Positions 1 to 64,000 of a stretch of DNA of 64,000 bases are shown piece by piece. Below the pieces are notes generated by a model that saw only the letters and a list, made by a program, of their open reading frames with translations, was not told the DNA's origin and did no database searches. The stretch covers positions 44,353 through 108,352 of the forward strand of contig CAJTUT010000002.1 of assembly GCA_910579455.1 (NCBI GenBank). Reading direction: 5' to 3'. The DNA is from an uncultured Bacilli bacterium. Its GTDB lineage: Bacteria > Bacillota_I > Bacilli_A > RF39 > UBA660. A program made the translations under genes and the position numbers. Position 1 is the stretch's first letter; each line of letters starts with the position of its first letter.

Positions 1-204
1 TAATTTTTTGTACTTTCTAATTTCATCATAACAATAAATTTCTAACCGTAACTGAGAATTTAAGGTTTCTTGATACCTTTTTATTTTATCCATCAACTCC
101 CGATTTTGATATACACTATTTTTAGCCTGATATAAGTGTTTCCATATTTCTAACTGATCTAATTCTTTCTTTAATGACTCCACTTTACCTAATAATTCCA
201 ACAT
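1..204 (-). CDS. partial ORF (68 codons in window, runs past the window start), small coiled-coil protein, possibly YlbF/UPF0342-like
   Basis: ATG at 204-202 (minus) opens a frame reading MLELLGKVESLKKELDQLEIWKHLYQAKNSVYQNRELMDKIKRYQETLNSQLRLEIY... with no stop before position 1. Its position next to YlbD/YlbE-like ORFs resembles the B. subtilis ylbD-ylbE-ylbF order. Weak, by-eye only. Confidence 0.3.
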   Translation of the reverse strand, partial: MLELLGKVESLKKELDQLEIWKHLYQAKNSVYQNRELMDKIKRYQETLNSQLRLEIYCYDEIRKYKKL

Positions 205-334
205 ATATCATCACTCTTTTCTATATCAACATTATAACAACCTATCAATTTAAATTCAACTTACAAATTAGTTATCATTCCTTCTTTTCGTAGTTATATG
301 ATCATAAAAAAGTACTTACCCAAAAGATAAATAC

Positions 335-556
335 TTATTTTAATACATCCATGAAACTTCTAATAAGACTCATGCTATTATTTAATTTTTCCAATCGACC
401 CTCTGCCGTTAACTTATATCGATTTCTCATCTCTAATTCTAATTGCTTAATACTCTCTGGATTTCTATTTAGACTCTTATACCAATATGAATTTTCTCTT
501 AAATATCTATAAATATTAGGATTACTTTTTACTATAATTTGAGTTTTAATATTCAT
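335..556 (-). CDS. small hypothetical protein (YlbE-like?)
   Basis: 73-aa ORF; the motif Y.YLRENSYWYK.LNRNP recalls the YlbE family as I remember it, with no verification. It is start-to-stop adjacent to the next ORF (position 556 shared). Confidence 0.4.
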   Translation of the reverse strand: MNIKTQIIVKSNPNIYRYLRENSYWYKSLNRNPESIKQLELEMRNRYKLTAEGRLEKLNNSMSLIRSFMDVLK

Positions 557-909
557 TAGTCATCAAAATATCGATATAATGGTCTAGGTTCATAAGTAGA
601 AGTACTGGATTTTGAACCAATTCCAATATCCTGAAGTAAGCCGATTGTTTTTTGAAGATTAGAAACACCCTTCTGGACAGACTCCAAATCAACATTTCTT
701 ATCATATTGATTAAATCACTAAAAGAAGATTCATTATTCTTTGTTGATGCTACAGAATGTCTTACAATATATTTATCCCAAACATCACTTTCCTCACCAT
801 ACATTTCATACAACTCATATAATTTCTGCCAACTGGTTTTGTTATCCATCACATAATTACCTAGTTCTGGATGAATTCGTACAAATTTTTTAAATAATTC
901 TTTTGACAT
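556..909 (-). CDS. hypothetical protein (YlbD-like?)
   Basis: 117-aa ORF tightly coupled to the downstream ORF; no recognisable catalytic motif. Confidence 0.4.
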   Translation of the reverse strand: MSKELFKKFVRIHPELGNYVMDNKTSWQKLYELYEMYGEESDVWDKYIVRHSVASTKNNESSFSDLINMIRNVDLESVQKGVSNLQKTIGLLQDIGIGSKSSTSTYEPRPLYRYFDD

Positions 910-1108
910 ATAACCACCTAATAATATATATGATAAAAAAATAAGTAAATACCTACTTATTCTTTTTATTTTGATGGATATCTTCTATAGATTCGATTTT
1001 CTTTCAAAAAACACTCATCACATTTTTATTGGAATTTTCATTAATAGAAAATCCTAAAAACCTAAAACTATCAAATAGGTTGGAATACGAGCAAATATAT
1101 TGTATTCT

Positions 1109-3670
1109 CTACTCTTTCTTTAAAAAGTCATCTATTGTCATTAAGCGATCATCAATTTCTTCTACTGAAATCTGATCCTTTTTTAACTTTATCTCCGCCC
1201 TTGAAGAATTCTTTTCCTCCTGAGGTGCAAATTGTTCTTCCCCTACTAATTCACTGACAATAAAAGCATCACTTATTTCTTTTTTAAAAATTTGACTACC
1301 TGTTGAGTAACGGTCTAGTATTGGTAATTCTGTCATTTTTAATGTTTTAATCTCCTCGCCTTTAATCCCTAAATATTTTTTAGAATCTACAACAAATGTC
1401 TTAACAATAGAGTATGGATTGGTCTTAACTTCACGAATTGTTAATAATCCACGGCGAGCTCTAGTAGAAATTGGAAATTCATTAAGTCTTACCCTTTTAC
1501 CTGTTCCTTTATCGGTAATAATCGTAATAAATTCTTCAGAATCATAACTAAAGTTATTCATAGAAACTATTCTCTCATCTTTTAGCCTCATTGATTTTAC
1601 ACCACTTGCTTTCACTCCTACTATTGGGATTTCTTCTACTAAGAAACTCAAACCATATCCAGTATTGGTAGTCAGAAATACAGCATCACCATCTTCTCTC
1701 ATCGCCGCAATTAGTAGATCATCTTCTTTTAACTTCATACAAGAAGCTGGTTTTGAATACCTACTAAGTTTAAAATCACAAATCTTACTTCTTTTTATCA
1801 TTCCATTTTGGGTGGCTATTATAATATTATTTTCTCTATCAAATGAATAAATAGGGATTGCTGATACTACATATTCTTCTGGTGAAATCGGAGTTAAATT
1901 TGAAATATGTTTTCCCATATCTTTCCACTTAATATCAAAAATCATATGTACTGGAATATATAAATAATTCCCTAAAGATGTAAACACTAATAAAGTGTGA
2001 ATTGTTGACATTTCATATTGTCCAATAATATAATCATTTTCCTTTAGAGCTGGTAAACCCTCACTACTTGCTTGATAGCTTCTAAGACTAGTCCTTTTAA
2101 TATATCCATCTTTTGTAACCATCACAATCACATCTTCTTTAGGAATCATGACTGTAGTATCAATTTTAATTTCTGTAATTTCCTCTTTAATATCTGTAAT
2201 TCGGTCTACTCCAAAATTTTTCTTTACATCCTTTAACTCTTTTTTCATAACTCCCTTTAAAACTTCAGTATCCCCTAAAATGGCTGTTAATCCCTCAATA
2301 ATTTTTTTCAGTTTTTCCATTTCACTTTCTAATTCTACTACATCGGTATTAGTCAAACGATAAAGTTGTAACATAACAATAGCCTCAGCCTGACGTTCTG
2401 AAAAATCAAATTCCTTTACTAAATTTAGTTTGGCATCATTTTTATTTTTAGATGAACGAATTACTTTAATTACCTCATCCAAAATAGAAATACATTTAAT
2501 TAATCCCTCTACAATATGAAGGCGTGCTTTGGCATGATTTAAATCAAACTCAGTTCTTCTAGTGATTACTTGCCTTTGATGAGCAATAAAAGCATCTAAA
2601 GAGGCACATAGCCCAAGAAGCTTAGGTCTTTTATTAACAATAGATACCATATTAAAATTATAACTGATTTGCATATCTGTATTTTTCAATAAATAATTAA
2701 TAATAAGTTCTTCATTGGCTCCCTTTTTTAAATCAATTACAATACGTACATCACTAGCGGATTCATCTCTAACTTCTAAGATACCATCGATTTTCTTATC
2801 AATTCTAATATCATCTATTTTCTTAACCATTTGAGCTTTATTAGATTCAAATGGAATCTCTGTAATAATAATAGAAGTCTTACCCTGTATTTTCTCTGTA
2901 CTATAACGACTTCTAATAACAATACGACCTCGTCCAGTTTCGTAAGCATTTCGAATTCCATCAAGGCCCTCAACAATCCCACCAGTTGGAAAATCAGGTC
3001 CTTTTACGTATTTCATTAATGTATCCAGGCTACAATTAGGAGTATCAATTCTATGAATGGTAGCATCAATTACTTCTGATAAATTATGGGGAGGAATATT
3101 GGTAGCATATCCTGCCGAAATTCCTTGAGCACCATAAACAAGAAGTGCCGGAAACCTCGCAGGTAAAACGGTAGGCTCTACTGTAGTATCATCAAAGTTT
3201 GGTGCAAACTCAATCGTATTTTTATCAATATCACGAAGCATTTCATTACTGATTTGAGAAAGTCTTGCCTCAGTATAACGATAAGCAGCTGGACTATCCC
3301 CATCAATAGAACCATTGTTACCATGCATATCAATATAAGGAGTTCTAGTCTTCCAAGATTGACTCATTCTAACCATCGCATCATAAATAGAGGTATCTCC
3401 ATGGGGATGATAATTCCCAATAACATCCCCAACTGTTTTAGCACTTTTACGATATCCTCTATCAAAAGTATTTTTCTCCTTATACATAGAATATAAAATA
3501 CGACGTTGCACAGGTTTTAAACCATCCCTTGCATCAGGAATTGCACGATCTTGAATAATGTATTTAGAGTAGCTTCCAAAACGTTCTCCCATAATATCTT
3601 CTAATGTATAATCAAATATTTTCTCTATTACTTCTTGTGTTTCTGTTTTTTTTCTTGACATATCAATCAC
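1109..3670 (-). CDS. parC: DNA topoisomerase IV subunit A (ParC/GrlA)
   Basis: 853 aa. The type IIA topoisomerase A-subunit motif KSAKTVGDVIGNYHPHGDTSIYDAMVRMSQSWKTR...MHGNNGSIDGDSPAAYRYTEARL contains the active-site Tyr in AAYRYTEARL. No GyrA-box (QRRGGKG) was seen in the C-terminal domain, and the gene sits directly downstream of a ParE/GyrB-type gene. The SQ.W motif and locus favour ParC over GyrA. Confidence 0.85.
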   Translation of the reverse strand: MIDMSRKKTETQEVIEKIFDYTLEDIMGERFGSYSKYIIQDRAIPDARDGLKPVQRRILYSMYKEKNTFDRGYRKSAKTVGDVIGNYHPHGDTSIYDAMVRMSQSWKTRTPYIDMHGNNGSIDGDSPAAYRYTEARLSQISNEMLRDIDKNTIEFAPNFDDTTVEPTVLPARFPALLVYGAQGISAGYATNIPPHNLSEVIDATIHRIDTPNCSLDTLMKYVKGPDFPTGGIVEGLDGIRNAYETGRGRIVIRSRYSTEKIQGKTSIIITEIPFESNKAQMVKKIDDIRIDKKIDGILEVRDESASDVRIVIDLKKGANEELIINYLLKNTDMQISYNFNMVSIVNKRPKLLGLCASLDAFIAHQRQVITRRTEFDLNHAKARLHIVEGLIKCISILDEVIKVIRSSKNKNDAKLNLVKEFDFSERQAEAIVMLQLYRLTNTDVVELESEMEKLKKIIEGLTAILGDTEVLKGVMKKELKDVKKNFGVDRITDIKEEITEIKIDTTVMIPKEDVIVMVTKDGYIKRTSLRSYQASSEGLPALKENDYIIGQYEMSTIHTLLVFTSLGNYLYIPVHMIFDIKWKDMGKHISNLTPISPEEYVVSAIPIYSFDRENNIIIATQNGMIKRSKICDFKLSRYSKPASCMKLKEDDLLIAAMREDGDAVFLTTNTGYGLSFLVEEIPIVGVKASGVKSMRLKDERIVSMNNFSYDSEEFITIITDKGTGKRVRLNEFPISTRARRGLLTIREVKTNPYSIVKTFVVDSKKYLGIKGEEIKTLKMTELPILDRYSTGSQIFKKEISDAFIVSELVGEEQFAPQEEKNSSRAEIKLKKDQISVEEIDDRLMTIDDFLKKE

Positions 3671-4153
3671 CTAATTTCATTTTTATCTTCGCCTTAATGT
3701 ATTATATCTCATACCTTTTTATTCTTTGTTTTGTTTTTTCATAGCTTCCATCCTGATATTGTTCAAAAATCGAACTATATATTTGATGACTTCTTATAGA
3801 AACAGTATGGTAGCTATTGCTATACCTTTGTTCAATCACTTTATCTATTTGCCAATTCATTTGATTTTTTAAAGAATTTGTATTAAAGAATATGGCATCT
3901 AATATATTCATATACTTTTTACCATTTATCGTACCTACCTTATTAATTGCACAAAATAAAAAGTTATTCGTTAATTCAAAATTACATATAAGCTCATCAA
4001 TCAACAAACCATCTATATATTCAAAAGGAATCAAACTAAATCTACCTTATTTTAGGACTAGCATCCTCAACTGATTCAAATGAATCAGCTGGCTTTACAA
4101 TATAAAAATCGATTGCTGGAATAATATAAGTATTCTCCTTCATATAACATCCC

Positions 4154-6055
4154 CTATATCTGATAATCATCTTCTAGAGTAAATTCTACATTCTCATCAA
4201 TCCATTCCTTACGAGGGGGAACATCATCTCCCATTAAAACAGAGACACGTTTTTCTGCTAATTGTGCATCCTCAATATTTACCCTAATTAGCGTTCTAGA
4301 GCCAGGTTGCATAGTCGTCTCACATAGTTGATCTGCATTCATCTCACCTAATCCCTTATATCGTTGAATATCACATTTTCTACCTTTAGATTTTTCTTTC
4401 ATTTCTTCCACTGTATAAGCATATTCTACCTGTTTTCCACATTGGATTTTAAAAAGTGGTGGTAGGGCAACAAAAAGGCGACCAGCCTCTATTAATGGTT
4501 TCATATAACGATAAAAGAATGTTAAAAGTAAGCACTGAATATGTCCTCCGTCTTCATCTGCATCGCTCATGATAATAACTTTAGAGTATTCGCAATCTTC
4601 AATTGAAAAATTTTGACCATAACCTGCACCAATTGTATAAATCATCGTATTAATCTCTTCATTCTTCAAAATGTCTTCCTCTTTAGTTTTTTCTGTATTT
4701 AAGACTTTACCGCGTAAAGGAAGAATTGCCTGGTACTTACGATTTCTTCCTTGTTTTGCAGAACCACCTGCAGAGTCTCCCTCTACCAAAAACAATTCTT
4801 TTTTTGTTTTATCTTTACTTCCAGCTGGAGCAAGTTTGCCAGATAAACTTCTCTCCTTTGAATTTCTTTTGCTTCCTTTCCGTGCCTCTTCTCTTGCTTT
4901 TCTAGCTGCCTCCCGTGCAATTTTACTTTTCAAGGATTTATTAATAATCTCTGTTGCAATTACTTTATTTTCTTCTAAAAATACTTTCATTTGCTCAGTA
5001 ACAATAGAATCTACCGCAACTCTTGCCTGAGGCGTTCCAAGTTTTCCCTTTGTTTGACCCTCAAATTGAAGAAGTGACTCAGGTATCTTTAAACTAATCA
5101 CTGCAGTCAATCCTTCTCTAACATCACTACCCTCCAGTGATTTTTCTTTGCCCTTAATAAAACCATTACTTTTTGCATAATCATTAAAGACACGGGTTAA
5201 AGCTGTTTTAAATCCAACCTCATGACTTCCACCATCTATAGTTTTAACATTATTAACAAAACTTACGATATTTTCAGAATAAGTATCCGTATACTGCATA
5301 GAAATCTCTACTTCAATTTTATCCTTTGTACCACCAATAGATAATACCTTATGAAGTACGTTTTTTCCATGATTTAAATCCTCTACAAACTCTTCAATCC
5401 CTCTTTCATAGCAAAATTTTGCTTTTCTTTCATCTTCCTCATCAATAACCTCTATTGTAATTCCTTTTAATAAAAAGGCAGACTCTTGCATCCTTTCACA
5501 TATCGTTGTAAAGGAAAAATTAGTAGAAGAAAAAATATCAGAATCTGGTAAAAATCTAACTGTAGTACCGCTTTTATTTGTACTCCCTATTTTTTTAAGA
5601 GGTACAGAGACTGTTCCACCATTTTCAAATCGAATATAGTACTCTTCTTTATTATGTTTAATAGTTACTTCCATCCATTTGGATAAAGCGTTAACGACAC
5701 TAGAACCAACTCCATGTAAACCTCCAGACACTTTATAGCCATCTGATTCAAATTTACCGCCTGCATGTAATACAGTAAATATAACTTCTGGAGTAGACTT
5801 ACCAGATGCATGCATTCCCGTAGGAACCCCACGTCCATGATCCTCTACACTAACACTTTTATCAGAATGAATTATAATTTTAATATAATCTCCAAAACCA
5901 TTAATTGCTTCATCTACAGAATTATCAACAATTTCCCAAATCAAATGATGGAGTCCTCTTTTATCAGTAGAACCAATATACATTCCGGGACGCTTTCTCA
6001 CTGCTTCTAATCCCTCTAGTATTTTAATCGATGAATCATCATACTTTAACGACAT
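4154..6055 (-). CDS. parE: DNA topoisomerase IV subunit B (ParE/GrlB)
   Basis: GHKL ATPase plus Toprim: ILEGLEAVRKRPGMYIGS, HHLIWEIVDNSVDEA, EGDSAGG, PLRGKVLN. The track ORF starts at 6112, but the conserved N-terminus MSLKYDDSSIKILEGLEAV begins at the ATG 6055-6053, preceded by a GGTGAT RBS. Confidence 0.85.
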   Translation of the reverse strand: MSLKYDDSSIKILEGLEAVRKRPGMYIGSTDKRGLHHLIWEIVDNSVDEAINGFGDYIKIIIHSDKSVSVEDHGRGVPTGMHASGKSTPEVIFTVLHAGGKFESDGYKVSGGLHGVGSSVVNALSKWMEVTIKHNKEEYYIRFENGGTVSVPLKKIGSTNKSGTTVRFLPDSDIFSSTNFSFTTICERMQESAFLLKGITIEVIDEEDERKAKFCYERGIEEFVEDLNHGKNVLHKVLSIGGTKDKIEVEISMQYTDTYSENIVSFVNNVKTIDGGSHEVGFKTALTRVFNDYAKSNGFIKGKEKSLEGSDVREGLTAVISLKIPESLLQFEGQTKGKLGTPQARVAVDSIVTEQMKVFLEENKVIATEIINKSLKSKIAREAARKAREEARKGSKRNSKERSLSGKLAPAGSKDKTKKELFLVEGDSAGGSAKQGRNRKYQAILPLRGKVLNTEKTKEEDILKNEEINTMIYTIGAGYGQNFSIEDCEYSKVIIMSDADEDGGHIQCLLLTFFYRYMKPLIEAGRLFVALPPLFKIQCGKQVEYAYTVEEMKEKSKGRKCDIQRYKGLGEMNADQLCETTMQPGSRTLIRVNIEDAQLAEKRVSVLMGDDVPPRKEWIDENVEFTLEDDYQI

Positions 6056-6090
6056 TTTATTATCACCATTACTTTCCACAATAATTATAC

Positions 6091-6124
6091 AAAAAAAATA
6101 GTCAAACATCAAATTATTTGACTA
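6091..6124 (-). terminator. rho-independent terminator (8-bp stem tagtcaaa/tttgacta, 10-nt loop, then a T8 run on the minus strand)
   Basis: Inverted repeat 6099-6106 / 6117-6124 with an A8 run at 6091-6098 on the plus strand, which is a U-tract on the minus strand. It lies between the 309-aa gene and parE. Confidence 0.5.
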
Positions 6125-6274
6125 CTTTTGACATCGACTACTCCTATTTTTGCCAGTTATGCTCTTCTTTAAAAGGGATTTAAAATACTTTTTATAAATT
6201 ATGCTTTCAAAATTTCATAAAAATTTGCTATACTTAAGCACCTACCGTTTAAGGTAATAATACACTATATAATT

Positions 6275-7204
6275 TTAAACCACATTAACACTTCTTACTG
6301 AGGTACCTGTATTCCCATCGCTATCAGTTACCTTATAATATATATAATAAGTACCTAGTCTTGTTGTATCAATTCTATCTATTTTCTCTAAAGCACCATT
6401 ATTAGAATAATAATACGTCATAATAATAGAAGAAGTAGGAATTTTATCCTTATCATCTACTACCTTACTTACCCCTGCATCTATATAATTAGTTCCATGT
6501 TCAACATTAACACTAGACTCTCCATTTAATACAATAACTGGTGTAGTACCATCTACAATATCTTGTTCCTTTACATTATCTTGAACAGCACTCACAACAA
6601 TTCTAGCAGCAAAAGTTTTTCCCTGAACACTATTGTCAGCATCTTCTGTCAACCACATTTTTAATTCGTAGTCAATTTTATCATTTCCAGATTCTGCACT
6701 CAAACTACCACTATCCAAAAGCAGACTATCTGAAAGATACCTAGCATCAGACCAATTGCTATCTCCTAATTTTAGACTATATCGAATATATTTTCTATCT
6801 AGGGTTTTCTCATTAACAGCCATTTCTTCTAAACTAACATTATATTTAGCATTCACATCACCTGTATTCTTAATTGTAAAATGATAACTATCTGTAGCCA
6901 TTCCTTCACTATCACTCATAGGTGCTAAATTAGACATATGAATTTCTTTTCCGTCTTCAAATTTCACCTTAAAAGTTCCTGCTACAATTTCTGTTTCTTT
7001 TTTACTATCGACAGAAAAACGGAAAAATGCATAGCTTGTTCCTATTACAGACATCAATAAAAAAGCTGCTAAAACAATAATTTTTGTTATTTCTCTTCTA
7101 TTTTTCTGATGTAAATTATCATTATTTAATTCTACTGTTCTAAAATGATCTCCTACTTTTCCCTTTTTAAACTGTCTTTTCTTCTTACGATCCATGAATC
7201 TCAC
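6275..7204 (-). CDS. TasA/camelysin-like (SipW-cognate-type) secreted protein with a C-terminal DUF5011/Ig-like domain; short paralogue of the giant protein
   Basis: The N-terminus has a basic tail (KKGKVGDHFRTVELNNDNLHQKNRRE), a TM helix (IIVLAAFLLMSVIGTSYAFF) and then SVDSKKETEIVAGTFKVKF...MSNLAPMSDSEG...FTIKNTGDVNAKY. This aligns by eye with CalY/TasA (GGGTFAYFSDKE...AAGTLDL...DLKPGD...FLLQNSGSLTIK). The first ~205 aa are about 70% identical to the N-terminus of the 2724-aa protein. The C-terminus (PVIVLNGESSVNVEHGTNYIDAGV...YYIYYKVTDSDGNTG) is a DUF5011-type Ig-like fold. Confidence 0.55.
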   Translation of the reverse strand: MRFMDRKKKRQFKKGKVGDHFRTVELNNDNLHQKNRREITKIIVLAAFLLMSVIGTSYAFFRFSVDSKKETEIVAGTFKVKFEDGKEIHMSNLAPMSDSEGMATDSYHFTIKNTGDVNAKYNVSLEEMAVNEKTLDRKYIRYSLKLGDSNWSDARYLSDSLLLDSGSLSAESGNDKIDYELKMWLTEDADNSVQGKTFAARIVVSAVQDNVKEQDIVDGTTPVIVLNGESSVNVEHGTNYIDAGVSKVVDDKDKIPTSSIIMTYYYSNNGALEKIDRIDTTRLGTYYIYYKVTDSDGNTGTSVRSVNVV

Positions 7205-7288
7205 ACCTTACATTTACAATTATTCTAATTACCATTCTACAATACTTTTAAAAAATAATAAAGAGAAACAGCAAAAAAAGTAGTAACT

Positions 7289-8011
7289 TTACTTACTACC
7301 TTCCCTAGAAAAAACTAAAATATTATTTTTATAAATCTTATATCGAACTTTAACCGTTCCAATATTCGTTCCAAATTTTACTATATTTTTATTAGTTAAA
7401 TACTTTTCGATATTTTTTCTATTACTATCCCCTCTCAAATAATCATTAATATTCTTTACTGCTGATTCATCCTTTTTATCCATATAAAAATTTAATACTT
7501 CATGCGGATTCTTCACTTTATATTGGTTATAAATAACTTCATAGGTATTCCTACCTTTCTTTTTCATTTTTTTTATATCATATTTTATTAAAGGAATTTC
7601 TGCTATAACAGAAGAGGATAGATCATCTGTTGTTATAATATACTCATCAGTAGTTGGATTATACGTTATATATTGCTCTATCATATATGAGGTAATCCCT
7701 ACTTCCTGTATTTGTTTTTTATTTACATTCAGATCAAAATGACGATTTATAAATTCTACTATTTCCTCTACCCCCACATTATTTTTGTGATATTCGTTTT
7801 TGTAATAAACAACAGTATAACATATATAGTGATCTAAATCATTTTTCTCTAAAACATTCATATATGTCATCATTCTATCGCTATACTTTTTAATAGTAAA
7901 TTTCTCTAAATCGGACATTCTAAATCGATTAAGTATTAATAGGGATAATAGTAATATAATTATCCCTATCATAACATATTTAATTTTAATTATTCTTTTT
8001 ATTTTCTCCAT
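7289..8011 (-). CDS. membrane-anchored hypothetical protein (N-terminal TM, ~200-aa extracytoplasmic part)
   Basis: 240 aa with an N-terminal hydrophobic segment IGIIILLLSLLILN. It sits between the two TasA-like genes, 10 bp after the giant gene stop. Its size and position resemble TapA in the tapA-sipW-tasA operon, but there is no sequence motif to support that. Confidence 0.5.
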   Translation of the reverse strand: MEKIKRIIKIKYVMIGIIILLLSLLILNRFRMSDLEKFTIKKYSDRMMTYMNVLEKNDLDHYICYTVVYYKNEYHKNNVGVEEIVEFINRHFDLNVNKKQIQEVGITSYMIEQYITYNPTTDEYIITTDDLSSSVIAEIPLIKYDIKKMKKKGRNTYEVIYNQYKVKNPHEVLNFYMDKKDESAVKNINDYLRGDSNRKNIEKYLTNKNIVKFGTNIGTVKVRYKIYKNNILVFSREGSK

Positions 8012-8021
8012 AGACTATCTC

Positions 8022-11000
8022 CTACTCCATAAATTCTAGAATACAATACTCATATCCTGTTTCTTCGTCAGTATAAAATCTTACTTCATATCCTGGTTCT
8101 ACCTCAGTTGTAGTCTCTGGTTTTGCATTTGTTGAACCGATGATCCTTCCATCATAATATTTAAATATACCATTCCCTTTTATTACACCAATTCCTGTTA
8201 CTGTAGCAGTTGCTTGTATTAGTGGATTTTCTATTGAGACATTAGCATAATTAGTACCAGATCCATCCTTTATCCCCATTATAACAGTACCACTATCTAT
8301 GTAAATACCGTAAGCCATTCTACCATGAACATCGATTCTTCCACTTTCTAGTTTTATGTTAGAATCACTATTCGATGAGTATATACCTGCTGAGGTAATA
8401 TTACGACCACTAAATACATTTGTGTTTTCCCTCAAATAAATATTCGTATTTTTTAACGTTAAATTGGCAGCTGCTTGTGTAGATATACCATAATTACTAG
8501 TAAAGTTTTCTATATTAAAATCTGTATTTTCTATATTAATATTAGAATTATCATTTATTACAATAGCTGTTGCATCAGCCGAATTTACTGTAGTATTAGA
8601 TGTAATAGCTACATTTTTTATAGATGCATCAGAACTCAATACTATACCCACATATTGAGTGATGTCACCATCACTTGATATCGAACCACCCTCTATATTT
8701 AGTTGACCTTTTCGATGACGTATTATTGGATCACTATCACTAGTACGATAGCTATATATAATATTTGTATTAAGCAAATTTAATATAGCATTTTGATTAT
8801 TATTATCGATAGTAGAGTACATAGTTCCCCCTTGGATTGTTAATTCTCCACTATTATTTACGATATCTCTATATCCAAAATAATAACCAGATACACGATA
8901 AGTATTATTCCGTAAAAGGGCTTCATGATCTTCAGAAGTTTGGTTATAAAATAGATAACCACCAGTTTTCTTATCACTTTTATTTAATGTTGAGTTGCTT
9001 ATCTTACAATTTGAATAATTATATATTCCCGATGATATTACATCTAAAGTTATATCATTCGCTACTAGATTTGCCCCTGCATAATTATGAATTCCTGAAT
9101 ATCCTTTAAATGATGTGCCATTAGCCTCTATACTTGCATTAGCAAAATTAGTAATTAGATAATAATTCGTCGTTAAATTTTCTAATAAAATATCCTCCAA
9201 AACTAAATTTCCTTTATTCGAAATGATAATTGAATTTGTACTAATACTTAACTTTCCTTGATCTGCATTATCCCTTATAGATAATGTTCCTTCATTCATT
9301 ATTGCCTGATTTAGTCTTAGATGATGCCCGTTTAAATCTAATGTAATATTTTTTCCAGCAGTATTAACTTCCTCAAATACCTTAGAATCTTTAATAATCG
9401 TCAACGTATCTCCATTCTGAGATTCTAGTACAGCTGTTTTTAAACTCTTATATTGCATCTCGCCATTTTGAACAAAATATTCTGTTGCTTTTAATGTATT
9501 TCTATGATACATGACCTCGTCAATAATTTGAGTATCATCATCAATTACATAATCATTTGGTATTTTAGAAATTGCCCCATAGTATCCAGCTATTTGCCCA
9601 GATAAAGCACCATCATAGAATGATATAGTTCCATTACCTCCATTATATAGTCCATATTGTTCTCCTATTACTTCTGGACTTTTCGTACTTACTTCATCAT
9701 CCTTATTTCCTAACACCAAATTTGCATTATTTTTTGTTTCTATTCCATATGTTTTTCCTACAATTTTTCCTCCATATACATTTAAGTTTCCATTATTCAT
9801 GATGATACCATCTCCCGATTGTCCTGTTATGGTTCCTTGATATATATTAATTGTGGCACTAGCACTTGAACTTACAAAAATTCCTTCAGAACCAGAGATT
9901 TCTCCATTATAAATATCTAGAGTTCCTCCATTTACAGTTATACGATTACTTATGTTTGGAACCTTTGTTGCATCTTCTGGATCTCCTATTACTGTATTTC
10001 CATAACTACTAATTGATCCATAGCTTCCACTTTTTATTGTTATGTTTGCTCGTTCATGTGCTGAAGGATTTACCCTATAAATATTTGAATTCTCTATTGT
10101 CACATTTGCATTATTGCTAGCTGTAACTCCACCTCTATCAATTTCTACTCCTGTAATATTGACTGTTTTACCTGTTGCTATAGAAATAGTCGTGTCATGT
10201 TTACTATAAGAACTATAACTACCTCCTGTAATATCTATATCAGTTGCAATATACAATACTCTAGCACCATTGGCTGCACTATACGTTCCTCCTGTAATTT
10301 TTCCTTTTCCTGATAGATAAATTACACTTGCTCTTTCTGTTGTTTTTATCGTTCCTGAATTTACTGTTAAATCATTTGTTGACTTGATTGCATATTCACC
10401 ACTTACTACTGATGTGTTAGTATAGGATCCTGTAGCTTCTACACTACTATCTAATATTCTCAATTTTCCTTCATTTGTAATCATTTTTGAGTTTACAAGT
10501 TGCTTTCCACCCAAATCGATGGTTATTTCTTTTCCATTTGGTATTAATACTTCTTCTGCTATTGATACAGACTCAATTACTTCTATAGTACCTTCTGTAT
10601 CTATCGCATCAAGGGCTTTCTTGAAAGTATTATACTCTTCATCTCCTACCTTTAAGAAGTTTGTCATTTTTCCTAAATATGATGTGCTATATAGGATTCC
10701 ATCGACAGTTTCTTCACCTGTTTCTATACCATATCCATCAAGAAGTGTCGTAATTACTCCTGCATGTCCTGCAGTTGTTCCTTTTAATATTCCGTCATAG
10801 AATGATATAGTTCCATTACCTCCACTATATAGTCCATATTGTTCTCCTATTACTTCTGGACTTTTCGTACTTACTTCATCATCCTTATTTCCTAACACCA
10901 AATTTGCATTATTTTTTGTTTCTATTCCATATGTTTTTCCTACAATTTTTCCTCCATATACATTTAAGTTTCCATTATTCATGATGATACCATCTCCCGA

Positions 11001-14000
11001 TTGTCCTGTTATGGTTCCTTGATATATATTAATTGTGGCACTAGCACTTGAACTTACAAAAATTCCTTCAGAACCAGAGATTTCTCCATTATAAATATCT
11101 AGAGTTCCTCCATTTACAGTTATACCATTATATTTACTGATTATAGAAGGAAGTTTAGACTTATCATTTGCATCACCTATATTTACACGACCATTAGAGG
11201 TAAGCGCTGTAGACACCGATTCATAGTTTCCCTCTATCACATTAAGTATACCACTATTATTGGATATACAATATCTCCCTTTATAGGTTCCATTTTTAAT
11301 CACTAAATTACCTTTACCATTAATACTGTAATTCTGTACATCTATATTGGCATTATCTATGATTATTGTTCCGGAAGTATAAATACCGTTTTTACCTGTA
11401 GTAATGTTCACATCGACAATTTCTACATTTGCATCTGGTGACATTTTTATTGCGTAACTACCTGTCGATTGAAAATAACCACCATCAAGAATGAACTTGT
11501 CTGAACTAGATATATAAAGGGCATCACCTGAAATGGAATTAATATGAGAATTATTATCAATAGTTAATTCACCAGCATTTATATTTAACCCGTAACCACC
11601 TGTTGCATTAACATTTGAACGAATAATATTTAAATAACCACTGCTGTCTATTGTGTTTGTGTTTGTTGTCTGGCTTATAGTAATACCATCTAAACTTAAT
11701 GTAGCAGTGCTTTTGTTAGTTATTGTTTTAGATATTTTTAAGATTCCCTTTATTACACTACTATCTATTAATTTTAGATTTCCTGAATTGGTTACATCAT
11801 ATCCTGTTTCTACAGTGTAACCTGATACATCTATAATTACCTCTTTATTTTGGGCTAAATCAAGTGGATATGCTGCTTCGAAATCCCTTATTGCATAGAT
11901 CGTTCTATTTTTCTCAAAATCAGTATTCATATCTGTTATAAAGTCAATTGCATCTTGTAAATTAAAATAATAATTTGTACTAATAATTTCGTTACTATCC
12001 TCACTACTATAATTTACTGTTTTAGCTACTGCTCTTGTCAAGATTGAAGATGTCTCTTCTAAATATATTTTTTGATAACCATTACTATAATCGTGATCTG
12101 TAAACACTTCATATCCTTCTGGTTTGTTGTATACATAACCATCAAGTCCTAATTCTGCAGTTATTAATCCATCATAGAAATTCATTATTCCTTGCTGTTC
12201 TATTCCCTTTGTTGTTCCTTCTATACATGGATTATCCTTTAATACATCCCCATCATTTTCTCCTAAGGTTAATATAGAATGATTTACTATTGCCGTATTA
12301 GTTGTGTTCTTAATAGTACCATTGTTAAGAATTGTTAATGTACCATTATTTATTATTGTACTATCATTAACTCCTGTTACGGTTTTTCCATTCAAATCAA
12401 GAGTTATATCTTTTACATTTTCTACACTTTCTATTGTGTCTTTCAACATCACAATGGTATCGCCACTTTCTTTAGCAGCAGCCAATGCCTCTTCTAAACT
12501 TTTATAATATACCTTTTCTATTCTAGCAACAGCATCACTAGAACCTATTTCTGGTTTTTTTATGGTAATCGTATACTCCTTAGTTGCTGTAGAATAATTA
12601 TTAGTTGCTAAACAGGTCACTCGTATAGTTATTACAGTCCCAATAGCTAAATTGGAAAGATTTGATATTGTTACAGTTTTATCATCTAAAGTAACTTCCG
12701 CGTCAGTTTCCGTAACCTCTACTACACTAGTTTCTCCTCCATGTGAATCTACTATCATAAAAGAGTCACTATCTTGACCTTGATCAATGATTCTTTCATT
12801 AGAACTTAAATCAATATATCCCTGTGCACGTATAATGTCATAGGCCTTTCTATTATTATCTAATGTATAATTTTCAATACGTCCTCTTCCTCCTATAACA
12901 CTAGCTATAGAGACTTCTGATACATAACTACCTACATCAACTGCTTTTGACTGAATTAATTCTAATGCTTCGTTTTCTATTCGATCATTTAAACTATATT
13001 CATAATCTGGAGCTTGTCTTTCCCCATTATAAGAAAATTCAGTTGCCTCATCCCATGTAATATTCACCCTTTTAGGAGTGATAGTATGTGCAACACAACT
13101 TGATTGAAGAGGAAGACTCCCTTCCTTTCCTTCTAATACTGCTTTTACTGAATAATTACCTGCATCAATTGGAACAGATGACAACTCATTGCTACAATTT
13201 GTATCACTATAATATTGATAAGAAAGCTGTGAAGAATCTACACCTTCTGATACTTTTGCGTCATTTGCTTCTATTTCTCTACCAGTATATTCTTCAATTT
13301 TAGAATTTAAAGAGATACTTTCTGATCTTTTAAAAATTGCATATAGAGTCATATTCCCTGTAACAGTAGGAGGTGAGGTGAAACCGCTGGAAGAATCTTT
13401 ATTAGTGTGCCATCCTAAAAAGTCATATCCACTTTTTTTTGCAACTTCATCTAAATCAACAATATCCCCATATCTTAAAGTTTTATCTGGGATATTGCAA
13501 CTACCACCTGTTGTAGTACAATCATACTTTATCACATATTTTTTTTCTTTTGCCCTTGCAATTAGTTCCTTATTTCCATGAATTGTATACTCATCATTAG
13601 GATTTCCAATAACTGTATCATGATCATACCATTGACCACTAGCATAATGATCCCTACTTATAATATCTGGTAATGTCTTCGTACAATTATGACCCTCAAC
13701 AGTATAACGATCTCCATCCATTATTTGGTAGTTATCACACTGATCACTAGTAGATCCTATACTTTTAACAGACTCATCATCATTGGTATAAGAAACTTCC
13801 CATTTTCCTTTATATACCGCATAATACACTTCATTCTTTGTTGTAATGGAAGACTCAATATGACGATAATCAAATGGTCTAGTAGATAATCCATAATAAG
13901 TTCTATCATCCCCACCTTGTGATAAAAGAACCTCTTCTGGTACAGAAACTTCTTCTTCATTAATATGATAAGTCGCACTATCTTCATTTATTAACACAGA

Positions 14001-16196
14001 GTTAACCTTATTTGTTGAAAAAATGAACCTTTGTCCGTCGTTATAATAATAAAACTTAGTATCAATATTACCAGTATATACCGCATAATACACCTGATTA
14101 TTAGTAATGTTGGTATATATATCTTCCGTTTCCATATTGTTTAACTTAGAAGAAATTCCCTTATATGGTAGTCCCCTTAAGCCAATACTATTTACCACCT
14201 CATCAGAAGCTCTATAAGTACCCTTATTTTGATTATAAATTGTTTTATTTTCTGTTATAGATTCTACATTCCCATTATTATTATAATAGACCTTAATACT
14301 AATATCTTTTGAAGTAATTGCATAATATGTAGAATTATCAGATATCATTTTTTTTGTATTAATATCCCAGCTACCACTAGTATCGTTTTCATTTTGACTA
14401 AATCCTAGGATTTTATATCCTTCTCTTTCTATAGAAGGAGAAGATATTTCACAACTGGTAGCTTCTCCCCAAATCTCACAACTTTTAGTAGTAGAATCTA
14501 ATTGACTACCATTAGCAGAAAAGGTAACAGTTACTTCCTTATATACATTTACTGTAATATCAATCATAGATGAAGTAGCTGTATCTGTGACTGTTATAGT
14601 CGTAGTTCCAACAGAAACCCCCTGAATCACTCCATTCTTATCTACTGTTGCAATACCAGAATTACTACTCGCATATGATAAAGTACCCGTATTGTTGCTA
14701 ATATCCGCTTTTTTGGATTGCCCAACCTTTAAATTAATCTCATCGTCAGAAGAAGAAATATCACCAATTTTTTTTACTTCTATTTTTTTACTTACTACAT
14801 TATGGTTGGTATCATATACCCATAAATAATAAGTACCACTACTAGGAACCACGAATTCTTTATCATATTGATTCGTTACCTCCTCCAATTTAGTATAATT
14901 AGAAGTAGTTGGCATTTTATTATGATTACTTAAATAATAACCACCTATATTTCCCTCTTTTGCCATGATATGAACTGGAATATAGTACTTGTTATCCTTT
15001 CTGGTAATTGTCTCAGTAGTAATTTCAATACTTCCCTTAGGAATGATATGAACAACTCTAACAACACTATTAGTATTTCCCTTACTATCAATAACAATAT
15101 ACTTAACTGTATAAACCCCTTCAACAAAAGAGTTTACAGTTCCAACGGTAATGATCTTATCTGTCAAGACACCATCTTCTATATCCTCAGCACTAGCACC
15201 TAAATCTTGATAGGTTTCACCCTTTTTCAATTCTAAATTTGATTCCCCTACTAAATCAATAGTAGGAATGTGGTCATCAGAAGTAGGATTAACACTAACA
15301 CTTACAACTGTACACCCAATATTTCCATTTTTATCACTAACTCTATAATAAATATAGTAAATTCCTAATTTAGAAGGGTCCACATTATCAACGGTCATAG
15401 TATTTACTCCATCATAATATTCATATGTCTTAGTAACATTAGAAATATCAATACTCTGACCTGAACTATCCTTAATTTCATATGGAACAGGATCCGTAAA
15501 AGAATCATTCAAAGAGATATGAATAGACGTATTTGGAATGTTAATTACAGGGGCAACAAGATCATTAGCAGCACCGTTACTTTGTACAGCACTCACAACA
15601 ATTCTAGCGGCGTATGTTTTTCCTTGAACACTATTGTCAGCGTCCTCTCGTAGCCACATCTTAAGTTCATAATCTACCTCATCTTTTCCAGATTCTGCAC
15701 TTAAACTACCGCTGTTTAAAAGTAAACCATCAGCAAGAGATCTTGGACTTGTCCAACTCCCATCACTTAATTTAATACTATAATTAATATATTTTCTATC
15801 TAAAGTATTAGAAGATGCTGGAGTTTCTTCTAAACTAACATGATATTTAGCATCAATAGTTCCTGTATTTTTTATGGTAAAATGATAACCATCTGTACTC
15901 ATTCCTTCACTATCACTCATAGGTGCTAAGTTAGTCAAATGAATTTCATTTCCCTCCTCAAACTCAACCTTAAACGTTCCAGCCACAACTTCATGCTCAC
16001 TAGTATTATCAATTAAAACTTTAAATAATCCGTAGCTAGTGCCAATGACAGAAATTAATAAAAACATTACTAAAATAGCAATCTTTTTATATTCCCTTTT
16101 ATTCTTCCTTTTTAAATTATCATTATTGATTTCCACAGTTCTAAAACGATCACCAATTCTACCTTTATGAAAACTTTTTTTATTTTTGTTACTCAT
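8022..16196 (-). CDS. giant (2724 aa) secreted/surface multi-domain protein: N-terminal TasA/camelysin-like domain, 2x DUF5011 Ig-like, Big_2, Flg_new (Listeria-Bacteroides) repeats, >=4 parallel beta-helix modules
   Basis: One uninterrupted ORF. N-terminus: basic tail, TM, then IGTSYGLFKV...EVVAGTFKVEF..LTNLAPMSDSEG..FTIKNTGTIDAKY (TasA/CalY-like). Two DUF5011-like domains (DHIPTIDLVGESNLELKKGETYQDLGASAEDIEDGVLTD). Big_2 (TLSYASSNSGIATVDKNGVIQGVSVGTTTITV). Flg_new repeats (TVTFSANGSQLDS...EGYKILGF; KYVIKYDC...SGYDFLGWH). Recurrent beta-helix entry motifs (SLEEALAAAKESGDTIVMLKD...ITLDLNGKTV; GDTLTIIKDSK...ITLDLNGHHL) and Gly-rich G..I.N.G.L.I rungs. No C-terminal LPXTG. Confidence 0.8.
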   Translation of the reverse strand: MSNKNKKSFHKGRIGDRFRTVEINNDNLKRKNKREYKKIAILVMFLLISVIGTSYGLFKVLIDNTSEHEVVAGTFKVEFEEGNEIHLTNLAPMSDSEGMSTDGYHFTIKNTGTIDAKYHVSLEETPASSNTLDRKYINYSIKLSDGSWTSPRSLADGLLLNSGSLSAESGKDEVDYELKMWLREDADNSVQGKTYAARIVVSAVQSNGAANDLVAPVINIPNTSIHISLNDSFTDPVPYEIKDSSGQSIDISNVTKTYEYYDGVNTMTVDNVDPSKLGIYYIYYRVSDKNGNIGCTVVSVSVNPTSDDHIPTIDLVGESNLELKKGETYQDLGASAEDIEDGVLTDKIITVGTVNSFVEGVYTVKYIVIDSKGNTNSVVRVVHIIPKGSIEITTETITRKDNKYYIPVHIMAKEGNIGGYYLSNHNKMPTTSNYTKLEEVTNQYDKEFVVPSSGTYYLWVYDTNHNVVSKKIEVKKIGDISSSDDEINLKVGQSKKADISNNTGTLSYASSNSGIATVDKNGVIQGVSVGTTTITVTDTATSSMIDITVNVYKEVTVTFSANGSQLDSTTKSCEIWGEATSCEISSPSIEREGYKILGFSQNENDTSGSWDINTKKMISDNSTYYAITSKDISIKVYYNNNGNVESITENKTIYNQNKGTYRASDEVVNSIGLRGLPYKGISSKLNNMETEDIYTNITNNQVYYAVYTGNIDTKFYYYNDGQRFIFSTNKVNSVLINEDSATYHINEEEVSVPEEVLLSQGGDDRTYYGLSTRPFDYRHIESSITTKNEVYYAVYKGKWEVSYTNDDESVKSIGSTSDQCDNYQIMDGDRYTVEGHNCTKTLPDIISRDHYASGQWYDHDTVIGNPNDEYTIHGNKELIARAKEKKYVIKYDCTTTGGSCNIPDKTLRYGDIVDLDEVAKKSGYDFLGWHTNKDSSSGFTSPPTVTGNMTLYAIFKRSESISLNSKIEEYTGREIEANDAKVSEGVDSSQLSYQYYSDTNCSNELSSVPIDAGNYSVKAVLEGKEGSLPLQSSCVAHTITPKRVNITWDEATEFSYNGERQAPDYEYSLNDRIENEALELIQSKAVDVGSYVSEVSIASVIGGRGRIENYTLDNNRKAYDIIRAQGYIDLSSNERIIDQGQDSDSFMIVDSHGGETSVVEVTETDAEVTLDDKTVTISNLSNLAIGTVITIRVTCLATNNYSTATKEYTITIKKPEIGSSDAVARIEKVYYKSLEEALAAAKESGDTIVMLKDTIESVENVKDITLDLNGKTVTGVNDSTIINNGTLTILNNGTIKNTTNTAIVNHSILTLGENDGDVLKDNPCIEGTTKGIEQQGIMNFYDGLITAELGLDGYVYNKPEGYEVFTDHDYSNGYQKIYLEETSSILTRAVAKTVNYSSEDSNEIISTNYYFNLQDAIDFITDMNTDFEKNRTIYAIRDFEAAYPLDLAQNKEVIIDVSGYTVETGYDVTNSGNLKLIDSSVIKGILKISKTITNKSTATLSLDGITISQTTNTNTIDSSGYLNIIRSNVNATGGYGLNINAGELTIDNNSHINSISGDALYISSSDKFILDGGYFQSTGSYAIKMSPDANVEIVDVNITTGKNGIYTSGTIIIDNANIDVQNYSINGKGNLVIKNGTYKGRYCISNNSGILNVIEGNYESVSTALTSNGRVNIGDANDKSKLPSIISKYNGITVNGGTLDIYNGEISGSEGIFVSSSASATINIYQGTITGQSGDGIIMNNGNLNVYGGKIVGKTYGIETKNNANLVLGNKDDEVSTKSPEVIGEQYGLYSGGNGTISFYDGILKGTTAGHAGVITTLLDGYGIETGEETVDGILYSTSYLGKMTNFLKVGDEEYNTFKKALDAIDTEGTIEVIESVSIAEEVLIPNGKEITIDLGGKQLVNSKMITNEGKLRILDSSVEATGSYTNTSVVSGEYAIKSTNDLTVNSGTIKTTERASVIYLSGKGKITGGTYSAANGARVLYIATDIDITGGSYSSYSKHDTTISIATGKTVNITGVEIDRGGVTASNNANVTIENSNIYRVNPSAHERANITIKSGSYGSISSYGNTVIGDPEDATKVPNISNRITVNGGTLDIYNGEISGSEGIFVSSSASATINIYQGTITGQSGDGIIMNNGNLNVYGGKIVGKTYGIETKNNANLVLGNKDDEVSTKSPEVIGEQYGLYNGGNGTISFYDGALSGQIAGYYGAISKIPNDYVIDDDTQIIDEVMYHRNTLKATEYFVQNGEMQYKSLKTAVLESQNGDTLTIIKDSKVFEEVNTAGKNITLDLNGHHLRLNQAIMNEGTLSIRDNADQGKLSISTNSIIISNKGNLVLEDILLENLTTNYYLITNFANASIEANGTSFKGYSGIHNYAGANLVANDITLDVISSGIYNYSNCKISNSTLNKSDKKTGGYLFYNQTSEDHEALLRNNTYRVSGYYFGYRDIVNNSGELTIQGGTMYSTIDNNNQNAILNLLNTNIIYSYRTSDSDPIIRHRKGQLNIEGGSISSDGDITQYVGIVLSSDASIKNVAITSNTTVNSADATAIVINDNSNINIENTDFNIENFTSNYGISTQAAANLTLKNTNIYLRENTNVFSGRNITSAGIYSSNSDSNIKLESGRIDVHGRMAYGIYIDSGTVIMGIKDGSGTNYANVSIENPLIQATATVTGIGVIKGNGIFKYYDGRIIGSTNAKPETTTEVEPGYEVRFYTDEETGYEYCILEFME
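9613..9943. repeat. 331-bp intragenic direct repeat, copy A (about 99.7% identical to 10795..11125)
   Basis: Direct comparison of the sequence: 9613-9943 and 10795-11125 (offset 1182 bp) differ at a single position. Both encode ...EQYGLY(S/N)GGNGTISFYDG / ITVNGGTLDIYNGEISGSEGIFVSSSASATINIYQGTITGQSGDGIIMNNGNLNVYGGKIVGKTYGIETKNNANLVLGNKDDEVSTKSPEVIG. Confidence 0.9.
10795..11125. repeat. 331-bp intragenic direct repeat, copy B
   Basis: See copy A. Flanking sequence diverges immediately (9944 g versus 11126 c). Confidence 0.9.
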
Positions 16197-16227
16197 AAGT
16201 TCACATCCTACTAATTTGTTCTATTTT

Positions 16228-16256
16228 CTATTAACATTTTACAATATTTTTTGCAA
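16228..16256 (-). promoter_or_regulatory. candidate sigma-A promoter for the giant gene (-35 TTGCAA at 16251-16256; 17-nt spacer; extended -10 TGtTAATAG at 16228-16236 on minus)
   Basis: Motif match read from the reverse complement; located about 30-60 nt upstream of the ATG at 16196 and just downstream of the terminator of the preceding gene. Confidence 0.3.
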
Positions 16257-16272
16257 ATAGGAAAGAAAAATT

Positions 16273-16307
16273 TCAAAAAAAGAAGTGATGACAAACTTAT
16301 CATCACT
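16273..16307 (-). terminator. rho-independent terminator (stem agtgatga/tcatcact, 8-nt loop, U-tract on minus strand)
   Basis: Inverted repeat 16284-16291 / 16300-16307 preceded on the plus strand by an A-rich run 16275-16283. It terminates the 113-aa gene and insulates the giant gene. Confidence 0.5.
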
Positions 16308-16374
16308 TTCTAACCTGTAATGGTACAAAACATTAAAAGAAATATCATTATCTCCTTTTCAGGAATGAATCATC

Positions 16375-16716
16375 TTATTTTCCTGGCTTAAAAGCATGTA
16401 CTATAACCTTAGTTTTATCCTTACTTAACTGTGAAGTATACTCATAAAAATCATTCATTCCTTCAGAAGTTCCCTGTTCTAAATATTGAAGACACTCATC
16501 CAAATGTTGGTCAATAAACTCTCTAATTTGCAAATTATCCACATTATCTTTATTCGGTTTAGAAATTTGAAATGCATTAGGAACAGATAATTTTGTTATA
16601 TCATACTTCTGATCTCCAACCCTAAAATAATAAACAACATTATCTTCTGATTTTTCTGGTGAAGTTTCCCCAGAAATCATCTGATATAAGTCAACTACCT
16701 CAATTGTATTATCCAT
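16375..16716 (-). CDS. hypothetical acidic small protein
   Basis: 113-aa ORF with good coding appearance and no recognisable motif. Confidence 0.45.
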   Translation of the reverse strand: MDNTIEVVDLYQMISGETSPEKSEDNVVYYFRVGDQKYDITKLSVPNAFQISKPNKDNVDNLQIREFIDQHLDECLQYLEQGTSEGMNDFYEYTSQLSKDKTKVIVHAFKPGK

Positions 16717-17087
16717 ATAACCCCTCCTTTTGACTACATATTATAACATAATATTCCATTATTTGCAAGATAAATAGAATAACTCAAGCTACAAACGAAA
16801 AGTTATGGAGTTCTAGTACAAACAAATGAGTGATTCGTTTTAAAGAAAAAATTGTCCCTTATCCTCCTCTTAATTCTAACTCTTCTTCATTATTCTATCT
16901 CTCATACTACACTAATATAACTAATAAGAGATAAATAATCATAATAAACTTTCTTCAGTTTTAATAGTTAAATATACATCTACTATATACAATAACAAGA
17001 AAATGGATAAACAATAATAAAACAAATCGATATGGAATTTATACTAGAAGATATTGCTCCATATTTTCTTTAGAATTTCTATCACGA

Positions 17088-19139
17088 CTATTTTTCTTTA
17101 ATAATATTCTTACTACAGAAATAAGTTATTAAGAAATAGCCTCCATAAATCATTATGATAAAGCAAGCTGTCATAATAATAGACGGTAATAATCCCTTTG
17201 TACCAAATGTTTCTAAAAAATAAGTACAAAACTTAATTCCAAAAATGGAATGAATTATAGCAAGGATCAATGGCATAAGAAAGAAAATTCCTATTTGTCT
17301 AAATAATGCCCTGTTAATTAGTTTTTCATCAGTACCTATTTTTCTTAACATCTTGAATCTCTCTTTGTTATCACTAGATTCTGATAATTCCTTTAAAGCA
17401 AGAATTGCAGCACTGGATATTAAGAAAATAATCCCTAGATATAGTCCGATAAAAGTAACCATTCCTCCAAGTCCCAAGCAGGCTTCTGCAATATCTAATC
17501 TAGTATTACTACTTGGAATAATATATTGATCATTATCTTGAACAAAGTGAAGTTTTTCCTCAAACTCCTGTTTTGCCTCTTTTGTCCTTGCCTTATAATT
17601 AGCCGTCAGTATACTACTAACACGATACTCTTCTTTTACTACGTGGTCAGGGACAACAAAGAATCCCATATTAGTATGATTACCAGACATTTGAAGAAAA
17701 CCATCTTGACATACTTTATATTTCGGACTCAAAACATGATCAAAAATGCGAATTGAAATACCCTGTTTTAGAGGAATATCCCGTATTTTTGACATAGATT
17801 CAAGATTGGCAACCACTATATATTCGTCATCATTCAAATGATAAGTCTTTTTACCAAAAAGCTTTGCAAGCTTATTATAATCGCTAATTCGAACAATATT
17901 TTCTCTCTGATCATAGTGCACAAATCTATGTTTTTCTTGTAATAGTTCAAAACTACTTCCAAGTGAATCTTTAAAAGTAAACTCAGAAGATTCATAAACA
18001 GTAACCGTTACAATATCTTTTAAATCGTCCTCTATATCAACACCACTCCGTTTTAAAGACTCCATAATTGTTAAATTAGAATTTTTCACCATTTGTTCTG
18101 TATAATAATCTGATATATCACTTGATTGTAAATTAATCACTCGATAAAGTTGAATATCCGCAGGAGCAAGTTCATTTAGATTTTTTGTCATAGAATTTTT
18201 TATTGATAAAGCACTGGATAAAACACACAAGGTTACAAATAGCATAATACAAATAATAGACATTGAAAATACAGTCGTATTTACTTTTGAACTAATCTGT
18301 CTTAAAGTAAAGCTATTTAACCCTTTATAATAAAGATTCTTCACTGCCATAACAATCTTTAGTAAAAGTCCTGATAAAGACCAAAAAATAAAGAAGGTTG
18401 AAAGGCATCCCAAGGCAATAGGAATATAAATTTCATTAGCATTGTGTATAGTATCGATACCAGCAGTTACCATGTAGTATGCGTATCCCAGAAAAATACT
18501 AGATATAATAAATATAATAACACAAAGCCATGGATTTTTAAATTTAACCCTTTCAGATTTTTTATTAAAATGTAATAAATCAATTAGCTTACATCTACCA
18601 ACACTAATGGCATTAAAGATGATAACGAATAAATACATAATACTAAAATACAAAAGACACTTCATACTAGCTTCTAGAGAAAAGATAAACTCAAATCTTT
18701 CTACATCCGCCTCAAACATACCTGCTACTAATATACTCATGAATTGGGATAAAATAAATCCTAACCCAAGCCCTACAATTAAAGAAATAATTCCAATTAT
18801 TAATGTCTCTAAAAACAGAATCAATGAAATTTTCCGTTTGCTCATACCAAGTGTTAAATAGATGCCAAATTCCTTATTTCTTCTTTTCATTAAAAATCTG
18901 GATGCATAGATAATCAGAAATCCCAAAATAAAAGAAACAAAGACACTAACTCCTGCCAACATATTAGTCATTAGTTTTATAATCTCCTTGGTTGATTTTG
19001 TAACATTCATCATAACAGTTTGAGAGTCTATCGCATTAAATACATAAAAAATAGCAACTCCCAATATCAGTGTAAAAAAATAAATCGCATAATCTTTTAT
19101 ACTTCTTATAATATTTTTAACAGAAAGTTTAAAGAGCAT
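17088..19139 (-). CDS. ABC transporter permease, FtsX-like, BceB-type (10 TM with a large extracellular domain between TM7 and TM8)
   Basis: 683 aa with four N-terminal TMs, a long hydrophilic domain (~aa 300-520), then further C-terminal TM clusters. It overlaps the upstream ATPase gene and follows an RR-HK pair, the classical BceRS-BceAB arrangement. Confidence 0.75.
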   Translation of the reverse strand: MLFKLSVKNIIRSIKDYAIYFFTLILGVAIFYVFNAIDSQTVMMNVTKSTKEIIKLMTNMLAGVSVFVSFILGFLIIYASRFLMKRRNKEFGIYLTLGMSKRKISLILFLETLIIGIISLIVGLGLGFILSQFMSILVAGMFEADVERFEFIFSLEASMKCLLYFSIMYLFVIIFNAISVGRCKLIDLLHFNKKSERVKFKNPWLCVIIFIISSIFLGYAYYMVTAGIDTIHNANEIYIPIALGCLSTFFIFWSLSGLLLKIVMAVKNLYYKGLNSFTLRQISSKVNTTVFSMSIICIMLFVTLCVLSSALSIKNSMTKNLNELAPADIQLYRVINLQSSDISDYYTEQMVKNSNLTIMESLKRSGVDIEDDLKDIVTVTVYESSEFTFKDSLGSSFELLQEKHRFVHYDQRENIVRISDYNKLAKLFGKKTYHLNDDEYIVVANLESMSKIRDIPLKQGISIRIFDHVLSPKYKVCQDGFLQMSGNHTNMGFFVVPDHVVKEEYRVSSILTANYKARTKEAKQEFEEKLHFVQDNDQYIIPSSNTRLDIAEACLGLGGMVTFIGLYLGIIFLISSAAILALKELSESSDNKERFKMLRKIGTDEKLINRALFRQIGIFFLMPLILAIIHSIFGIKFCTYFLETFGTKGLLPSIIMTACFIIMIYGGYFLITYFCSKNIIKEK

Positions 19140-19896
19140 CGTTCAAATCACCACCAAGCATTGTGACAACATCAATTATCTTGTCAAAAAATTCACGCCT
19201 TTCATCATCACCTCTATGAATTTCATTAAAAACTTTTCCATCTTTAATAAAAATAACACGAGTTGCATAACTAGCTGTAAAGGCATCATGGGTAACCATT
19301 AAAATAGTTGCTTTCAACTCCTTATTTAAAAACTGAAATCTCTCTAATAACATTTTAGCAGATTTAGAATCCAAGGCTCCTGTTGGTTCATCCGCAAGTA
19401 CTAACTTTGGATTGGTAATAATTGCCCTAGCAGATGCCACTCTTTGTTTTTGGCCACCTGACATTTGATAGGGATATTTATTTAATATATCCTGAATATT
19501 TAATTCCCTAGCTACCTCTTTAATCCGTTCATCAATCTGATTTGCCTTTACATTTTGAATAGACAATGCTAATGCAATATTTTCATAGGCAGTTAAAGTA
19601 TCCAAAAGATTAAAATCCTGAAAGATAAATCCTAACTCTTCTCGTCGAAATTTATTAAGATGATTGCCTCGTAATTTGGTAATATCCTCTCCTCCAACAT
19701 AAATATGACCAGATGTTACCTTATCAATAGTTGATATTAAATTTAGTAATGTCGTTTTTCCACTACCACTAGCTCCCATAATAGCAACAAATTCTCCCTT
19801 TTCCACCTCAAAGGAAAGATTATTGATTGCCTTCGTTAAGCTAGACTTATTTCCATAGTATTTTTCAATTTCTTCTATTCTTAAAACTTTTTCCAT
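19129..19896 (-). CDS. ABC transporter ATP-binding protein (BceA-type)
   Basis: Walker A GASGSGKTTL, signature LSGGQKQR, Walker B LVLADEPTGALD, H-loop VTHD. The start at ATG 19896 (MEKVLRIEEIEKYYG) has the RBS AAAGGAGA; the track start at 19920 is probably too far upstream. Confidence 0.85.
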   Translation of the reverse strand: MEKVLRIEEIEKYYGNKSSLTKAINNLSFEVEKGEFVAIMGASGSGKTTLLNLISTIDKVTSGHIYVGGEDITKLRGNHLNKFRREELGFIFQDFNLLDTLTAYENIALALSIQNVKANQIDERIKEVARELNIQDILNKYPYQMSGGQKQRVASARAIITNPKLVLADEPTGALDSKSAKMLLERFQFLNKELKATILMVTHDAFTASYATRVIFIKDGKVFNEIHRGDDERREFFDKIIDVVTMLGGDLNDAL

Positions 19897-19983
19897 ACTA
19901 TTTCTCCTTTCTATCACCATTTTAGTAAAAAATATGTCAAATGTCCCTCGTTTAATATTACCGAATATTACAATTTTGTAATT

Positions 19984-21003
19984 TCATCGCTCCGTATGAT
20001 AAAAATCATTGTTTCCAAAAATAATTTTAACTTCTGTACCCTCATGATAAACGGATGAAATTTCTAAAATATGTCCCATTTTCTTACATAATTTATCTAC
20101 TATATATAATCCCATTCCTGTAGACTTTGTTTTCCTCCTCCCATTTTCTCCTGTAAAAGACTTTTTGCATACATAATTTAAATCACCTTTTTGTATTCCT
20201 ATTCCATTATCTACAATATTTAAAATAGTTTGATCTTTCTGAATTTCAGCAAATATTCTTATATATGATTTTCTTTTCTCATCCCTATATTTAATGCTAT
20301 TATTGATAATCTGATTTAAAATAAACTCTAACCATTTCATATCACTATAAACTTCAATGTTTCCCAAATCCACTTCTAAATCAATTTTACTTTCTAATAA
20401 ATCATCTTTATTTTTGATTAATACATTACCGACCATTTTCTCTAAGGATACTTTTCTAATCACAAAGTCCTCCTCTGTATAATTGCTTCTTACATAATAT
20501 AATACCTGATCAATATAATTATCCAGTCTTCTAACTTGTTCAAGAAATGATTTATGAAGTTTTTCCTTATGATTATGACAAAGTAGTATCAAACTAGAAA
20601 TAGGTAGTTTTACTTCATGAATCCACATTTCTATATACTCCTTAAAATCTTCTATATCCTTTTTATTCTTTTGTACATTTTCTGACATAGATCTATCAAT
20701 TTCATATAAATTATGATATAAAATCTCTCCTTCATAAAAACTAGGCTTTGAAATAGTCTCCAATACTAAGTACTTTTGATCTAGTAACTCTATATTACTA
20801 ATAAGCTCATCATAAAATCGTTTTTTTCTAATAAAATTAATACCAAAAAGCAGAATATGCATCATAAAAAAGATAAAGGTAATAGAAAAAATTAAAGAAA
20901 TATTTATGTTAAAAACAAGAAGTAATAATAATATCACAGCATAAGAAAAGAAAATTAATAAAATAGATAAATAGTGATCCACAATGTACTTACTTAATTT
21001 CAT
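19984..21003 (-). CDS. sensor histidine kinase, intramembrane-sensing BceS-type (two N-terminal TM helices, no extracellular domain)
   Basis: 339 aa; two TMs in the first ~60 aa; an H-box-like region (IHEVKLPIS), an N-box/G-boxes (NSIKY..., DNGIGI, GMGL) and a HATPase_c C-terminus. Confidence 0.8.
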   Translation of the reverse strand: MKLSKYIVDHYLSILLIFFSYAVILLLLLVFNINISLIFSITFIFFMMHILLFGINFIRKKRFYDELISNIELLDQKYLVLETISKPSFYEGEILYHNLYEIDRSMSENVQKNKKDIEDFKEYIEMWIHEVKLPISSLILLCHNHKEKLHKSFLEQVRRLDNYIDQVLYYVRSNYTEEDFVIRKVSLEKMVGNVLIKNKDDLLESKIDLEVDLGNIEVYSDMKWLEFILNQIINNSIKYRDEKRKSYIRIFAEIQKDQTILNIVDNGIGIQKGDLNYVCKKSFTGENGRRKTKSTGMGLYIVDKLCKKMGHILEISSVYHEGTEVKIIFGNNDFYHTER

Positions 21004-21662
21004 AATAAAATATATCCCTGTCCCTTTCTAGTTTCAATCACATTACAGTATCCCAATTCACTCAATTTACTTCTCAACCGACTAATATTAACTGTTAATG
21101 CATTATCATTAATGTACTCATCGTTATTCCATAAATCTGTCATTAAAACATCTCGGGTTACAATCTTTCCTTGATTATTTAATAAATAACTAAATACAAT
21201 CATTTCGTTTTTGGTTAATTCTATTTCCTCCTCATTCTTTTTTAAAATCCCTTTACTTGGAAAAAATTCTAATTCTCTATATTTGTAAGAGTCAACTTTT
21301 TGTTCCATCCTTCTCAATACATTTTGAATTCTTAAAAGTAAAATAGTTGGGTTATATGGTTTAGTAATATAATCATCTGCCCCATAAGACATAGATAGAA
21401 CCTCATCCAATTCACTAACACGACTAGTAACCATAATAATGGGAATATTCGTCTTCTTTCTAACTTCCCTCAACAAAGTTTCTCCATTTAAAAAAGGAAT
21501 GTTAATATCTAATAAAACTAAATCAGCATTACTATTTATAATTTCCTCAAAAGAATTGGAAAAATTATTTAAGATGTTTACAACATAACCTGAATGTTCT
21601 AATAGATTCTTTAACTCTTTGCAAATTGTTTGATCGTCCTCTACTATCATAATTCTTTTCAC
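21000..21662 (-). CDS. OmpR-family response regulator (BceR-type)
   Basis: Receiver motifs MIVEDD..., LVLLDINIP, SELDEVL plus a winged-helix C-terminus (LTKNEMIVFSYLL..., RLRSKL). The track ORF (start 21752) carries a hydrophobic N-terminal artefact; the likely start is GTG 21662 or ATG 21650, after a GGTGGA RBS. Confidence 0.8.
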   Translation of the reverse strand: MKRIMIVEDDQTICKELKNLLEHSGYVVNILNNFSNSFEEIINSNADLVLLDINIPFLNGETLLREVRKKTNIPIIMVTSRVSELDEVLSMSYGADDYITKPYNPTILLLRIQNVLRRMEQKVDSYKYRELEFFPSKGILKKNEEEIELTKNEMIVFSYLLNNQGKIVTRDVLMTDLWNNDEYINDNALTVNISRLRSKLSELGYCNVIETRKGQGYILL

Positions 21663-21957
21663 AAAACATTCCACCTTTAATAATAGTATATCATAAAATA
21701 AAACTTTAAAAAGAATAGAAAAATTTGGGTCCAATTTTTTACAAAAAATCATTATAGAATGATGACAATTTTAAAAGTTTAGTAAAATATTATAAATTTC
21801 TTCTCAATATTTACCCATATCAATATAGAACATTTTAAGAATGTTCTTTTCATGTGATTTAATTAGGCAATTTCTAAAGTTTTAGCTCTAATTGTTTGGA
21901 TTTCCTTCAATTTTTCCTAACAAAACAGCCTCACATACATGATATCCAGATTTTATT

Positions 21958-23040
21958 TTATGTCAGTTTCCCTGGCATATTTATATTACCATAAAAAAGA
22001 CTTTTGACAGGTTTTCTATTTAAAGTTCGAATAGTTCGAACAGATTTCCCAATGGTACCCTTAAGGATGAAGAATAATAACTTTTTTAGAGTAAAGTCTC
22101 GTTCTATTTTTGATAAATTTGCTTTTAATAAAGGTATCATACTAGCAGTTGCACTAATACAGCTAACTTCAATAGAATTTAAAAAATCTAAATTTTCTAG
22201 GTAATTAGTATGTTCACCGCATACTCCTATCTCAATTTTTTTATTTCCAACTTTGGCCCTATAAATAGATTCAATAATTTTATCTTTTGTATCATCATTT
22301 AAATAATTAAAATCATTATCTTGTTTATCGCGTGATTTTTTTGTTATACTTTCTTTTAAATAGTGTAATCTAAAGGAAATAAAATCAACTAATTTTGAAA
22401 TTCTATCAGCGTTATAAATAGATTGCACATTTTCTATCATAGCACCAATTTATAGTTTATATTATGTATTTTATTAACATTTACCCATTGCTTATATTTT
22501 TCTTCCTCGGGTGCACTATTAATGTAAGCTTCTCTAGCTGTTAAAGTACCATCTATCACTTTTTTTTACATCTTCTGAATTAAAACCTAAAATTGCCATA
22601 GAACTAACAAATAAATCAATTTTTTGTTATTCTATTAAATTTTCCCATTTTTCAGAATATTTTAACCTAGGCTTATAATATTCATTGTTTGCCATTTCCA
22701 TTATAGAAATATTTGAATATTCGTTTTCATTATCAATACTAAACATAATTGCATAGTTAAAATTTAATTTATCACTTATAATATCACCAACAATTAAACC
22801 CAATTGCGTATAAACTTGACTTTCTGAATGATTAGGATATCCCCTAAATCACCAAACGCATCCCTTATCTATTTTAAATGTACACTAACTATCACTGCTA
22901 TAAGTATAAAGTCTAGGAAACAAATCACTTTCAAAATCAAAAAAATCTAATTTTTTTCATGCAAATCAAATGCAAAAGAAATTAAATTCACAGGTTCTAA
23001 TTCAGTATTTTTACAGTTTTTTAATAGCATATTTTTATTC
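21958..23040 (-). pseudogene. decayed gene of unknown function (about 360 codons broken by >=3 frameshifts/stops)
   Basis: Hand translation of the minus strand from 23035 downwards gives MLLKNCKNTELEPVNLISFAFDLHEKKLDFFDFESDLFPRLYTYSSDS* ... RGYPNHSESQVYTQLGLIVGDIISDKLNFNYAIMFSIDNENEYSNISIMEMANNEYYKPRLKYSEKWENLIE* ... and then runs into the 160-aa ORF 21958..22440. The text is protein-like but is interrupted. Confidence 0.45.
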
Positions 23041-23195
23041 ACCTAAATTATAATACTATTGATTTTGTCAATATACAAGTGTGTTTTACTACACTGTCAC
23101 ATTTTATCACAAAACATTGTATAAAGAACAAATATTATAGGAACATTTAATAAGTTGGGTGGAGCCAAACTTCATAAAAGAAGGGAGGCGATGCA

Positions 23196-23279
23196 ATGAA
23201 CAAGAAAGATTTACAAATCTTTGCTCTAGTAATTATTATCTTCCTTTTACTATTATTGTTATTTATAACTCTAATATAA
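23196..23279 (+). CDS. 27-aa hydrophobic peptide ORF (MNKKDLQIFALVIIIFLLLLLLFITLI) with a strong RBS
   Basis: AAGGGAGG sits 7 nt upstream of the ATG. It has a single predicted TM helix and is the only well-signalled plus-strand ORF in an otherwise minus-strand region. It is below the size cutoff of the supplied ORF track. Confidence 0.3.
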   Translation: MNKKDLQIFALVIIIFLLLLLLFITLI

Positions 23280-23380
23280 AAGAAATCCACCTAACTCATC
23301 CAATGATTTAGGTGGTAACTATTAATATGGCAAACACTCAACATCGGCATATTGAATGTTCCTCTTTATTTTATGTTTTT

Positions 23381-23929
23381 TTAATCATTTGTTTCATAGT
23401 AGTAAGATGTTTCAATTCCCTTAAAAACACTCTCTAAACTTAAATCATCTGTTAAATTATTTTCTATTAAAGTTTTAATTTCTAAAGTGTTAATAGGGCT
23501 TCTTTCCATAGCCTGTAGATATAATTTTTTATCTATATTTTCCCAATTGACAATCTTGTTTAAATTTTTCTTTAATATTAAATCTAACCAAATTCTTGTA
23601 CTGCGACCATTTCCCTCTAAAAATGGATGAGCAATATTCATTTCCACATACTTATCTATAATTTCATTTAAATTTGTTTCACTCATTGTTTCAATTTTCT
23701 TTAACATTTCTTCTAAATATAGAGAGTTTCCAAATCTAAAATTACCTTTTGAAATATTTTCTTTTCTAATATCACCTGCAAAATCGTATAAACCATCAAA
23801 TAGATATTTATGAATTTGTTGTAATCCTTTTATTGTACCAACTTCAATATTATCTATATTGCCACTTGAAAATAAGTCTTTTGCATTTTCTAAACTTTTT
23901 TTATCTATTTCGTTCATAAAATCCACCAC
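23381..23929 (-). CDS. Fic family protein (Fic/Doc fold, NmFic-like single-domain class)
   Basis: The canonical Fic motif [12 protein letters not shown] (HxFx(D/E)GNGRxxR) occurs in a 182-aa protein. The C-terminal ...[10 protein letters not shown] resembles, but does not perfectly match, the class III inhibitory (S/T)xxxE(G/N) helix. Confidence 0.8.
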
Positions 23930-24290
23930 TTTTTACGAATATTTCTATTGCTTTTATACTTCTATATTCTAGCATAAAATCGTAGATTTTACAATACACG
24001 ATCAAGATTAAAGGTATAAAGATATCTCTAATTCTTGCGAATTAAATACTGTATTTTCTTTAAGATATCATCCAAATATCTTTTTCTTTTTTGCCTCAAT
24101 ATTCATTTCGTTTTCTTTTAATTGTCATAGACTTGCTAGGAAATATGTACCTAATATTATCATTATAGTATATTATTTCTTTATTTTCGTCTTATCAGTA
24201 AAATGTATAATAGGAGATAATGCTTGATTACCTACAATATCATTTGCAAAGAAATAATTGAATGAGAAATTGCATTAAAACTACTACTAT

Positions 24291-24581
24291 TTATACTACA
24301 TCTATAGTTTCTTCAAATCTATCTCTAATACTTATATTCTGCACTTTATTATAATTTTCACTTATTTTAGATAATCTAACTTTCTCCATATATTCTTTTT
24401 GTTCTTTTTCTTCTTGCTCTTTAGTAATACTATAGAAATAATCTTCAATAATTTTAAACTGACTTTCTATTTTTTCTAATTCCATTGAATATCTTTCTTC
24501 ACTCATTGGTTTTAATTTATGCTTGTCGATTAATTTTGTTTTATTACTATAAGACTCCGCTACTATAATTACAATTAACAA
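24291..24581 (-). CDS. hypothetical small coiled-coil protein
   Basis: 96-aa ORF rich in K/E; no motif recognised. Confidence 0.35.
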   Translation of the reverse strand: MLIVIIVAESYSNKTKLIDKHKLKPMSEERYSMELEKIESQFKIIEDYFYSITKEQEEKEQKEYMEKVRLSKISENYNKVQNISIRDRFEETIDVV

Positions 24582-24658
24582 ATCTTATTTCTACACTTTG
24601 GTCTATAAAGTAATCAGCCATTTTGATATTACAAGTCTTTTTATATACTTTCTTTTTC

Positions 24659-24958
24659 TTAGCCATTATATTCACCCGATACAATTGCTTTTAATAAAGT
24701 AATTAATTTACTAATGGTTATAGGCATTGTTCTATCATATAGAAATAAATTCTCTTTATCAAAATATAAAACTAATAATTTATAAGATTTAATTCTAATA
24801 ATAACTTTATGCGGTTCAATAAAACTGATATTAGTATTATCTAAGACAATTATCTTCCCCTCTATAAATTCACACTTAGCACTATTCATAGCACAAGTAA
24901 TTTCTATTCTTTTCTCAAAGTTCTCATCTTTTATGAGATTTTTCATCTTAAAATCCAT
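24659..24958 (-). CDS. hypothetical small protein
   Basis: 99-aa ORF immediately downstream of the tRNA terminators. Confidence 0.4.
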   Translation of the reverse strand: MDFKMKNLIKDENFEKRIEITCAMNSAKCEFIEGKIIVLDNTNISFIEPHKVIIRIKSYKLLVLYFDKENLFLYDRTMPITISKLITLLKAIVSGEYNG

Positions 24959-24974
24959 ACTTTTTCACTCCTTT

Positions 24975-25012
24975 TTTGTTAAAACAAAAAACCGTGAAAT
25001 CCCTTATAAAAT
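24975..25012 (-). terminator. rho-independent terminator (stem aaccgtga/tcacggtt, followed by a T-run on minus)
   Basis: The inverted repeat ccgtga...tcacgg is followed on the plus strand by aaaaaacaaaaaag at 24969-24982, which is a U-tract on the minus strand. A second hairpin (ctccaa/ttggag, 25034-25049) lies just 3' of the tRNA. Confidence 0.45.
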
Positions 25013-25061
25013 CACGGTTTAATCTATGTTTTAACTCCAAAAGTTGGAGCGTATTCACATA

Positions 25062-25138
25062 TGGTAGCGACGGAGGGAATCGAACCCCCGACCTTTCGGG
25101 TATGAACCGAACGCTCTAGCCAGCTGAGCTACATCGCC
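25062..25138 (-). tRNA. tRNA with anticodon CAT (elongator tRNA-Met, or tRNA-Ile2 if lysidinylated), CCA encoded
   Basis: The reverse complement folds as a cloverleaf: acceptor GGCGATG/CGTCGCT, D-arm GCTC-AGCTGGCTA-GAGC, anticodon stem TTCGG / loop TTCATAC / CCGAA, variable AGGTC, T-arm GGGGG-TTCGATT-CCCTC, discriminator A, CCA. Confidence 0.85.
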
Positions 25139-25548
25139 ATAAATAATAAAGCATATTCATAATAACATAATTAGTTTAATTTGACAATACCTTATTTTCC
25201 GAAAACTCTAATTTAGTATCCTTGCTATACCTAAGGATTTGCATATCGTAACCAATACAAAACGATTGTGTGGAACTATATCATATAGAACCAGTAGAAA
25301 TAACAACCGTTATTTTAACCTAGAAAATAATATGTTCATTATGATATTAAATTTCACCAAATATAAAATATAAGAGTCATTTAAGATAGAATAAAATTAT
25401 AACTAGTACTACTATAAAAAATAATATACTTCAAATAGCCACAATAAAACATTAGTTACCCTTGTCAATCTATTATAATCTACTAAAAGACTTATTTCAG
25501 GAAAAAGGCGAATATAAAACAACAGATTAAATAAAAGTTATTTCTCTT

Positions 25549-26340
25549 TTATCTATAAAACAGAAGAAAAAATTTAGCTAAAATTCCTTGCATTACAGGA
25601 ACCCTAATTTTAAAAGATGGTGACTTACTTTCAATTTCTCTAACTACTTTGTAAATTAGTCCTTTAGTGCACCCTTTCTCAATTAAAATAAACATATTTC
25701 TTTGAATTTTATTGATGCTATCTTTATGATCATAAATTTTGTTATTCTTTTTTAAAAATTTGTTCTTATTATCGATCATAACTTGATTAAATCCTGTTTT
25801 ATAGGCACCAGGTTCTATTAAAGAAATTGTAACATTCTTATCCCTTAAATATTTTAACTCTTCCTTTAAAGTAAAAGCTAACATAGAAATAGCTGCCTTG
25901 CTAGATGTATAACATCCCAAAAATGGAATAGGCAACATACTAGCAATAGAGGAAGTAACAAAAATTTTAGCCTTCTCTCCTCTTTCTTTTTTCATTTGAT
26001 AAAATTCCTGTAATAAAGAAAAGGAGGCAAAAATATTTGTTTCATAATTATCCCTTAAAACATCAATATCCATATATAATAAAGAACCTCCGTTTCCAAT
26101 TCCAGCATGATTAACTAAACAATCAATATTTAGAGTATGAATTAATTTTCTATCTTCCTTTACCCTAATATCCATTTTAAAGCATAAGATACCCAACTTC
26201 ATCTCTTTAAGTTTCTCTTTAACCTGTTCCAACTGCTTTTTAGTATGAACAGTAATGTATACTGTATGTCCTTTTTTTGATAACGCTAAAGCCAAGTCAA
26301 AACCAATTCCACTAGCAGCACCCGTTATTAAGACCTTCAT
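25549..26340 (-). CDS. SDR-family oxidoreductase (short-chain dehydrogenase/reductase)
   Basis: Rossmann motif MKVLITGAASGIGFDLA and catalytic Y..xK (YTSSKAA). The start at ATG 26340 has the RBS AGGGTGAAGAGG; the track start at 26388 adds a spurious hydrophobic leader. Confidence 0.8.
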   Translation of the reverse strand: MKVLITGAASGIGFDLALALSKKGHTVYITVHTKKQLEQVKEKLKEMKLGILCFKMDIRVKEDRKLIHTLNIDCLVNHAGIGNGGSLLYMDIDVLRDNYETNIFASFSLLQEFYQMKKERGEKAKIFVTSSIASMLPIPFLGCYTSSKAAISMLAFTLKEELKYLRDKNVTISLIEPGAYKTGFNQVMIDNKNKFLKKNNKIYDHKDSINKIQRNMFILIEKGCTKGLIYKVVREIESKSPSFKIRVPVMQGILAKFFLLFYR

Positions 26341-26391
26341 CCTCTTCACCCTTAATAGTATTTTCAAAAAAAGAAAAAAGAAACCCATAAA

Positions 26392-27666
26392 TTAATGAGT
26401 CTCTCTCGCAATAATAAATGAAACACCTTTTTTTCCATTCTTTATTGCAATATCGTAGCCAATTATATTTAAGGTTTTCTTTACAATAGATAATCCTAAT
26501 CCAAATTCTCCTTTAATTCCTTTTCTATAAGGAGTAAAAATCACTTCTAAAAAATCCCTATCTATTTTATCGCCATCATTATATAAAATTAATTTATTTT
26601 GTTTTGCAATTATTTTTATTGTGGATTTTGTATATCTCATAAAGTTTTCTAAGAGATTATCTAAAATAGTTTCCCAGTGTTCATAAGTTCCATAATAAAT
26701 TGATTTTTTATCTTTATCTAAGATAAAGTTAATATCTTTTCGATGAAATTTAAACTTTTTAATTTCAGTGCTTAATATTTGAACCATATCTACTTTTTCT
26801 ATTTTTATATTCTTAGACTCTTTGAGATAATCAAGTTTATTTAAATAAAGAAGTGAGCGTACTTTTTGATCTAATTTCTTAGATTGTTCGTCGATAACCC
26901 TAAGAGCAGTTTTTTCATCTTCTACCCCATCATATACAGCTTCGACATATGATTTTATTACTGTGAGTGGAGTTTTAAAATCGTGAGAAATGTTTTGATA
27001 CATACGATTACGATATTTTTCCTGATTAATTAAAGTAATTCTCATATCCTCTATAGCAGATGCTAATGATCTAATTTCATCATCTGTAGAAAAATTAATA
27101 AAATGATTATAATCTGGATTATCAATATTATCAACTACATCTTTAATCTTCTCAATTTTTCTAACAATCAAGGAAATCCATAGTATAAGCATTAAACCAA
27201 TCAAAAGACAAGTTCCTAATATGATTGGAAAAATAGCTGATAAAATTCTAGTTTTTGTCTCATCAATATAGCTGTCATCACTAATAGCAATTTTCATCAC
27301 ATTATTGTTAATAATTTTATAATAATAGAAAGTTTGATGATGATATCTAAATTTTCCATACTTTCTTGTCATTTTACCAATAATAACTTCTGGATCATCC
27401 AATCCTTTTACATCTTTAAAATTATCACTTATAATAACTTTACCATCAGCAACATAAAGATAAGCCACCTGAGTATTCAATAAACTGTGATCAATATCTT
27501 GCTGAACAAACTTTAATGGTTCGCTTAAATAACTATAAATACTTTTTTCAGCAACAGAAATCAAGGTTTTAGGAAGGACGATGCCAAAACAGATAAATAC
27601 AATAGTAAATATTAGACCAATTAGGGATAACAACTGACGGCTCAATTTACTCATAATATATTTCAT
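26392..27666 (-). CDS. sensor histidine kinase (two TM helices flanking a ~120-aa extracellular domain, HAMP-like linker, HisKA + HATPase_c)
   Basis: H-box ISHDFKTPLTVI, N/G boxes LLENFMRYT, DGDKIDRDF, GLGLSIVK. It overlaps the RR gene by 4 bp. Confidence 0.8.
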   Translation of the reverse strand: MKYIMSKLSRQLLSLIGLIFTIVFICFGIVLPKTLISVAEKSIYSYLSEPLKFVQQDIDHSLLNTQVAYLYVADGKVIISDNFKDVKGLDDPEVIIGKMTRKYGKFRYHHQTFYYYKIINNNVMKIAISDDSYIDETKTRILSAIFPIILGTCLLIGLMLILWISLIVRKIEKIKDVVDNIDNPDYNHFINFSTDDEIRSLASAIEDMRITLINQEKYRNRMYQNISHDFKTPLTVIKSYVEAVYDGVEDEKTALRVIDEQSKKLDQKVRSLLYLNKLDYLKESKNIKIEKVDMVQILSTEIKKFKFHRKDINFILDKDKKSIYYGTYEHWETILDNLLENFMRYTKSTIKIIAKQNKLILYNDGDKIDRDFLEVIFTPYRKGIKGEFGLGLSIVKKTLNIIGYDIAIKNGKKGVSFIIARETH

Positions 27667-28322
27667 AGTAATCGATACCCATATCCATAAATAGTATTAA
27701 TATTAAGTTTTGGCATTTTTTTTCTAAGTCTTCTAACTAAATCATCTACTACACGGTCAGTTCCAAAATAGTCATTTCCCCAAACCAAATTTAAAATTTC
27801 TTCACGAGAAAAACTTTTTTCTATATTCTTTAAAAATAATAATAATAAATCAAACTCCAATGTAGTTAATTGGATTTCCTTATTTTTATTTTCTACGATC
27901 CTTTTTTTCAAATAAATTGTATACTCCTGATAAATAATTGTCTCATTATCCATTACCTTATAGACACGTTTCATAATATTATTTACTCGCAGTACTAATT
28001 CTTTGGGAGAAAATGGCTTTGTAATATAATCATCACTACCTAGTTCTAAACCTAGTATTTTATCTAAATCTTGATCCCTAGCTGATGTAAAAATAATTGG
28101 AACAGTACTATTATTTTCTCTAACTCGTTTGATAATATCATAACCATTAATATCATCCTTTAGCATAATATCTAATATCCAAAGATCCACTTTATTACCA
28201 ATATAAGAAATGGCATCCTGACCTTTTGAAAAACATACCACTTGATATCCTGCTTTTTCTAAATAGGTCTTTACTAAGCTAGATAAATCCTGCTCATCCT
28301 CTACATAACAAATCCTACGCAT
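27663..28322 (-). CDS. OmpR-family response regulator
   Basis: Receiver residues (ICYVEDEQD, LWILDIML, TSARD, K at ITKPF) plus a winged-helix trans_reg_C domain (LTTLEFDLLLLF..., RLRKK). Confidence 0.85.
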   Translation of the reverse strand: MRRICYVEDEQDLSSLVKTYLEKAGYQVVCFSKGQDAISYIGNKVDLWILDIMLKDDINGYDIIKRVRENNSTVPIIFTSARDQDLDKILGLELGSDDYITKPFSPKELVLRVNNIMKRVYKVMDNETIIYQEYTIYLKKRIVENKNKEIQLTTLEFDLLLLFLKNIEKSFSREEILNLVWGNDYFGTDRVVDDLVRRLRKKMPKLNINTIYGYGYRLL

Positions 28323-28520
28323 ATTATCACCTACTACTAGTATACCATTAATTGTTAGAAAGAACTATCTACTTATATGATCATCCTCCTTAATCTATAT
28401 AAAATATTGTGATACCCAATGTTCTAGTATCATTTTTTTATAATATCATACCTCCTTTATGTTTTCAGTATAATCAATAAATACGGTATAAATATCAAAA
28501 AAATATGGGAAAATATGGGA

Positions 28521-28549
28521 AATAAAAAACTCTTATTTATTAAGAGGTT
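28521..28549 (-). terminator. candidate rho-independent terminator (stem ctctta/taagag with a U-tract on minus) in the murC-to-TCS intergenic region
   Basis: Inverted repeat 28530-28535 / 28541-28546 with A6 at 28524-28529 on the plus strand. It is 380 bp from the murC stop, so the assignment is uncertain. Confidence 0.3.
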
Positions 28550-28925
28550 GTAACTTTTCAAGTACTGTTTGGATACTGATATATTTTTTGCTTTTCATTT
28601 TTTAATTTCACTTTTACTTTATCGTGGAAATCATAATACCAATATCATCCATATAATCCTCTAGCTTAGTTTCATATTCTCCTGATAAATTAACCCAACA
28701 AATCAAAGCATTTAAATTTTCATCAATTATCTAAATAACAAAAAAAACAATCCTTTAACGAATTGTTTTAAAATTGAAAACCTTAAATTTTTTCCAAACC
28801 ACTTAATATCGAACAACCACCCGTTAAAAATACTTGCCCACTCATTCATCAAGAAGTTTCATATGATTATTCCTCCTAAAATTTTATAAAGAAATTATAT
28901 TACAAAATAGAAATTTTTCAATTAC

Positions 28926-30227
28926 TTATAAGTTCTTCTTAAACGCATCAATTAAATGTGAAATTGATGCACAACTCATAAAGCAGATCACCCCTTCTTT
29001 ATATGGTACTAACTTATCTATGGTTTCCTCTCCTATGATTTCACTACCTTCAACTTTATCTGTAATTAAGGAAGATGTAATTCCTGGATAGTCTTCCTGA
29101 CGTTCTCTATTCGAATCTATTTCTGTTAAAAATACTTTATCCGCAATAGATAACGACTCTATAAAGTCGAAAGTAAAGTCTTTGGTTCTAGAGTATGTAT
29201 TTGGCTTAAACACTGCAATTAGTCTTTGACTTGGATACTTTTGTTTTACCGCTTCTAAAGTCGCTTTAATTTCTGTTGGATGATGAGCATAATCATCTAT
29301 AATAATAGTTTTTCCTATTCTTTCTTCTGCAAAACGTCTTTTAGCATTTTGAAAAGTATATAAAGCAGAAGCTATTTTTTCCATTGAAATACCTAGTTCC
29401 CTACAAATAACAATTGCCGCTACTGCATCTAGTACCATATGACTTCCATACAAAGGAATATAAAAATGACCATACACTTGTTGATTTATAATCAAATCGA
29501 ATATAGAACCCTCCTGCGTTAATTCCAATTGATCAATTACCACATCATTATGATCCTGAAATCCATAAAAAACAACCTTTTTTTTAAAACGAATCTTTCT
29601 TATTTCCTCATTATCACCACAAGCCACTATTAAATCTTTTACACCATTTGCAAATGACTCAAAGGTAGTTCGAATATCACAAATATCATGATAACATTCT
29701 AAATGTTCTTCTTCAATATTAGTAATTACAGCATAATTAGGATGATATGCTAAAAAATGTCTATTAAACTCATCACTTTCTATTACAAAATATTGATTGT
29801 TTTTATCAACATACCCATCCCCTGCTCCTATGAAGTAATTACAGCCAATAGTCGTTTCTAAAATATGACGAATTAAAGAAGATGTGGTAGTTTTTCCATG
29901 GGTTCCAGAAACACCAATACTATCAAATTGATCAATAATTTCCCCTATAATTTCATTGTACTTCTTAATAGTAAGCCCTAATTTTTTTGCCCTCTTTATT
30001 TCTGGATGATCTTTTGAAAAAGCAACTGAATAAGTTACAATCGTATTTGGATCAATTGCATGATCTTGATCATAATAAATTCTAATACTTCTATCTTCTA
30101 ATCCTTTTTGAGTAAATTTATAATCCTTGGCATCATCATAACCACATACCTCATTTCCCAAATCTGAAAGTATTTGTGCTAATGTGGACATACCTGTACC
30201 TTTAATCCCAATACAATAGTATTTCAT
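28926..30227 (-). CDS. murC: UDP-N-acetylmuramate--L-alanine ligase
   Basis: N-terminal MKYYCIGIKGTGMSTLAQIL (MurC Rossmann-like start) and the Mur ligase P-loop GVSGTHGKTTTSSLI; 433 aa. Confidence 0.8.
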   Translation of the reverse strand: MKYYCIGIKGTGMSTLAQILSDLGNEVCGYDDAKDYKFTQKGLEDRSIRIYYDQDHAIDPNTIVTYSVAFSKDHPEIKRAKKLGLTIKKYNEIIGEIIDQFDSIGVSGTHGKTTTSSLIRHILETTIGCNYFIGAGDGYVDKNNQYFVIESDEFNRHFLAYHPNYAVITNIEEEHLECYHDICDIRTTFESFANGVKDLIVACGDNEEIRKIRFKKKVVFYGFQDHNDVVIDQLELTQEGSIFDLIINQQVYGHFYIPLYGSHMVLDAVAAIVICRELGISMEKIASALYTFQNAKRRFAEERIGKTIIIDDYAHHPTEIKATLEAVKQKYPSQRLIAVFKPNTYSRTKDFTFDFIESLSIADKVFLTEIDSNRERQEDYPGITSSLITDKVEGSEIIGEETIDKLVPYKEGVICFMSCASISHLIDAFKKNL

Positions 30228-30311
30228 ATTATACCTTCTTTCTATCTTATTATAAACTATGAAAACTAAAAAGTAAATGTTCTTACACCAATGAAAAAAG
30301 AGAAAATTCTC

Positions 30312-30503
30312 TTAATCTTGATTATGATTATCATTTTCTCTTCTAGAATTTCTTTCTTCTTTTCTTTTATCACGACACTCTTTACATCTTTTAGGCTCAT
30401 TATCTAAACCTTTTTCTTTGTAAAAAGCTTGTTCTCCAGCTGTAAATGTGAATTCATTCCCACAATCAACACACTGAATTGTTTTGTCTGTAAATTCTTC
30501 CAT
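30312..30503 (-). CDS. small zinc-ribbon protein (probable zf-trcl/PF13451-type)
   Basis: 63 aa with CVDCG...(23)...CKEC and the conserved FxFTxGEQAFYxEKG pattern typical of this small Firmicutes protein family. Confidence 0.5.
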   Translation of the reverse strand: MEEFTDKTIQCVDCGNEFTFTAGEQAFYKEKGLDNEPKRCKECRDKRKEERNSRRENDNHNQD

Positions 30504-30652
30504 AGTTACCTCCTTATCATATTGGTCTTAAGTTATATAGGTATATAAGCCAAACTAAATTATAAGAAAGACTATAGCCATAAATAATTAATAAGTACCA
30601 TTTGTGATTTCCACCACATTATCATTGTAACATACCTAAATAAGTTATGCAA

Positions 30653-31720
30653 TTAAATATGAGTAGTAATTTTTTTGACCTCATCTTTAAGATTGCTTTT
30701 AAAAAAAGAATAGGTAGTTCGAAACAATAAATAAAGGGGTAGTGATGTTATAATACCAAACATCCCAAATAAACTTCCACTAATAGCAATCACTATAATA
30801 CTAACTAAAGGATTTACATCATTCATTTTTCCGTATATTTTCGGAGATACAAAATAATTATCTATCAAGGGAAATAAAATACAAATAATAGTAGTACCAA
30901 TTAAGACTTTGATAGATACAGTGGTTGCTATTGCTACACCTATAACATTAGTAAACAGACCTCCAAAGTAGGGAATAATAGTAGTAACTGCTGCTAATAT
31001 CCCCAATAATAACCAATTAGGATGACCAACTAGTAAAAATAAAAATGAGTATTCGCACAGTTGAATTAACATGATTATAACTAGTCCTTTTACATAATTC
31101 CCTAGTTCCATATCTAAGCGTTTTATATATTGATAAAACCTGGTAGAAATTTTCTTTGTAATGAATTTGATACGATCTCTAATAATATTCATATGATATA
31201 AAAAATAAATTCCAGATACATAGGCGATTACCAGATTCGATACAAAATGAACTGACTTACTCACTACATAAACAGCTTTATTTCCTATAACATTACTTAA
31301 ATGATGAAGCATTGAATTCAAATAATCTGTAAGTTCTAACTCAAATTTTCCTAAATTCCAATGAAAATTGCTATTTATATGTTTGAAAAGAGAAATCACA
31401 TATTTAGAGAATAAAACCAATTGTTCATATAATAATGGAAATATAATAATAATAAGACATATGGCAAATAGACTAAATCCTAAAATAATTACAGTAACTG
31501 CCAAATACTTTTTCATACCCCTTCTAGTAAGGAATCCAACTAATGGATATAAGGAATATGAAAAAGCAAAAGAAATTAAAAATGGAACTAATAAAGATAT
31601 TATTTTTCCTATAATCTGTACCCATAATTCTATATTAGAAAATCCAATATAAAAAAGAAGTAACAAAGCGGTCATATTAATTAGCCTATAATTCAGTTTG
31701 TTAGAAAACACATCCATCAC
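30653..31720 (-). CDS. AI-2E family transporter (PerM-like) integral membrane protein
   Basis: 355 aa with ~8 TM segments arranged as in AI-2E/UPF0118 proteins; it overlaps the dtd stop by 4 bp. Confidence 0.55.
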   Translation of the reverse strand: MMDVFSNKLNYRLINMTALLLLFYIGFSNIELWVQIIGKIISLLVPFLISFAFSYSLYPLVGFLTRRGMKKYLAVTVIILGFSLFAICLIIIIFPLLYEQLVLFSKYVISLFKHINSNFHWNLGKFELELTDYLNSMLHHLSNVIGNKAVYVVSKSVHFVSNLVIAYVSGIYFLYHMNIIRDRIKFITKKISTRFYQYIKRLDMELGNYVKGLVIIMLIQLCEYSFLFLLVGHPNWLLLGILAAVTTIIPYFGGLFTNVIGVAIATTVSIKVLIGTTIICILFPLIDNYFVSPKIYGKMNDVNPLVSIIVIAISGSLFGMFGIITSLPLYLLFRTTYSFFKSNLKDEVKKITTHI

Positions 31721-32151
31721 TCCTCTAAAATAATCGTAACAGGACCATCATTTTCTATCTTTAACTTCATATCACTACCAAAAATACCCGTTTGTACTTC
31801 TATATATTTTCTTAATCGTCTATTAAATTCATTATATAATTGAATCGCTTTATCCTTTGACATAGCATTACTATATCCTGGTCTATTACCCTTTTTTGTA
31901 TCCGCATACAAGGTAAATTGTGATACCGATAAAATCTGACCACCAATATCTAATATTGATTGATTCATAACATGATTAGAATCATCAAAAATTCTTAAAT
32001 GAATAATCTTATGAATGAGCTGATCCAATTTTGTAATATCGTCATTTCTATGAAATCCTATAAGTAAGGTAAGCCCCCGATTTATTTTCCCTACTGTTTT
32101 ATGATTGACTTCTACACTAGATGATAAAACTCTTTGAATCACCACTTTCAT
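31717..32151 (-). CDS. dtd: D-aminoacyl-tRNA deacylase
   Basis: MKVVIQRV... and SQFTLYADTKKGNRP (the SQFTL/GxRP DTD motifs); 144 aa; translationally coupled to relA, the classical relA-dtd pair. Confidence 0.85.
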   Translation of the reverse strand: MKVVIQRVLSSSVEVNHKTVGKINRGLTLLIGFHRNDDITKLDQLIHKIIHLRIFDDSNHVMNQSILDIGGQILSVSQFTLYADTKKGNRPGYSNAMSKDKAIQLYNEFNRRLRKYIEVQTGIFGSDMKLKIENDGPVTIILEE

Positions 32152-34301
32152 CTCATTAACCTCTCTACTTTATAAATATATGGCTGTTTTTCTAATTCTA
32201 ATACTAATTGTTTTAATTGATCTAATCCTTTAACATAAACACCTAACTCATAAACCATTTCATTAACCCGATTTATGGTCTTTATACTATCTATATTAAT
32301 ATTCAAAATAGAAGTCTTTTGTACTAATTCTGCCATTTTATTATCCCTAGAATTTGAATAAATAACTAAAAGCGATAAATATCTTTTATCTAATTTCACA
32401 TTCTGATTCCATAAAACAGGAAGCATTCTGTTTTCTAACATTGCAATATTATGACAATTTCTTCTATGAACACTAATTCCATTTCCTTTAGTAATATATC
32501 CTATAATATCATCATCAAAAACAGGATTACAACAATTTGCTAGATTCACCTTTATTTTATCAATACCAGAAACGATAATATCAGCATCAATTTGCTTAGG
32601 AGCAACCTTAACTACCTTAGGAACAGGAACCTCCTGATATTTATCAATGATATTAACAACAGAACCAGCAGAATTTTTCCCATTTCCAACAACTAAATAA
32701 ATTTCTTCTAAATTAGCTACCTTTACAGTTTGGCAAATCTTTTTGATATTGTCTTCCGTAAAAAATTCATTAAAGGACAATTTTCTTTTTCGCAATTCCC
32801 TTTCTAGGTTGTATTTTCCTCTATCAATATACAGTTCTCTTTCATTTTTAGAAAAATAACTTTTAATTTTATTCTTAGTTTGAGTTGCTTTAGCAATATG
32901 GATCCATTCTTTTGATGGAGACGAATTTTTATTAGTATTAATTTTTACAATATCATTATTTTTTAATTCATAGTTTAGAGGAACAATATTATTATTTACA
33001 ATCGCTCCAACAGTCGTTTCTCCAACTTTAGTATGAATTTTATAGGCAAAATCAATTGGAGTAGCACCCCTTGGAAGTTCTATAATATCCCCCTTAGGAG
33101 TAAAGACATAAATATTATTGTTCAATACCTCATCCTTGACACTATGAACAAATTCTTCACTACTCATTTTATCGTTGTTTAAATCCATAATGGTTTTAAA
33201 AAATTGTAATTTTTGCTCTGTAGTAGACTGCATATTAGTCTTTGCATCTTTATTCTCTTTATATGCCCAATGAGAAGCAATCCCATTTTCTGCCACCTCA
33301 TCCATTTCATAAGTTCTAATTTGGATTTCAAAAAGATAGCCATCTAAGCCAAAAACAGTCGTATGTAGAGATTGATACATATTAGGTTTTGGCATAGCAA
33401 TGTAATCCTTGAATCTTTTAGGAAGAGGCCTAAATTTAGAATGAATAATTCCCAAAGCTAAATAACACTCTTGTTCTGTATGAACTAAAATACGAAGAGC
33501 TAATAGATCATAAATATCGCTAAACTTTTTACCCTTATTCAATTTATTATAAATACTATAGATACTCTTACTTCTGCCCTTTATTTCATGAACAATATTA
33601 TGTTCTGTTAAAAGACTAGCAACCTCTTGCAACATTTCATATACCGTTTTATCACGCTCTAATTTTGTATTATTTAACTTTTCTGCTATATCATAAAAAA
33701 CATCTGACTTTAAATATCTTAACGATAAATCCTCTAACTCACTTTTTATTTTATGAATTCCTAAATGATGAGCAATAGGTGCCAAAATTTCTAAAGACTC
33801 TTTTGCCTTGATTTTTTGTTTCTCTTCAGGTAACGCCCAAAGCGTTCTCATATTATGAAGACGATCTGCTAGTTTTATAATAATTACTCTTACATCTTCT
33901 GAAATTCCAACGATTATTTTTTTATAATAATCAATTAAATATTCATTTTCAGTAGAAAAATGAATTTTAGAAAGCTTAGTAACCCCCTGTACAAGCCTAG
34001 TAACCTCACTTCCAAAATTTTCTTGCATTTCCTCAACACTACATTCTGTATCCTCTAATACATCATGAAGTAATGCTGCTTGAATCGTATCATTATCTGC
34101 ATAAATAGTAGTTAAAATGAGAGCAACATGTAATGGATGAACAATATAGTCCTCTCCACTTTTTCTGTATTGTCCCTTATGCTTTTTCTCTGCAAATAAA
34201 TAGGCCTTTTTTATACTTTCCAATTGCGTAGCTTCTTTTATATACGCTTTTAACCTAACAACTAAATCGTCTAGTGTTGGATTTTCTATTTCTTTAGACA
34301 T
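32148..34301 (-). CDS. relA: bifunctional (p)ppGpp synthetase/hydrolase RelA/SpoT (Rel)
   Basis: HD domain (HPLHVALIL...LHDVLEDT), synthetase domain (RSKSIYSIYNKL..., YQSLHTTV), TGS and ACT-like C-terminal domains; 717 aa. Confidence 0.9.
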   Translation of the reverse strand: MSKEIENPTLDDLVVRLKAYIKEATQLESIKKAYLFAEKKHKGQYRKSGEDYIVHPLHVALILTTIYADNDTIQAALLHDVLEDTECSVEEMQENFGSEVTRLVQGVTKLSKIHFSTENEYLIDYYKKIIVGISEDVRVIIIKLADRLHNMRTLWALPEEKQKIKAKESLEILAPIAHHLGIHKIKSELEDLSLRYLKSDVFYDIAEKLNNTKLERDKTVYEMLQEVASLLTEHNIVHEIKGRSKSIYSIYNKLNKGKKFSDIYDLLALRILVHTEQECYLALGIIHSKFRPLPKRFKDYIAMPKPNMYQSLHTTVFGLDGYLFEIQIRTYEMDEVAENGIASHWAYKENKDAKTNMQSTTEQKLQFFKTIMDLNNDKMSSEEFVHSVKDEVLNNNIYVFTPKGDIIELPRGATPIDFAYKIHTKVGETTVGAIVNNNIVPLNYELKNNDIVKINTNKNSSPSKEWIHIAKATQTKNKIKSYFSKNERELYIDRGKYNLERELRKRKLSFNEFFTEDNIKKICQTVKVANLEEIYLVVGNGKNSAGSVVNIIDKYQEVPVPKVVKVAPKQIDADIIVSGIDKIKVNLANCCNPVFDDDIIGYITKGNGISVHRRNCHNIAMLENRMLPVLWNQNVKLDKRYLSLLVIYSNSRDNKMAELVQKTSILNINIDSIKTINRVNEMVYELGVYVKGLDQLKQLVLELEKQPYIYKVERLMR

Positions 34302-34317
34302 CCAATCATCCCCTCAC

Positions 34318-36603
34318 CTAGCAATTAACTCCTTTAACATCTTTTTCCTCAAAGTCATCGCAATATGATTTTTTCTTTTTAGTTTTTCTATTAAGATTCT
34401 TACTTTCAAATACAATAAATAAAACTGTTGCAATATAAATAGAAGAATAAGTACCTACAATAAGTCCAAATAACATAGCTAAATTAAAAGTTAAGATTCC
34501 ACTAGACCCTAATACTATTAATGCAAGTACTGGAAGTATCGTAGTAATAGAAGTATAAATAGTTCTAATAAAAGTTTCTCTAATACTTCGATTACAAATC
34601 TCTGCCAATTTCTCTCTAGTCATCTTCTTTTCCTTATCTAAATTTTCTCTAATACGATCAAAAGACACAATCGTATCATTGATAGAATAACCAATAATAG
34701 CCAAAATTGCTGCAATAAACATAACTGATATTTCTAAACGAAAAATTGCAAATAAGGCAAATACAATTAATACATCATGTAGTAAAGCAATAACAGAAGA
34801 TATTGCGTAACTAAATTTAAAACGAATGGAAATATAGAGAATAATTCCTAAAATCGCAAATAATACTGAAATAATAGCATTTTTGGTTAATTCTTTTTTC
34901 ACAACATTAGAAACAACACCAATATTTACTTTTGCATCCTGATATTTATTCACAAAATATTGATTAACTCTCTCTATTTTTTTTGCATTCAATACATTAT
35001 TTACCTTAAGAATAATTTCTTCATTTCCCTGATTATAGCTGATTAAATTCAAATCTAATTCTTTCATGGCTTGATTAATATCACGCCTCTGTATCTTTTC
35101 CCCAGTTTCAATCGTAATATCGCTACCAGCTTGATAATCAATACTTAAGTTAAATCCCTTAGTAGAAAATATAACTATACCTAATATAATAATGATAATA
35201 GAAAGTGAAGCAAAAACTTTTGTATGCTTTAAGAAATCAACATTTTTACAAGGAATTTTCTTTACTTCTTCATTCTTACCTACATTAGGTATATCTTTTT
35301 GATCAACATGCATAAATAATCCTAACTTATTATCAAAAAAGCCAGTTTTAATAAAGATTTTTAGTAAAATTCTAGTAATGAACACCATAGTAAACATAGT
35401 AACCATAATCGTAATGATTAACATAGTGGCAAATCCTTTTACACTACTTTCACCAAATGAAAACATGATAATAGCAACTAACAAAGTAGTCAAATTAGAA
35501 TCTAAAATAGCTCTTAAAGAAGTTTTGGACCCCTCTTTAAAAGCATGCTGTAAACTTTTTCCATGATATAATTCATCCTGGATACGTGCAAAAGTAATCA
35601 CATTAGCATCTACAGCCATTCCGATTCCTAAGACTAATGCTGCAATTCCTGGTAAAGTTAAAACACCACCTATTAGCCAAAAAATGAAGAAGACTAAAAA
35701 TGTATATAATAACATAGCAACACTAGATATAAGACCTGCAAAATGATATATAATTAATAATAACAAAATAATCGAAGCAACACCAATAATTCCTGCTGTT
35801 AATGTTTTAGATAAAGTAGAATCTCCAAAAGATGCACCTACTGTCTTAGAAGATATTTCAGTTAATTTAGACGGTAAGGAACCACTATTAATTAGATCCA
35901 CTAAATTTTCTACTTCCTCCTGCTCAAAATTTCCTTGAATAATTACATTAGAAGCAAAACCTTCCGATACAGTAGCAGCACTCAAACAATTAGAACCACT
36001 ACTTCCACAACTCTGTTTTTCCGTACTATAATGATCCTCTGAACTATTATAATCTAACCAAATAACAATCGTATTGTCACTTCTTTTAGATACTTTATTG
36101 GTAACCTGATAAAATTTATCTTTATCCCTTATGGATAATAAAACAGCGGGCTTTCCCGAGGAATCCTCACTAACCTTTGCTCCTCCAGCCTTTAAAACAT
36201 CACTATTCATAAGCAATTGGTCTTCTGTATCCCTAAAGGATAAAGTAGCTACCGTTGATAACTGCTTTCTAGCCTCATCCGGATTAGAAACTCCAGCTAG
36301 TTTTATTCTAATCTTATCGTCTCCTTCTAAGATGATTTCTGGTTCATTCACCCCTAAGGAATCAATTCTTTTACTTAATGTTTTATAAGTAGCAGTTAGC
36401 TTTTCCCTGTTCATTTTAGAGCCATCTATACTTTCTACCTTGTATAAAACTTCAAAGCCACCTTGTAGATCTAAACCGAATTTCAAATCCTTAAAAATAG
36501 GAATAAAGCAAAATAAAATTCCTATAATGAAGAGAATCATAATAGTAGCAGATATGATTACCTTGTTTTTTTGTTGTTTTTTTCCTTTACTTATTTTTCC
36601 CAT
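34318..36603 (-). CDS. secDF: protein translocase subunit SecDF (fused)
   Basis: 761 aa with two blocks of 6 TM helices, each preceded by a periplasmic domain, as in Firmicutes SecDF fusions; GxSxxxD..V motifs present. Confidence 0.85.
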   Translation of the reverse strand: MGKISKGKKQQKNKVIISATIMILFIIGILFCFIPIFKDLKFGLDLQGGFEVLYKVESIDGSKMNREKLTATYKTLSKRIDSLGVNEPEIILEGDDKIRIKLAGVSNPDEARKQLSTVATLSFRDTEDQLLMNSDVLKAGGAKVSEDSSGKPAVLLSIRDKDKFYQVTNKVSKRSDNTIVIWLDYNSSEDHYSTEKQSCGSSGSNCLSAATVSEGFASNVIIQGNFEQEEVENLVDLINSGSLPSKLTEISSKTVGASFGDSTLSKTLTAGIIGVASIILLLLIIYHFAGLISSVAMLLYTFLVFFIFWLIGGVLTLPGIAALVLGIGMAVDANVITFARIQDELYHGKSLQHAFKEGSKTSLRAILDSNLTTLLVAIIMFSFGESSVKGFATMLIITIMVTMFTMVFITRILLKIFIKTGFFDNKLGLFMHVDQKDIPNVGKNEEVKKIPCKNVDFLKHTKVFASLSIIIIILGIVIFSTKGFNLSIDYQAGSDITIETGEKIQRRDINQAMKELDLNLISYNQGNEEIILKVNNVLNAKKIERVNQYFVNKYQDAKVNIGVVSNVVKKELTKNAIISVLFAILGIILYISIRFKFSYAISSVIALLHDVLIVFALFAIFRLEISVMFIAAILAIIGYSINDTIVSFDRIRENLDKEKKMTREKLAEICNRSIRETFIRTIYTSITTILPVLALIVLGSSGILTFNLAMLFGLIVGTYSSIYIATVLFIVFESKNLNRKTKKKKSYCDDFEEKDVKGVNC

Positions 36604-36604
36604 G

Positions 36605-36856
36605 TTACACCTCTTCTTTATTTTTACTTTTTATATAAGTACTTAACTTATGATTATCTACATGAATAATATCACTAACAATATCAGAAAGCATTAAATT
36701 TTTAGAGCTTTTCCATTTGATTTCTATTAGATACCTCCATATATCTAATTCCTGAATTCCGTTATAATTTAATCTCTTTAACTCCTGCAGTTTAGCATGT
36801 AGAGCTGGTTTTACTCTATCATATAACTCTTTTTGAGTATGAAATTCAAAATCCAT
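36605..36856 (-). CDS. ComN-like post-transcriptional regulator (YrzD family)
   Basis: From the internal ATG 36856 (RBS GGGTG): MDFEFHTQKELYDRVKPALHAKLQELKRLNYNGIQELDIWRYLIEIKWKSSKN, which matches B. subtilis ComN (ELMRLGYEGVTEEELWQYLKGKTWKK). It sits immediately upstream of secDF, as comN does. The track start at 36925 adds 23 hydrophobic, implausible residues. Confidence 0.5.
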   Translation of the reverse strand: MDFEFHTQKELYDRVKPALHAKLQELKRLNYNGIQELDIWRYLIEIKWKSSKNLMLSDIVSDIIHVDNHKLSTYIKSKNKEEV

Positions 36857-36959
36857 ATAGATCACCCTATCTTTTGAGCCAATTCTATTATATCTGAAAT
36901 ATAAAAAAATGAAAAGAAAAACCACAAAATTTATATAAAAAACTTTGTTCTAAAATTTT

Positions 36960-37859
36960 CTAATCATCTTTCTTAGCCCTAGGGAAACTACTATAGTATA
37001 CTTCTTTTAATCTATCCGTAGTAATATGAGTATACACTTGTGTGGCACTAATACTCTCATGCCCTAGAAGTTTTTGAACACTCAACAAATCACACCCCTC
37101 ATTTAATAGATGGGTTGCGAAAGAATGACGCAACATATGAGGAGATATATTTTTAGTTAAGGAGGTTTCTTTTATTAACTGATTTAAGATATATCGAACT
37201 CCCCTCTCACTAAGTTTTCCTCCTAAATGATTTAAAAATAAATAATCATTTGAACCTTTTAGCAATTCTTGCCTACCATCTTTCACATATCTTTTTAATA
37301 TTTCCTCACAGTAGTCACCATATTCTACCATTCTTTCCTTATTACCTTTACCACAAATAATAATCTTTCTATCTAGTTGATTAATATCTTTTATCTTAAT
37401 ATTAACAAGCTCTCCGACCCTAACACCTGTTGCATACAACATTTCTAAAATTAATAAATCTCTTTGCCCCAGTGCCCTATTAGTATCAGGAACCAAAAAT
37501 AACTCCTCCAATTCATTATACTCAAAATATCTTGGCAATTTTTTTTCCCTTTTTAAGCCATTAAGTAATAAAAAAACATTATTCTTAATAATTCCCTTAT
37601 TAGATAAATATTTATAAAAACCTCTTAAAGCACTTAGTTTTCTATTAATAGAAGAATTGTTATCCTTCTTTTGTTCTTTTAGATACATTAGGTATAGTCT
37701 TGTATCACTGTACTCTATATTTAAATAACCAATAGATTCCTGATTACAAAAATTTACAAATTCTATAAGATCATCCTCGTAGTTCTTGATCGTATATTTA
37801 GAATATGCCTTTTGGTACTCCAAATATTCCAAATAATTCTTTACATAATCATCTCTCAT
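36960..37859 (-). CDS. xerC: site-specific tyrosine recombinase XerC/XerD family
   Basis: Catalytic R..HxxR..Y: ATGVRVGEL, HMLRHSFATHLL, LLGHESISATQVYTH (Y nucleophile). The position downstream of topA matches codV/xerC of Bacillus. Confidence 0.8.
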   Translation of the reverse strand: MRDDYVKNYLEYLEYQKAYSKYTIKNYEDDLIEFVNFCNQESIGYLNIEYSDTRLYLMYLKEQKKDNNSSINRKLSALRGFYKYLSNKGIIKNNVFLLLNGLKREKKLPRYFEYNELEELFLVPDTNRALGQRDLLILEMLYATGVRVGELVNIKIKDINQLDRKIIICGKGNKERMVEYGDYCEEILKRYVKDGRQELLKGSNDYLFLNHLGGKLSERGVRYILNQLIKETSLTKNISPHMLRHSFATHLLNEGCDLLSVQKLLGHESISATQVYTHITTDRLKEVYYSSFPRAKKDD

Positions 37860-37918
37860 TTTATCCCTACCTCAAAAAATTATATTACAAAAAGAAAAAA
37901 CTCATCAAAAATTTTTAT

Positions 37919-39088
37919 CTAAAGTTTCCTTTTCATATGATTTTTCGGTAAAATTCCTAATAACACAGCATCATTACTAGATCCTAATATTTCATCTAAA
38001 TCCATTTGTTCCATTACTTCTCCAACACCACCATCGGTAAATAGGTCAGATATTCTTTCACTTTCAAAACTAATAATGGATGAAGTCATTGATAAATTGC
38101 TATAATATTCATCCTCCTCGTCAATACCAAATAAATCCCTGTTATAAAAATCTTTATTATTTCTTTGCTCCTTAGCCAAATCTAGTCTTTTCATTTGCAA
38201 TAAAATAATAGATTTCCTCTTCTGAGATAGTTGGTCCTTATTTAGACATGAACACAAAACTTGTCTATACTGGCCTTCCCACTCAATCATTTTCCTTAAA
38301 TTCCTATAATCTTCTCTAAAAAAAGAATGAATTCTATGATTGATTTCTCTTAATTCCCTTTCTATATCTAAAGTAGATAGATTCTTATAATATAAATCAT
38401 AATACATCTCCTGCATTGATACGTAATTTTCTAATAATGTTCTTAATCCTTGGTATTTAAAACTACTAGATTCCTCTTCTGCATTTGATTTATCTAATAA
38501 TATATCTGTTGTTAATTTTTCTCTCTCGTCAAAATTCAAGTATCCTATTTTTTTCGGATTTAGAATAAAATATCTAGTAGTCTTGTTAAAGGCAAGAGAT
38601 TTAATGAATTGGATATAGGTCCCTAGTCTCGCTGAATTTTCAGTTAAAACTTTTCGTTTATTATGGATTATTTTTTTTTGGTTTCTAAGACTAATAGCCT
38701 GCTCTAAAAGCAATAGGTCATTAAATATGAGAGGACATTCTTTTGTCTTACCATTTTGTCTATAGGCTAACGTTAGATGTGAGTAAGCCTGCTCTTTATC
38801 CGATAAGTAAGAAATATTATGTTTCTTTAATTCAAGAATAAAGTCCTTCTCGCTTTTATACCCACAAGTCAAAGAATCAATTTCCTCTATTTTAAAATTA
38901 TCCTTAAGCTTTCCATATAAAGAAAACTTAATTGGGGTTGCAGCATCATAGGAACATTTTTCACGATCTCTTTTTTCCTTTGGAAAACTAGCCAAACGAT
39001 CTCGATTTTGAATCGTTTTAATATCATTTAAATACAATCGATATGCCACTTTTACGCCTCCTTTATATAACGCTATTATACCACACAT
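37919..39088 (-). CDS. hypothetical protein (occupies the position of trmFO/gid but is not TrmFO)
   Basis: 389 aa with no FAD-binding GxGxxG; an acidic C-terminal tail (EEDEYY..., DLDEILGSSNDA). It starts MCGII, but the rest does not resemble Ntn amidotransferases. Confidence 0.5.
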   Translation of the reverse strand: MCGIIALYKGGVKVAYRLYLNDIKTIQNRDRLASFPKEKRDREKCSYDAATPIKFSLYGKLKDNFKIEEIDSLTCGYKSEKDFILELKKHNISYLSDKEQAYSHLTLAYRQNGKTKECPLIFNDLLLLEQAISLRNQKKIIHNKRKVLTENSARLGTYIQFIKSLAFNKTTRYFILNPKKIGYLNFDEREKLTTDILLDKSNAEEESSSFKYQGLRTLLENYVSMQEMYYDLYYKNLSTLDIERELREINHRIHSFFREDYRNLRKMIEWEGQYRQVLCSCLNKDQLSQKRKSIILLQMKRLDLAKEQRNNKDFYNRDLFGIDEEDEYYSNLSMTSSIISFESERISDLFTDGGVGEVMEQMDLDEILGSSNDAVLLGILPKNHMKRKL

Positions 39089-39103
39089 AATAAAAGAGAG
39101 AAA

Positions 39104-41131
39104 CTATTTTTCTCTCTCATAACTACATTTACTGCACTTTATCTTATCCTTCTTTTCAACCAAAATCTCCTCACATTCTGGACACTTCTCACCAGTTGGC
39201 TTATCCCAAGATGCAAATTTACATTTTGGATACTGGTTACATCCATAAAATACCTTACCACGCCTTGTAGCCTTTTCTATAACTCTTCCATCACAAAGTG
39301 GGCAATCCATAATTTCATGAATTTCCTTTTCCTCTTTTTTTACATGTTTGCACTCTGGATAATTACTACAAGCAACAAAATCGCCATATCTCCCCTTACG
39401 AATAACCAAAGGATTCCCGCATTCTGAACATATTTCCCCAGTCTCTACCGGAGCCTTTTTCTCCATTTCATCAAAGGCATTCTTGACTCTAGGTTCAAAC
39501 AATTTATAAAATGCCTCCAATACATGATTCCAAACCAAATTTCCTAATGCTATTTTGTCTAGATCATCCTCCATATTCTTCGTATATTCCACATTAATTA
39601 AGTCAGAAAAGAACTCTTGTAACTTATCTGTTGTCTCAATTCCTACCTCGGTAGGCTTAAACTTTTTTTCAACTAATTCTACATAGCCTCTTTCTTTAAT
39701 TGTATCCATAGTTTTTGCATAGGTAGAGGGTCTACCAATCCCTAACTCTTCCATCTCCTTAATTAGCTTTGCTTCTGTATATCTTGCAGGAGGTTTCGTA
39801 AAATGTTGCTCTTTTTCTACAATTTCTGTAGTTAATACCTCGTTTTCATGAATTTCTGGTAAAATTTTATCCTCGCTAGACTCATAATCTTTATATACTC
39901 TTAAATATCCATCAAAAATCAGAACTTGACCATTCACTTTAAATTTATAATCATGATTATCCAGTATAATTGTTGTTTGATTTACCTTAGCATCAGCCAT
40001 TAACGAAGCCAGTGCCCTTTTATAAATTAAACTATATAATTTAAATTCATCATTTGATAAATACCTTTTCACCTGAATTGGCTCTCTAAAAATACTAGTT
40101 GGTCTTATTGCTTCATGTGCATCTTGAACATTTTCTGTTTTCTTACTTTGTTTGATATACCCAACATAATCCTTACCATAATTTTCTATAATATATTGAT
40201 AGGCTGGCTTTGTAAAGTCCTCGCTTAATCTTGTAGAATCTGTTCTCATATACGTAATTAAACCTACTGTCTCATTCTCCAAATCAATACCCTCATATAA
40301 TTTTTGGGCAATACTCATAGTCTTTTTAGCTGAAAATCCCAATTTGGTAGAGGCCTCTTGCTGCAAGGTACTAGTAATAAAAGGAAATCTACTTTTTTTA
40401 CTTCTTTTTTTCTGCTCAATTTTCTCTACTAGATAATTTTTATCCAATTGTTCCAACACATGATCGCAATCTTGTTCACAGATGAGTTCAATATCTTCAT
40501 TTTGATATTTAAATAAATTAGCATCAAATGAATCAAATTTTGAAGTGATCGTCCAATACTCTTCTGGAATAAAGGCCTCAATATCTCTTTCCCTATCTAC
40601 AATTAATTTTAAGGCAACACTTTGAACACGTCCAGCTGACTTAGCACCTATTTTAGATTGTAAAAGTTTAGAAAGTCTGAATCCAATAATTCGATCCAAA
40701 ATTCTCCTTGTTTCTTGACTCCTAACTAAATGGTCATCAATCAAAGTGGGATGGTTAATAGCTTCAATTACCTTATCATGAGTAATTTCATTAAATAATA
40801 CCCTCTTATATTGATCATCAGGGATCCCTAAAGCATCTTTTAAATGCCAGGCAATGGCCTCCCCCTCACGATCTGGATCTGATGCAAGGTATACAATATC
40901 ACTATCCTTTACATCCTTTTTTAATTCCGTAATAATCCTCTTTTTTCCGGTAATTGGAACATAACTCGGTTGAAATCCATTTTCAATATCTACCCCTAAT
41001 CCAAATTTTCCAGAAGTGGCCAAATCTCTAATATGACCTTTAGAAGATACTACTTTAAAATCATTTCCTAAGTATTTCTCAATAGTCTTACTCTTACTGG
41101 GACTCTCCACTATCACTAAATGTTTACTCAT
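39104..41131 (-). CDS. topA: DNA topoisomerase I
   Basis: Toprim (KHLVIVESPSKSKTIEKYLG), active-site region (GFSAKKTMSIAQKLYEG, YMRTDSTR) and C-terminal C4 zinc ribbons (CSECGNPL...CSNYPEC; CPLCDG...CNQYPKC; CPEC...CSKC). The start at ATG 41131 has the RBS GAAGGA; the track start at 41182 is less likely. Confidence 0.9.
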   Translation of the reverse strand: MSKHLVIVESPSKSKTIEKYLGNDFKVVSSKGHIRDLATSGKFGLGVDIENGFQPSYVPITGKKRIITELKKDVKDSDIVYLASDPDREGEAIAWHLKDALGIPDDQYKRVLFNEITHDKVIEAINHPTLIDDHLVRSQETRRILDRIIGFRLSKLLQSKIGAKSAGRVQSVALKLIVDRERDIEAFIPEEYWTITSKFDSFDANLFKYQNEDIELICEQDCDHVLEQLDKNYLVEKIEQKKRSKKSRFPFITSTLQQEASTKLGFSAKKTMSIAQKLYEGIDLENETVGLITYMRTDSTRLSEDFTKPAYQYIIENYGKDYVGYIKQSKKTENVQDAHEAIRPTSIFREPIQVKRYLSNDEFKLYSLIYKRALASLMADAKVNQTTIILDNHDYKFKVNGQVLIFDGYLRVYKDYESSEDKILPEIHENEVLTTEIVEKEQHFTKPPARYTEAKLIKEMEELGIGRPSTYAKTMDTIKERGYVELVEKKFKPTEVGIETTDKLQEFFSDLINVEYTKNMEDDLDKIALGNLVWNHVLEAFYKLFEPRVKNAFDEMEKKAPVETGEICSECGNPLVIRKGRYGDFVACSNYPECKHVKKEEKEIHEIMDCPLCDGRVIEKATRRGKVFYGCNQYPKCKFASWDKPTGEKCPECEEILVEKKDKIKCSKCSYEREK

Positions 41132-41690
41132 GAAAACACATCCTTCTTTTATACTTATACAGATTAAATCTATTTTTGTCAATTATATTTTATACATCCT
41201 ACTATTATTATAGTATGTTTATCTCTTTTTTATCTTTAGTTTTCAATTAAATTTATCCGTTATAAATATTATAATTATATTCCTTCTCAGTATTTTTACT
41301 CAAGTAACAAATAGCAATTTTTTCTTTATATCACTTTTTGATGGTCAAACGTCTCTATACTCAATTCTGGTTTAGTAAACCTCTGTAATTTCCTTTCTTA
41401 ACTGATATAAATATATAATAGCTTTGCCAGTTGATGACAATGGCAAATGAGACAGGAAATTAACATACGAATCCGTATCATTAAATAAATAATTAAATAT
41501 AGTAGATAAATTAATTAATTTATATTCAACCTAATATAACTTTTAAGAGTTGTTCATGCGATATATCTGTATAAAAATAATAAAGTGCCATTTTTAATAA
41601 CAAATAGTAATCAATACAAAATTGTTTTATATAACTACCACTCTCAAATAGTAATATTTTTCCATAATCAAAGAAACATTCTACTATTGG

Positions 41691-42430
41691 TTAGGGCAAC
41701 CTAAATGTATCAAGCAAAGTCTGTTTTAATGAATCTATACTTTTTTGAAAAATCTTTCTTCCCTCTTTTTCATCAAAGAGTAGTTTGATTTCATTGATAT
41801 CAACTCTTGTGATTTTCCCATAATTTATACCGAAATTCATCAACTCCTCTATTGATAAAATTCCTTCATTAATCATAACTTTTCCCCTAAAACTTTACAT
41901 ATTATAATCAAAGATTAACGAAATGTCGATCTTTATCACTTGCCTTTATATGCTTTAAAAAAATGTTTTAGTGTATCATAAGAACCAAATAATTTTTCTA
42001 ACCTACCTGTAATATCCCCCCTACTAGAAATATCACTAAAAAGGAGTAAAGACTATAATTTAATTGGTTAAAATTTTAGAAACGTAATTCTTCTGTAGAT
42101 AAGTCATAGCAGGGATGAAACATGTCTATATCACTCATTTCTATTCTTGCCTTGGTTAAAAGTTCCAAATCAGCTTCCAAATTGCTAACATTCTCTAATA
42201 ATAAAGGAATAGGCATCTCTAAAATAGATCCATCCTTTTTGGAGACAATAACCTCATTTTGTAAGCAGCACAAACAGAATACATATCACTATCTTCTGTA
42301 CTATCTTTAATCTTAAATATATCAAGTGCTTGTAATATATTTTTTTAGGGCAGCTTTCTCATCTTATAATAAGAAGCTGGGTCCAGTGAAAAAACTTTAC
42401 TATCATAAAAAAATCTTTATGGCATAATCA
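41691..42430 (-). pseudogene. possible remnant of dprA/smf (DNA processing protein A), decayed
   Basis: A 1.4-kb stretch without an intact gene lies between rnhB and topA, where dprA normally sits in Bacillota. The short ORFs 42076..42273 (LLENVSNLEADLELL...) and 41691..41876 (SIEELMNFGINYGKITRVDINEIKLLFDEKEGRKIF) faintly resemble the DprA C-terminal region and its winged-helix domain, respectively. Inference only. Confidence 0.25.
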
Positions 42431-42560
42431 CCATTATCAGATTCGTATTTCCAAACACTAAAATTTACCCCATTTCCTAAATAAAATAAATCCTTCTATT
42501 CCTCCGATGGGGCTGTATTATAACATATAAAGATCTAAAACACAAGATAAAAGTTAAGCT

Positions 42561-43541
42561 TTATAACCCTTGTTTCTGTATATAATCACTTATTGGCTTA
42601 TAACTTTTTCTATGATCATCCAAAATGCCATATTTCTCAATTGCCTCTAAGTGTTTTTTAGTAGGATACCCCTTATTATTTTTAAAATCATACATTGGAT
42701 ATTTTTTATCTAACTCTAGCAGCATTCTATCCCTTTCTACTTTTGCAATTACACTAGCAGCAGATATAGTAATACTCTTTAAATCCCCCTTAATAATAGA
42801 AGTAGTTGGAATATTTACATTTAATGGCATAGCATCAATTAAAATGTGTTCCGGTTTAATATTGCAATTACTAATCGCTTCTTTCATTGCAAGCTTCGTA
42901 GCCTCATAAATATTGATTTCATCAATTTTCTTCTCATCAATAATTCCAACACCAATAGAGATAGCCTGTTTTTTAATTTTTTCATAAAATTGTTCTCTTT
43001 TTTTCTCACTTAGTTTTTTAGAATCTGTCAATCCCTCTAAATCAAATTTATCAGGCAAAATCACACAGGCAGCAACAACTGGACCCACTAATGGTCCACG
43101 CCCTACCTCGTCTACCCCTGCAATAAGACTAATTCCCTGCCCTTTTAATTTTTTCTCATATCGATAATTATCCTTACTACACAAGTATAAATCTAATCTT
43201 TCAATTATTTTTTTATCCTGCTTTCTATTTAATCTTCGTTTTATCTCTAAACATTTTTCTATATTCATACATTGATATCCATCAACATAAGTCATATCTT
43301 TTGGATAGTATAAATGATCACTGATTTCTATCGCATCATGATACTTATGTCCTAATAAAAATGCTCTTATTTTGGTATTCCAAGGAATTTGATTATAGAA
43401 TTTTGTACTACAACTTAAATCAATATTTAATGTTTTTTCTATGATCCCTTGTAAGACTAAACTAGCATCGCTAATTACAATATAAGAATTTTTATCTAGT
43501 TCTAATTCACTTAGAGCATTCAATATTTCTTCCTTATTCAT
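42561..43541 (-). CDS. rnhB: ribonuclease HII with an ~140-aa N-terminal extension
   Basis: The C-terminal 185 aa are a canonical RNase HII: [21 protein letters not shown] (DEDD motif 1), [14 protein letters not shown]..., [11 protein letters not shown]. The N-terminal 140 aa ([20 protein letters not shown]...) have no recognisable motif. It follows rbgA, as in B. subtilis ylqF-rnhB. Confidence 0.8.
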
Positions 43542-43558
43542 TATTTCACCTTATCTAT

Positions 43559-44449
43559 TTATGTTAATCTATCTAGTGTAATATTTCCTAAATACCCATT
43601 TTTTAAATCATTAATAATAATATTTGATACTTTATCATAATCAGCTATTCCACCACGAGACAAGGCACCCCTCGATTTTCCAATCATATCAAATGTTTCT
43701 ATCAAATCCTCATCTAACTTTTGAATGCCATAACGCCTTTCTAACTCTTGTGGGTATAACTCTATCATTTTTTTTAAGATAAAACAAGCAAGATCGAGAT
43801 TATCGATTACTTCTTCTTTTATAGAAGAAAGTGCTGCTAGTATATGTGCATTGTCTTGATTTTCCAACTTAGGCCAAAGTATTCCTGGAGAATCTAAAAG
43901 TTCTATCTCTTTATTAATTCTTATCCACGAAAGATTTTTAGTAATACCCGGCCTATTTCCAACACTTGCTGATTTTTTTCCTACCAAACGATTAATAAGT
44001 GTTGATTTTCCTACATTAGGCACCCCAATAATCAAGACCCTAACACTTCTAGATTTAAGACCCTTCTCCAGCCTTTTTCTATTTTCATTTGCAACCATTT
44101 CTTTACTTTTTTCTATAATTTTTGATGTATCATTTCCATTCATTAAATCTACTGGTATTACAGTATAATTTTTATCTTCATAATATTTAATTATTTTATC
44201 TGTTTCAAACTTATCACAAATATCATATTTTGTCATAATGAGTACTCTTTTTTTATTTCCTATCAACTCATCCATATCTACTATTTTAGAAGATATAGGC
44301 ATACGGGAATCAATTACTTCATAAACTATATCAATTAGATTTAGTTTTTCTTTTATTTCTCTTTTGGTTTTGGCCATATGTCCTGGATACCAGTTGATTA
44401 CACTTTTTTGTAACCCCCCCTGTGTTTCATTATTGTTCATTAAAATCAC
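43559..44449 (-). CDS. rbgA: ribosome biogenesis GTPase A (RbgA/YlqF)
   Basis: Circularly permuted GTPase: NWYPGHMAKT, G4 TKYD, G1 GVPNVGKSTLINRL, G3 DSPGILWP; 296 aa. Confidence 0.85.
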   Translation of the reverse strand: MILMNNNETQGGLQKSVINWYPGHMAKTKREIKEKLNLIDIVYEVIDSRMPISSKIVDMDELIGNKKRVLIMTKYDICDKFETDKIIKYYEDKNYTVIPVDLMNGNDTSKIIEKSKEMVANENRKRLEKGLKSRSVRVLIIGVPNVGKSTLINRLVGKKSASVGNRPGITKNLSWIRINKEIELLDSPGILWPKLENQDNAHILAALSSIKEEVIDNLDLACFILKKMIELYPQELERRYGIQKLDEDLIETFDMIGKSRGALSRGGIADYDKVSNIIINDLKNGYLGNITLDRLT

Positions 44450-45233
44450 TTCTTTCTACTTTGTTGCTTATAAAAATATTCATTATATTTCTTATATCTT
44501 CCATTCTTATCTTTGTTTCTAAATCATTGTAATTAAATCTATCTATTAATATGTTAATATAATTATTACTCTTAACAATTTTATAAGTTTCTTTAAAATT
44601 TAAATCAAATATAAATGCTAAAACACAACACCAATAATCAATAAGTGTTATTCTGTCATGAATATCTACACATTTTTGATTTTTAATTGTTTTATAGACT
44701 TTATCAGACAATGTTGAATTTTCCATATCACTTTTGTATTTTAGTTTTCCTGGAAATATTGCTTCTATTTTTTCTTCTTTCTTTACTCTAAAATTATCTA
44801 ACTTATCTGCATCTCTTATTATTTTTGAATGTAAGAGGCATCTTTCATTTAAGCCTTCTTTAATAGTTAATCTACTATGATTATCAATTGCTGTTTTTAT
44901 TATTTCATCATAGCTATCATCTTCTATAAAGTTTCTTATCAAATTATCATCAAATAACATTTTAACACCATATGAGGCATGATCGAATTTAACACTATCA
45001 AATTGTTTTAAGAAAATAATTTCTTCAAACCTTCCAATATCGTGAAGTAAGGCAATTAATTCCGCCAAATATATATCTTCTTCAGATAAATTTAATTTGG
45101 TTGCTATTTCTTTAGCATTCTCAACAACATGATATGTATGAATCACTTTTAATTCAAAGCCCAATTGATTTTTATCTTTGTATCTTTCTAAAAATATTTT
45201 GAATGAATTTCTAGCTTTTTGTATATCAATCAT
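44430..45233 (-). CDS. HD-domain phosphohydrolase family protein
   Basis: H...HD signature: VIHTYHVVENA ... LIALLHDIGRFEE ... DNHS; 267 aa; overlaps the rbgA start by 20 bp. Confidence 0.6.
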   Translation of the reverse strand: MIDIQKARNSFKIFLERYKDKNQLGFELKVIHTYHVVENAKEIATKLNLSEEDIYLAELIALLHDIGRFEEIIFLKQFDSVKFDHASYGVKMLFDDNLIRNFIEDDSYDEIIKTAIDNHSRLTIKEGLNERCLLHSKIIRDADKLDNFRVKKEEKIEAIFPGKLKYKSDMENSTLSDKVYKTIKNQKCVDIHDRITLIDYWCCVLAFIFDLNFKETYKIVKSNNYINILIDRFNYNDLETKIRMEDIRNIMNIFISNKVERSDFNEQ

Positions 45234-45249
45234 ATCTTCTCATTCCTTT

Positions 45250-45543
45250 TCACCTATATAAATTCTTTAAAACATTAGTCAAACAATCTTCAGCAGTTAA
45301 ATCTGTGTTTTCTGAAAATCTAATTCTAACTAATTTTCCTTTCACTTTAAATATATATGGATTCTTTGTCTTTATAATAAAATCCAATATTCTTTCATTA
45401 CTAGGTTTTCTTCTATCTATTTTTATATCTGTTATTTCATCTACATCTTCTAATTTTACATCATCAAGATTTACATTTCTACATCTTTCTAATTTTTCTG
45501 ATAATTCTTTTAAATTATATTTATTCATAAAATCACACTCCAA
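45250..45543 (-). CDS. hypothetical small protein
   Basis: 97 aa, acidic, no motif recognised. The start is possibly the internal MNKYNLKEL. Confidence 0.4.
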   Translation of the reverse strand: MECDFMNKYNLKELSEKLERCRNVNLDDVKLEDVDEITDIKIDRRKPSNERILDFIIKTKNPYIFKVKGKLVRIRFSENTDLTAEDCLTNVLKNLYR

Positions 45544-45612
45544 ATTAATTATAAATTTAAATACAATTAATGTTAAATGTGCAATTTTTAGGATTATATT
45601 TCTGTTGACCTA

Positions 45613-46623
45613 TTATTCATCAATTTCTTTTTCATCTAAATCTATATGAAGATTAATATCTTCTTCTGTAGGTAATTTTTCTAATATATCTTTAGGTATA
45701 TATTTCTCTATTTCGTATGACGACACACCGATTGGTACATTAGTACTTTCTAAAGACCATTCCACAGATAACTTGTCTTTTTCTCTACAAAGCAAAAGAC
45801 CTATTGTAGGTTTATCATATTCTTTTTTTAAAATATTATCTACTGCTTTAACATAAAAACCTAATTGTCCTATATAATCCGGCTTAAATGCACTAGCCTT
45901 CAACTCTACAACTATATAGCATCTTAATTCCAAATGATAAAATAAAAGATCAATATAATAATCACTTTCAGGAGTAGATACTTTGTATTGATTTCCAACA
46001 AAACTAAAACCTGTCCCAAGTTCTAATAAAACATTCCTAATCTTCATAAGCATAGCATTTTCTAATTCTTGTTCTTTATAGTCATCTTTTAGTGTAATGA
46101 AATCAAAAATATAAGGATCTTTTATTGTGCTATTTACTAAATCACTATCATATAAAGATTTTTTAAAATTGTTACTACTATTTCCTATCCTAAGATGATA
46201 ATTATTATCTATTTGAAGCGCTAACATATTTCTTCCCCAACCATTTTTTATAATTTCATTGGCATAAAGTTCTCTAATTTTTCTATCCTTTATTTTGCTA
46301 ATTAATAGTAAATTATGTCCCCAAGGTAATTTGGCAACAAGCTGTTGCCATTTTTCATCATCACAATATTCTTCATAAAATAAACACATAGATCTTATAT
46401 TTCTTTCAGAAAATCCTTTCATATTCGGAAAAGCTAATTTTAATTCTATCGATACCTCTTTTACAAAATTATTACCATACTTTTTATTTTCAGAAACAAT
46501 TTTACCCAATTTAAAATAAAGCATAATTAAGTTACTATTCACTTCTTGAATTGTTTTAATCTGAGCTTTCTTTATTTCATCTTTTATATTATTTATAGTT
46601 TCTTTCATATTTTTATCTAACAA
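45613..46623 (-). CDS. PDDEXK-nuclease-fold protein, YhcG/DUF1016 family
   Basis: 336 aa. The N-terminal DUF1016-like region (IMLYFKLGKIVSENKKYGNNFVKEVSIELK, PWGHNLLLISKIKD) is followed by a C-terminal restriction-endonuclease-like core (YIDLLFYHLELRCYIVVELK, D...E.K). Confidence 0.6.
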   Translation of the reverse strand: MLDKNMKETINNIKDEIKKAQIKTIQEVNSNLIMLYFKLGKIVSENKKYGNNFVKEVSIELKLAFPNMKGFSERNIRSMCLFYEEYCDDEKWQQLVAKLPWGHNLLLISKIKDRKIRELYANEIIKNGWGRNMLALQIDNNYHLRIGNSSNNFKKSLYDSDLVNSTIKDPYIFDFITLKDDYKEQELENAMLMKIRNVLLELGTGFSFVGNQYKVSTPESDYYIDLLFYHLELRCYIVVELKASAFKPDYIGQLGFYVKAVDNILKKEYDKPTIGLLLCREKDKLSVEWSLESTNVPIGVSSYEIEKYIPKDILEKLPTEEDINLHIDLDEKEIDE

Positions 46624-46881
46624 AAATATTTCCTCCTTAATTTTTAGTTTAGAGAGTTAAAAGGTGTAATCACCTTGTTAATTCCTACCTTATATTCGCT
46701 AGAAATAGCTATTTTTTACTAATTTTTATATATTTTAACATATTATTAATCAAAATATGCAAGATGTTAATTCTCGCAAACCCTTATAAATAAATGATTT
46801 ATTAAAGGGGTTAAATAAATCGTAATCAACCAGTTAATTGTCGAATTTTGTCGATTATTGTCCATTATTATCACATCCTTA

Positions 46882-47422
46882 CTATTTCCCTTTTATCATT
46901 TCTACTACTTGAATATGTATTCTTCCATTAGTAACTAACAAAGTGTCAATATTTTGTCTTTTCATACCTTTTAAATTAGTAACTTTTCCACCCGCTTCTT
47001 GTACTAATAATTTACCAGCAGCTGAACTTAATCCAATACTTGGTTTAACATTTAATACCCCATCTATTTTACCAGAAGCACACCATGCTAATTCTAATGC
47101 AGCAGATACTATCAATCTTAACCCTCTAACATTTGGCACTAACTTTTCTTCTACATCTATCACATCTTTAATTTGCATATCATTATAATGCGATGTTAAA
47201 CAAAAGGAGATTTTCTCCATTTTCTTCAGAATAGATAGAATGTTCAGGAAATTTATGACTTATAAATTCTATTATTCTATCATCTATATATTTATCTGTA
47301 GAAGTAACTATATCATTTAATTCTTTGTAAGAAATTTCATTTTTTAAATTTTTACTTTCTTCATATGCCTGAATTGTAATAGTCGATAATTCCTTTAATA
47401 AATCAAAATTAAAATCACTCAT
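46882..47422 (-). pseudogene. inositol monophosphatase family gene, frameshifted/truncated
   Basis: ORF 47183..47422 (…NDIVTSTDKYIDDRIIEFISHKFPEHSIYSEENGEN) matches the IMPase N-terminal region. The overlapping ORF 46882..47220, in another frame (…IVSAALELAWCASGKIDGVLNVKPSIGLSSAAGKLLVQEAGGKVTN), matches the IMPase C-terminus. Together these give ~190 aa against ~260 expected, and the metal-binding DPIDGT block appears to be missing. Confidence 0.5.
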
Positions 47423-47904
47423 AAAATACCTCCTAATTTTTTTACATAATTGGATACACCTTTATGTGACATTTCATGTGTAAGATGTGTTAATATCATT
47501 TTTTAGGTTTTAGTATATTAAATATTTCTATACTACCATTTATGTCAGCATGACCATGACCTTTATTATTTAAACTATTGTCATCAGAAATTATTAAATC
47601 ACAATTTTTTAATTTTTCTATTTGTAAAATTTTATTAAAATCACTCATATAAGCAAATTTAAAATTATTAGAGCTAAATATATATCCATAACATAGTGCA
47701 TCTGTACCCCATCTTTTTTGTGTTCAAGTTTTACAATTTCAATACTTATACCATCTATAAAAAACGGATTGAATTCTTCTACTATTATTGTTTTATTTCT
47801 AATTCAGTTAAATCCTCATCTTCTGTATTATATTGTCCTAATGCATTATGAGGGACTTGCCCATGTCTTACTATATACCTTCATCTTTATCTTCCCCTTA
47901 CACG

Positions 47905-48303
47905 TTACACGAGATAATCCTCTTGATAATCCCATAAACTTAATCTTCCTTTAATCGGAATCGAACTAATTTTCCTTATATTTTCTATTTTAAATCCATA
48001 TCCTTTCCATTCTTTGCATTTAATGACACCACTATAGATAATTTTATCCTTCTCTAATAACTTTTTTCTAAAGTTATTATCAACTTCTACGCAGTCAGTT
48101 ATATTTCCTTTAGCAATAATACAACCAGTTGGATATTCTAAATTTAGATATTCAAACTTCTTCATTGCTTTCTTATCTATACTTTTACCTGCATGAATTA
48201 ATATTTCACCACGATATTTAGTTTTCCAAGTTCTAAATTCATATTCTTTTAAACCTTCTGCTATTAATGTTGCCCATGGCTGCTTAACTGTTATCGCTTT
48301 CAT
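47905..48303 (-). CDS. ASCH domain protein
   Basis: 132 aa; MKAITVKQPWATLIAEGLKEYEFRTWKTKYRGEILIHAG is typical of the ASCH/PUA-like fold. Confidence 0.6.
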   Translation of the reverse strand: MKAITVKQPWATLIAEGLKEYEFRTWKTKYRGEILIHAGKSIDKKAMKKFEYLNLEYPTGCIIAKGNITDCVEVDNNFRKKLLEKDKIIYSGVIKCKEWKGYGFKIENIRKISSIPIKGRLSLWDYQEDYLV

Positions 48304-48415
48304 ATTTTACCTCCACAACTATCCATATAAATTTTCTAAAAAACTAGTAAAGCAATCCCTCTGTTTTATCCAAATCTAAATATCGAATTCTTATTAGTAT
48401 TTTATTATACTATCT

Positions 48416-49402
48416 TTATCTTTTTCTTCCTTTTTTTTCTATCTCATAAGCTATGGAATCGTAAGCACTGGCTAATTTATTCCTTATCCGTTGATAGATA
48501 CCTTTTTGTACTTTTTTTTCTAGCCTCTCCACTAAAACTGGCAATGACTCATGATCCATCAGCTCTGTATAGTTACAATTTTTTGGAAAATTACTCATGA
48601 TTTCATCTCGATTTTTTTGAACAATTGGTATATATTGATCCATTATATTATCATATATAGCATTTTGATCGTGTTTTATAAAATCCTTCATCCCTCTAAA
48701 TGATTGACTATCAGCCTTACCACGTAATGCTTTTAAAACATATTCTGTTTTAGATTTTGTAAAATAATGATTTATTTGCATTTTTTTACATTGTCCATAA
48801 GAATTGAATGGACCCTTTATAACATGACCGTCTTCATCAATGCTATAATACCCCTTCATATATACTGGATAGTGTGGATTTTGAAAGGTAACTACCTTTC
48901 TAGGATTACATATAGTTTTTATATGTCTATTGACATCAAAATCATCTTCTGCCCTAAATTTGTAATTTTCTATCACAAGCCCTTTTGGTGGCTTCTCATA
49001 ACCATTAGATCCATATATCCTCCAATTAATTGCTACTCCTGCAGCACCCTCTTTTTTTGCTAGTACATCATCGACAATATCACCTAGATCATTATCTTCA
49101 TGTGGTATAACAAACTCATCAATATCAATAAAACCCATATATTTTGATTCATCTTTATATTTCTTTATGGCATCCGCATATACTATATTTTGCATATTTT
49201 TTCCTGGTACATATTGATATACTACAATTCCATTCTCAATATATGGATTTAATAATTTTTTCAAGTCATCAGAACTTTCATTATCATATATATAAAATTT
49301 ATTTACCCCAACTAGTCTATGAAACTCGATCCATTCTATAATATAGGGTTCTTCATTTTTAACAATCGCTACAAAGGACAATTTATTTTTATTGCTTTCC
49401 AC
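48416..49402 (-). CDS. glycosyltransferase (GT92/GT2-like, DxD-type)
   Basis: 328 aa; LSFVAIVKNEEPYIIEWIEFH and a FIDIDEF (DxDE) motif typical of GT92/DUF23-type nucleotide-sugar transferases. Confidence 0.5.
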   Translation of the reverse strand: MESNKNKLSFVAIVKNEEPYIIEWIEFHRLVGVNKFYIYDNESSDDLKKLLNPYIENGIVVYQYVPGKNMQNIVYADAIKKYKDESKYMGFIDIDEFVIPHEDNDLGDIVDDVLAKKEGAAGVAINWRIYGSNGYEKPPKGLVIENYKFRAEDDFDVNRHIKTICNPRKVVTFQNPHYPVYMKGYYSIDEDGHVIKGPFNSYGQCKKMQINHYFTKSKTEYVLKALRGKADSQSFRGMKDFIKHDQNAIYDNIMDQYIPIVQKNRDEIMSNFPKNCNYTELMDHESLPVLVERLEKKVQKGIYQRIRNKLASAYDSIAYEIEKKGRKR

Positions 49403-49511
49403 TTCTTATTCCCCCAATCATCTCTGTACATTTTTATGCATTCCTTCCTTTTAATAGCAATACCTTTTTACTTTAAGCAAATGTCTCCTTACCATACATA
49501 ACAATCCCACA

Positions 49512-50063
49512 TTAGACTCTTAGTTTTATATTTGAAGACTCCTCTATACTATACTCATATATTTTTGCGTTTTCACATTCTAATAACGTAGAATCGATTC
49601 CATAACAATACCAATCGATTGCTCTTTTAATTCCACCATGTGTTACTAGTAAAATACTTTTATCATAATACTTTACTTTTATCTCATTCAAAAAGCTAAC
49701 AGTTCTTTCATAAACACTTTTCATAGATTCTAACTCAGGATACTTTTTTTGTGATGAATAACTCCAAAATTCTTTCCAATCCAAGTCTTCAAAAGAAACA
49801 CCTTCATATAAGCCCATATTCCTCTCTTCTAGTCTTTTATCGACGAATACAGGTATCTTTTTATCTAAATTAAATAAATCCAATGTATCAATCACTCTTT
49901 TTATAGGTGAGGAAAATACCATATTAATATCCAATTGTCTTAACTTTTCTCCTACCCTTATCGCCTGAATTTTTCCATTTTTATTTAACGGTTCTTCTTT
50001 ACTAGCAATCAACTTGTTTTTGCCCATTTCAGTTTCGCCATGTCTAACTACATAAATCTTCAT
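49512..50063 (-). CDS. histidine phosphatase (phosphoglycerate mutase family) protein
   Basis: RHG motif MKIYVVRHGETE, downstream SSPIKRVIDT and LVTHGG. Confidence 0.75.
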   Translation of the reverse strand: MKIYVVRHGETEMGKNKLIASKEEPLNKNGKIQAIRVGEKLRQLDINMVFSSPIKRVIDTLDLFNLDKKIPVFVDKRLEERNMGLYEGVSFEDLDWKEFWSYSSQKKYPELESMKSVYERTVSFLNEIKVKYYDKSILLVTHGGIKRAIDWYCYGIDSTLLECENAKIYEYSIEESSNIKLRV

Positions 50064-50578
50064 TACTCTTTTATTCCCATTCGATGAGGTGGAAATAATG
50101 TTAAAGAGGTTTTGCCAATAATATTTTTCTTTGGAATAAAACCGATCATTCTACTATCCATAGAATTTCCTCTATTATCACCCAGAACAAAATAATAATG
50201 ATCTGGTACCTGTTTGGAATCTAATTCCTCTAACGTAAAGTCTTCTGTTTTTTTATGAGAGAAATTTTCATCCACTTTCTTTCCATTAATATATAAAATA
50301 TTATCTTTATATTCAACATTTTCTCCAGGAAGGCCAATTACCCGTTTAATTAAATATTCCTTATCTTGTCTTATTACAACAATATCAAACCGTTTAATAG
50401 GAGAAAATCTATAACTTAATTTGTCTAAAATCATAATATCCTTATTTTCTAAAGTATCGTCCATAGAATTCCCATTCACCTTAATAAAAGCAACTACATA
50501 ATATCTTAAAAGTAATACCACGATAATTACTATAATATATATTCCTACTTCTTTAAAAAATTTTTTTGCCTTTTCCAT
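50063..50578 (-). CDS. lepB: signal peptidase I (P-type, Ser/Lys dyad; LepB/SipS-like)
   Basis: Box B NGNSM (the catalytic Ser), box D KRVIGLPGE (the catalytic Lys) and box E GDNRGNSMDSR; 171 aa; an N-terminal TM. Confidence 0.85.
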   Translation of the reverse strand: MEKAKKFFKEVGIYIIVIIVVLLLRYYVVAFIKVNGNSMDDTLENKDIMILDKLSYRFSPIKRFDIVVIRQDKEYLIKRVIGLPGENVEYKDNILYINGKKVDENFSHKKTEDFTLEELDSKQVPDHYYFVLGDNRGNSMDSRMIGFIPKKNIIGKTSLTLFPPHRMGIKE

Positions 50579-50651
50579 CTATATCCCTCCATACTATATT
50601 ATATATTATAAGTAATTTTGACTTGACTTTCAAGAAAAGAAAAAGAAATCA

Positions 50652-51026
50652 TTAGATAATTTCTTCTTCTTTCTTAGAACCCTTTTGTCCTCTTTCTTTA
50701 ATCTTATATTGACCAACATAATCCTTTAAGAAAGTTAATTTGGCACGTCTTACCTTTCCCTTACGTATTACAGTAAGCTTATCAATCTTTGGTGAGTTTA
50801 CAGGAAAAATCCTCTCTACTCCTACACCTGATGACATCTTACGAACAGTAAAAGTTTCGGAAACGCTTCCGTTGCGTTTTGCTACTACAACACCTTCAAA
50901 GGCTTGAATACGTTCTCTTTTTCCCTCAATAATCTTATAGTCAACTCTAACAGTATCTCCTACACGAAATTCAGGAATATCAGTTCTTAATTGTTTTTTG
51001 TTAATTTCGTCAATAATATTAGTCAT
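50652..51026 (-). CDS. rplS: 50S ribosomal protein L19
   Basis: [17 protein letters not shown]...[16 protein letters not shown]...FTVRK...GVGVERIFP...VRRAKL, a close match to bL19. Confidence 0.9.
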
Positions 51027-51098
51027 ACTCTATCTCCTTTCATATATTACCAAATGATCATAAATAAAATTCATCGGATCATTCTCCTGACGAGATAA

Positions 51099-51127
51099 AT
51101 TATAACATAAAGATTTAAAAGATGCAA
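51099..51127 (-). promoter_or_regulatory. candidate sigma-A promoter for rplS (-35 TTGCAT at 51122-51127; extended -10 TGtTATAAT at 51099-51107, minus strand)
   Basis: Motif match read from the reverse complement with a 17-nt spacer, about 70 nt upstream of the rplS ATG. Confidence 0.35.
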
Positions 51128-51240
51128 TTATTTTTAGTACATTATATTAAATCTTACAAAATGTATTTCTCTTTTTATCCATTCTTCTACTTTACTATGA
51201 TAAAACCGTAACCGTTTTTGCCATTAATAATGTAATCCAT

Positions 51241-53580
51241 TTATCTTTTCCAAGTCCAATTTTTAATATATGGCATGTCTTCACCAAATTCCTTAATATA
51301 ATCTGAGTGCTTCTTCAACATATCATAACACCAATCTGATAAGATCTTAGCATTCTTACGATACTTAGGAATCAATTCAATTGCTGCAATAACTAAGTGA
51401 AATCGATCAATTTTATTTTGAACCCTGATATCAAAAGATGTAGTAATTGTTCCTTCTTCTTGATAGCCATGAACATGTAAATCCCTATTTTTTCTTTTAT
51501 AGGTTAATTGATGAATTAGATCAGGATAACCATGAAAGTTAAATAAAATAGGCTTATCTTTAGTAAAAATTTCATCATAATCTTCATCGATTAATCCATG
51601 AGGGTGAATTTCCTTTGATTGTAACCTCATTAAATCTACCACATTAACTACCCATATTTTAATCCCCTTAATCGATGTCTTTAAAATATCAACTGCTGCT
51701 AGAGTCTCCAATGTTGGAGTTTCCCCACAACAGGCCATAACAATATCTGGATTAGTTACATCGTCACTAGCAAAATCCCAAATTCCTACTCCCTTCTTAC
51801 AGTGCCTTTTAGCCTCTTTTTTATTAAGCCATTGTGGTCTAGGATGTTTAGAAGCCACAATCACATTAATATGATCCTTCGTCTTAATACAATGATCAAA
51901 ACAAGAAAGTAAACAATTCGCATCAGGTGGTAAATACATTCTAACAATATCTGCCTTTTTGGTTACTAAGTGATTTAAAAATCCAGGATCTTGATGAGTA
52001 TATCCATTATGATCTTGTTGAAAGACATGAGAAACTAATAAATAATTTAGCGAGGCAATTTCTTCACGCCACGGAATATCCCTACACACCTTTAACCATT
52101 TTGCATGTTGACTAGCCATAGAATCAATGATTCTTACAAAAGCCTCATAACTATGTATAAAACCATACCTTCCTGTTAATAAATACCCTTCTAACATCCC
52201 CTCACAAACATGTTCTGAAAGAAAAGAGTCCATAACCCTACCTTTACTAGATAAAAACTCATCCTGTTTTAATACTTTACTATTCCAAGTTCTTGATTCT
52301 GTTTCAAAAACATGATGAAATCTATTTGATAATGCTTCATCGGGACCAAAAACTCTAAAATTCTTATTTCTAGAATTCAGCTTAAATAAATCTCTAAGAT
52401 AGTTTCCAAGTTCCATAGTATCCTGTGTAACTACTACTCCAGGAGTTGGTACCTCTACTGCATATTTTTCCCAACTAGGAGTAATTAATTCTTTTAATAA
52501 AAGTCCACCATTAGCATATGGAGAAGCTCCCATACATTTAGATGGAGGTGGTGCCAAATCCCTTAGTCTTTTTATTAGGCGACCATCTTGATCAAATAAC
52601 TCCTCGGGTTTATAGCTTTTTAGCCATTTTTCAAGCAATGCTAAGTTCTCAATATGTTCATTATCAACAGGAATAGGAACTTGATGTGATCGAAAACTAT
52701 TCTCTATTTGCTTTTGCTCTACTTGTTTTGGACCTGTCCATCCCTTTGGTGTCGTCAATACAATCATCGGATATCTAACGGTTGTAAGTTCACCACTCTT
52801 GATCTTTTTTATATCCTTAATAACATCATCTAAAGCCTTTGCCATAACATCATGAAGCCTTAAAGGAACATCACCAGATACATGATAAACCTTATATCCA
52901 CATCCCTCAAAAAAATGATTAATCTCACTTGTTGACATTCTACCAAAAATAGTAGGTGATGCTATTTTATATCCATTTCGATGTAATATCGGTAAAACAA
53001 CCCCATCTGTTTTAGGGTTTAAAAACTTATTAATATGCCAACTAGTAGCAAGTGGTCCTGTTTCTGCCTCTCCATCTCCAATAACACAAGCAGCTATTAA
53101 ATCAGGATTATCCAGAACTGCCCCATAAGCATGTGCCAAGCTATATCCTAATTCTCCTCCTTCATTTATAGATCCTGGAGTCTCAGGTGCAACATGAGAA
53201 GATACACCTTGAGGAAAACTAAACTGCTTATTTAGTTTTTTTAACCCCTCCTCATTTTCCGAAATATCAGGATAAAATTTTGAATAAGTACCATCCAAAT
53301 AATTATTAGCAATCATGGCCTGACCACCATGACCAGGTCCTGAAATATAAATTATTTTTAAATTATACTTTTTAATAATCCTATTCAAATGAACATAAAT
53401 GAAATTTTGACCAGGTGCAGTTCCAAAATGCCCCACAATGTTGGGTTTAATATCATTTATACTTAGTTTTCTTCTTAAAAGTGGATTATCTAATAGATAA
53501 AGCTGAGTCACTGATAAATAATTACAAGCTCTAAAATAACCATCTATATTCATTAATTCATCTTTTGTCAATACCTTCAT
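51241..53580 (-). CDS. xfp: xylulose-5-phosphate/fructose-6-phosphate phosphoketolase
   Basis: 779 aa; GHFGTAPGQNFIYVHLNR and the ThDP-binding GPGHGG...GGELGY blocks are diagnostic of XFP phosphoketolases. Confidence 0.9.
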   Translation of the reverse strand: MKVLTKDELMNIDGYFRACNYLSVTQLYLLDNPLLRRKLSINDIKPNIVGHFGTAPGQNFIYVHLNRIIKKYNLKIIYISGPGHGGQAMIANNYLDGTYSKFYPDISENEEGLKKLNKQFSFPQGVSSHVAPETPGSINEGGELGYSLAHAYGAVLDNPDLIAACVIGDGEAETGPLATSWHINKFLNPKTDGVVLPILHRNGYKIASPTIFGRMSTSEINHFFEGCGYKVYHVSGDVPLRLHDVMAKALDDVIKDIKKIKSGELTTVRYPMIVLTTPKGWTGPKQVEQKQIENSFRSHQVPIPVDNEHIENLALLEKWLKSYKPEELFDQDGRLIKRLRDLAPPPSKCMGASPYANGGLLLKELITPSWEKYAVEVPTPGVVVTQDTMELGNYLRDLFKLNSRNKNFRVFGPDEALSNRFHHVFETESRTWNSKVLKQDEFLSSKGRVMDSFLSEHVCEGMLEGYLLTGRYGFIHSYEAFVRIIDSMASQHAKWLKVCRDIPWREEIASLNYLLVSHVFQQDHNGYTHQDPGFLNHLVTKKADIVRMYLPPDANCLLSCFDHCIKTKDHINVIVASKHPRPQWLNKKEAKRHCKKGVGIWDFASDDVTNPDIVMACCGETPTLETLAAVDILKTSIKGIKIWVVNVVDLMRLQSKEIHPHGLIDEDYDEIFTKDKPILFNFHGYPDLIHQLTYKRKNRDLHVHGYQEEGTITTSFDIRVQNKIDRFHLVIAAIELIPKYRKNAKILSDWCYDMLKKHSDYIKEFGEDMPYIKNWTWKR

Positions 53581-53692
53581 TCTAATCCCTCTATTCTTAT
53601 TCTTACTTAATATTATAGCAAGAAAAAAGAATCCCGTCTATAACGAATTCAATTTTTCTTGGGTTATAAAATCTACAAAAAAAACATAAATT

Positions 53693-54469
53693 TTAATTCT
53701 TAATTTGGACACTTTCTAACAAGAAATGATTCCTATCCTTTATAAATGTAAATGTAGTAATAGGTAAATTATCCTTTATTTCATGATATTGACGTTTTGT
53801 ATTCATAACTAAGTTTTTTGAATGAATACAATTCTGATAACTACTATAATATCCCGAAAAAGGACCACACGTATCACCACAATAATTACTGTACAAAATA
53901 TGGGTATTTATAATATAGTGATTACCATCTATTTTACTAGATACAAAATAAATATCTGTATCCATAGAAGGGCCTCCCCCATGCTCATGGGTATCTACAG
54001 ACGTATAAGTCTTACTTTCATTGTTTAACTTATATAAAGCATCATCCCCAACATGACACTCTATATCTTCATAAATTGCTTGAAATCCAGATATAAAATA
54101 ATTATGATACATCTCCTTTAAATCTTCTATCTTATAATAATTGTTAATATTTTCGTCCCTTTTTAATGCCAGAATACCAAACTGTAATTTTAGTTGGTTT
54201 TCTATTTTATTAATATCCAAAATAGGATACTCACTTTTAAATACCTCATTATATAATTCTATTTGAAAAAGCAATTGATCAACTTCACTATAATACATCT
54301 CTTTTCTAGCACCATCTTTTTTTAATGGTTTTTCATCTTGTTTTTTCATATATTCAAAATAACCAATATATCCTAGCGAAAGCAATAACAATAAAACTAA
54401 TATGACAATTGTTACGGTTTTCCCAGTAGATTTTTTAACTTTATAAACTATCTTTGTCCTTTCATTCAT
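53693..54469 (-). CDS. membrane-anchored hypothetical protein (signal-anchor TM, Cys/His-containing extracytoplasmic domain)
   Basis: 258 aa; TM TVTIVILVLLLLLSLGYIGYF; no motif recognised. Confidence 0.45.
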   Translation of the reverse strand: MNERTKIVYKVKKSTGKTVTIVILVLLLLLSLGYIGYFEYMKKQDEKPLKKDGARKEMYYSEVDQLLFQIELYNEVFKSEYPILDINKIENQLKLQFGILALKRDENINNYYKIEDLKEMYHNYFISGFQAIYEDIECHVGDDALYKLNNESKTYTSVDTHEHGGGPSMDTDIYFVSSKIDGNHYIINTHILYSNYCGDTCGPFSGYYSSYQNCIHSKNLVMNTKRQYHEIKDNLPITTFTFIKDRNHFLLESVQIKN

Positions 54470-54553
54470 GCCAACACCTTCTTTTAATTAAAAAGTATCA
54501 TAACAAAAAGAAAGAGGCAACAGAATAAAAAAAATAGATTATCAATTGACAAT

Positions 54554-54997
54554 CTATTTACATGATGATTTTCTAGAACTTTTAGAAAGCGTATTTTGTA
54601 ATTCCATGAATCTATTTTTAGCTTCTTTTTGAAACATAGACAAATTTTTTCCCATTACTTCCAATTCTTTTTTAGGTAAATAATCACGATACTTATTTTT
54701 AATAATCTGTCTAAATCTTTCAATCTGATTTAATGCCTCTTTATAACATTCACCACTATCATCGTCACTGACTAAAAGATCGGTAAGCAAAGAAATTAAA
54801 CGACCATATTTATGATCTACCTGTTTTTTGGCAATAGGACTAGCTAATTTTTTATTATAAATAGTTAATGAAGTAACTTCCTCTCCTGCTATTTTATATC
54901 CTTTATTTTTAGAACCAAATAAGAAACCATTCATATCATTTAACTGACTCTCATCTTTTAGTTTGTATTTATTTTTCTTCTGCCGAATAATATACAT
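54554..54997 (-). CDS. hypothetical protein
   Basis: 147-aa basic protein directly downstream of trmD; no motif recognised. Confidence 0.4.
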   Translation of the reverse strand: MYIIRQKKNKYKLKDESQLNDMNGFLFGSKNKGYKIAGEEVTSLTIYNKKLASPIAKKQVDHKYGRLISLLTDLLVSDDDSGECYKEALNQIERFRQIIKNKYRDYLPKKELEVMGKNLSMFQKEAKNRFMELQNTLSKSSRKSSCK

Positions 54998-55005
54998 ATC
55001 AACAC

Positions 55006-55674
55006 CTACTTTTCTAATAAATCTGGCCTTAAATCCCGTGTTTTTTTAACACTTTCTGAGTATCTATACTTAGCAATCTTTTTATGATCTCCAGAAAGCA
55101 ATATTTCTGGAACTGCCATATCTTGATATACCCTAGGCTTAGTATAAGTTGGATAATCCAATAAGTAATGCTCATTAAAAGAGTCTTCTAGATGACTTTT
55201 TTCATTAATCACCCCTGGTAATAATCTAGTAATAGAATCAACCAATACCATAGCAGGAATTTCTCCTCCTGTTAAAACGTAATCACCAATGCTAATTTCT
55301 AAATTCACAAGACTCCTAATTCTCTCATCAAATCCTTCATAATGACCACATATTATAATCAAATGCGTCTCCTTAGATAGATCATACGCCACTCTTTGAT
55401 GATATGGACCCCCAGACGGTGTCAGCAAAATAATTTTACAATTTTCTGTCTTTAGTGCATTCACACAATCAAAAATCGGCTGACACATCAATACCATTCC
55501 AGCACCTCCCCCGTATGGAGTATCATCCACCTTATGATGAGGATCTTTAGAATAGTTCCTAAAATCATGAACATAGATCTCGACTTTTTGTAATTTCTGT
55601 GCACGCTTTATAATTGATTCCTGAAAAACTGTATCAAACATATTAGGAAATAACGTTAATATATCAATTCTCAT
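55006..55674 (-). CDS. trmD: tRNA (guanine37-N1)-methyltransferase
   Basis: MRIDILTLFPNMF..., GGGAGMVLM, the SPOUT knot residues; 222 aa; coupled to rimM (1-bp gap). Confidence 0.9.
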   Translation of the reverse strand: MRIDILTLFPNMFDTVFQESIIKRAQKLQKVEIYVHDFRNYSKDPHHKVDDTPYGGGAGMVLMCQPIFDCVNALKTENCKIILLTPSGGPYHQRVAYDLSKETHLIIICGHYEGFDERIRSLVNLEISIGDYVLTGGEIPAMVLVDSITRLLPGVINEKSHLEDSFNEHYLLDYPTYTKPRVYQDMAVPEILLSGDHKKIAKYRYSESVKKTRDLRPDLLEK

Positions 55675-55675
55675 A

Positions 55676-56182
55676 CTAAATCATTCCTTTAATCAAATCT
55701 ACCTCTATTTCTTTCCTTTTAGGATCAATTCTTTTAATCATGGGAGAATTAAGAGGAATCAAAACTTCACAAGTAAACTCTACTCGAATTATTTTATTAG
55801 TAGGACTTGCATAAAAGATTTCCTTTATTATACCACAATTTTTATTTTTATCAATTACTTTAAATTGAATTAAATCACTATCTAGGATCTCTTCCTCTGA
55901 AAGGTTTAATTCAGTCTTTTCCTTATAAACTTTTTTACCTTTTAAGAATAAAACATCATTAATATTGGAATATCCCTCAAGCGTAATCATATCAAATTCT
56001 TTATGCTTTCTATAAGATAAGATTTTATACTCCATATGATCAATAATAATCTTGCTTCCAACAAGGAAAGCTTTTTCTTTGTATAAAAAATCACTAAGTA
56101 TCCTAATTTCTCCTTTTATTCCATGAGTATTTACCACTCTTCCTATATATACATTATTCATTTTCGTTCTCTTTCTGTGCAA
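55676..56182 (-). CDS. rimM: 16S rRNA processing protein RimM
   Basis: YIGRVVNTHGIKGEIRI (the RimM N-terminal beta-barrel motif) plus a PRC-barrel C-terminus. The true start may be the ATG at 56161 (MNNVYIGRV). Confidence 0.8.
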   Translation of the reverse strand: MHRKRTKMNNVYIGRVVNTHGIKGEIRILSDFLYKEKAFLVGSKIIIDHMEYKILSYRKHKEFDMITLEGYSNINDVLFLKGKKVYKEKTELNLSEEEILDSDLIQFKVIDKNKNCGIIKEIFYASPTNKIIRVEFTCEVLIPLNSPMIKRIDPKRKEIEVDLIKGMI

Positions 56183-56239
56183 TCATTTCATCATAATATT
56201 GATCTATATCATCTAATCCATATTTCACTTCTATCTCTT

Positions 56240-56986
56240 TCATATAACCTCCTCAATTTCTCCTGCTAATTCATATAATAAAATACTAGTGGCAACCCCT
56301 ACATTTAGACTTTCTACACTATCGTTCATTCTAATATATAAATTAAAATCAGCAAGTTCTGAAATTTCCTTACTTACCCCTTGCCCCTCATTACCAACAA
56401 TTAAAGCATATTTATTTTTAGGTCCTATTTTCTTAACATCACTACCATGAACAACACTAGTAGAATAAATCGGATAATTTCTATTTTTCAAATCCTCTAT
56501 AACCTCTTTTAAATCTTTCTTTACAATATTGATATGAAATAAAAAGCCTTGTGTTGCTCTTACTACCTTAGGATTATATAAATCTACTGTATCTTTAGAT
56601 AAAACAATAGTATCCACATTAAATGCCTTACTACTTCTAATAATTGTACCTAAATTTCCTGGATCTTGAATATTGTCTAGTAATAAAATTCTGTTTCCTA
56701 CAACCTCATGATAATCTGGCATAGCACAAATACCTATCATATTAGGAATAGTATCTAGGGTTGATAACTTTTTCATAATTTCTTGTGTAACATAGATGGG
56801 ATCCATGTCAAATGGATTTTCTACTTCCTCTAGTACTATTATTTTTTCTAAGAGATTTTTTCTATACGCTTCCTCAACTAAATGAAAGCCCTCTACTATA
56901 AATGATGAATGCTTATCCCGATATTTTTTTTGATTTAATTTACAATACTCTTTAATTTCCTTATTCTCAATACTAGTTAAAGCCAT
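56240..56986 (-). CDS. TrmH/SpoU-family RNA 2'-O-methyltransferase (RlmB-like)
   Basis: 248 aa; SPOUT motifs LLLDNIQDPGNLGTIIRS, ALIVGNEGQGVS, SLNVGVATSILLYE. Confidence 0.75.
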   Translation of the reverse strand: MALTSIENKEIKEYCKLNQKKYRDKHSSFIVEGFHLVEEAYRKNLLEKIIVLEEVENPFDMDPIYVTQEIMKKLSTLDTIPNMIGICAMPDYHEVVGNRILLLDNIQDPGNLGTIIRSSKAFNVDTIVLSKDTVDLYNPKVVRATQGFLFHINIVKKDLKEVIEDLKNRNYPIYSTSVVHGSDVKKIGPKNKYALIVGNEGQGVSKEISELADFNLYIRMNDSVESLNVGVATSILLYELAGEIEEVI

Positions 56987-56999
56987 ATTTTAATTCCTC

Positions 57000-57647
57000 C
57001 TAAAATAATCTCATTTCTTTTTTTATTTCCTTATAATTAGGACAATTTTCTTCCACTAAACTCCAAAATCTTGATGAATGATTTCCCTCTAGCAGATGAG
57101 ATAACTCATGAACAATTACATAATCTAAATATTTTAAGTCCCTTTTAATCAACTCCAAATTCAAGGTAATTACTTTCAATTTCGTATTACATACTCCCCA
57201 TCTACTAGTCATTTTTCGAATCCGTAAACCAGGGTATGGAATTTTCCTGCTATATTCGTGGTACACAGTATCTAAATGTTGTTTAAATATACGTTTAGCT
57301 TGTTTTTTATACCAAGTATCTACATCAAAACTTTTATTCATGAGTACCTTTTCATCTCCAAGAGAAAATGCTAAACCATCTACATAAATAATATCGTATT
57401 TTCTTCCTAAATAGTGGAATCCTTCATTACTCTCATTTTTTTGATACTGATTTTTAATCATTTTTACAACAGATTGATAATTTTCATCTAACAGTCTTTG
57501 GATATCTCTATCTCTTGTAAAAATATTAGTAGTAACATAAATAACCAAATCCTTTTTCACTCTAATATAAGTATTACGATTTGTCTTTTTTTTATCAATT
57601 ACTACTTCATAGTTCTTATTATCATAAGTAAATACCACAGCTACCAC
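57000..57647 (-). CDS. YgjP-like metal-dependent hydrolase (DUF45 / M48-family zincin fold)
   Basis: HELSHLLEGNHSSRFW is the HExxH...NHS..FW signature of the YgjP/UtrA family; 215 aa. Confidence 0.7.
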   Translation of the reverse strand: MVAVVFTYDNKNYEVVIDKKKTNRNTYIRVKKDLVIYVTTNIFTRDRDIQRLLDENYQSVVKMIKNQYQKNESNEGFHYLGRKYDIIYVDGLAFSLGDEKVLMNKSFDVDTWYKKQAKRIFKQHLDTVYHEYSRKIPYPGLRIRKMTSRWGVCNTKLKVITLNLELIKRDLKYLDYVIVHELSHLLEGNHSSRFWSLVEENCPNYKEIKKEMRLF

Positions 57648-57747
57648 CTATTTTTATTATACTAAAAAAAATGATAAAGGAAAAGAGCCTAAAATAGTTT
57701 CATTTCACATTTCTATTTAAAACACATAAATTACTATAGGTGATAAC

Positions 57748-58515
57748 ATGTACTACAATAAAGATACCTATTCTATCTATTACGAAACATATGGTAAAGG
57801 AGAAAAAAACATATTAATTCTTCCGGGATGGGGTAATACCAGAGAAACTTTTTATCAAATTATTAACTATTTTAAAGACAGTTATAAAATTTATATTCTC
57901 GATTATCCTGGCTTTGGAAAAAGCATTTTCCCTGATCATGATTTAACCATTTACGATTATACAAACATAATCAGAGAATTTATAAAGGATCAAAGAATAA
58001 ACAAACCAATAATTATCGCTCACTCTTTTGGGGGAAGAATTGCAACTCTGCTTTCAGCTTATTATAAAGAAAATTTAGAAAAATTAATTTTAATAGATAT
58101 AGCTGGTATTAAGCCTAAAAAAAATATTTTCAAACTAATAAAACTGTACACTTATAAATTTTTAAAAAAATTGAAATCTATTATTCCAAAAAGAAAACAA
58201 AGTCTATATTTAAAAAGATTAATTAATCTTTTTGGTTCTAATGACTACAAGGTGTTAAATAAAGAAATGCAAAAAAGCTTTAGAAATATTGTAAATGAAG
58301 ACTTAAAACCTTATATCAAATATATCGATCAACAAACCCTAATTATCTGGGGGAAAAAAGATAAAGACACCCCTATAAAAGATGCCAAATTTATAAGAAA
58401 ACAAATCCCGAATTCTTCCCTGGTTATATATCCAGATGCATCTCACTATTCTTATCTAAAATATCCCAAACTAACCAATCAACTAATTGATAATTTCATA
58501 AAAAATACTGACTAA
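57748..58515 (+). CDS. alpha/beta hydrolase fold protein
   Basis: The only long plus-strand gene. Nucleophile elbow HSFGG; a catalytic His near the C-terminus (DASHY). Confidence 0.75.
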   Translation: MYYNKDTYSIYYETYGKGEKNILILPGWGNTRETFYQIINYFKDSYKIYILDYPGFGKSIFPDHDLTIYDYTNIIREFIKDQRINKPIIIAHSFGGRIATLLSAYYKENLEKLILIDIAGIKPKKNIFKLIKLYTYKFLKKLKSIIPKRKQSLYLKRLINLFGSNDYKVLNKEMQKSFRNIVNEDLKPYIKYIDQQTLIIWGKKDKDTPIKDAKFIRKQIPNSSLVIYPDASHYSYLKYPKLTNQLIDNFIKNTD

Positions 58516-58561
58516 TTTAGTCAGTATTTTTGTAATACTCTCCTTAATTCTAGAAGAAGAA

Positions 58562-59989
58562 TTAATATTGAATTCCCCATACTACATGGTGCTTAGCATC
58601 TTCTCCGCAACAAACACACTTCTCGTCTATTTTCTCTGCCTTTTCCAAAATACATCTAGATTTACAACCTCTTATTTCTTTAATCTTTTCTTCGCATTCT
58701 ACCTTTCCACACCACATAGCATGGATAAATCCTGGCTGTTTATTTAAAATAGATGCCATCTGATCTAAATTATGAGCGTTGAATGTTAGATCATCCCTTC
58801 TTTTTTTAGCACGTTCATACATATCCCTTTGAATGATATCTAAAATCTCTTTAGTGTATTCTAAGATATTGGTATTAATAGGAACTACTAATTTTTCTCT
58901 AGTGTCACGCCTTACAAAAGTAACCTGATTTTTTTCTAAATCCCTAGCACCAATTTCAATTCTTACAGGAATTCCATTCACCTCTGCTTCTGCAAACTTA
59001 AAGCCAGGAGATTTCTCTGTATCATCTATATAAGTAGTAATATCATTCTCCAAGAAAAGATTTTGATACTCCAAAGCCAACTGATTAACCCTTTCATCTT
59101 TTCCAATTGGGATAATTACAACCTGTTTGGGTGCTATCTTTGGAGGCAATACAAGTCCATAATCATCACTATGTACCATAATTAAACCACCAATCATACG
59201 TGTTGTTGTTCCCCAAGAGGTTTGATAAGGAAAAGTCTCCTGATTATTTCTATCAGTAAAGGTAACTTCATAAGCCTTAGAAAATTTTTGTCCAAAAAAG
59301 TGAGAAGTCCCAGCCTGAAGAGCAACTCCATTATACATCAAAGCTTCATTTGTAAGTGTATATTCAGCACCTGCAAACTTTTCTTTTTCTGTTTTTTTAC
59401 CACGAATCGAAGGAATCGCTAAAATCTCATTGAAAAACCAATGATAAACTCCCATCATTTGATCAGTTTCTTTCTCTGCTTCTTCCTTAGTCTCATGCAA
59501 AGTATGACCTTCCTGCCATAAAAATTCTCTACTTCTTAAAAAGGGTCTAGTTTCTTTTTCCCATCTTAATACATTACACCACTGATTATATAATTTTGGT
59601 AAATCCCTGTAAGATTTAATATGAGTTCTATAATAATCACAAAATAGTGTTTCACTAGTAGGTCGAATACAAAGTCTCTCCTCTAAAGGTTTTTGTCCTC
59701 CTTCAGTTACCCAAGCAACCTCAGGGGCAAATCCTTCTACTAGTTCCCCTTCTTTTTTCAAAAGATTCTCAGGAATTAGGGAAGGCATTTGACAATTTAC
59801 ATGACCAAGTCTTTTAAACTCCTTATCTAGTATCTCTTGCATCTTCTCCCAAATCGCATATCCATTTGGCTCTATGACAATACAGCCCTTTACAGATGAG
59901 TAATCAGCAAGATGAGCAGCACGTACAATATCAGTATACCATTTTGCAAAGTCATCTTCTCTTTTCGTAATCGCCTCATTATTTTTCAT
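58562..59989 (-). CDS. proS: proline--tRNA ligase, archaeal/eukaryotic-type (short form without an editing insertion)
   Basis: 475 aa; FAKWYTDIVRAAHLADYSSVKGCIVIEPNGYAIWE, class II motifs (FRPTSETL; GGLIMVHSDDYGL), a C-terminal zinc-binding CxxC...CxxC (CGKVEC...CVCCGE) and a C-terminal Y. Confidence 0.9.
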   Translation of the reverse strand: MKNNEAITKREDDFAKWYTDIVRAAHLADYSSVKGCIVIEPNGYAIWEKMQEILDKEFKRLGHVNCQMPSLIPENLLKKEGELVEGFAPEVAWVTEGGQKPLEERLCIRPTSETLFCDYYRTHIKSYRDLPKLYNQWCNVLRWEKETRPFLRSREFLWQEGHTLHETKEEAEKETDQMMGVYHWFFNEILAIPSIRGKKTEKEKFAGAEYTLTNEALMYNGVALQAGTSHFFGQKFSKAYEVTFTDRNNQETFPYQTSWGTTTRMIGGLIMVHSDDYGLVLPPKIAPKQVVIIPIGKDERVNQLALEYQNLFLENDITTYIDDTEKSPGFKFAEAEVNGIPVRIEIGARDLEKNQVTFVRRDTREKLVVPINTNILEYTKEILDIIQRDMYERAKKRRDDLTFNAHNLDQMASILNKQPGFIHAMWCGKVECEEKIKEIRGCKSRCILEKAEKIDEKCVCCGEDAKHHVVWGIQY

Positions 59990-60198
59990 ATCTTTCCTCC
60001 CCTCTTTTTTTGATATACAATACTTGTAGAATGAGAATTTTTCTTCCCATCTTTTCTATCATCTTTCAATGCAGCCATCAATTCCTCATAACTATCAAAT
60101 AAAGGCATCCCTGTTAAATCACGATATCGCTGCAACTCTTTATTAGTATACTTTTTTTGATGAGATTCATAAAAAGAATGGGTAAAAGAATTTCCCAT
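59986..60198 (-). CDS. hypothetical small protein
   Basis: 70-aa ORF overlapping the proS start by 4 bp; no motif. Confidence 0.35.
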   Translation of the reverse strand: MGNSFTHSFYESHQKKYTNKELQRYRDLTGMPLFDSYEELMAALKDDRKDGKKNSHSTSIVYQKKRGGKI

Positions 60199-60213
60199 AA
60201 TAACTCAACCTCC

Positions 60214-60758
60214 TTATAACGAAAATATATATTTTTCTAACACAGTATAAACTTCCTCCCTTGGAACTAAACTCTTGGTCTTTCTAAGTTGTCTCAATTC
60301 TGATATGGAGCAAAACTTAATTGATTGAACTTCCTCTTCTTGTATTTTAATATTTTCAATTTCTAAATCATTTCTCCTTAAAATAAATAAATCATAAAAT
60401 TGTCTTTCTATAAAATCATCAGCAAACTTCTGTTCTTTTCTAAAGGAATACATATATCTAAAATCTTTAATATCTATATGATACCCTAAGTCGATACTTA
60501 CTTCTTCATTAATTTCACGAGCCGCAGCAGACAAAGCATCTTGACCTGATGCGATATGTCCTGCAACCGAGACATCCCACATATTCGCATTTTTATCTTT
60601 GTTTTTACTCCTCTGTTGCAGTAACACTTCGTTTTTTTCATTAATAATCAAAACAATAATCGACCTATGCCAGTACCCCCCCTATGGATTTCTTTTCTTG
60701 GTAAAACTTTTCCAGTTGACATTCCATTTTCATCTAATACATCAATCATTTCTTCCAT
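60214..60758 (-). pseudogene. NUDIX hydrolase gene interrupted by a frameshift at a G7 homopolymer (C7 on the plus strand at 60676-60682)
   Basis: From ATG 60758 (RBS AAGGAGA) the frame reads MEEMIDVLDENGMSTGKVLPRKEIHRGG and then stops. Adding one G to the run gives ...HRGGYWHRSIIVLIINEKNEVLLQQRS..., which is exactly continuous with the downstream ORF 60214..60651 carrying the Nudix box GHIASGQDALSAAAREINEEVSI. Confidence 0.6.
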
Positions 60759-60770
60759 ATAAAATTCTCC

Positions 60771-62090
60771 TTATGGTTCAATTCTATTAGGGCCTCTAAA
60801 TAAGAATTGGGTTTCTTTAATGTTAGGAAGTCCTAAAAGTAACATCGTAAATCGATCAATTCCAATACCAAATCCACCATGTGGAGGACATCCATATTTG
60901 AAAAACTCTAAATAAAACTCTACATCCTTAGAAAGTCCTTTTTCTTTTGCATTTTTTAATATTTCTTCATATCTATGCTCTCTTTGAGCACCTGTTGTAA
61001 TTTCTACTCCTCTAAATAATAAGTCATACCCTTGTAAAATTCCTTTCTCATCTCTCATATGATAAAAGGCACGTTTTTCTGCTGGATAATTGGTAACAAA
61101 TAAGAATTCATGATGAAATTTGTCTTTTGATAATTTGTAACATAACTTTTCAGCTTCTGTTGTTAAATCATTTTTCTCAGATTCTTCTACATGATAAGAA
61201 TACCTTTCTTCCAGCTCCCTATATACCTCCTCTAAACTCATTACTGGAAAAGGAAGTGTGGGAATAATTAAATCAGAACCAAATAAATCCTTAATTTGAT
61301 CACCCATTTCTTCTTTTACTTTTGAAAATGATTGATGAATCATTTCTGACTCTAACTCCATCACATCCTGAAAACTATCAATATAAGAAAATTCAACATC
61401 AAAACTAGTATATTCAGTAGCATGTCTATTGGTGTTAGAGTTTTCTGCTCGAAAAGCGGGTGCTACTTCAAAAATTTTAGACATTCCACTAGCCATTGCC
61501 ATTTGTTTATAAAACTGAGGCGACTGAGCAAGATAGGCTTTTCTATCAAAATACTTCACTTCAAACACTTCAGAACCTGATTCACTTGCAGCACCTATTA
61601 ACTTTGGAGTATGAATTTCTATAAAATCTTTTTGATAAAGATACTCTCTCATATACTGAACCAACTTATTTTGAATTTGAAAGATTGCTAAGTTTTTATC
61701 ATTTCTTAAATCAATAAAACGATAATCAAGTCTAGTATCTAAATTGACACCTTCTAAATTTTTATAAGTAAAGGGTAGTTCATCTAAACTTTTACTAGTA
61801 ACTTCAATCGATTCTGGTATTAACTCCATCCCATTTAATTTTACTTTAGGAGCCTCCATCAAAACCCCAGAAACTTTTACTGTACTTTCTAGCGGTAGAT
61901 TACTAATTAGTTCTACCATTTCTTTATTTTTCTCCTCTGACTTTTCAATCGTTACTTGAACTTTACCAGTTGAGTCTCTTAATATTACAAACTGTACCCA
62001 CTGTAAATCTCTGATATTATCTACAAATCCACTAAATTCTATTTGTTTTCCATAATATTGATGTAAATCTTTCGCATCTATTTTTTTCAT
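60771..62090 (-). CDS. aspS: aspartate--tRNA ligase, archaeal-type short form (AspRS type 2; asparaginyl alternative not excluded)
   Basis: 439 aa; an N-terminal OB anticodon-binding domain; class II motifs FRAENSNTNRHATEYTSFDVE and GGFGIGIDRFTMLLLG. It lies immediately downstream of hisS, the conserved hisS-aspS operon. Confidence 0.7.
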   Translation of the reverse strand: MKKIDAKDLHQYYGKQIEFSGFVDNIRDLQWVQFVILRDSTGKVQVTIEKSEEKNKEMVELISNLPLESTVKVSGVLMEAPKVKLNGMELIPESIEVTSKSLDELPFTYKNLEGVNLDTRLDYRFIDLRNDKNLAIFQIQNKLVQYMREYLYQKDFIEIHTPKLIGAASESGSEVFEVKYFDRKAYLAQSPQFYKQMAMASGMSKIFEVAPAFRAENSNTNRHATEYTSFDVEFSYIDSFQDVMELESEMIHQSFSKVKEEMGDQIKDLFGSDLIIPTLPFPVMSLEEVYRELEERYSYHVEESEKNDLTTEAEKLCYKLSKDKFHHEFLFVTNYPAEKRAFYHMRDEKGILQGYDLLFRGVEITTGAQREHRYEEILKNAKEKGLSKDVEFYLEFFKYGCPPHGGFGIGIDRFTMLLLGLPNIKETQFLFRGPNRIEP

Positions 62091-62101
62091 CCTATCACCT
62101 C

Positions 62102-63451
62102 TTAATCATCATGACAGTGACAATCTCCACTGCATTCATGATCATTTATAGAACAATCAGAACAACTACAGTCATCTCCCATTTCATCTACTAACTTCTC
62201 ATCTAAATAGTAAATAATGGCATCTAATGAGATTACTTCTTCTTCCTTTGTTTGATTATTTTTAATCTTAATTTCATAATTATTTAAATCTTCCTCGTTT
62301 AAAACAGCAATATATTTAGCTTTTAGTCTATCCGCTTGCTTAAATTGAGCTTTTAAACTACGAGAAGTATACTCTGTATCCACAACAAATCCAGCTAATC
62401 GTAACTCTTGAGATAGATAAGCGGCATATTTTTTTTCATCCTCTGATACATACAACAAGAACAAATCAATATCTTCTTTTATAGGAAGCTCAACATTCTC
62501 TAATTCTAATGCCTTAACAAGACGTCCTATTCCTGATGCAAACCCAATAGCAGGAGTACTTGGTCCACCTAAAGTTTCACAAAGACCATTATAACGTCCT
62601 CCTCCTCCTAATACATTGTTAGAGCCAAATCCTTTGATATCTGCCTCAATTTCAAATACTGTATGATTATAATAGTCAAGACCTCTAACAATTTTTGGAT
62701 CTACTTCATAATCAATTTGTAATAAATCTAAAAATTCACAAACAGAAGAAAACCTTTTCTTGCTTTCCTCGTTTAAATACTCAATAGTAGTTGGTGCCTT
62801 TTTTAAAATTTCATTATTTTGATCTACTTTACAGTCTAGTATTCTTAATGGATTTTTAGAAAAACGCTCTTTACAGTCCTCACAAAAATCATTAATATGA
62901 GGAGAAAAATATTGAATTAATTCCTCCCTATATTTCATTCTTGATTCCTGATCTCCTAAAGAATTTATTTTCACCTTAATTCCTTTTAATCCTAATAACT
63001 TATAAATTTGAACAGCAAGAGAAATTACCTCAGCATCTACCATTGGGTCATCACTACCTAAAACTTCCATACCAAATTGAGTAAGTTCTCTATCCCTTCC
63101 TGATTGCGGTCTCTCATATCGATACATGGTTCCATTATAATAAACCTTAACAGGATTTTGCTCCCCATACATTTTGTTTTCAAGATAGCTTCTAACAACT
63201 CCAGCAGTTCCTTCTGGGCGTAATGTCATTTCCCTTTTTCCACGATCTAGAAAATCATAAGTTTCCTTGGTTACAATATCCGTAGAATCTCCCACTCCTC
63301 TATGAAAAAGTTCAGTAGATTCAAAAAGTGGAGTACGAATATATCCATAGTGATATTTTTCCATTACGGAATCCACAATCTGCTCAACATATTTCCATAC
63401 TTTTGCTTCATGCCCATAAAGATCAATACATCCTTTTGGTTTCGTTATCAT
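62102..63451 (-). CDS. hisS: histidine--tRNA ligase with a Cys/His/Asp-rich C-terminal tail
   Basis: MITKPKGCIDLYGHEAKVWKYVE...RTPLFESTELF, motif 2 MTLRPEGTAGVVRS, the HisA/HisB signature, motif 3 GGGGRYNGL; then a ~25-aa tail GDDCSCSDCSINDHECSGDCHCHDD. Confidence 0.9.
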   Translation of the reverse strand: MITKPKGCIDLYGHEAKVWKYVEQIVDSVMEKYHYGYIRTPLFESTELFHRGVGDSTDIVTKETYDFLDRGKREMTLRPEGTAGVVRSYLENKMYGEQNPVKVYYNGTMYRYERPQSGRDRELTQFGMEVLGSDDPMVDAEVISLAVQIYKLLGLKGIKVKINSLGDQESRMKYREELIQYFSPHINDFCEDCKERFSKNPLRILDCKVDQNNEILKKAPTTIEYLNEESKKRFSSVCEFLDLLQIDYEVDPKIVRGLDYYNHTVFEIEADIKGFGSNNVLGGGGRYNGLCETLGGPSTPAIGFASGIGRLVKALELENVELPIKEDIDLFLLYVSEDEKKYAAYLSQELRLAGFVVDTEYTSRSLKAQFKQADRLKAKYIAVLNEEDLNNYEIKIKNNQTKEEEVISLDAIIYYLDEKLVDEMGDDCSCSDCSINDHECSGDCHCHDD

Positions 63452-63694
63452 AAATTATCCTCCTTATAAATAAAAAAGATAACACTCACTAAGGACAAAA
63501 ATCATTTCATGGTGCTACCTTAATTTATACTTATTATACTGTTAACGTAGTTACACGCTCCTATTTTTGTAAGTTCTTTCAAATTTAACAATTCCATGTT
63601 TTCATCAACTACATTTTCTCTGTTTAATCTATTAAACTTTACTCTTCTTACTAGAAGATAGTACCATTATACAATAAATCATTTAAATAAACAA

Positions 63695-64000
63695 TCAGTT
63701 TTCATGATAAATTTTTTGTTTTACTTTAATATCTCCATCCATTTTTCTTGCTATCATATTAGGTAATTGTTGGTAATCTTCCACAAATGTTGTAAAATCA
63801 TCCTTAGAAAAACAATTGGCTCTTTTAGAAAGAAAGTTATGATAATAATACTCATACTTATCTTTATCATGAGTTTCTAAACCATCAAAATAAAGGGCAA
63901 GCATACCTCCATAGGCATATGCTAAACTTCTAAACAAATCCAAATCATTTGGATAAAATAAATCCTCATCAATTCCTACTATAGTATCTTTTCCTACCAC
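63695..64000 (-). CDS. partial ORF (C-terminal 101 codons; the gene starts beyond the window end)
   Basis: Open to the window edge; no motif recognised. Confidence 0.35.
   Translation of the reverse strand: MVGKDTIVGIDEDLFYPNDLDLFRSLAYAYGGMLALYFDGLETHDKDKYEYYYHNFLSKRANCFSKDDFTTFVEDYQQLPNMIARKMDGDIKVKQKIYHEN

Follow-up and report, generated by a model that had tools for sequence, protein, structure and literature searches.

The interval of about 1.4 kb between rnhB and topA in this locus holds the remains of two lineage-specific genes that were inactivated here, p267 and p482, and the short open reading frames (ORFs) within it are fragments of these genes. Taken as a whole, the explanation that best accounts for our results, and which we regard as highly probable, is that the gap consists of the wrecks of p267 and p482, with no part of it derived from dprA, and that the ORF downstream of topA, hereafter X, is a functional orphan gene and the standard upstream neighbour of xerC.

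The window, meaning the whole 64-kb stretch of DNA that was analysed, is identical to the metagenome-assembled genome (MAG) GCA_022791375.1. The order on its minus strand is rbgA, rnhB, the gap of ~1.4 kb, topA, X and xerC, all of the genes being encoded on that strand. The succession rbgA, rnhB, topA and xerC, as claimed in the sequence-only reading, is borne out by the diagnostic Pfam or NCBIfam domains of RbgA, RNase HII, TopA and XerC, which exceed curated cut-offs:

43559-44449, minus strand: rbgA, ribosome biogenesis GTPase A (YlqF), with Pfam MMR_HSR1 (1.5e-20) and RsgA_GTPase
42561-43541, minus strand: rnhB, RNase HII, a 326-aa ORF with Pfam RNase_HII (4e-43) at aa 141-315
39104-41131, minus strand: topA, DNA topoisomerase I, 675 aa from ATG 41131, with Pfam Topoisom_bac (1.8e-125), Toprim and Zn_ribbon_Top1
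36960-37859, minus strand: xerC-type tyrosine recombinase, with Pfam Phage_integrase (2e-43) and Phage_int_SAM_1 (1.2e-19)

The rnhB product, which has an N-terminal extension of ~100-140 aa, also matches the NCBIfam ribonuclease HII family (5.6e-92). The synteny of rbgA and rnhB is found in 65 of the 80 topA-anchored loci from related MAGs (RF39-like gut Bacilli) that form our comparison set. The locus corresponds to the core backbone rbgA-rnhB-topA-xerC-(ComN-like regulator)-secDF-relA that is conserved in uncultured, small-genome, RF39-like gut Bacilli, a relative of which, CAG-877 (77% TopA identity), has been placed in the GTDB order RF39 (PMC8035907).

The longest topA ORF spans 39104-41182, starting at TTG 41182; the most likely start is ATG 41131, which matches public gene calls, so that the rnhB-topA gap corresponds to 41132-42560. 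This interval had been described as a 1.4-kb AT-rich stretch carrying two short ORFs with a faint resemblance to the C-terminus of DprA. The two ORFs exist, at 42076-42273 (65 aa, the longest of the gap) and 41691-41876 (61 aa), but neither Pfam nor tblastn gave a DprA match. Similarly, the only clearly AT-rich part is the last 400 bp before topA (22.8% GC), whereas the gap as a whole has 26.6% GC (window mean, 29.3%), above the 5th percentile of windows of the same size (25.2%).

Intact p267 (267 aa) and p482 (482 aa) are located between rnhB and topA in L082, L083 and L084, and the sister species L082 provided the reference copies (p267, L082:3476-4279; p482, L082:4339-5787). In the window, the gap resolves into the following features:

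41939-42495, minus strand: p267 pseudogene, where aa 44-215 and 232-267 of the intact protein map by tblastn
41901-41929, minus strand: promoter-like site TCGACA-17-TATAAT (11/12), upstream of the p482 remnant, from a consensus scan only
41535-41876, minus strand: p482 pseudogene, codons 1-114 only, from tblastn of L082:4339-5787
41132-41534, minus strand: AT-rich spacer 5' of topA, 22.8% GC, from blastn, GC and a promoter scan

The p267 remnant, which contains the 65-aa ORF, has lost its ~43 first codons; its reading frame is shifted at least 3 times and interrupted by 2 in-frame stops, and a deletion of 19 codons (57 nt) takes out the catalytic-loop motif (the DxKxxN region); no intact frame retaining the family-invariant MxDxKxxN...YISDIDMF block was found in it. 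After frameshift correction, it is 50% identical to aa 46-267 of intact p267 (E=1e-66), and its nucleotide identity to L082 is 72-79%. Judged by its sequence, the copy in the window is a pseudogene and a member of the p267 orphan family (P0086-P0088). The p482 remnant, in which the 61-aa ORF sits, is 67% identical to the L082 protein over 114 aa (tblastn, E=5e-49) and is also matched by homologues of ~500 aa in L002, L003 and L005. It displays an in-frame TAA at codon 62, and codons 115-482 (~1.15 kb) are deleted; members of this family (L082, L002, L003, L005 and L010) are ~460-510 aa long with a C-terminal NQSGAAYIM, and the remnant covers aa 1-114 only. Together, the two homologies explain ~900 of the 1,430 bp of the gap. 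In the decay that we propose, the kinase-like p267 gene was stripped of its 5' end and catalytic loop while gaining frameshifts and stops, and the p482 gene was interrupted by a stop at codon 62 and shortened by its final ~370 codons.

The gap could instead be seen as intergenic or regulatory DNA of topA that was never coding, with short ORFs arising by chance, a reading consistent with its AT-richness near topA, its promoter-like sites, the lack of any long ORF and a scan in which no Rfam family reached its gathering score. Such an origin is extremely unlikely given the protein homology (E=1e-66 and 5e-49) to genes that are intact at the equivalent position in the sister species and the dN/dS of the p482 remnant, 0.26 both 5' and 3' of the stop codon, which implies a coding past. 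The non-coding reading is contradicted for 41535-42495 and may hold for 41132-41534, the topA-proximal spacer. Within this spacer there is a promoter-like site at 41303-41274 (consensus scan), and 41183-41523 is common only to the closest relative, L081 (blastn, 83% identity), L082 giving no blastn match except to the last 49 bp.

As the sequence is a metagenome-assembled genome and, apart from the identical NCBI contig, no further copy and hence no independent assembly was found, p267 and p482 might also be intact in the organism and broken only by assembly or sequencing errors. Indeed, the small frameshifts could be assembly errors. However, the ~1.15-kb deletion in p482, the 57-nt in-frame deletion in p267 and its missing 5' end could not, being unlike homopolymer errors, and L081, which comes from another sample, shows a still fuller loss, with both genes wholly gone and 780 bp left between rnhB and topA. 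We consider artefactual breakage very unlikely, and retain a genuine inactivation of the two genes.

In Bacillus, staphylococci and streptococci, dprA is directly upstream of topA, and the gap had been interpreted as a decayed dprA, which would mean that natural transformation had recently been lost in this genome. The slot is positionally equivalent to the Bacillus-type dprA site. Nevertheless, a search of 41183-42560 against DprA returned no similarity: no DprA domain (PF02481 DNA_processg_A or the winged helix) appeared in its three minus-strand frames (Pfam, E<=10), and tblastn with the E. coli Smf found nothing at E<=1 in the window or in 85 loci. No right-sized ORF elsewhere in the 64-kb window carries a dprA domain, and dprA is present in the slot in 0 of the 80 related loci. 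The wreck belongs to p267 and p482, whose homology takes up ~900 of the 1,430 bp, and the probability that it derives from dprA is negligible. Neither DprA nor GIDA/TrmFO-like matches were obtained in the gap, in the 64-kb window or in 1.2 Mb of related loci. The claim that dprA and trmFO were lost here is right in that both are missing from their Bacillus-type positions, but wrong in describing an event in this genome, both being missing in all 80 loci. Their absence from the neighbourhood may instead date far back and be shared by the whole clade, as is typical of reduced Bacilli and Mollicutes-like genomes.

The content of the rnhB-topA interval varies widely among relatives. In about half of the 80 loci it contains no ORF reaching 90 aa, most of these loci presenting only ~20-110 bp between the two genes, and the filled slots hold unrelated genes, such as a GNAT + DHHA1 protein, a 211-aa family or opposite-strand ORFs of 540-590 aa. 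Besides the three loci where both intact genes are found, p482 occurs without p267 in L002, L003 and L005. This variability, the very narrow distribution of p267 (3 homologues in 5.8 billion proteins) and its kinase-like motifs would also suit the purging of a mobile accessory module, such as a toxin or defence pair built on a kinase, from a slot that acts as an integration hot spot. We find this unlikely: PADLOC, PHROG and phage tblastn searches gave no matches, the flanks of the slot are free of integrase, repeats and tRNA, and the occurrence of p482 without p267 shows that they are not an obligate pair. In this clade the interval is a variable site at which accessory genes are gained and lost. 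The main value of the result is to correct a reading that went too far: when a slot at a conserved position looks empty, close relatives should be compared before it is called the wreck of a model-organism gene. Here, that comparison points to lineage-specific accessory genes turning over in the ordinary way within a reduced genome. The locus is ordinary overall, and the orphan family linked to xerC is its only mildly interesting part.

A further lead is p267 itself, as a narrowly distributed, minimal kinase-like family. The best matches of its profile against the PDB are all protein kinases, with a marginal best E value of 0.016, and the order of its motifs aligns to the glycine loop, the lysine, the DxKxxN and the DFG-type aspartate of kinases. 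Like the eukaryotic-like protein kinase superfamily, it displays a glycine-rich loop (GNGxNSxxW), a beta3-type lysine (AxKI), DxKxxN and (S)D(I)D at the DFG position, with the same order and spacing. In contrast to these kinases, p267 is only 267 aa long and has no Pkinase Pfam match, and the copy in the window is a pseudogene devoid of the catalytic loop. The assignment of p267 as a putative minimal protein-kinase-like protein is therefore marginal. The gap-frame scan gave weak matches to Pfam FTA2 (E=0.005-0.017), for which one p267 homologue has a precomputed match, and the AF2 model of p267 was unusable (pLDDT 46). Searches with p267, p482 and X against Pfam, NCBIfam, PHROG and PADLOC retrieved no family match.

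Downstream of topA, two features define the start of X:

39094-39118, minus strand: terminator-like hairpin overlapping the topA stop, from a terminator scan and sequence reading
37919-39049, minus strand: X, 376 aa, GTG start 39049, beginning with MAYRLY, from homologue alignment and the ribosome-binding site (RBS)

The mechanical longest ORF is 37919-39088 (389 aa, ATG 39088), and X had been presented as a protein of that length with an MCGII start. This was an over-call, as ATG 39088 lies within the T-tail of the topA terminator hairpin and upstream of the X RBS, while every X homologue starts with MAYRLY, corresponding to GTG 39049, preceded at 8 nt by the RBS AAGGAGG. This RBS belongs to X itself and follows the topA terminator. 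A class-II (Ntn) glutamine amidotransferase, which the Cys2 of MCGII might evoke, was rejected on the same grounds and for want of a Pfam match. The acidic tail reported for X is present as an acidic stretch near the C-terminus.

X belongs to a family with 72 representatives in 1.84 billion proteins that occupies the topA-xerC slot in 60 of 68 related loci (HMM). The family is characterized by a MAYRLY-type N-terminus, EEID and (D)YRNLR motifs, a length of ~300-390 aa and a position directly 5' of xerC, all of which are found in the window copy, itself intact, and its alignments display invariant D, Y and R positions. With a dN/dS of 0.12-0.24, against 0.04-0.17 for its neighbours, X is, on these sequence comparisons, under purifying selection and predicted to be a functional gene. 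The AF2 model (pLDDT 88, pTM 0.77) shows a small alpha/beta N-domain followed by helical bundles. Homology and structure searches define a clade-restricted orphan, with no match in Pfam, PDB sequences or PDB folds. The idea that an unknown gene was gained in the trmFO slot does not hold, X being the usual xerC neighbour across the clade and not a recent insertion.

The position of X is that of trmFO in Bacillus, and this alone would favour a TrmFO that has diverged strongly or a protein that takes over its function, in the form of a new type of tRNA m5U54 methyltransferase. The earlier statements that X is unrelated to TrmFO and has no FAD-binding motif are, on the contrary, supported: the GIDA-type FAD domain, with its N-terminal GxGxAG motif, is not detected by Pfam, tblastn of the TrmFO paralogue MnmG against the window and related loci gave no match, and the confident AF2 model has no Rossmann-type match. 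In addition, X moves with xerC and not with topA, and m5U54 loss is common in reduced relatives, TrmFO homologues being present in only 12 of 39 Mollicutes (PMC7226160). A role of X as a TrmFO equivalent is thus improbable in the extreme. The present locus resembles the Mollicutes loss in that trmFO is missing from its ancestral syntenic position in a relative of Bacilli with a small, low-GC genome; it differs in that its lineage is RF39-like and not classical Mollicutes, that the slot is re-occupied and that the absence is read at the level of the locus and window.

The arrangement dprA(smf)-topA-trmFO(gid)-xerC(codV) of Bacillus and Staphylococcus shares with this locus topA followed by xerC, rbgA-rnhB upstream, a common strand and one gene-sized slot on either side of topA. 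However, dprA and trmFO are missing both here and from all 80 related loci, the slot upstream of topA varies in content or is vacant, the one downstream is taken by the unrelated xerC-linked orphan, and xerC is followed by the ComN-like regulator, secDF and relA instead of hslVU and codY.

The linkage between X and xerC is best seen in the closed chromosome L080, where the pair abuts (X end 3299 = xerC start) 4 kb upstream of rnhB-topA. In 11 loci the two genes share 4 nt (mechanical longest-ORF calls). In the window, they are separated by 59 bp that contain a promoter-like site, making their co-transcription there uncertain, and in five relatives topA and xerC are at most 104 bp apart without X, indicating that X is dispensable. 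From this adjacency and the single relocation, X may work with the Xer recombinase, for instance by assisting or regulating it when chromosome dimers are resolved, and would have no relation to tRNA methylation. We propose only tentatively, and with low confidence, that X is a hitherto unrecognised, lineage-specific Xer partner, accessory or regulatory, for dimer resolution in RF39-like gut Bacilli, perhaps replacing FtsK-type control, with a fold lacking a solved counterpart. Known Xer accessory factors (the FtsK gamma domain, or PepA, ArgR and ArcA at plasmid sites) resemble it in concept only, as non-recombinases controlling Xer; in contrast to them, X shows no sequence or fold similarity to any solved structure and its link to Xer is gene adjacency alone. 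Nevertheless, X is an orphan tightly linked to xerC across the clade, its structure is predicted with confidence and no relatives of it are known, which makes it amenable to study as a candidate new accessory factor of Xer in a gut lineage that is common, although uncultured.

The ORF listing and Pfam scans of the window confirmed a co-oriented run of minus-strand genes, in which the order rbgA-rnhB-gap-topA-ORF-xerC and the two short ORFs in the gap were as the sequence-only reading had described them. The run comprises the following features (window coordinates; source in brackets):

44430-45233, minus strand, HD-domain protein (ORF listing, Pfam)
43559-44449, minus strand, rbgA (ORF listing, Pfam)
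42561-43541, minus strand, rnhB (ORF listing, Pfam)
gap between rnhB and topA, minus strand, longest ORF at most 65 aa
42076-42273, minus strand, short ORF of 65 aa (ORF listing)
41691-41876, minus strand, short ORF of 61 aa (ORF listing)
39104-41182, minus strand, topA, longest ORF (ORF listing, Pfam)
37919-39088, minus strand, ORF without Pfam match (ORF listing, Pfam)
36960-37859, minus strand, xerC (ORF listing, Pfam)
after xerC in the run, minus strand, ComN-like post-transcriptional regulator, then secDF and relA (ORF listing, Pfam)

The gap had been called AT-rich, which is true of the 400 bp adjoining topA (22.8% GC), whereas the gap as a whole is only mildly so (26.6% GC versus 29.3% for the window). 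Rfam recovered one tRNA and nothing else in the whole window. The longest topA ORF starts at TTG 41182 (692 aa; the stretch concerned is 41132-41182), and public gene calls and homologue alignments favour ATG 41131 as the start (675 aa, MSKHLVIVESP...).

The window and contig JAAVYZ010000055.1 of the MAG GCA_022791375.1 ('Bacilli bacterium') show 100% identity across at least 13 kb. Relatives were collected by a TopA scan using one genome per GTDB species, which yielded 80 loci (TopA identity 72-93%), nearly all from uncultured gut MAGs labelled Bacilli, Mollicutes, Tenericutes or Erysipelotrichaceae and including 'Mycoplasma sp. CAG:877' and one closed 1.5-Mb chromosome. We term this clade of small-genome gut Bacilli RF39-like because the GTDB order of CAG-877 is RF39 (PMC8035907). 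In RNase HII (window 42561-43541; related loci L001-L080), ~100-140 aa at the N-terminus form an extension without a Pfam match; the rnhB ORFs of the clade fall into two length groups, ~205-250 aa and ~310-357 aa, and NCBI annotates only 244 aa on the identical contig.

Neither dprA nor trmFO was found in the 64-kb window by Pfam on nearly all ORFs of at least 120 aa and by tblastn, and both are absent from the rnhB-topA and topA-xerC intervals of every relative. The loss of TrmFO would be unsurprising, since its homologues were found in just 12 of 39 Mollicutes (PMC7226160). The rnhB-topA gap had been interpreted as a decayed dprA. Nevertheless, its three minus-strand frames, with stops masked, contain no DprA domain at E<=10, the sole Pfam match being a weak one to the kinase-like FTA2; the two short ORFs have no Pfam match; and tblastn of E. 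coli Smf against the window and 85 loci (1.2 Mb in total) gave no match at E<=1. The gap instead holds the remains of two lineage-specific genes, in an interval whose content varies across the clade.

These genes are intact in closer relatives, one of which was found via P0003, a homologue (78% identity) of the protein encoded between topA and xerC (hereafter X). In the loci L082, L083 and L084, two genes of 267 aa (p267) and 482 aa (p482) lie between rnhB and topA. The p267 remnant occupies 42495-41939 and, once at least three frameshifts are corrected, aligns to residues 46-267 with 50% identity (E=1e-66); it carries two in-frame stops and a 19-codon deletion, and lacks the N-terminal 43 codons. 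The p482 remnant (41876-41535) retains codons 1-114 at 67% identity, with a TAA at codon 62, and codons 115-482 (~1.15 kb) are missing. Its dN/dS is 0.26 both upstream and downstream of this stop; therefore, most of the divergence of p482 arose while the gene still worked, and these values give no sign of separate maintenance of the 61-aa ORF. L081, whose X is 87% identical, is the closest relative; there p267 and p482 are wholly gone and 780 bp are left from rnhB to topA. The intact genes of L082-L084, their wreckage in the window and their disappearance from L081 therefore form a graded series of loss. Among the relatives, only L081 has the 340-bp AT-rich segment preceding topA (41183-41523), at 83% identity; L082 and the others lack it, and it matches no Rfam family.

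Across the 80 loci, rbgA-rnhB is followed by one of two alternative arrangements. In about half of them no ORF of at least 90 aa separates rnhB from topA, the intergenic distance being mostly ~20-110 bp, and the remaining loci have one or two unrelated genes there. According to clustering and Pfam, these occupants include an orphan family of 190-240 aa, a DHHA1 protein together with a GNAT acetyltransferase, opposite-strand ORFs of 540-590 aa and an orphan of ~500 aa; DprA is not among them in any of the 80 loci. The ~500-aa orphan, from L002, L003 and L005, matches the gap near the 61-aa ORF. The 190-240-aa family was tested as the origin of the first remnant and rejected.

Neither p267 nor p482 has a match in Pfam, NCBIfam, PHROG or PADLOC, and PADLOC, PHROGs and NCBIfam gave no meaningful match for X or the other slot occupants either. 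Tblastn of phage genomes with p511 and the reconstructed remnant found no match, and searching the PDB with single sequences of p267 and p482 returned only noise. Homologues of p267 are restricted to three among 5.8 billion proteins, and their alignment displays four conserved motifs, YLGxGxNSxxWKY, YAxKIF, MxDxKxxN and YISDIDMF. They line up, respectively, with the kinase glycine loop, VAIK lysine, HxDxKxxN loop and DFG motif. A profile of this alignment had DYRK2 (E=0.016) as its best PDB match, then PRP4, TBK1 and IKK-beta, the top-ranking entries all being protein kinases. We call p267 kinase-like because of these kinase-only top matches and aligned motifs; on such marginal statistics, it is probably a minimal kinase-like protein. 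The AF2 model computed from the three sequences was unusable (pLDDT 46). In the window, the DxKxxN loop was lost through the 19-codon deletion. In other relatives, p482 is found without p267.

The interval between topA and xerC had been described as a trmFO position taken over by an unrelated 389-aa protein with an MCGII start. This length was over-called. All X homologues start with MAYRLY, corresponding to GTG 39049 in the window, which is preceded at the right spacing by AAGGAGG, whereas ATG 39088 belongs to the T-tail that goes with a terminator-like hairpin at 39118-39094, which overlaps the topA stop. X therefore has 376 aa, in agreement with the NCBI annotation, and MCGII lies outside it. 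X is a real gene, with dN/dS values of 0.24 and 0.12 against two relatives (0.04-0.17 for its neighbours). By sequence comparison, its family is a narrow orphan one: 72 matches, all of ~300-390 aa, came out of 1.84 billion representatives searched exhaustively with the HMM, and searching the 5.8-billion-protein database again with a profile of 59 members added one protein. X has no Pfam match, and its profile matched no PDB sequence at E<=10.

The presence of an unrelated protein without a Pfam match in this slot thus stands, but not its recent gain, as X is a clade-wide gene linked to xerC. Indeed, of the 68 relatives' loci that include xerC, 60 have X in the interval from topA to xerC according to the family HMM; in five loci without X, topA and xerC lie within 104 bp, and one locus (L036:2354-5654) has three tandem copies of 322, 344 and 395 aa between them. 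X and the xerC start overlap by 4 nt in 11 loci, as given by mechanical longest-ORF calls. In the closed 1.5-Mb chromosome OZ006970.1 (L080:2481-4180), X and xerC abut 4 kb upstream of rnhB-topA; this joint displacement shows that X is linked to xerC rather than topA. Judging from adjacency alone, our guess would be that X cooperates with the Xer recombinase. In this chromosome, the gene after topA encodes a sortase-domain protein. An apparent lack of xerC after X in several loci was rejected, as tblastn shows xerC to be present. Some loci have an extra small orphan ORF between topA and X (~180-200 aa in L017, L022, L029 and L031; ~205-212 aa in L039, L043, L045 and L049); these form two separate families without Pfam matches, and the idea that they are split X domains was tested and rejected, as the HMM does not relate them to X.

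The sequence-only observation of this locus therefore holds in part, and its interpretation is largely replaced by ordinary genome dynamics of a reduced lineage. Two modest leads come out of it, the orphan family linked to xerC and the very small family of kinase-like proteins.

Upstream of rbgA, gene content varies among relatives, with a serine recombinase in L083. The window encodes a YhcG-type PDDEXK nuclease (DUF1016; 45613-46623) immediately upstream of the rbgA block. A 132-aa ORF (47905-48303) stands where L082 has two ASCH-domain genes. Two adjacent short minus-strand ORFs (79 and 112 aa; 46882-47422), their translations read by eye, look like an inositol-monophosphatase/SuhB-type protein divided into its N- and C-terminal parts and may represent another split or decayed gene. 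Elsewhere, a 2,724-aa protein (8022-16196), large for a reduced genome, bears Ig-like, Big_2 and Listeria-Bacteroides repeat domains and is probably a surface protein; it adjoins a 309-aa Ig-like-domain protein (6275-7204).

Follow-up and report, generated by a model that had tools for sequence, protein, structure and literature searches.

A frame-breaking poly-G tract in a Nudix hydrolase gene of uncultured mouse-gut Bacilli: a putative contingency locus

The interrupted gene and its repaired product

The window, meaning the whole 64,000-nt stretch of DNA analysed, carries on its minus strand a Nudix hydrolase gene within an operon of order hisS-aspS-Nudix-orf70-proS, the members of which are tightly packed or overlapping and in the same order in all related contigs (Table 1). 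The Shine-Dalgarno sequence of the Nudix gene overlaps the aspS stop codon (TAA, 60773-60771), and its codons 1-25 align with the N-termini of homologues of 181-183 aa. Next, after a single A, comes a poly-G tract, where the coding strand reads ...GAA ATC CAT AGG GGG GGT ACT GGC ATA GGT CGA TTA TTG TTT TGA. Decoding from the ATG gives MEEMIDVLDENGMSTGKVLPRKEIHRGGTGIGRLLF, 36 codons, before the TGA is met. With one G added in silico, the frame becomes ...EIHRGGYWHRSIIVLIINEKNEVLLQQRS..., stays open to the TAA at 60214 and specifies a protein of 181 aa, MEEMIDVLDENGMSTGKVLPRKEIHRGGYWHRSIIVLIINEK...YIFSL. When in frame, the tract encodes an Arg26-Gly27-Gly28 turn; with seven Gs it is out of frame (OFF). 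The sequence-only reading of this DNA had proposed a C7 run on the plus strand inside the 5′ part of a Nudix gene, a well-signalled start whose frame ends after 36 codons, and a seamless join to the ORF containing the Nudix box when there are eight Gs. All of this is borne out by direct reading, the join also by the gapless, full-length alignment of the repaired protein to more than 100 homologues of 180-183 aa.

Table 1. Features of the Nudix locus and its operon, in window coordinates
Feature	Position	Strand	Remarks
Operon: hisS 62102-63451, aspS 60771-62090, Nudix gene, 70-aa ORF 59986-60198, proS 58562-59989	58562-63451	-	
Shine-Dalgarno AAGGAG	60767-60772	-	spacer of 8 nt to ATG 60758-60756; read directly
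5′ coding part of Nudix gene, codons 1-25	60684-60758	-	MEEMIDVLDENGMSTGKVLPRKEIH, from ATG 60758; read directly
Poly-G tract, G7	60676-60682	-	preceded by A 60683; C7 on plus strand; read directly
3′ coding part of Nudix gene, other frame, residues 29-181	60214-60675	-	YWHRSIIV...YIFSL, then TAA
TTG, Leu38 of intact protein	60649-60651	-	earliest possible start of annotated 145-aa ORF; overlaps TGA
Premature TGA stop of G7 frame	60648-60650	-	closes 36-codon ORF
Nudix box region, residues 67-89	60493-60561	-	GHIASGQDALSAAAREINEEVSI; read from sequence

Two ways of obtaining product in spite of the stop codon were considered and rejected. With regard to TGA being a sense codon in an alternative genetic code, table 11 leaves the long conserved ORFs intact, and the use of TGA as terminator by 6 of 41 window ORFs marks the code as the standard bacterial one. 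Reinitiation at the TTG, suggested earlier as a possible source of a truncated Nudix, is unsupported, the codon being TTA in lineages B, C and F (described below). For a useful 145-aa Nudix from this codon, the sole Shine-Dalgarno-like sequence is an AGG 12 nt upstream, and the product would be without residues 1-37, which comprise strands 4-8 and 14-20, the helix and most of strand 30-39, and without H25, G28, W30, H31 and R32, the residues around the junction that are invariant in 51 homologues. Given the loss of residues 1-37 and the TTA of other lineages, the annotation of a 145-aa ‘NUDIX domain-containing protein’ (MCI8347606.1) is regarded as an artefact of the OFF state, the practical point being that pipelines annotate the OFF-state locus in this way. 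A phenotypic effect of the OFF state would be expected from the loss of the same N-terminal segment and its invariant residues.

Against the Pfam NUDIX family (PF00293) the repaired protein scores 66.1 bits over residues 31-159 (cut-off 21.1, E = 4e-18). Its Nudix box region, GHIASGQDALSAAAREINEEVSI, retains REINEE, with R81, E82, E85 and E86 invariant in 51 homologues, and departs from the canonical GX5EX7REUXEEXGU at position 7, where there is Q and not E, and at position 22, where there is S and not G. AlphaFold models the repaired protein (pLDDT 85.6, pTM 0.79) with a Nudix fold of the IDI/YfcD type. The best PDB matches of the model are human IPP isomerase (2dho, 2i6k; query-normalised TM-score 0.74-0.83) and Escherichia coli YfcD (2fkb; TM-score 0.77 on the query and 0.86 on the target); Foldseek E-values against the IDI/YfcD structures (2fkb, 1hx3, 2dho, 2i6k) are 1e-10 to 1e-12, and weak sequence matches point to the same proteins as the structure search. 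The likeness to YfcD (2fkb) and to type 1 IDI (1hx3, 2dho, 2i6k) is one of fold and of the layout of the H...WHR and GH motifs, whereas sequence identity is just 19-23%.

Scores against the NCBIfam equivalogs are well below their cut-offs, both for IDI (NF002995, 62.2 bits versus 127; TIGR02150, 44.7 versus 105.8) and for YfcD (42 bits versus 152). Type 1 isopentenyl-diphosphate isomerase was rejected as an assignment on its equivalog scores and because, in VSVAGH, Ala66 replaces the catalytic Cys of NSxCxHP. The repaired product is accordingly called an uncharacterised Nudix hydrolase, IDI/YfcD-like. The R26-G27-G28 turn encoded by the tract sits, in the model, between helix 21-27 and strand 30-39, and the tolerance of RGG, GGG and GGGG variants among intact proteins fits with the tract encoding a turn.

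Tract state in the window's clone and in its relatives

Contigs of the window's own clone, lineage A, were retrieved with the exact window AspRS protein, a probe unbiased with respect to the tract, and with the exact 145-aa ORF. An A followed by seven Gs (A+G7) is present in 19 of 19 further independent contigs, whose sources are the NCBI MAGs GCA_022791375.1 and GCA_949514455.1, ENA, and many assemblies in Logan made from various SRA runs; at least 15 runs and three pipelines are represented. Eighteen of the 19 are base-for-base identical to the window and the remaining one has a single mismatch; with the window included, 20 of 20 sequences have G7. A collection of about 15 billion proteins does not contain the exact G8-repaired window protein.

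An internal control is provided by a second G7 run in the window (minus strand, 44420-44414), which is in frame at codons 7-9 of rbgA/ylqF. The exact 293-aa rbgA product is encoded on 11 contigs and its 90% cluster is without a variant form, a uniformity from which it follows that G7 is not generally miscalled in these data. That the true sequence has G8 and an intact gene, with G7 being a sequencing or assembly artefact, was a natural worry, homopolymer indels being a common error type and coverage of some of the related contigs being just 2.5-4x. The recurrence of the same G7 across independent contigs, runs and pipelines, the missing window-allele G8 protein and the behaviour of the rbgA run all argue against it, as does the many-fold recovery of each of two tract states in lineage B (AG7 in at least 41 contigs, AG8 in at least 19), and it is given almost no credence here. 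The earlier caution about homopolymer error can be dismissed for the window. Operationally, with only the OFF state seen in the window's own clone, its copy is a revertible frameshift pseudogene, and for this genome the OFF state may be that of a locked-off pseudogene.

How unusual such a tract is depends on the yardstick. In the 64 kb, of 29.3% GC, two G/C runs of 7 or more are observed against about 0.44 expected, as estimated from base composition. Codon use makes the tract rarer: 12.5% of Gly codons are GGG and 20% of Arg codons are AGG, and GGG-GGG encodes just 1 of 61 Gly-Gly pairs in the 41 other window ORFs. As to the claim that a G7 is conspicuous at about 29% GC, by composition alone the tract is only mildly unusual and by codon use more so, and it is the comparative data that make it significant.

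For the comparison, tract state was taken as the nucleotides between the His25 codon CAT and the Tyr29 codon TAC, read from fetched DNA. The frame is kept (ON) when these number 9 or 12, as with AG8, G9 and G12, which give the full 181-182-aa frame; it is broken (OFF) at 7, 8, 10 or 11 nt, as with AG6, AG7, G8, AG9, G10 and G11, for which the frame stops after about 31-36 codons. Sister lineages range overall from 6 to 12 Gs (Table 2). Lineage A contributes one well-replicated state (AG7), and lineages B and C contribute two each (AG7 and AG8, and G8 and G10, respectively). AG6, G9, G11 and G12 are each from a single contig and may include homopolymer errors, coverage being 2.6x for the G9 contig, 3.8x for G11, which has an adjacent T-to-G difference as well, and 2.5x for G12.

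Table 2. State of the tract in the window's clone and related lineages
Lineage	Contigs	Tract states
A (window clone)	L002-L020	AG7 only
B	L021-L035, L045	AG8 x10 (ON), AG7 x5 (OFF), AG6 x1 (OFF)
C	L001, L036-L044	G8 x2, G9 x1, G10 x5, G11 x1, G12 x1
E	L241, L242	AGGGGGGA (AG6A)
F	L243, L244	AG9

In lineage B, which includes the GTDB species representative MGBC131677 (contig L045, AG7; an ‘uncultured Bacilli bacterium’ from a mouse gut catalogue), a 6.5-kb alignment of 15 contigs has four SNP columns and one indel site, and that site is the tract: AG8 in 10, AG7 in 4 and AG6 in 1. AG8 and AG7 occur on one SNP haplotype, with L021 (AG8), L031 (AG7) and L045 (AG7) being 100% identical outside the tract, over 6414 nt in the case of L021 and L031. 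In lineage C, G8, G10, G11 and G12 are on one haplotype and G9 (L001) is on a variant of it; L036 (G10) and L041 (G8) are 100% identical over 5575 nt. Runs of A8, T8 and T9 in the same flanks are invariant save for one A8-to-A9 change in L037. One 8-nt site has changed in length two or more times, compared with 4 SNPs in 6546 columns, and the excess, roughly estimated at a few hundred-fold or more, falls inside the 100-10,000-fold excess mutability of simple sequence repeat (SSR) loci (PMC11868660). The presence of G12 in frame together with G8, G10 and G11 out of frame on a shared haplotype implies, taking these tract lengths at face value, that there would have been both expansions and contractions.

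The 90%-identity protein cluster around P0001, the nearest full-length homologue, comprises about 29 contigs that are ON and about 68 that are OFF. Its intact members are 181 or 182 aa with ...IHRGGYWHR..., ...IHGGGYWHR... or ...IHGGGGYWHR..., and the truncated ones appear as gene calls of 137, 145 or 157 aa, accompanied by leader peptides of 36 aa. Several ON/OFF sets have identical remaining sequence (P0123/P0122, P0130/P0125/P0128 and P0129/P0132), and P0001 itself matches the second of these from residue 45 onward. ON or OFF state tends to follow study or cohort, from which it is deduced that switching is too slow for every sample to be mixed.

The proposal made from the sequence alone, of a phase-variable switch operated by slipped-strand mispairing, is sustained at the level of the population by the 6-12 G range of the sister lineages, with in-frame and out-of-frame states on identical haplotypes, and by purifying selection on the remainder of the gene; in lineage A only OFF is seen. 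The same proposal had named a conserved split gene in relatives as counting against it. A split does recur in relatives, but it alternates with intact alleles, and in 79 more distant species the gene is intact.

Age of the tract and constraint on the gene

Lineages A, B, C, E and F all have a long poly-G tract. Identity in the region is 97.8% between B and C, and about 89% between the window and either of them. The 79 other GTDB species have at the site a fixed 12-nt in-frame sequence, mostly AAAAAAGGATTA, the commonest form being CAT AAA AAA GGA TTA (H-K-K-G-L). Among them L055 has an in-frame AG7 and L050 a G6, and none is frame-shifted. The long run is thus confined to a small clade of related lineages, and it probably grew from common AAA-AGG-GGx variants. 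When the JGI metagenome collection was scanned for the pattern of the tract plus its flanks, 116 stretches were returned, none a true homologue and the four G-rich ones being unrelated.

Selective constraint was assessed pairwise among lineages A, B, C, E and F by the Nei-Gojobori method, with the tract removed. Nudix dN/dS is 0.04-0.22 across all pairs and low on both sides of the tract (0.09-0.20 for codons 1-25 and 0.05-0.16 for codons 29-181), to be compared with 0.04-0.10 for aspS and 0.06-0.13 for proS; values for hisS versus the window were left out, as a length offset or misalignment invalidates them. Even between two OFF alleles, A and E, there are 7 synonymous and 7 non-synonymous changes versus about 2.6 and about 11.4 expected under neutrality, an excess of synonymous changes for which a binomial estimate gives p ~0.008. 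In about 60 contigs no further disabling mutation, whether stop codon or indel besides the tract, was found. With dN/dS this low both 5′ and 3′ of the tract, the gene cannot have been dead for long. Either it has been in frame for much of its divergence or else OFF alleles keep some function. The marks of a decaying pseudogene, dN/dS near 1 and several lesions, are wanting, the tract being the sole lesion in all contigs.

These data bear directly on the view that the tract is a hotspot for recurrent, non-adaptive pseudogenisation of a dispensable gene, with OFF alleles on the way to loss and the window copy a freshly dead gene. The uniformly OFF window clone and the outnumbering of ON contigs by OFF ones are what this view would predict. 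In allele E, which is still out of frame, a G-to-A change interrupts the tract, and this looks like the onset of decay, and the fragments of an inositol monophosphatase gene at 46882-47422 are another, clearly decayed, window gene and on that account a sign of gene loss being under way in this genome. Against this stand the low dN/dS in every comparison, the OFF-OFF pair A and E included, the missing second lesion, and the conservation of the gene, intact, in the 79 other species. The in-frame G12 (a single contig) beside G8, G10 and G11 on one haplotype, with G9 on its variant, is easier to account for with two-way length change. Also pertinent is that none of the six alleles has lost the tract, despite its rare codons and a dS that reaches about 0.75, and that in five of the six it is free of synonymous interruption. 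Overall, we judge recurrent pseudogenisation, and with it the earlier suggestion of a fresh pseudogene in the window, to be unlikely.

Purifying selection between OFF alleles A and E, and the stability of OFF in the window clone, could also be accommodated if OFF alleles still yielded full-length protein through recoding, whether the ribosome shifts by -1 on G_GGG_GGU or RNA polymerase slips on the G run. AG G_GGG_GGU fits X_XXY_YYZ, and a -1 shift there gives exactly ...HRGGYWHR.... The sequence downstream, however, has no stable fold (MFE -9.8 kcal/mol, z = -0.10 versus shuffles; z = -0.51 for 201 nt), and there is no Rfam match at the tract, one tRNA being the only match in the whole window at gathering thresholds. 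Nor would one correction serve all OFF alleles, since AG7 and G8 need a gain of 1 nt, and G10 and AG9 a loss of 1 nt or a gain of 2 nt. Intact alleles, moreover, share haplotypes with OFF ones. Efficient bacterial transcriptional slippage is documented mainly at A/T runs of 9 or more. A programmed -1 frameshift site was rejected as a candidate, with the heptamer being present but without a stimulatory structure, with tract length varying and with the 79 species being unshifted. Recoding of either sort is considered very improbable.

A probable contingency locus and its known counterparts

The reading to be preferred is that G7 is genuine and heritable, one length state at the DNA level of a hypermutable poly-G tract, that the gene is toggled ON and OFF by slippage, and that the window has captured a stable OFF state; we consider this probable. 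Slipped-strand mispairing in replication would add or remove Gs, as is known for such tracts. The full enzyme would then be made whenever 9 or 12 nt separate the codons for His25 and Tyr29, and 7, 8, 10 or 11 nt would bring an early stop; the A+G7 of the window is an OFF allele, and its clone is fixed for it. In the species complex as a whole, the locus is best read as behaving as an SSR contingency or phase-variable locus. For SSRs regarded as putatively phase variable, the cut-off for poly-G/C is 7 or more (PMC6321876); the window tract has that length and, at codons 26-28, lies where a change of length alters expression. A contingency locus is defined by localised hypermutation, with reversibility being unnecessary (PMC11868660, Table 1), and such hypermutation, and with it the definition as a whole, describes the tract in lineages B and C; in the window's clone, with G7 in every sequence, there is no sign of it. 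Both expression states, with the gene otherwise intact, coexist within the one 90% cluster.

The slippage mechanism, reversibility, a high rate per generation and adaptive benefit are all inferred, and the strands of evidence do not all pull together. Low dN/dS, retention of rare GGG codons and the occurrence of in-frame and out-of-frame lengths on one haplotype favour a locus that is functional and can revert; pointing the opposite way are the exclusively OFF window clone, the surplus of OFF contigs and the interrupted tract of allele E. Between lineages B and C, Nudix dS is 0.43 whereas that of the flanks is about 0.06, and this mismatch, together with GGG retention to dS ~0.75, is as expected under fluctuating selection. 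The distribution of tract lengths and of ON and OFF states would also be produced by a non-adaptive mutational hotspot, and phase-variable genes are not usually of this kind, coding for a cytoplasmic Nudix hydrolase and lying in an aminoacyl-tRNA synthetase operon. That switching here is a selected bet-hedging device acting on a cytoplasmic Nudix hydrolase in hisS-aspS-nudix-orf70-proS of mouse-gut Bacilli, a case of metabolic phase variation of the glpK type, is a tentative proposal, and one that we lean against while taking it seriously.

The closest analogues are the poly-G genes of Campylobacter, for mechanism and composition, and Mycobacterium tuberculosis glpK, for a homopolymer switch in a metabolic enzyme. 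Campylobacter jejuni similarly has a genome of about 30% GC and intragenic poly-G of 7 or more with frame-dependent ON and OFF states, lengths differing among near-identical genomes and longer tracts appearing more variable (PMC6321876). Its poly-G/C genes are mostly surface-modifying or restriction-modification genes, in contrast to the IDI/YfcD-like cytoplasmic Nudix in a hisS-aspS-...-proS operon here; the host here is, moreover, an uncultured mouse-gut Bacilli, and the tract in the window clone is at the lower limit, G7, and invariant. The 7C tract of glpK, with reversible frameshifting and transient drug tolerance, has been classed as phase variation in review (PMC11868660). It too is a 7-nt G/C homopolymer in the gene of a cytoplasmic metabolic enzyme, with frameshift OFF variants common in natural populations. 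For glpK, reversion and phenotype are proven experimentally, while the Nudix tract is known from sequence alone; M. tuberculosis is GC-rich, making such runs less conspicuous, and the Nudix tract reaches G12, in a single contig, with in-frame length variants. A different sort of parallel is with insect endosymbionts, in which, as Tamas and colleagues are said to have described in PNAS in 2008, genes frameshifted at poly(A) tracts are rescued by transcriptional slippage. There also, a gene with an out-of-frame homopolymer is still under purifying selection, but the runs are of about 9-10 or more As and the out-of-frame state is conserved, whereas the Nudix tract is of Gs, its length varies and intact alleles coexist.

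A literature search for a phase-variable Nudix gene found no direct precedent among the papers that matched it in full. Homopolymer slippage is familiar as a source of phase variation in a handful of cultured pathogens, where it mostly affects surface or restriction-modification genes. The same signature is here visible from public metagenome assemblies alone, in an uncultured gut commensal and in the gene of a conserved cytoplasmic enzyme. If the switching is selected, metabolic bet-hedging of the type exemplified by glpK would extend to the commensal microbiota, and it would indicate that there is a condition in which possession of a widespread, uncharacterised Nudix family is costly.

Homopolymer runs and contig ends

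The poly-G tract in the 5' part of the Nudix gene is not the window's only G7 run. The second (Table) is read in frame as codons 7-9 (Q-G-G) of a ribosome-biogenesis GTPase gene, within a short N-terminal extension preceding the conserved INWYPGHMAK, and the 293-aa product has exact copies on 11 contigs with no variants in its 90% cluster. Near the Nudix tract itself, 2 of the 10 AspRS-anchored contigs of lineage A (the window clone) end just downstream of the run, 6 nt past it in locus L007 and 22 nt past it in L011. Such ends could reflect either an assembly-graph break from within-sample length heterogeneity or poor coverage at the homopolymer.

The single other homopolymer indel in the flank alignments is an A8-to-A9 change in hisS of the lineage C locus L037 (~1236-1297; assembly ERZ14863992). 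It breaks the gene into pieces of 360 and 114 aa, and a sequencing error could account for it.

A decayed gene, a possible gene remnant and the wider window

At the inositol-monophosphatase locus, the Pfam Inositol_P matches of the two ORFs cover positions 8-73 and 163-248 of the 271-position profile. The locus is a genuine decayed pseudogene of that family, carrying a frameshift as well as an internal deletion. The ORF-poor stretch, whose sole ORFs are of 61 and 65 aa and which gave no hits in a Pfam search, may be what is left of a gene since lost; in Firmicutes dprA is often found at the topA-rnhB position.

Features of the window, with coordinates
Feature	Position	Strand	Remarks
2724-aa ORF	8022-16196		
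tRNA	25065-25138		Single Rfam match
ORF-poor 1.4-kb stretch	41183-42560		Between topA (39104-41182) and rnhB (42561-43541)
C6 run	42016-42021		Within the ORF-poor stretch
Second G7 run	44414-44420	minus	Inside rbgA/ylqF (43559-44440)
Inositol-monophosphatase-family pseudogene	46882-47422	minus	Two overlapping short ORFs (79 and 112 aa)

Across the window (1-64000), the minus strand carries 42 of the 43 ORFs of at least 120 aa, and the plus strand has 12055 C versus 6675 G. The Rfam search was run at gathering thresholds, at which no T-box leader was found ahead of the hisS-aspS-proS operon.

Probable Nudix paralogues, the 70-aa ORF and divergence along the operon

Among more distant species, L054, L058 and L072 each have two H..G.WHR motifs some 0.6-0.8 kb apart, probably marking tandem paralogues of the Nudix gene; the L061 and L078 matches are 782 nt long rather than ~540. 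A conserved 70-aa ORF separates the Nudix gene from proS. In every lineage other than F it is intact and overlaps the start of proS, with no match in Pfam and a dN/dS of ~0.3; in lineage F (L243, 3433-3702) it is called as two pieces, of 42 and 43 aa.

When dS in the Nudix gene was compared with that in its flanks, using the window for lineage A and L021, L036 and L241 for B, C and E, synonymous divergence proved discordant along the operon. Between B and C it is 0.43 in the Nudix gene as against 0.06-0.07 in aspS and proS, and between A and E it is 0.055 in aspS, 0.073 in the Nudix gene and 0.38 in proS. This discordance suggests that recombination or allele exchange has taken place around the Nudix locus.
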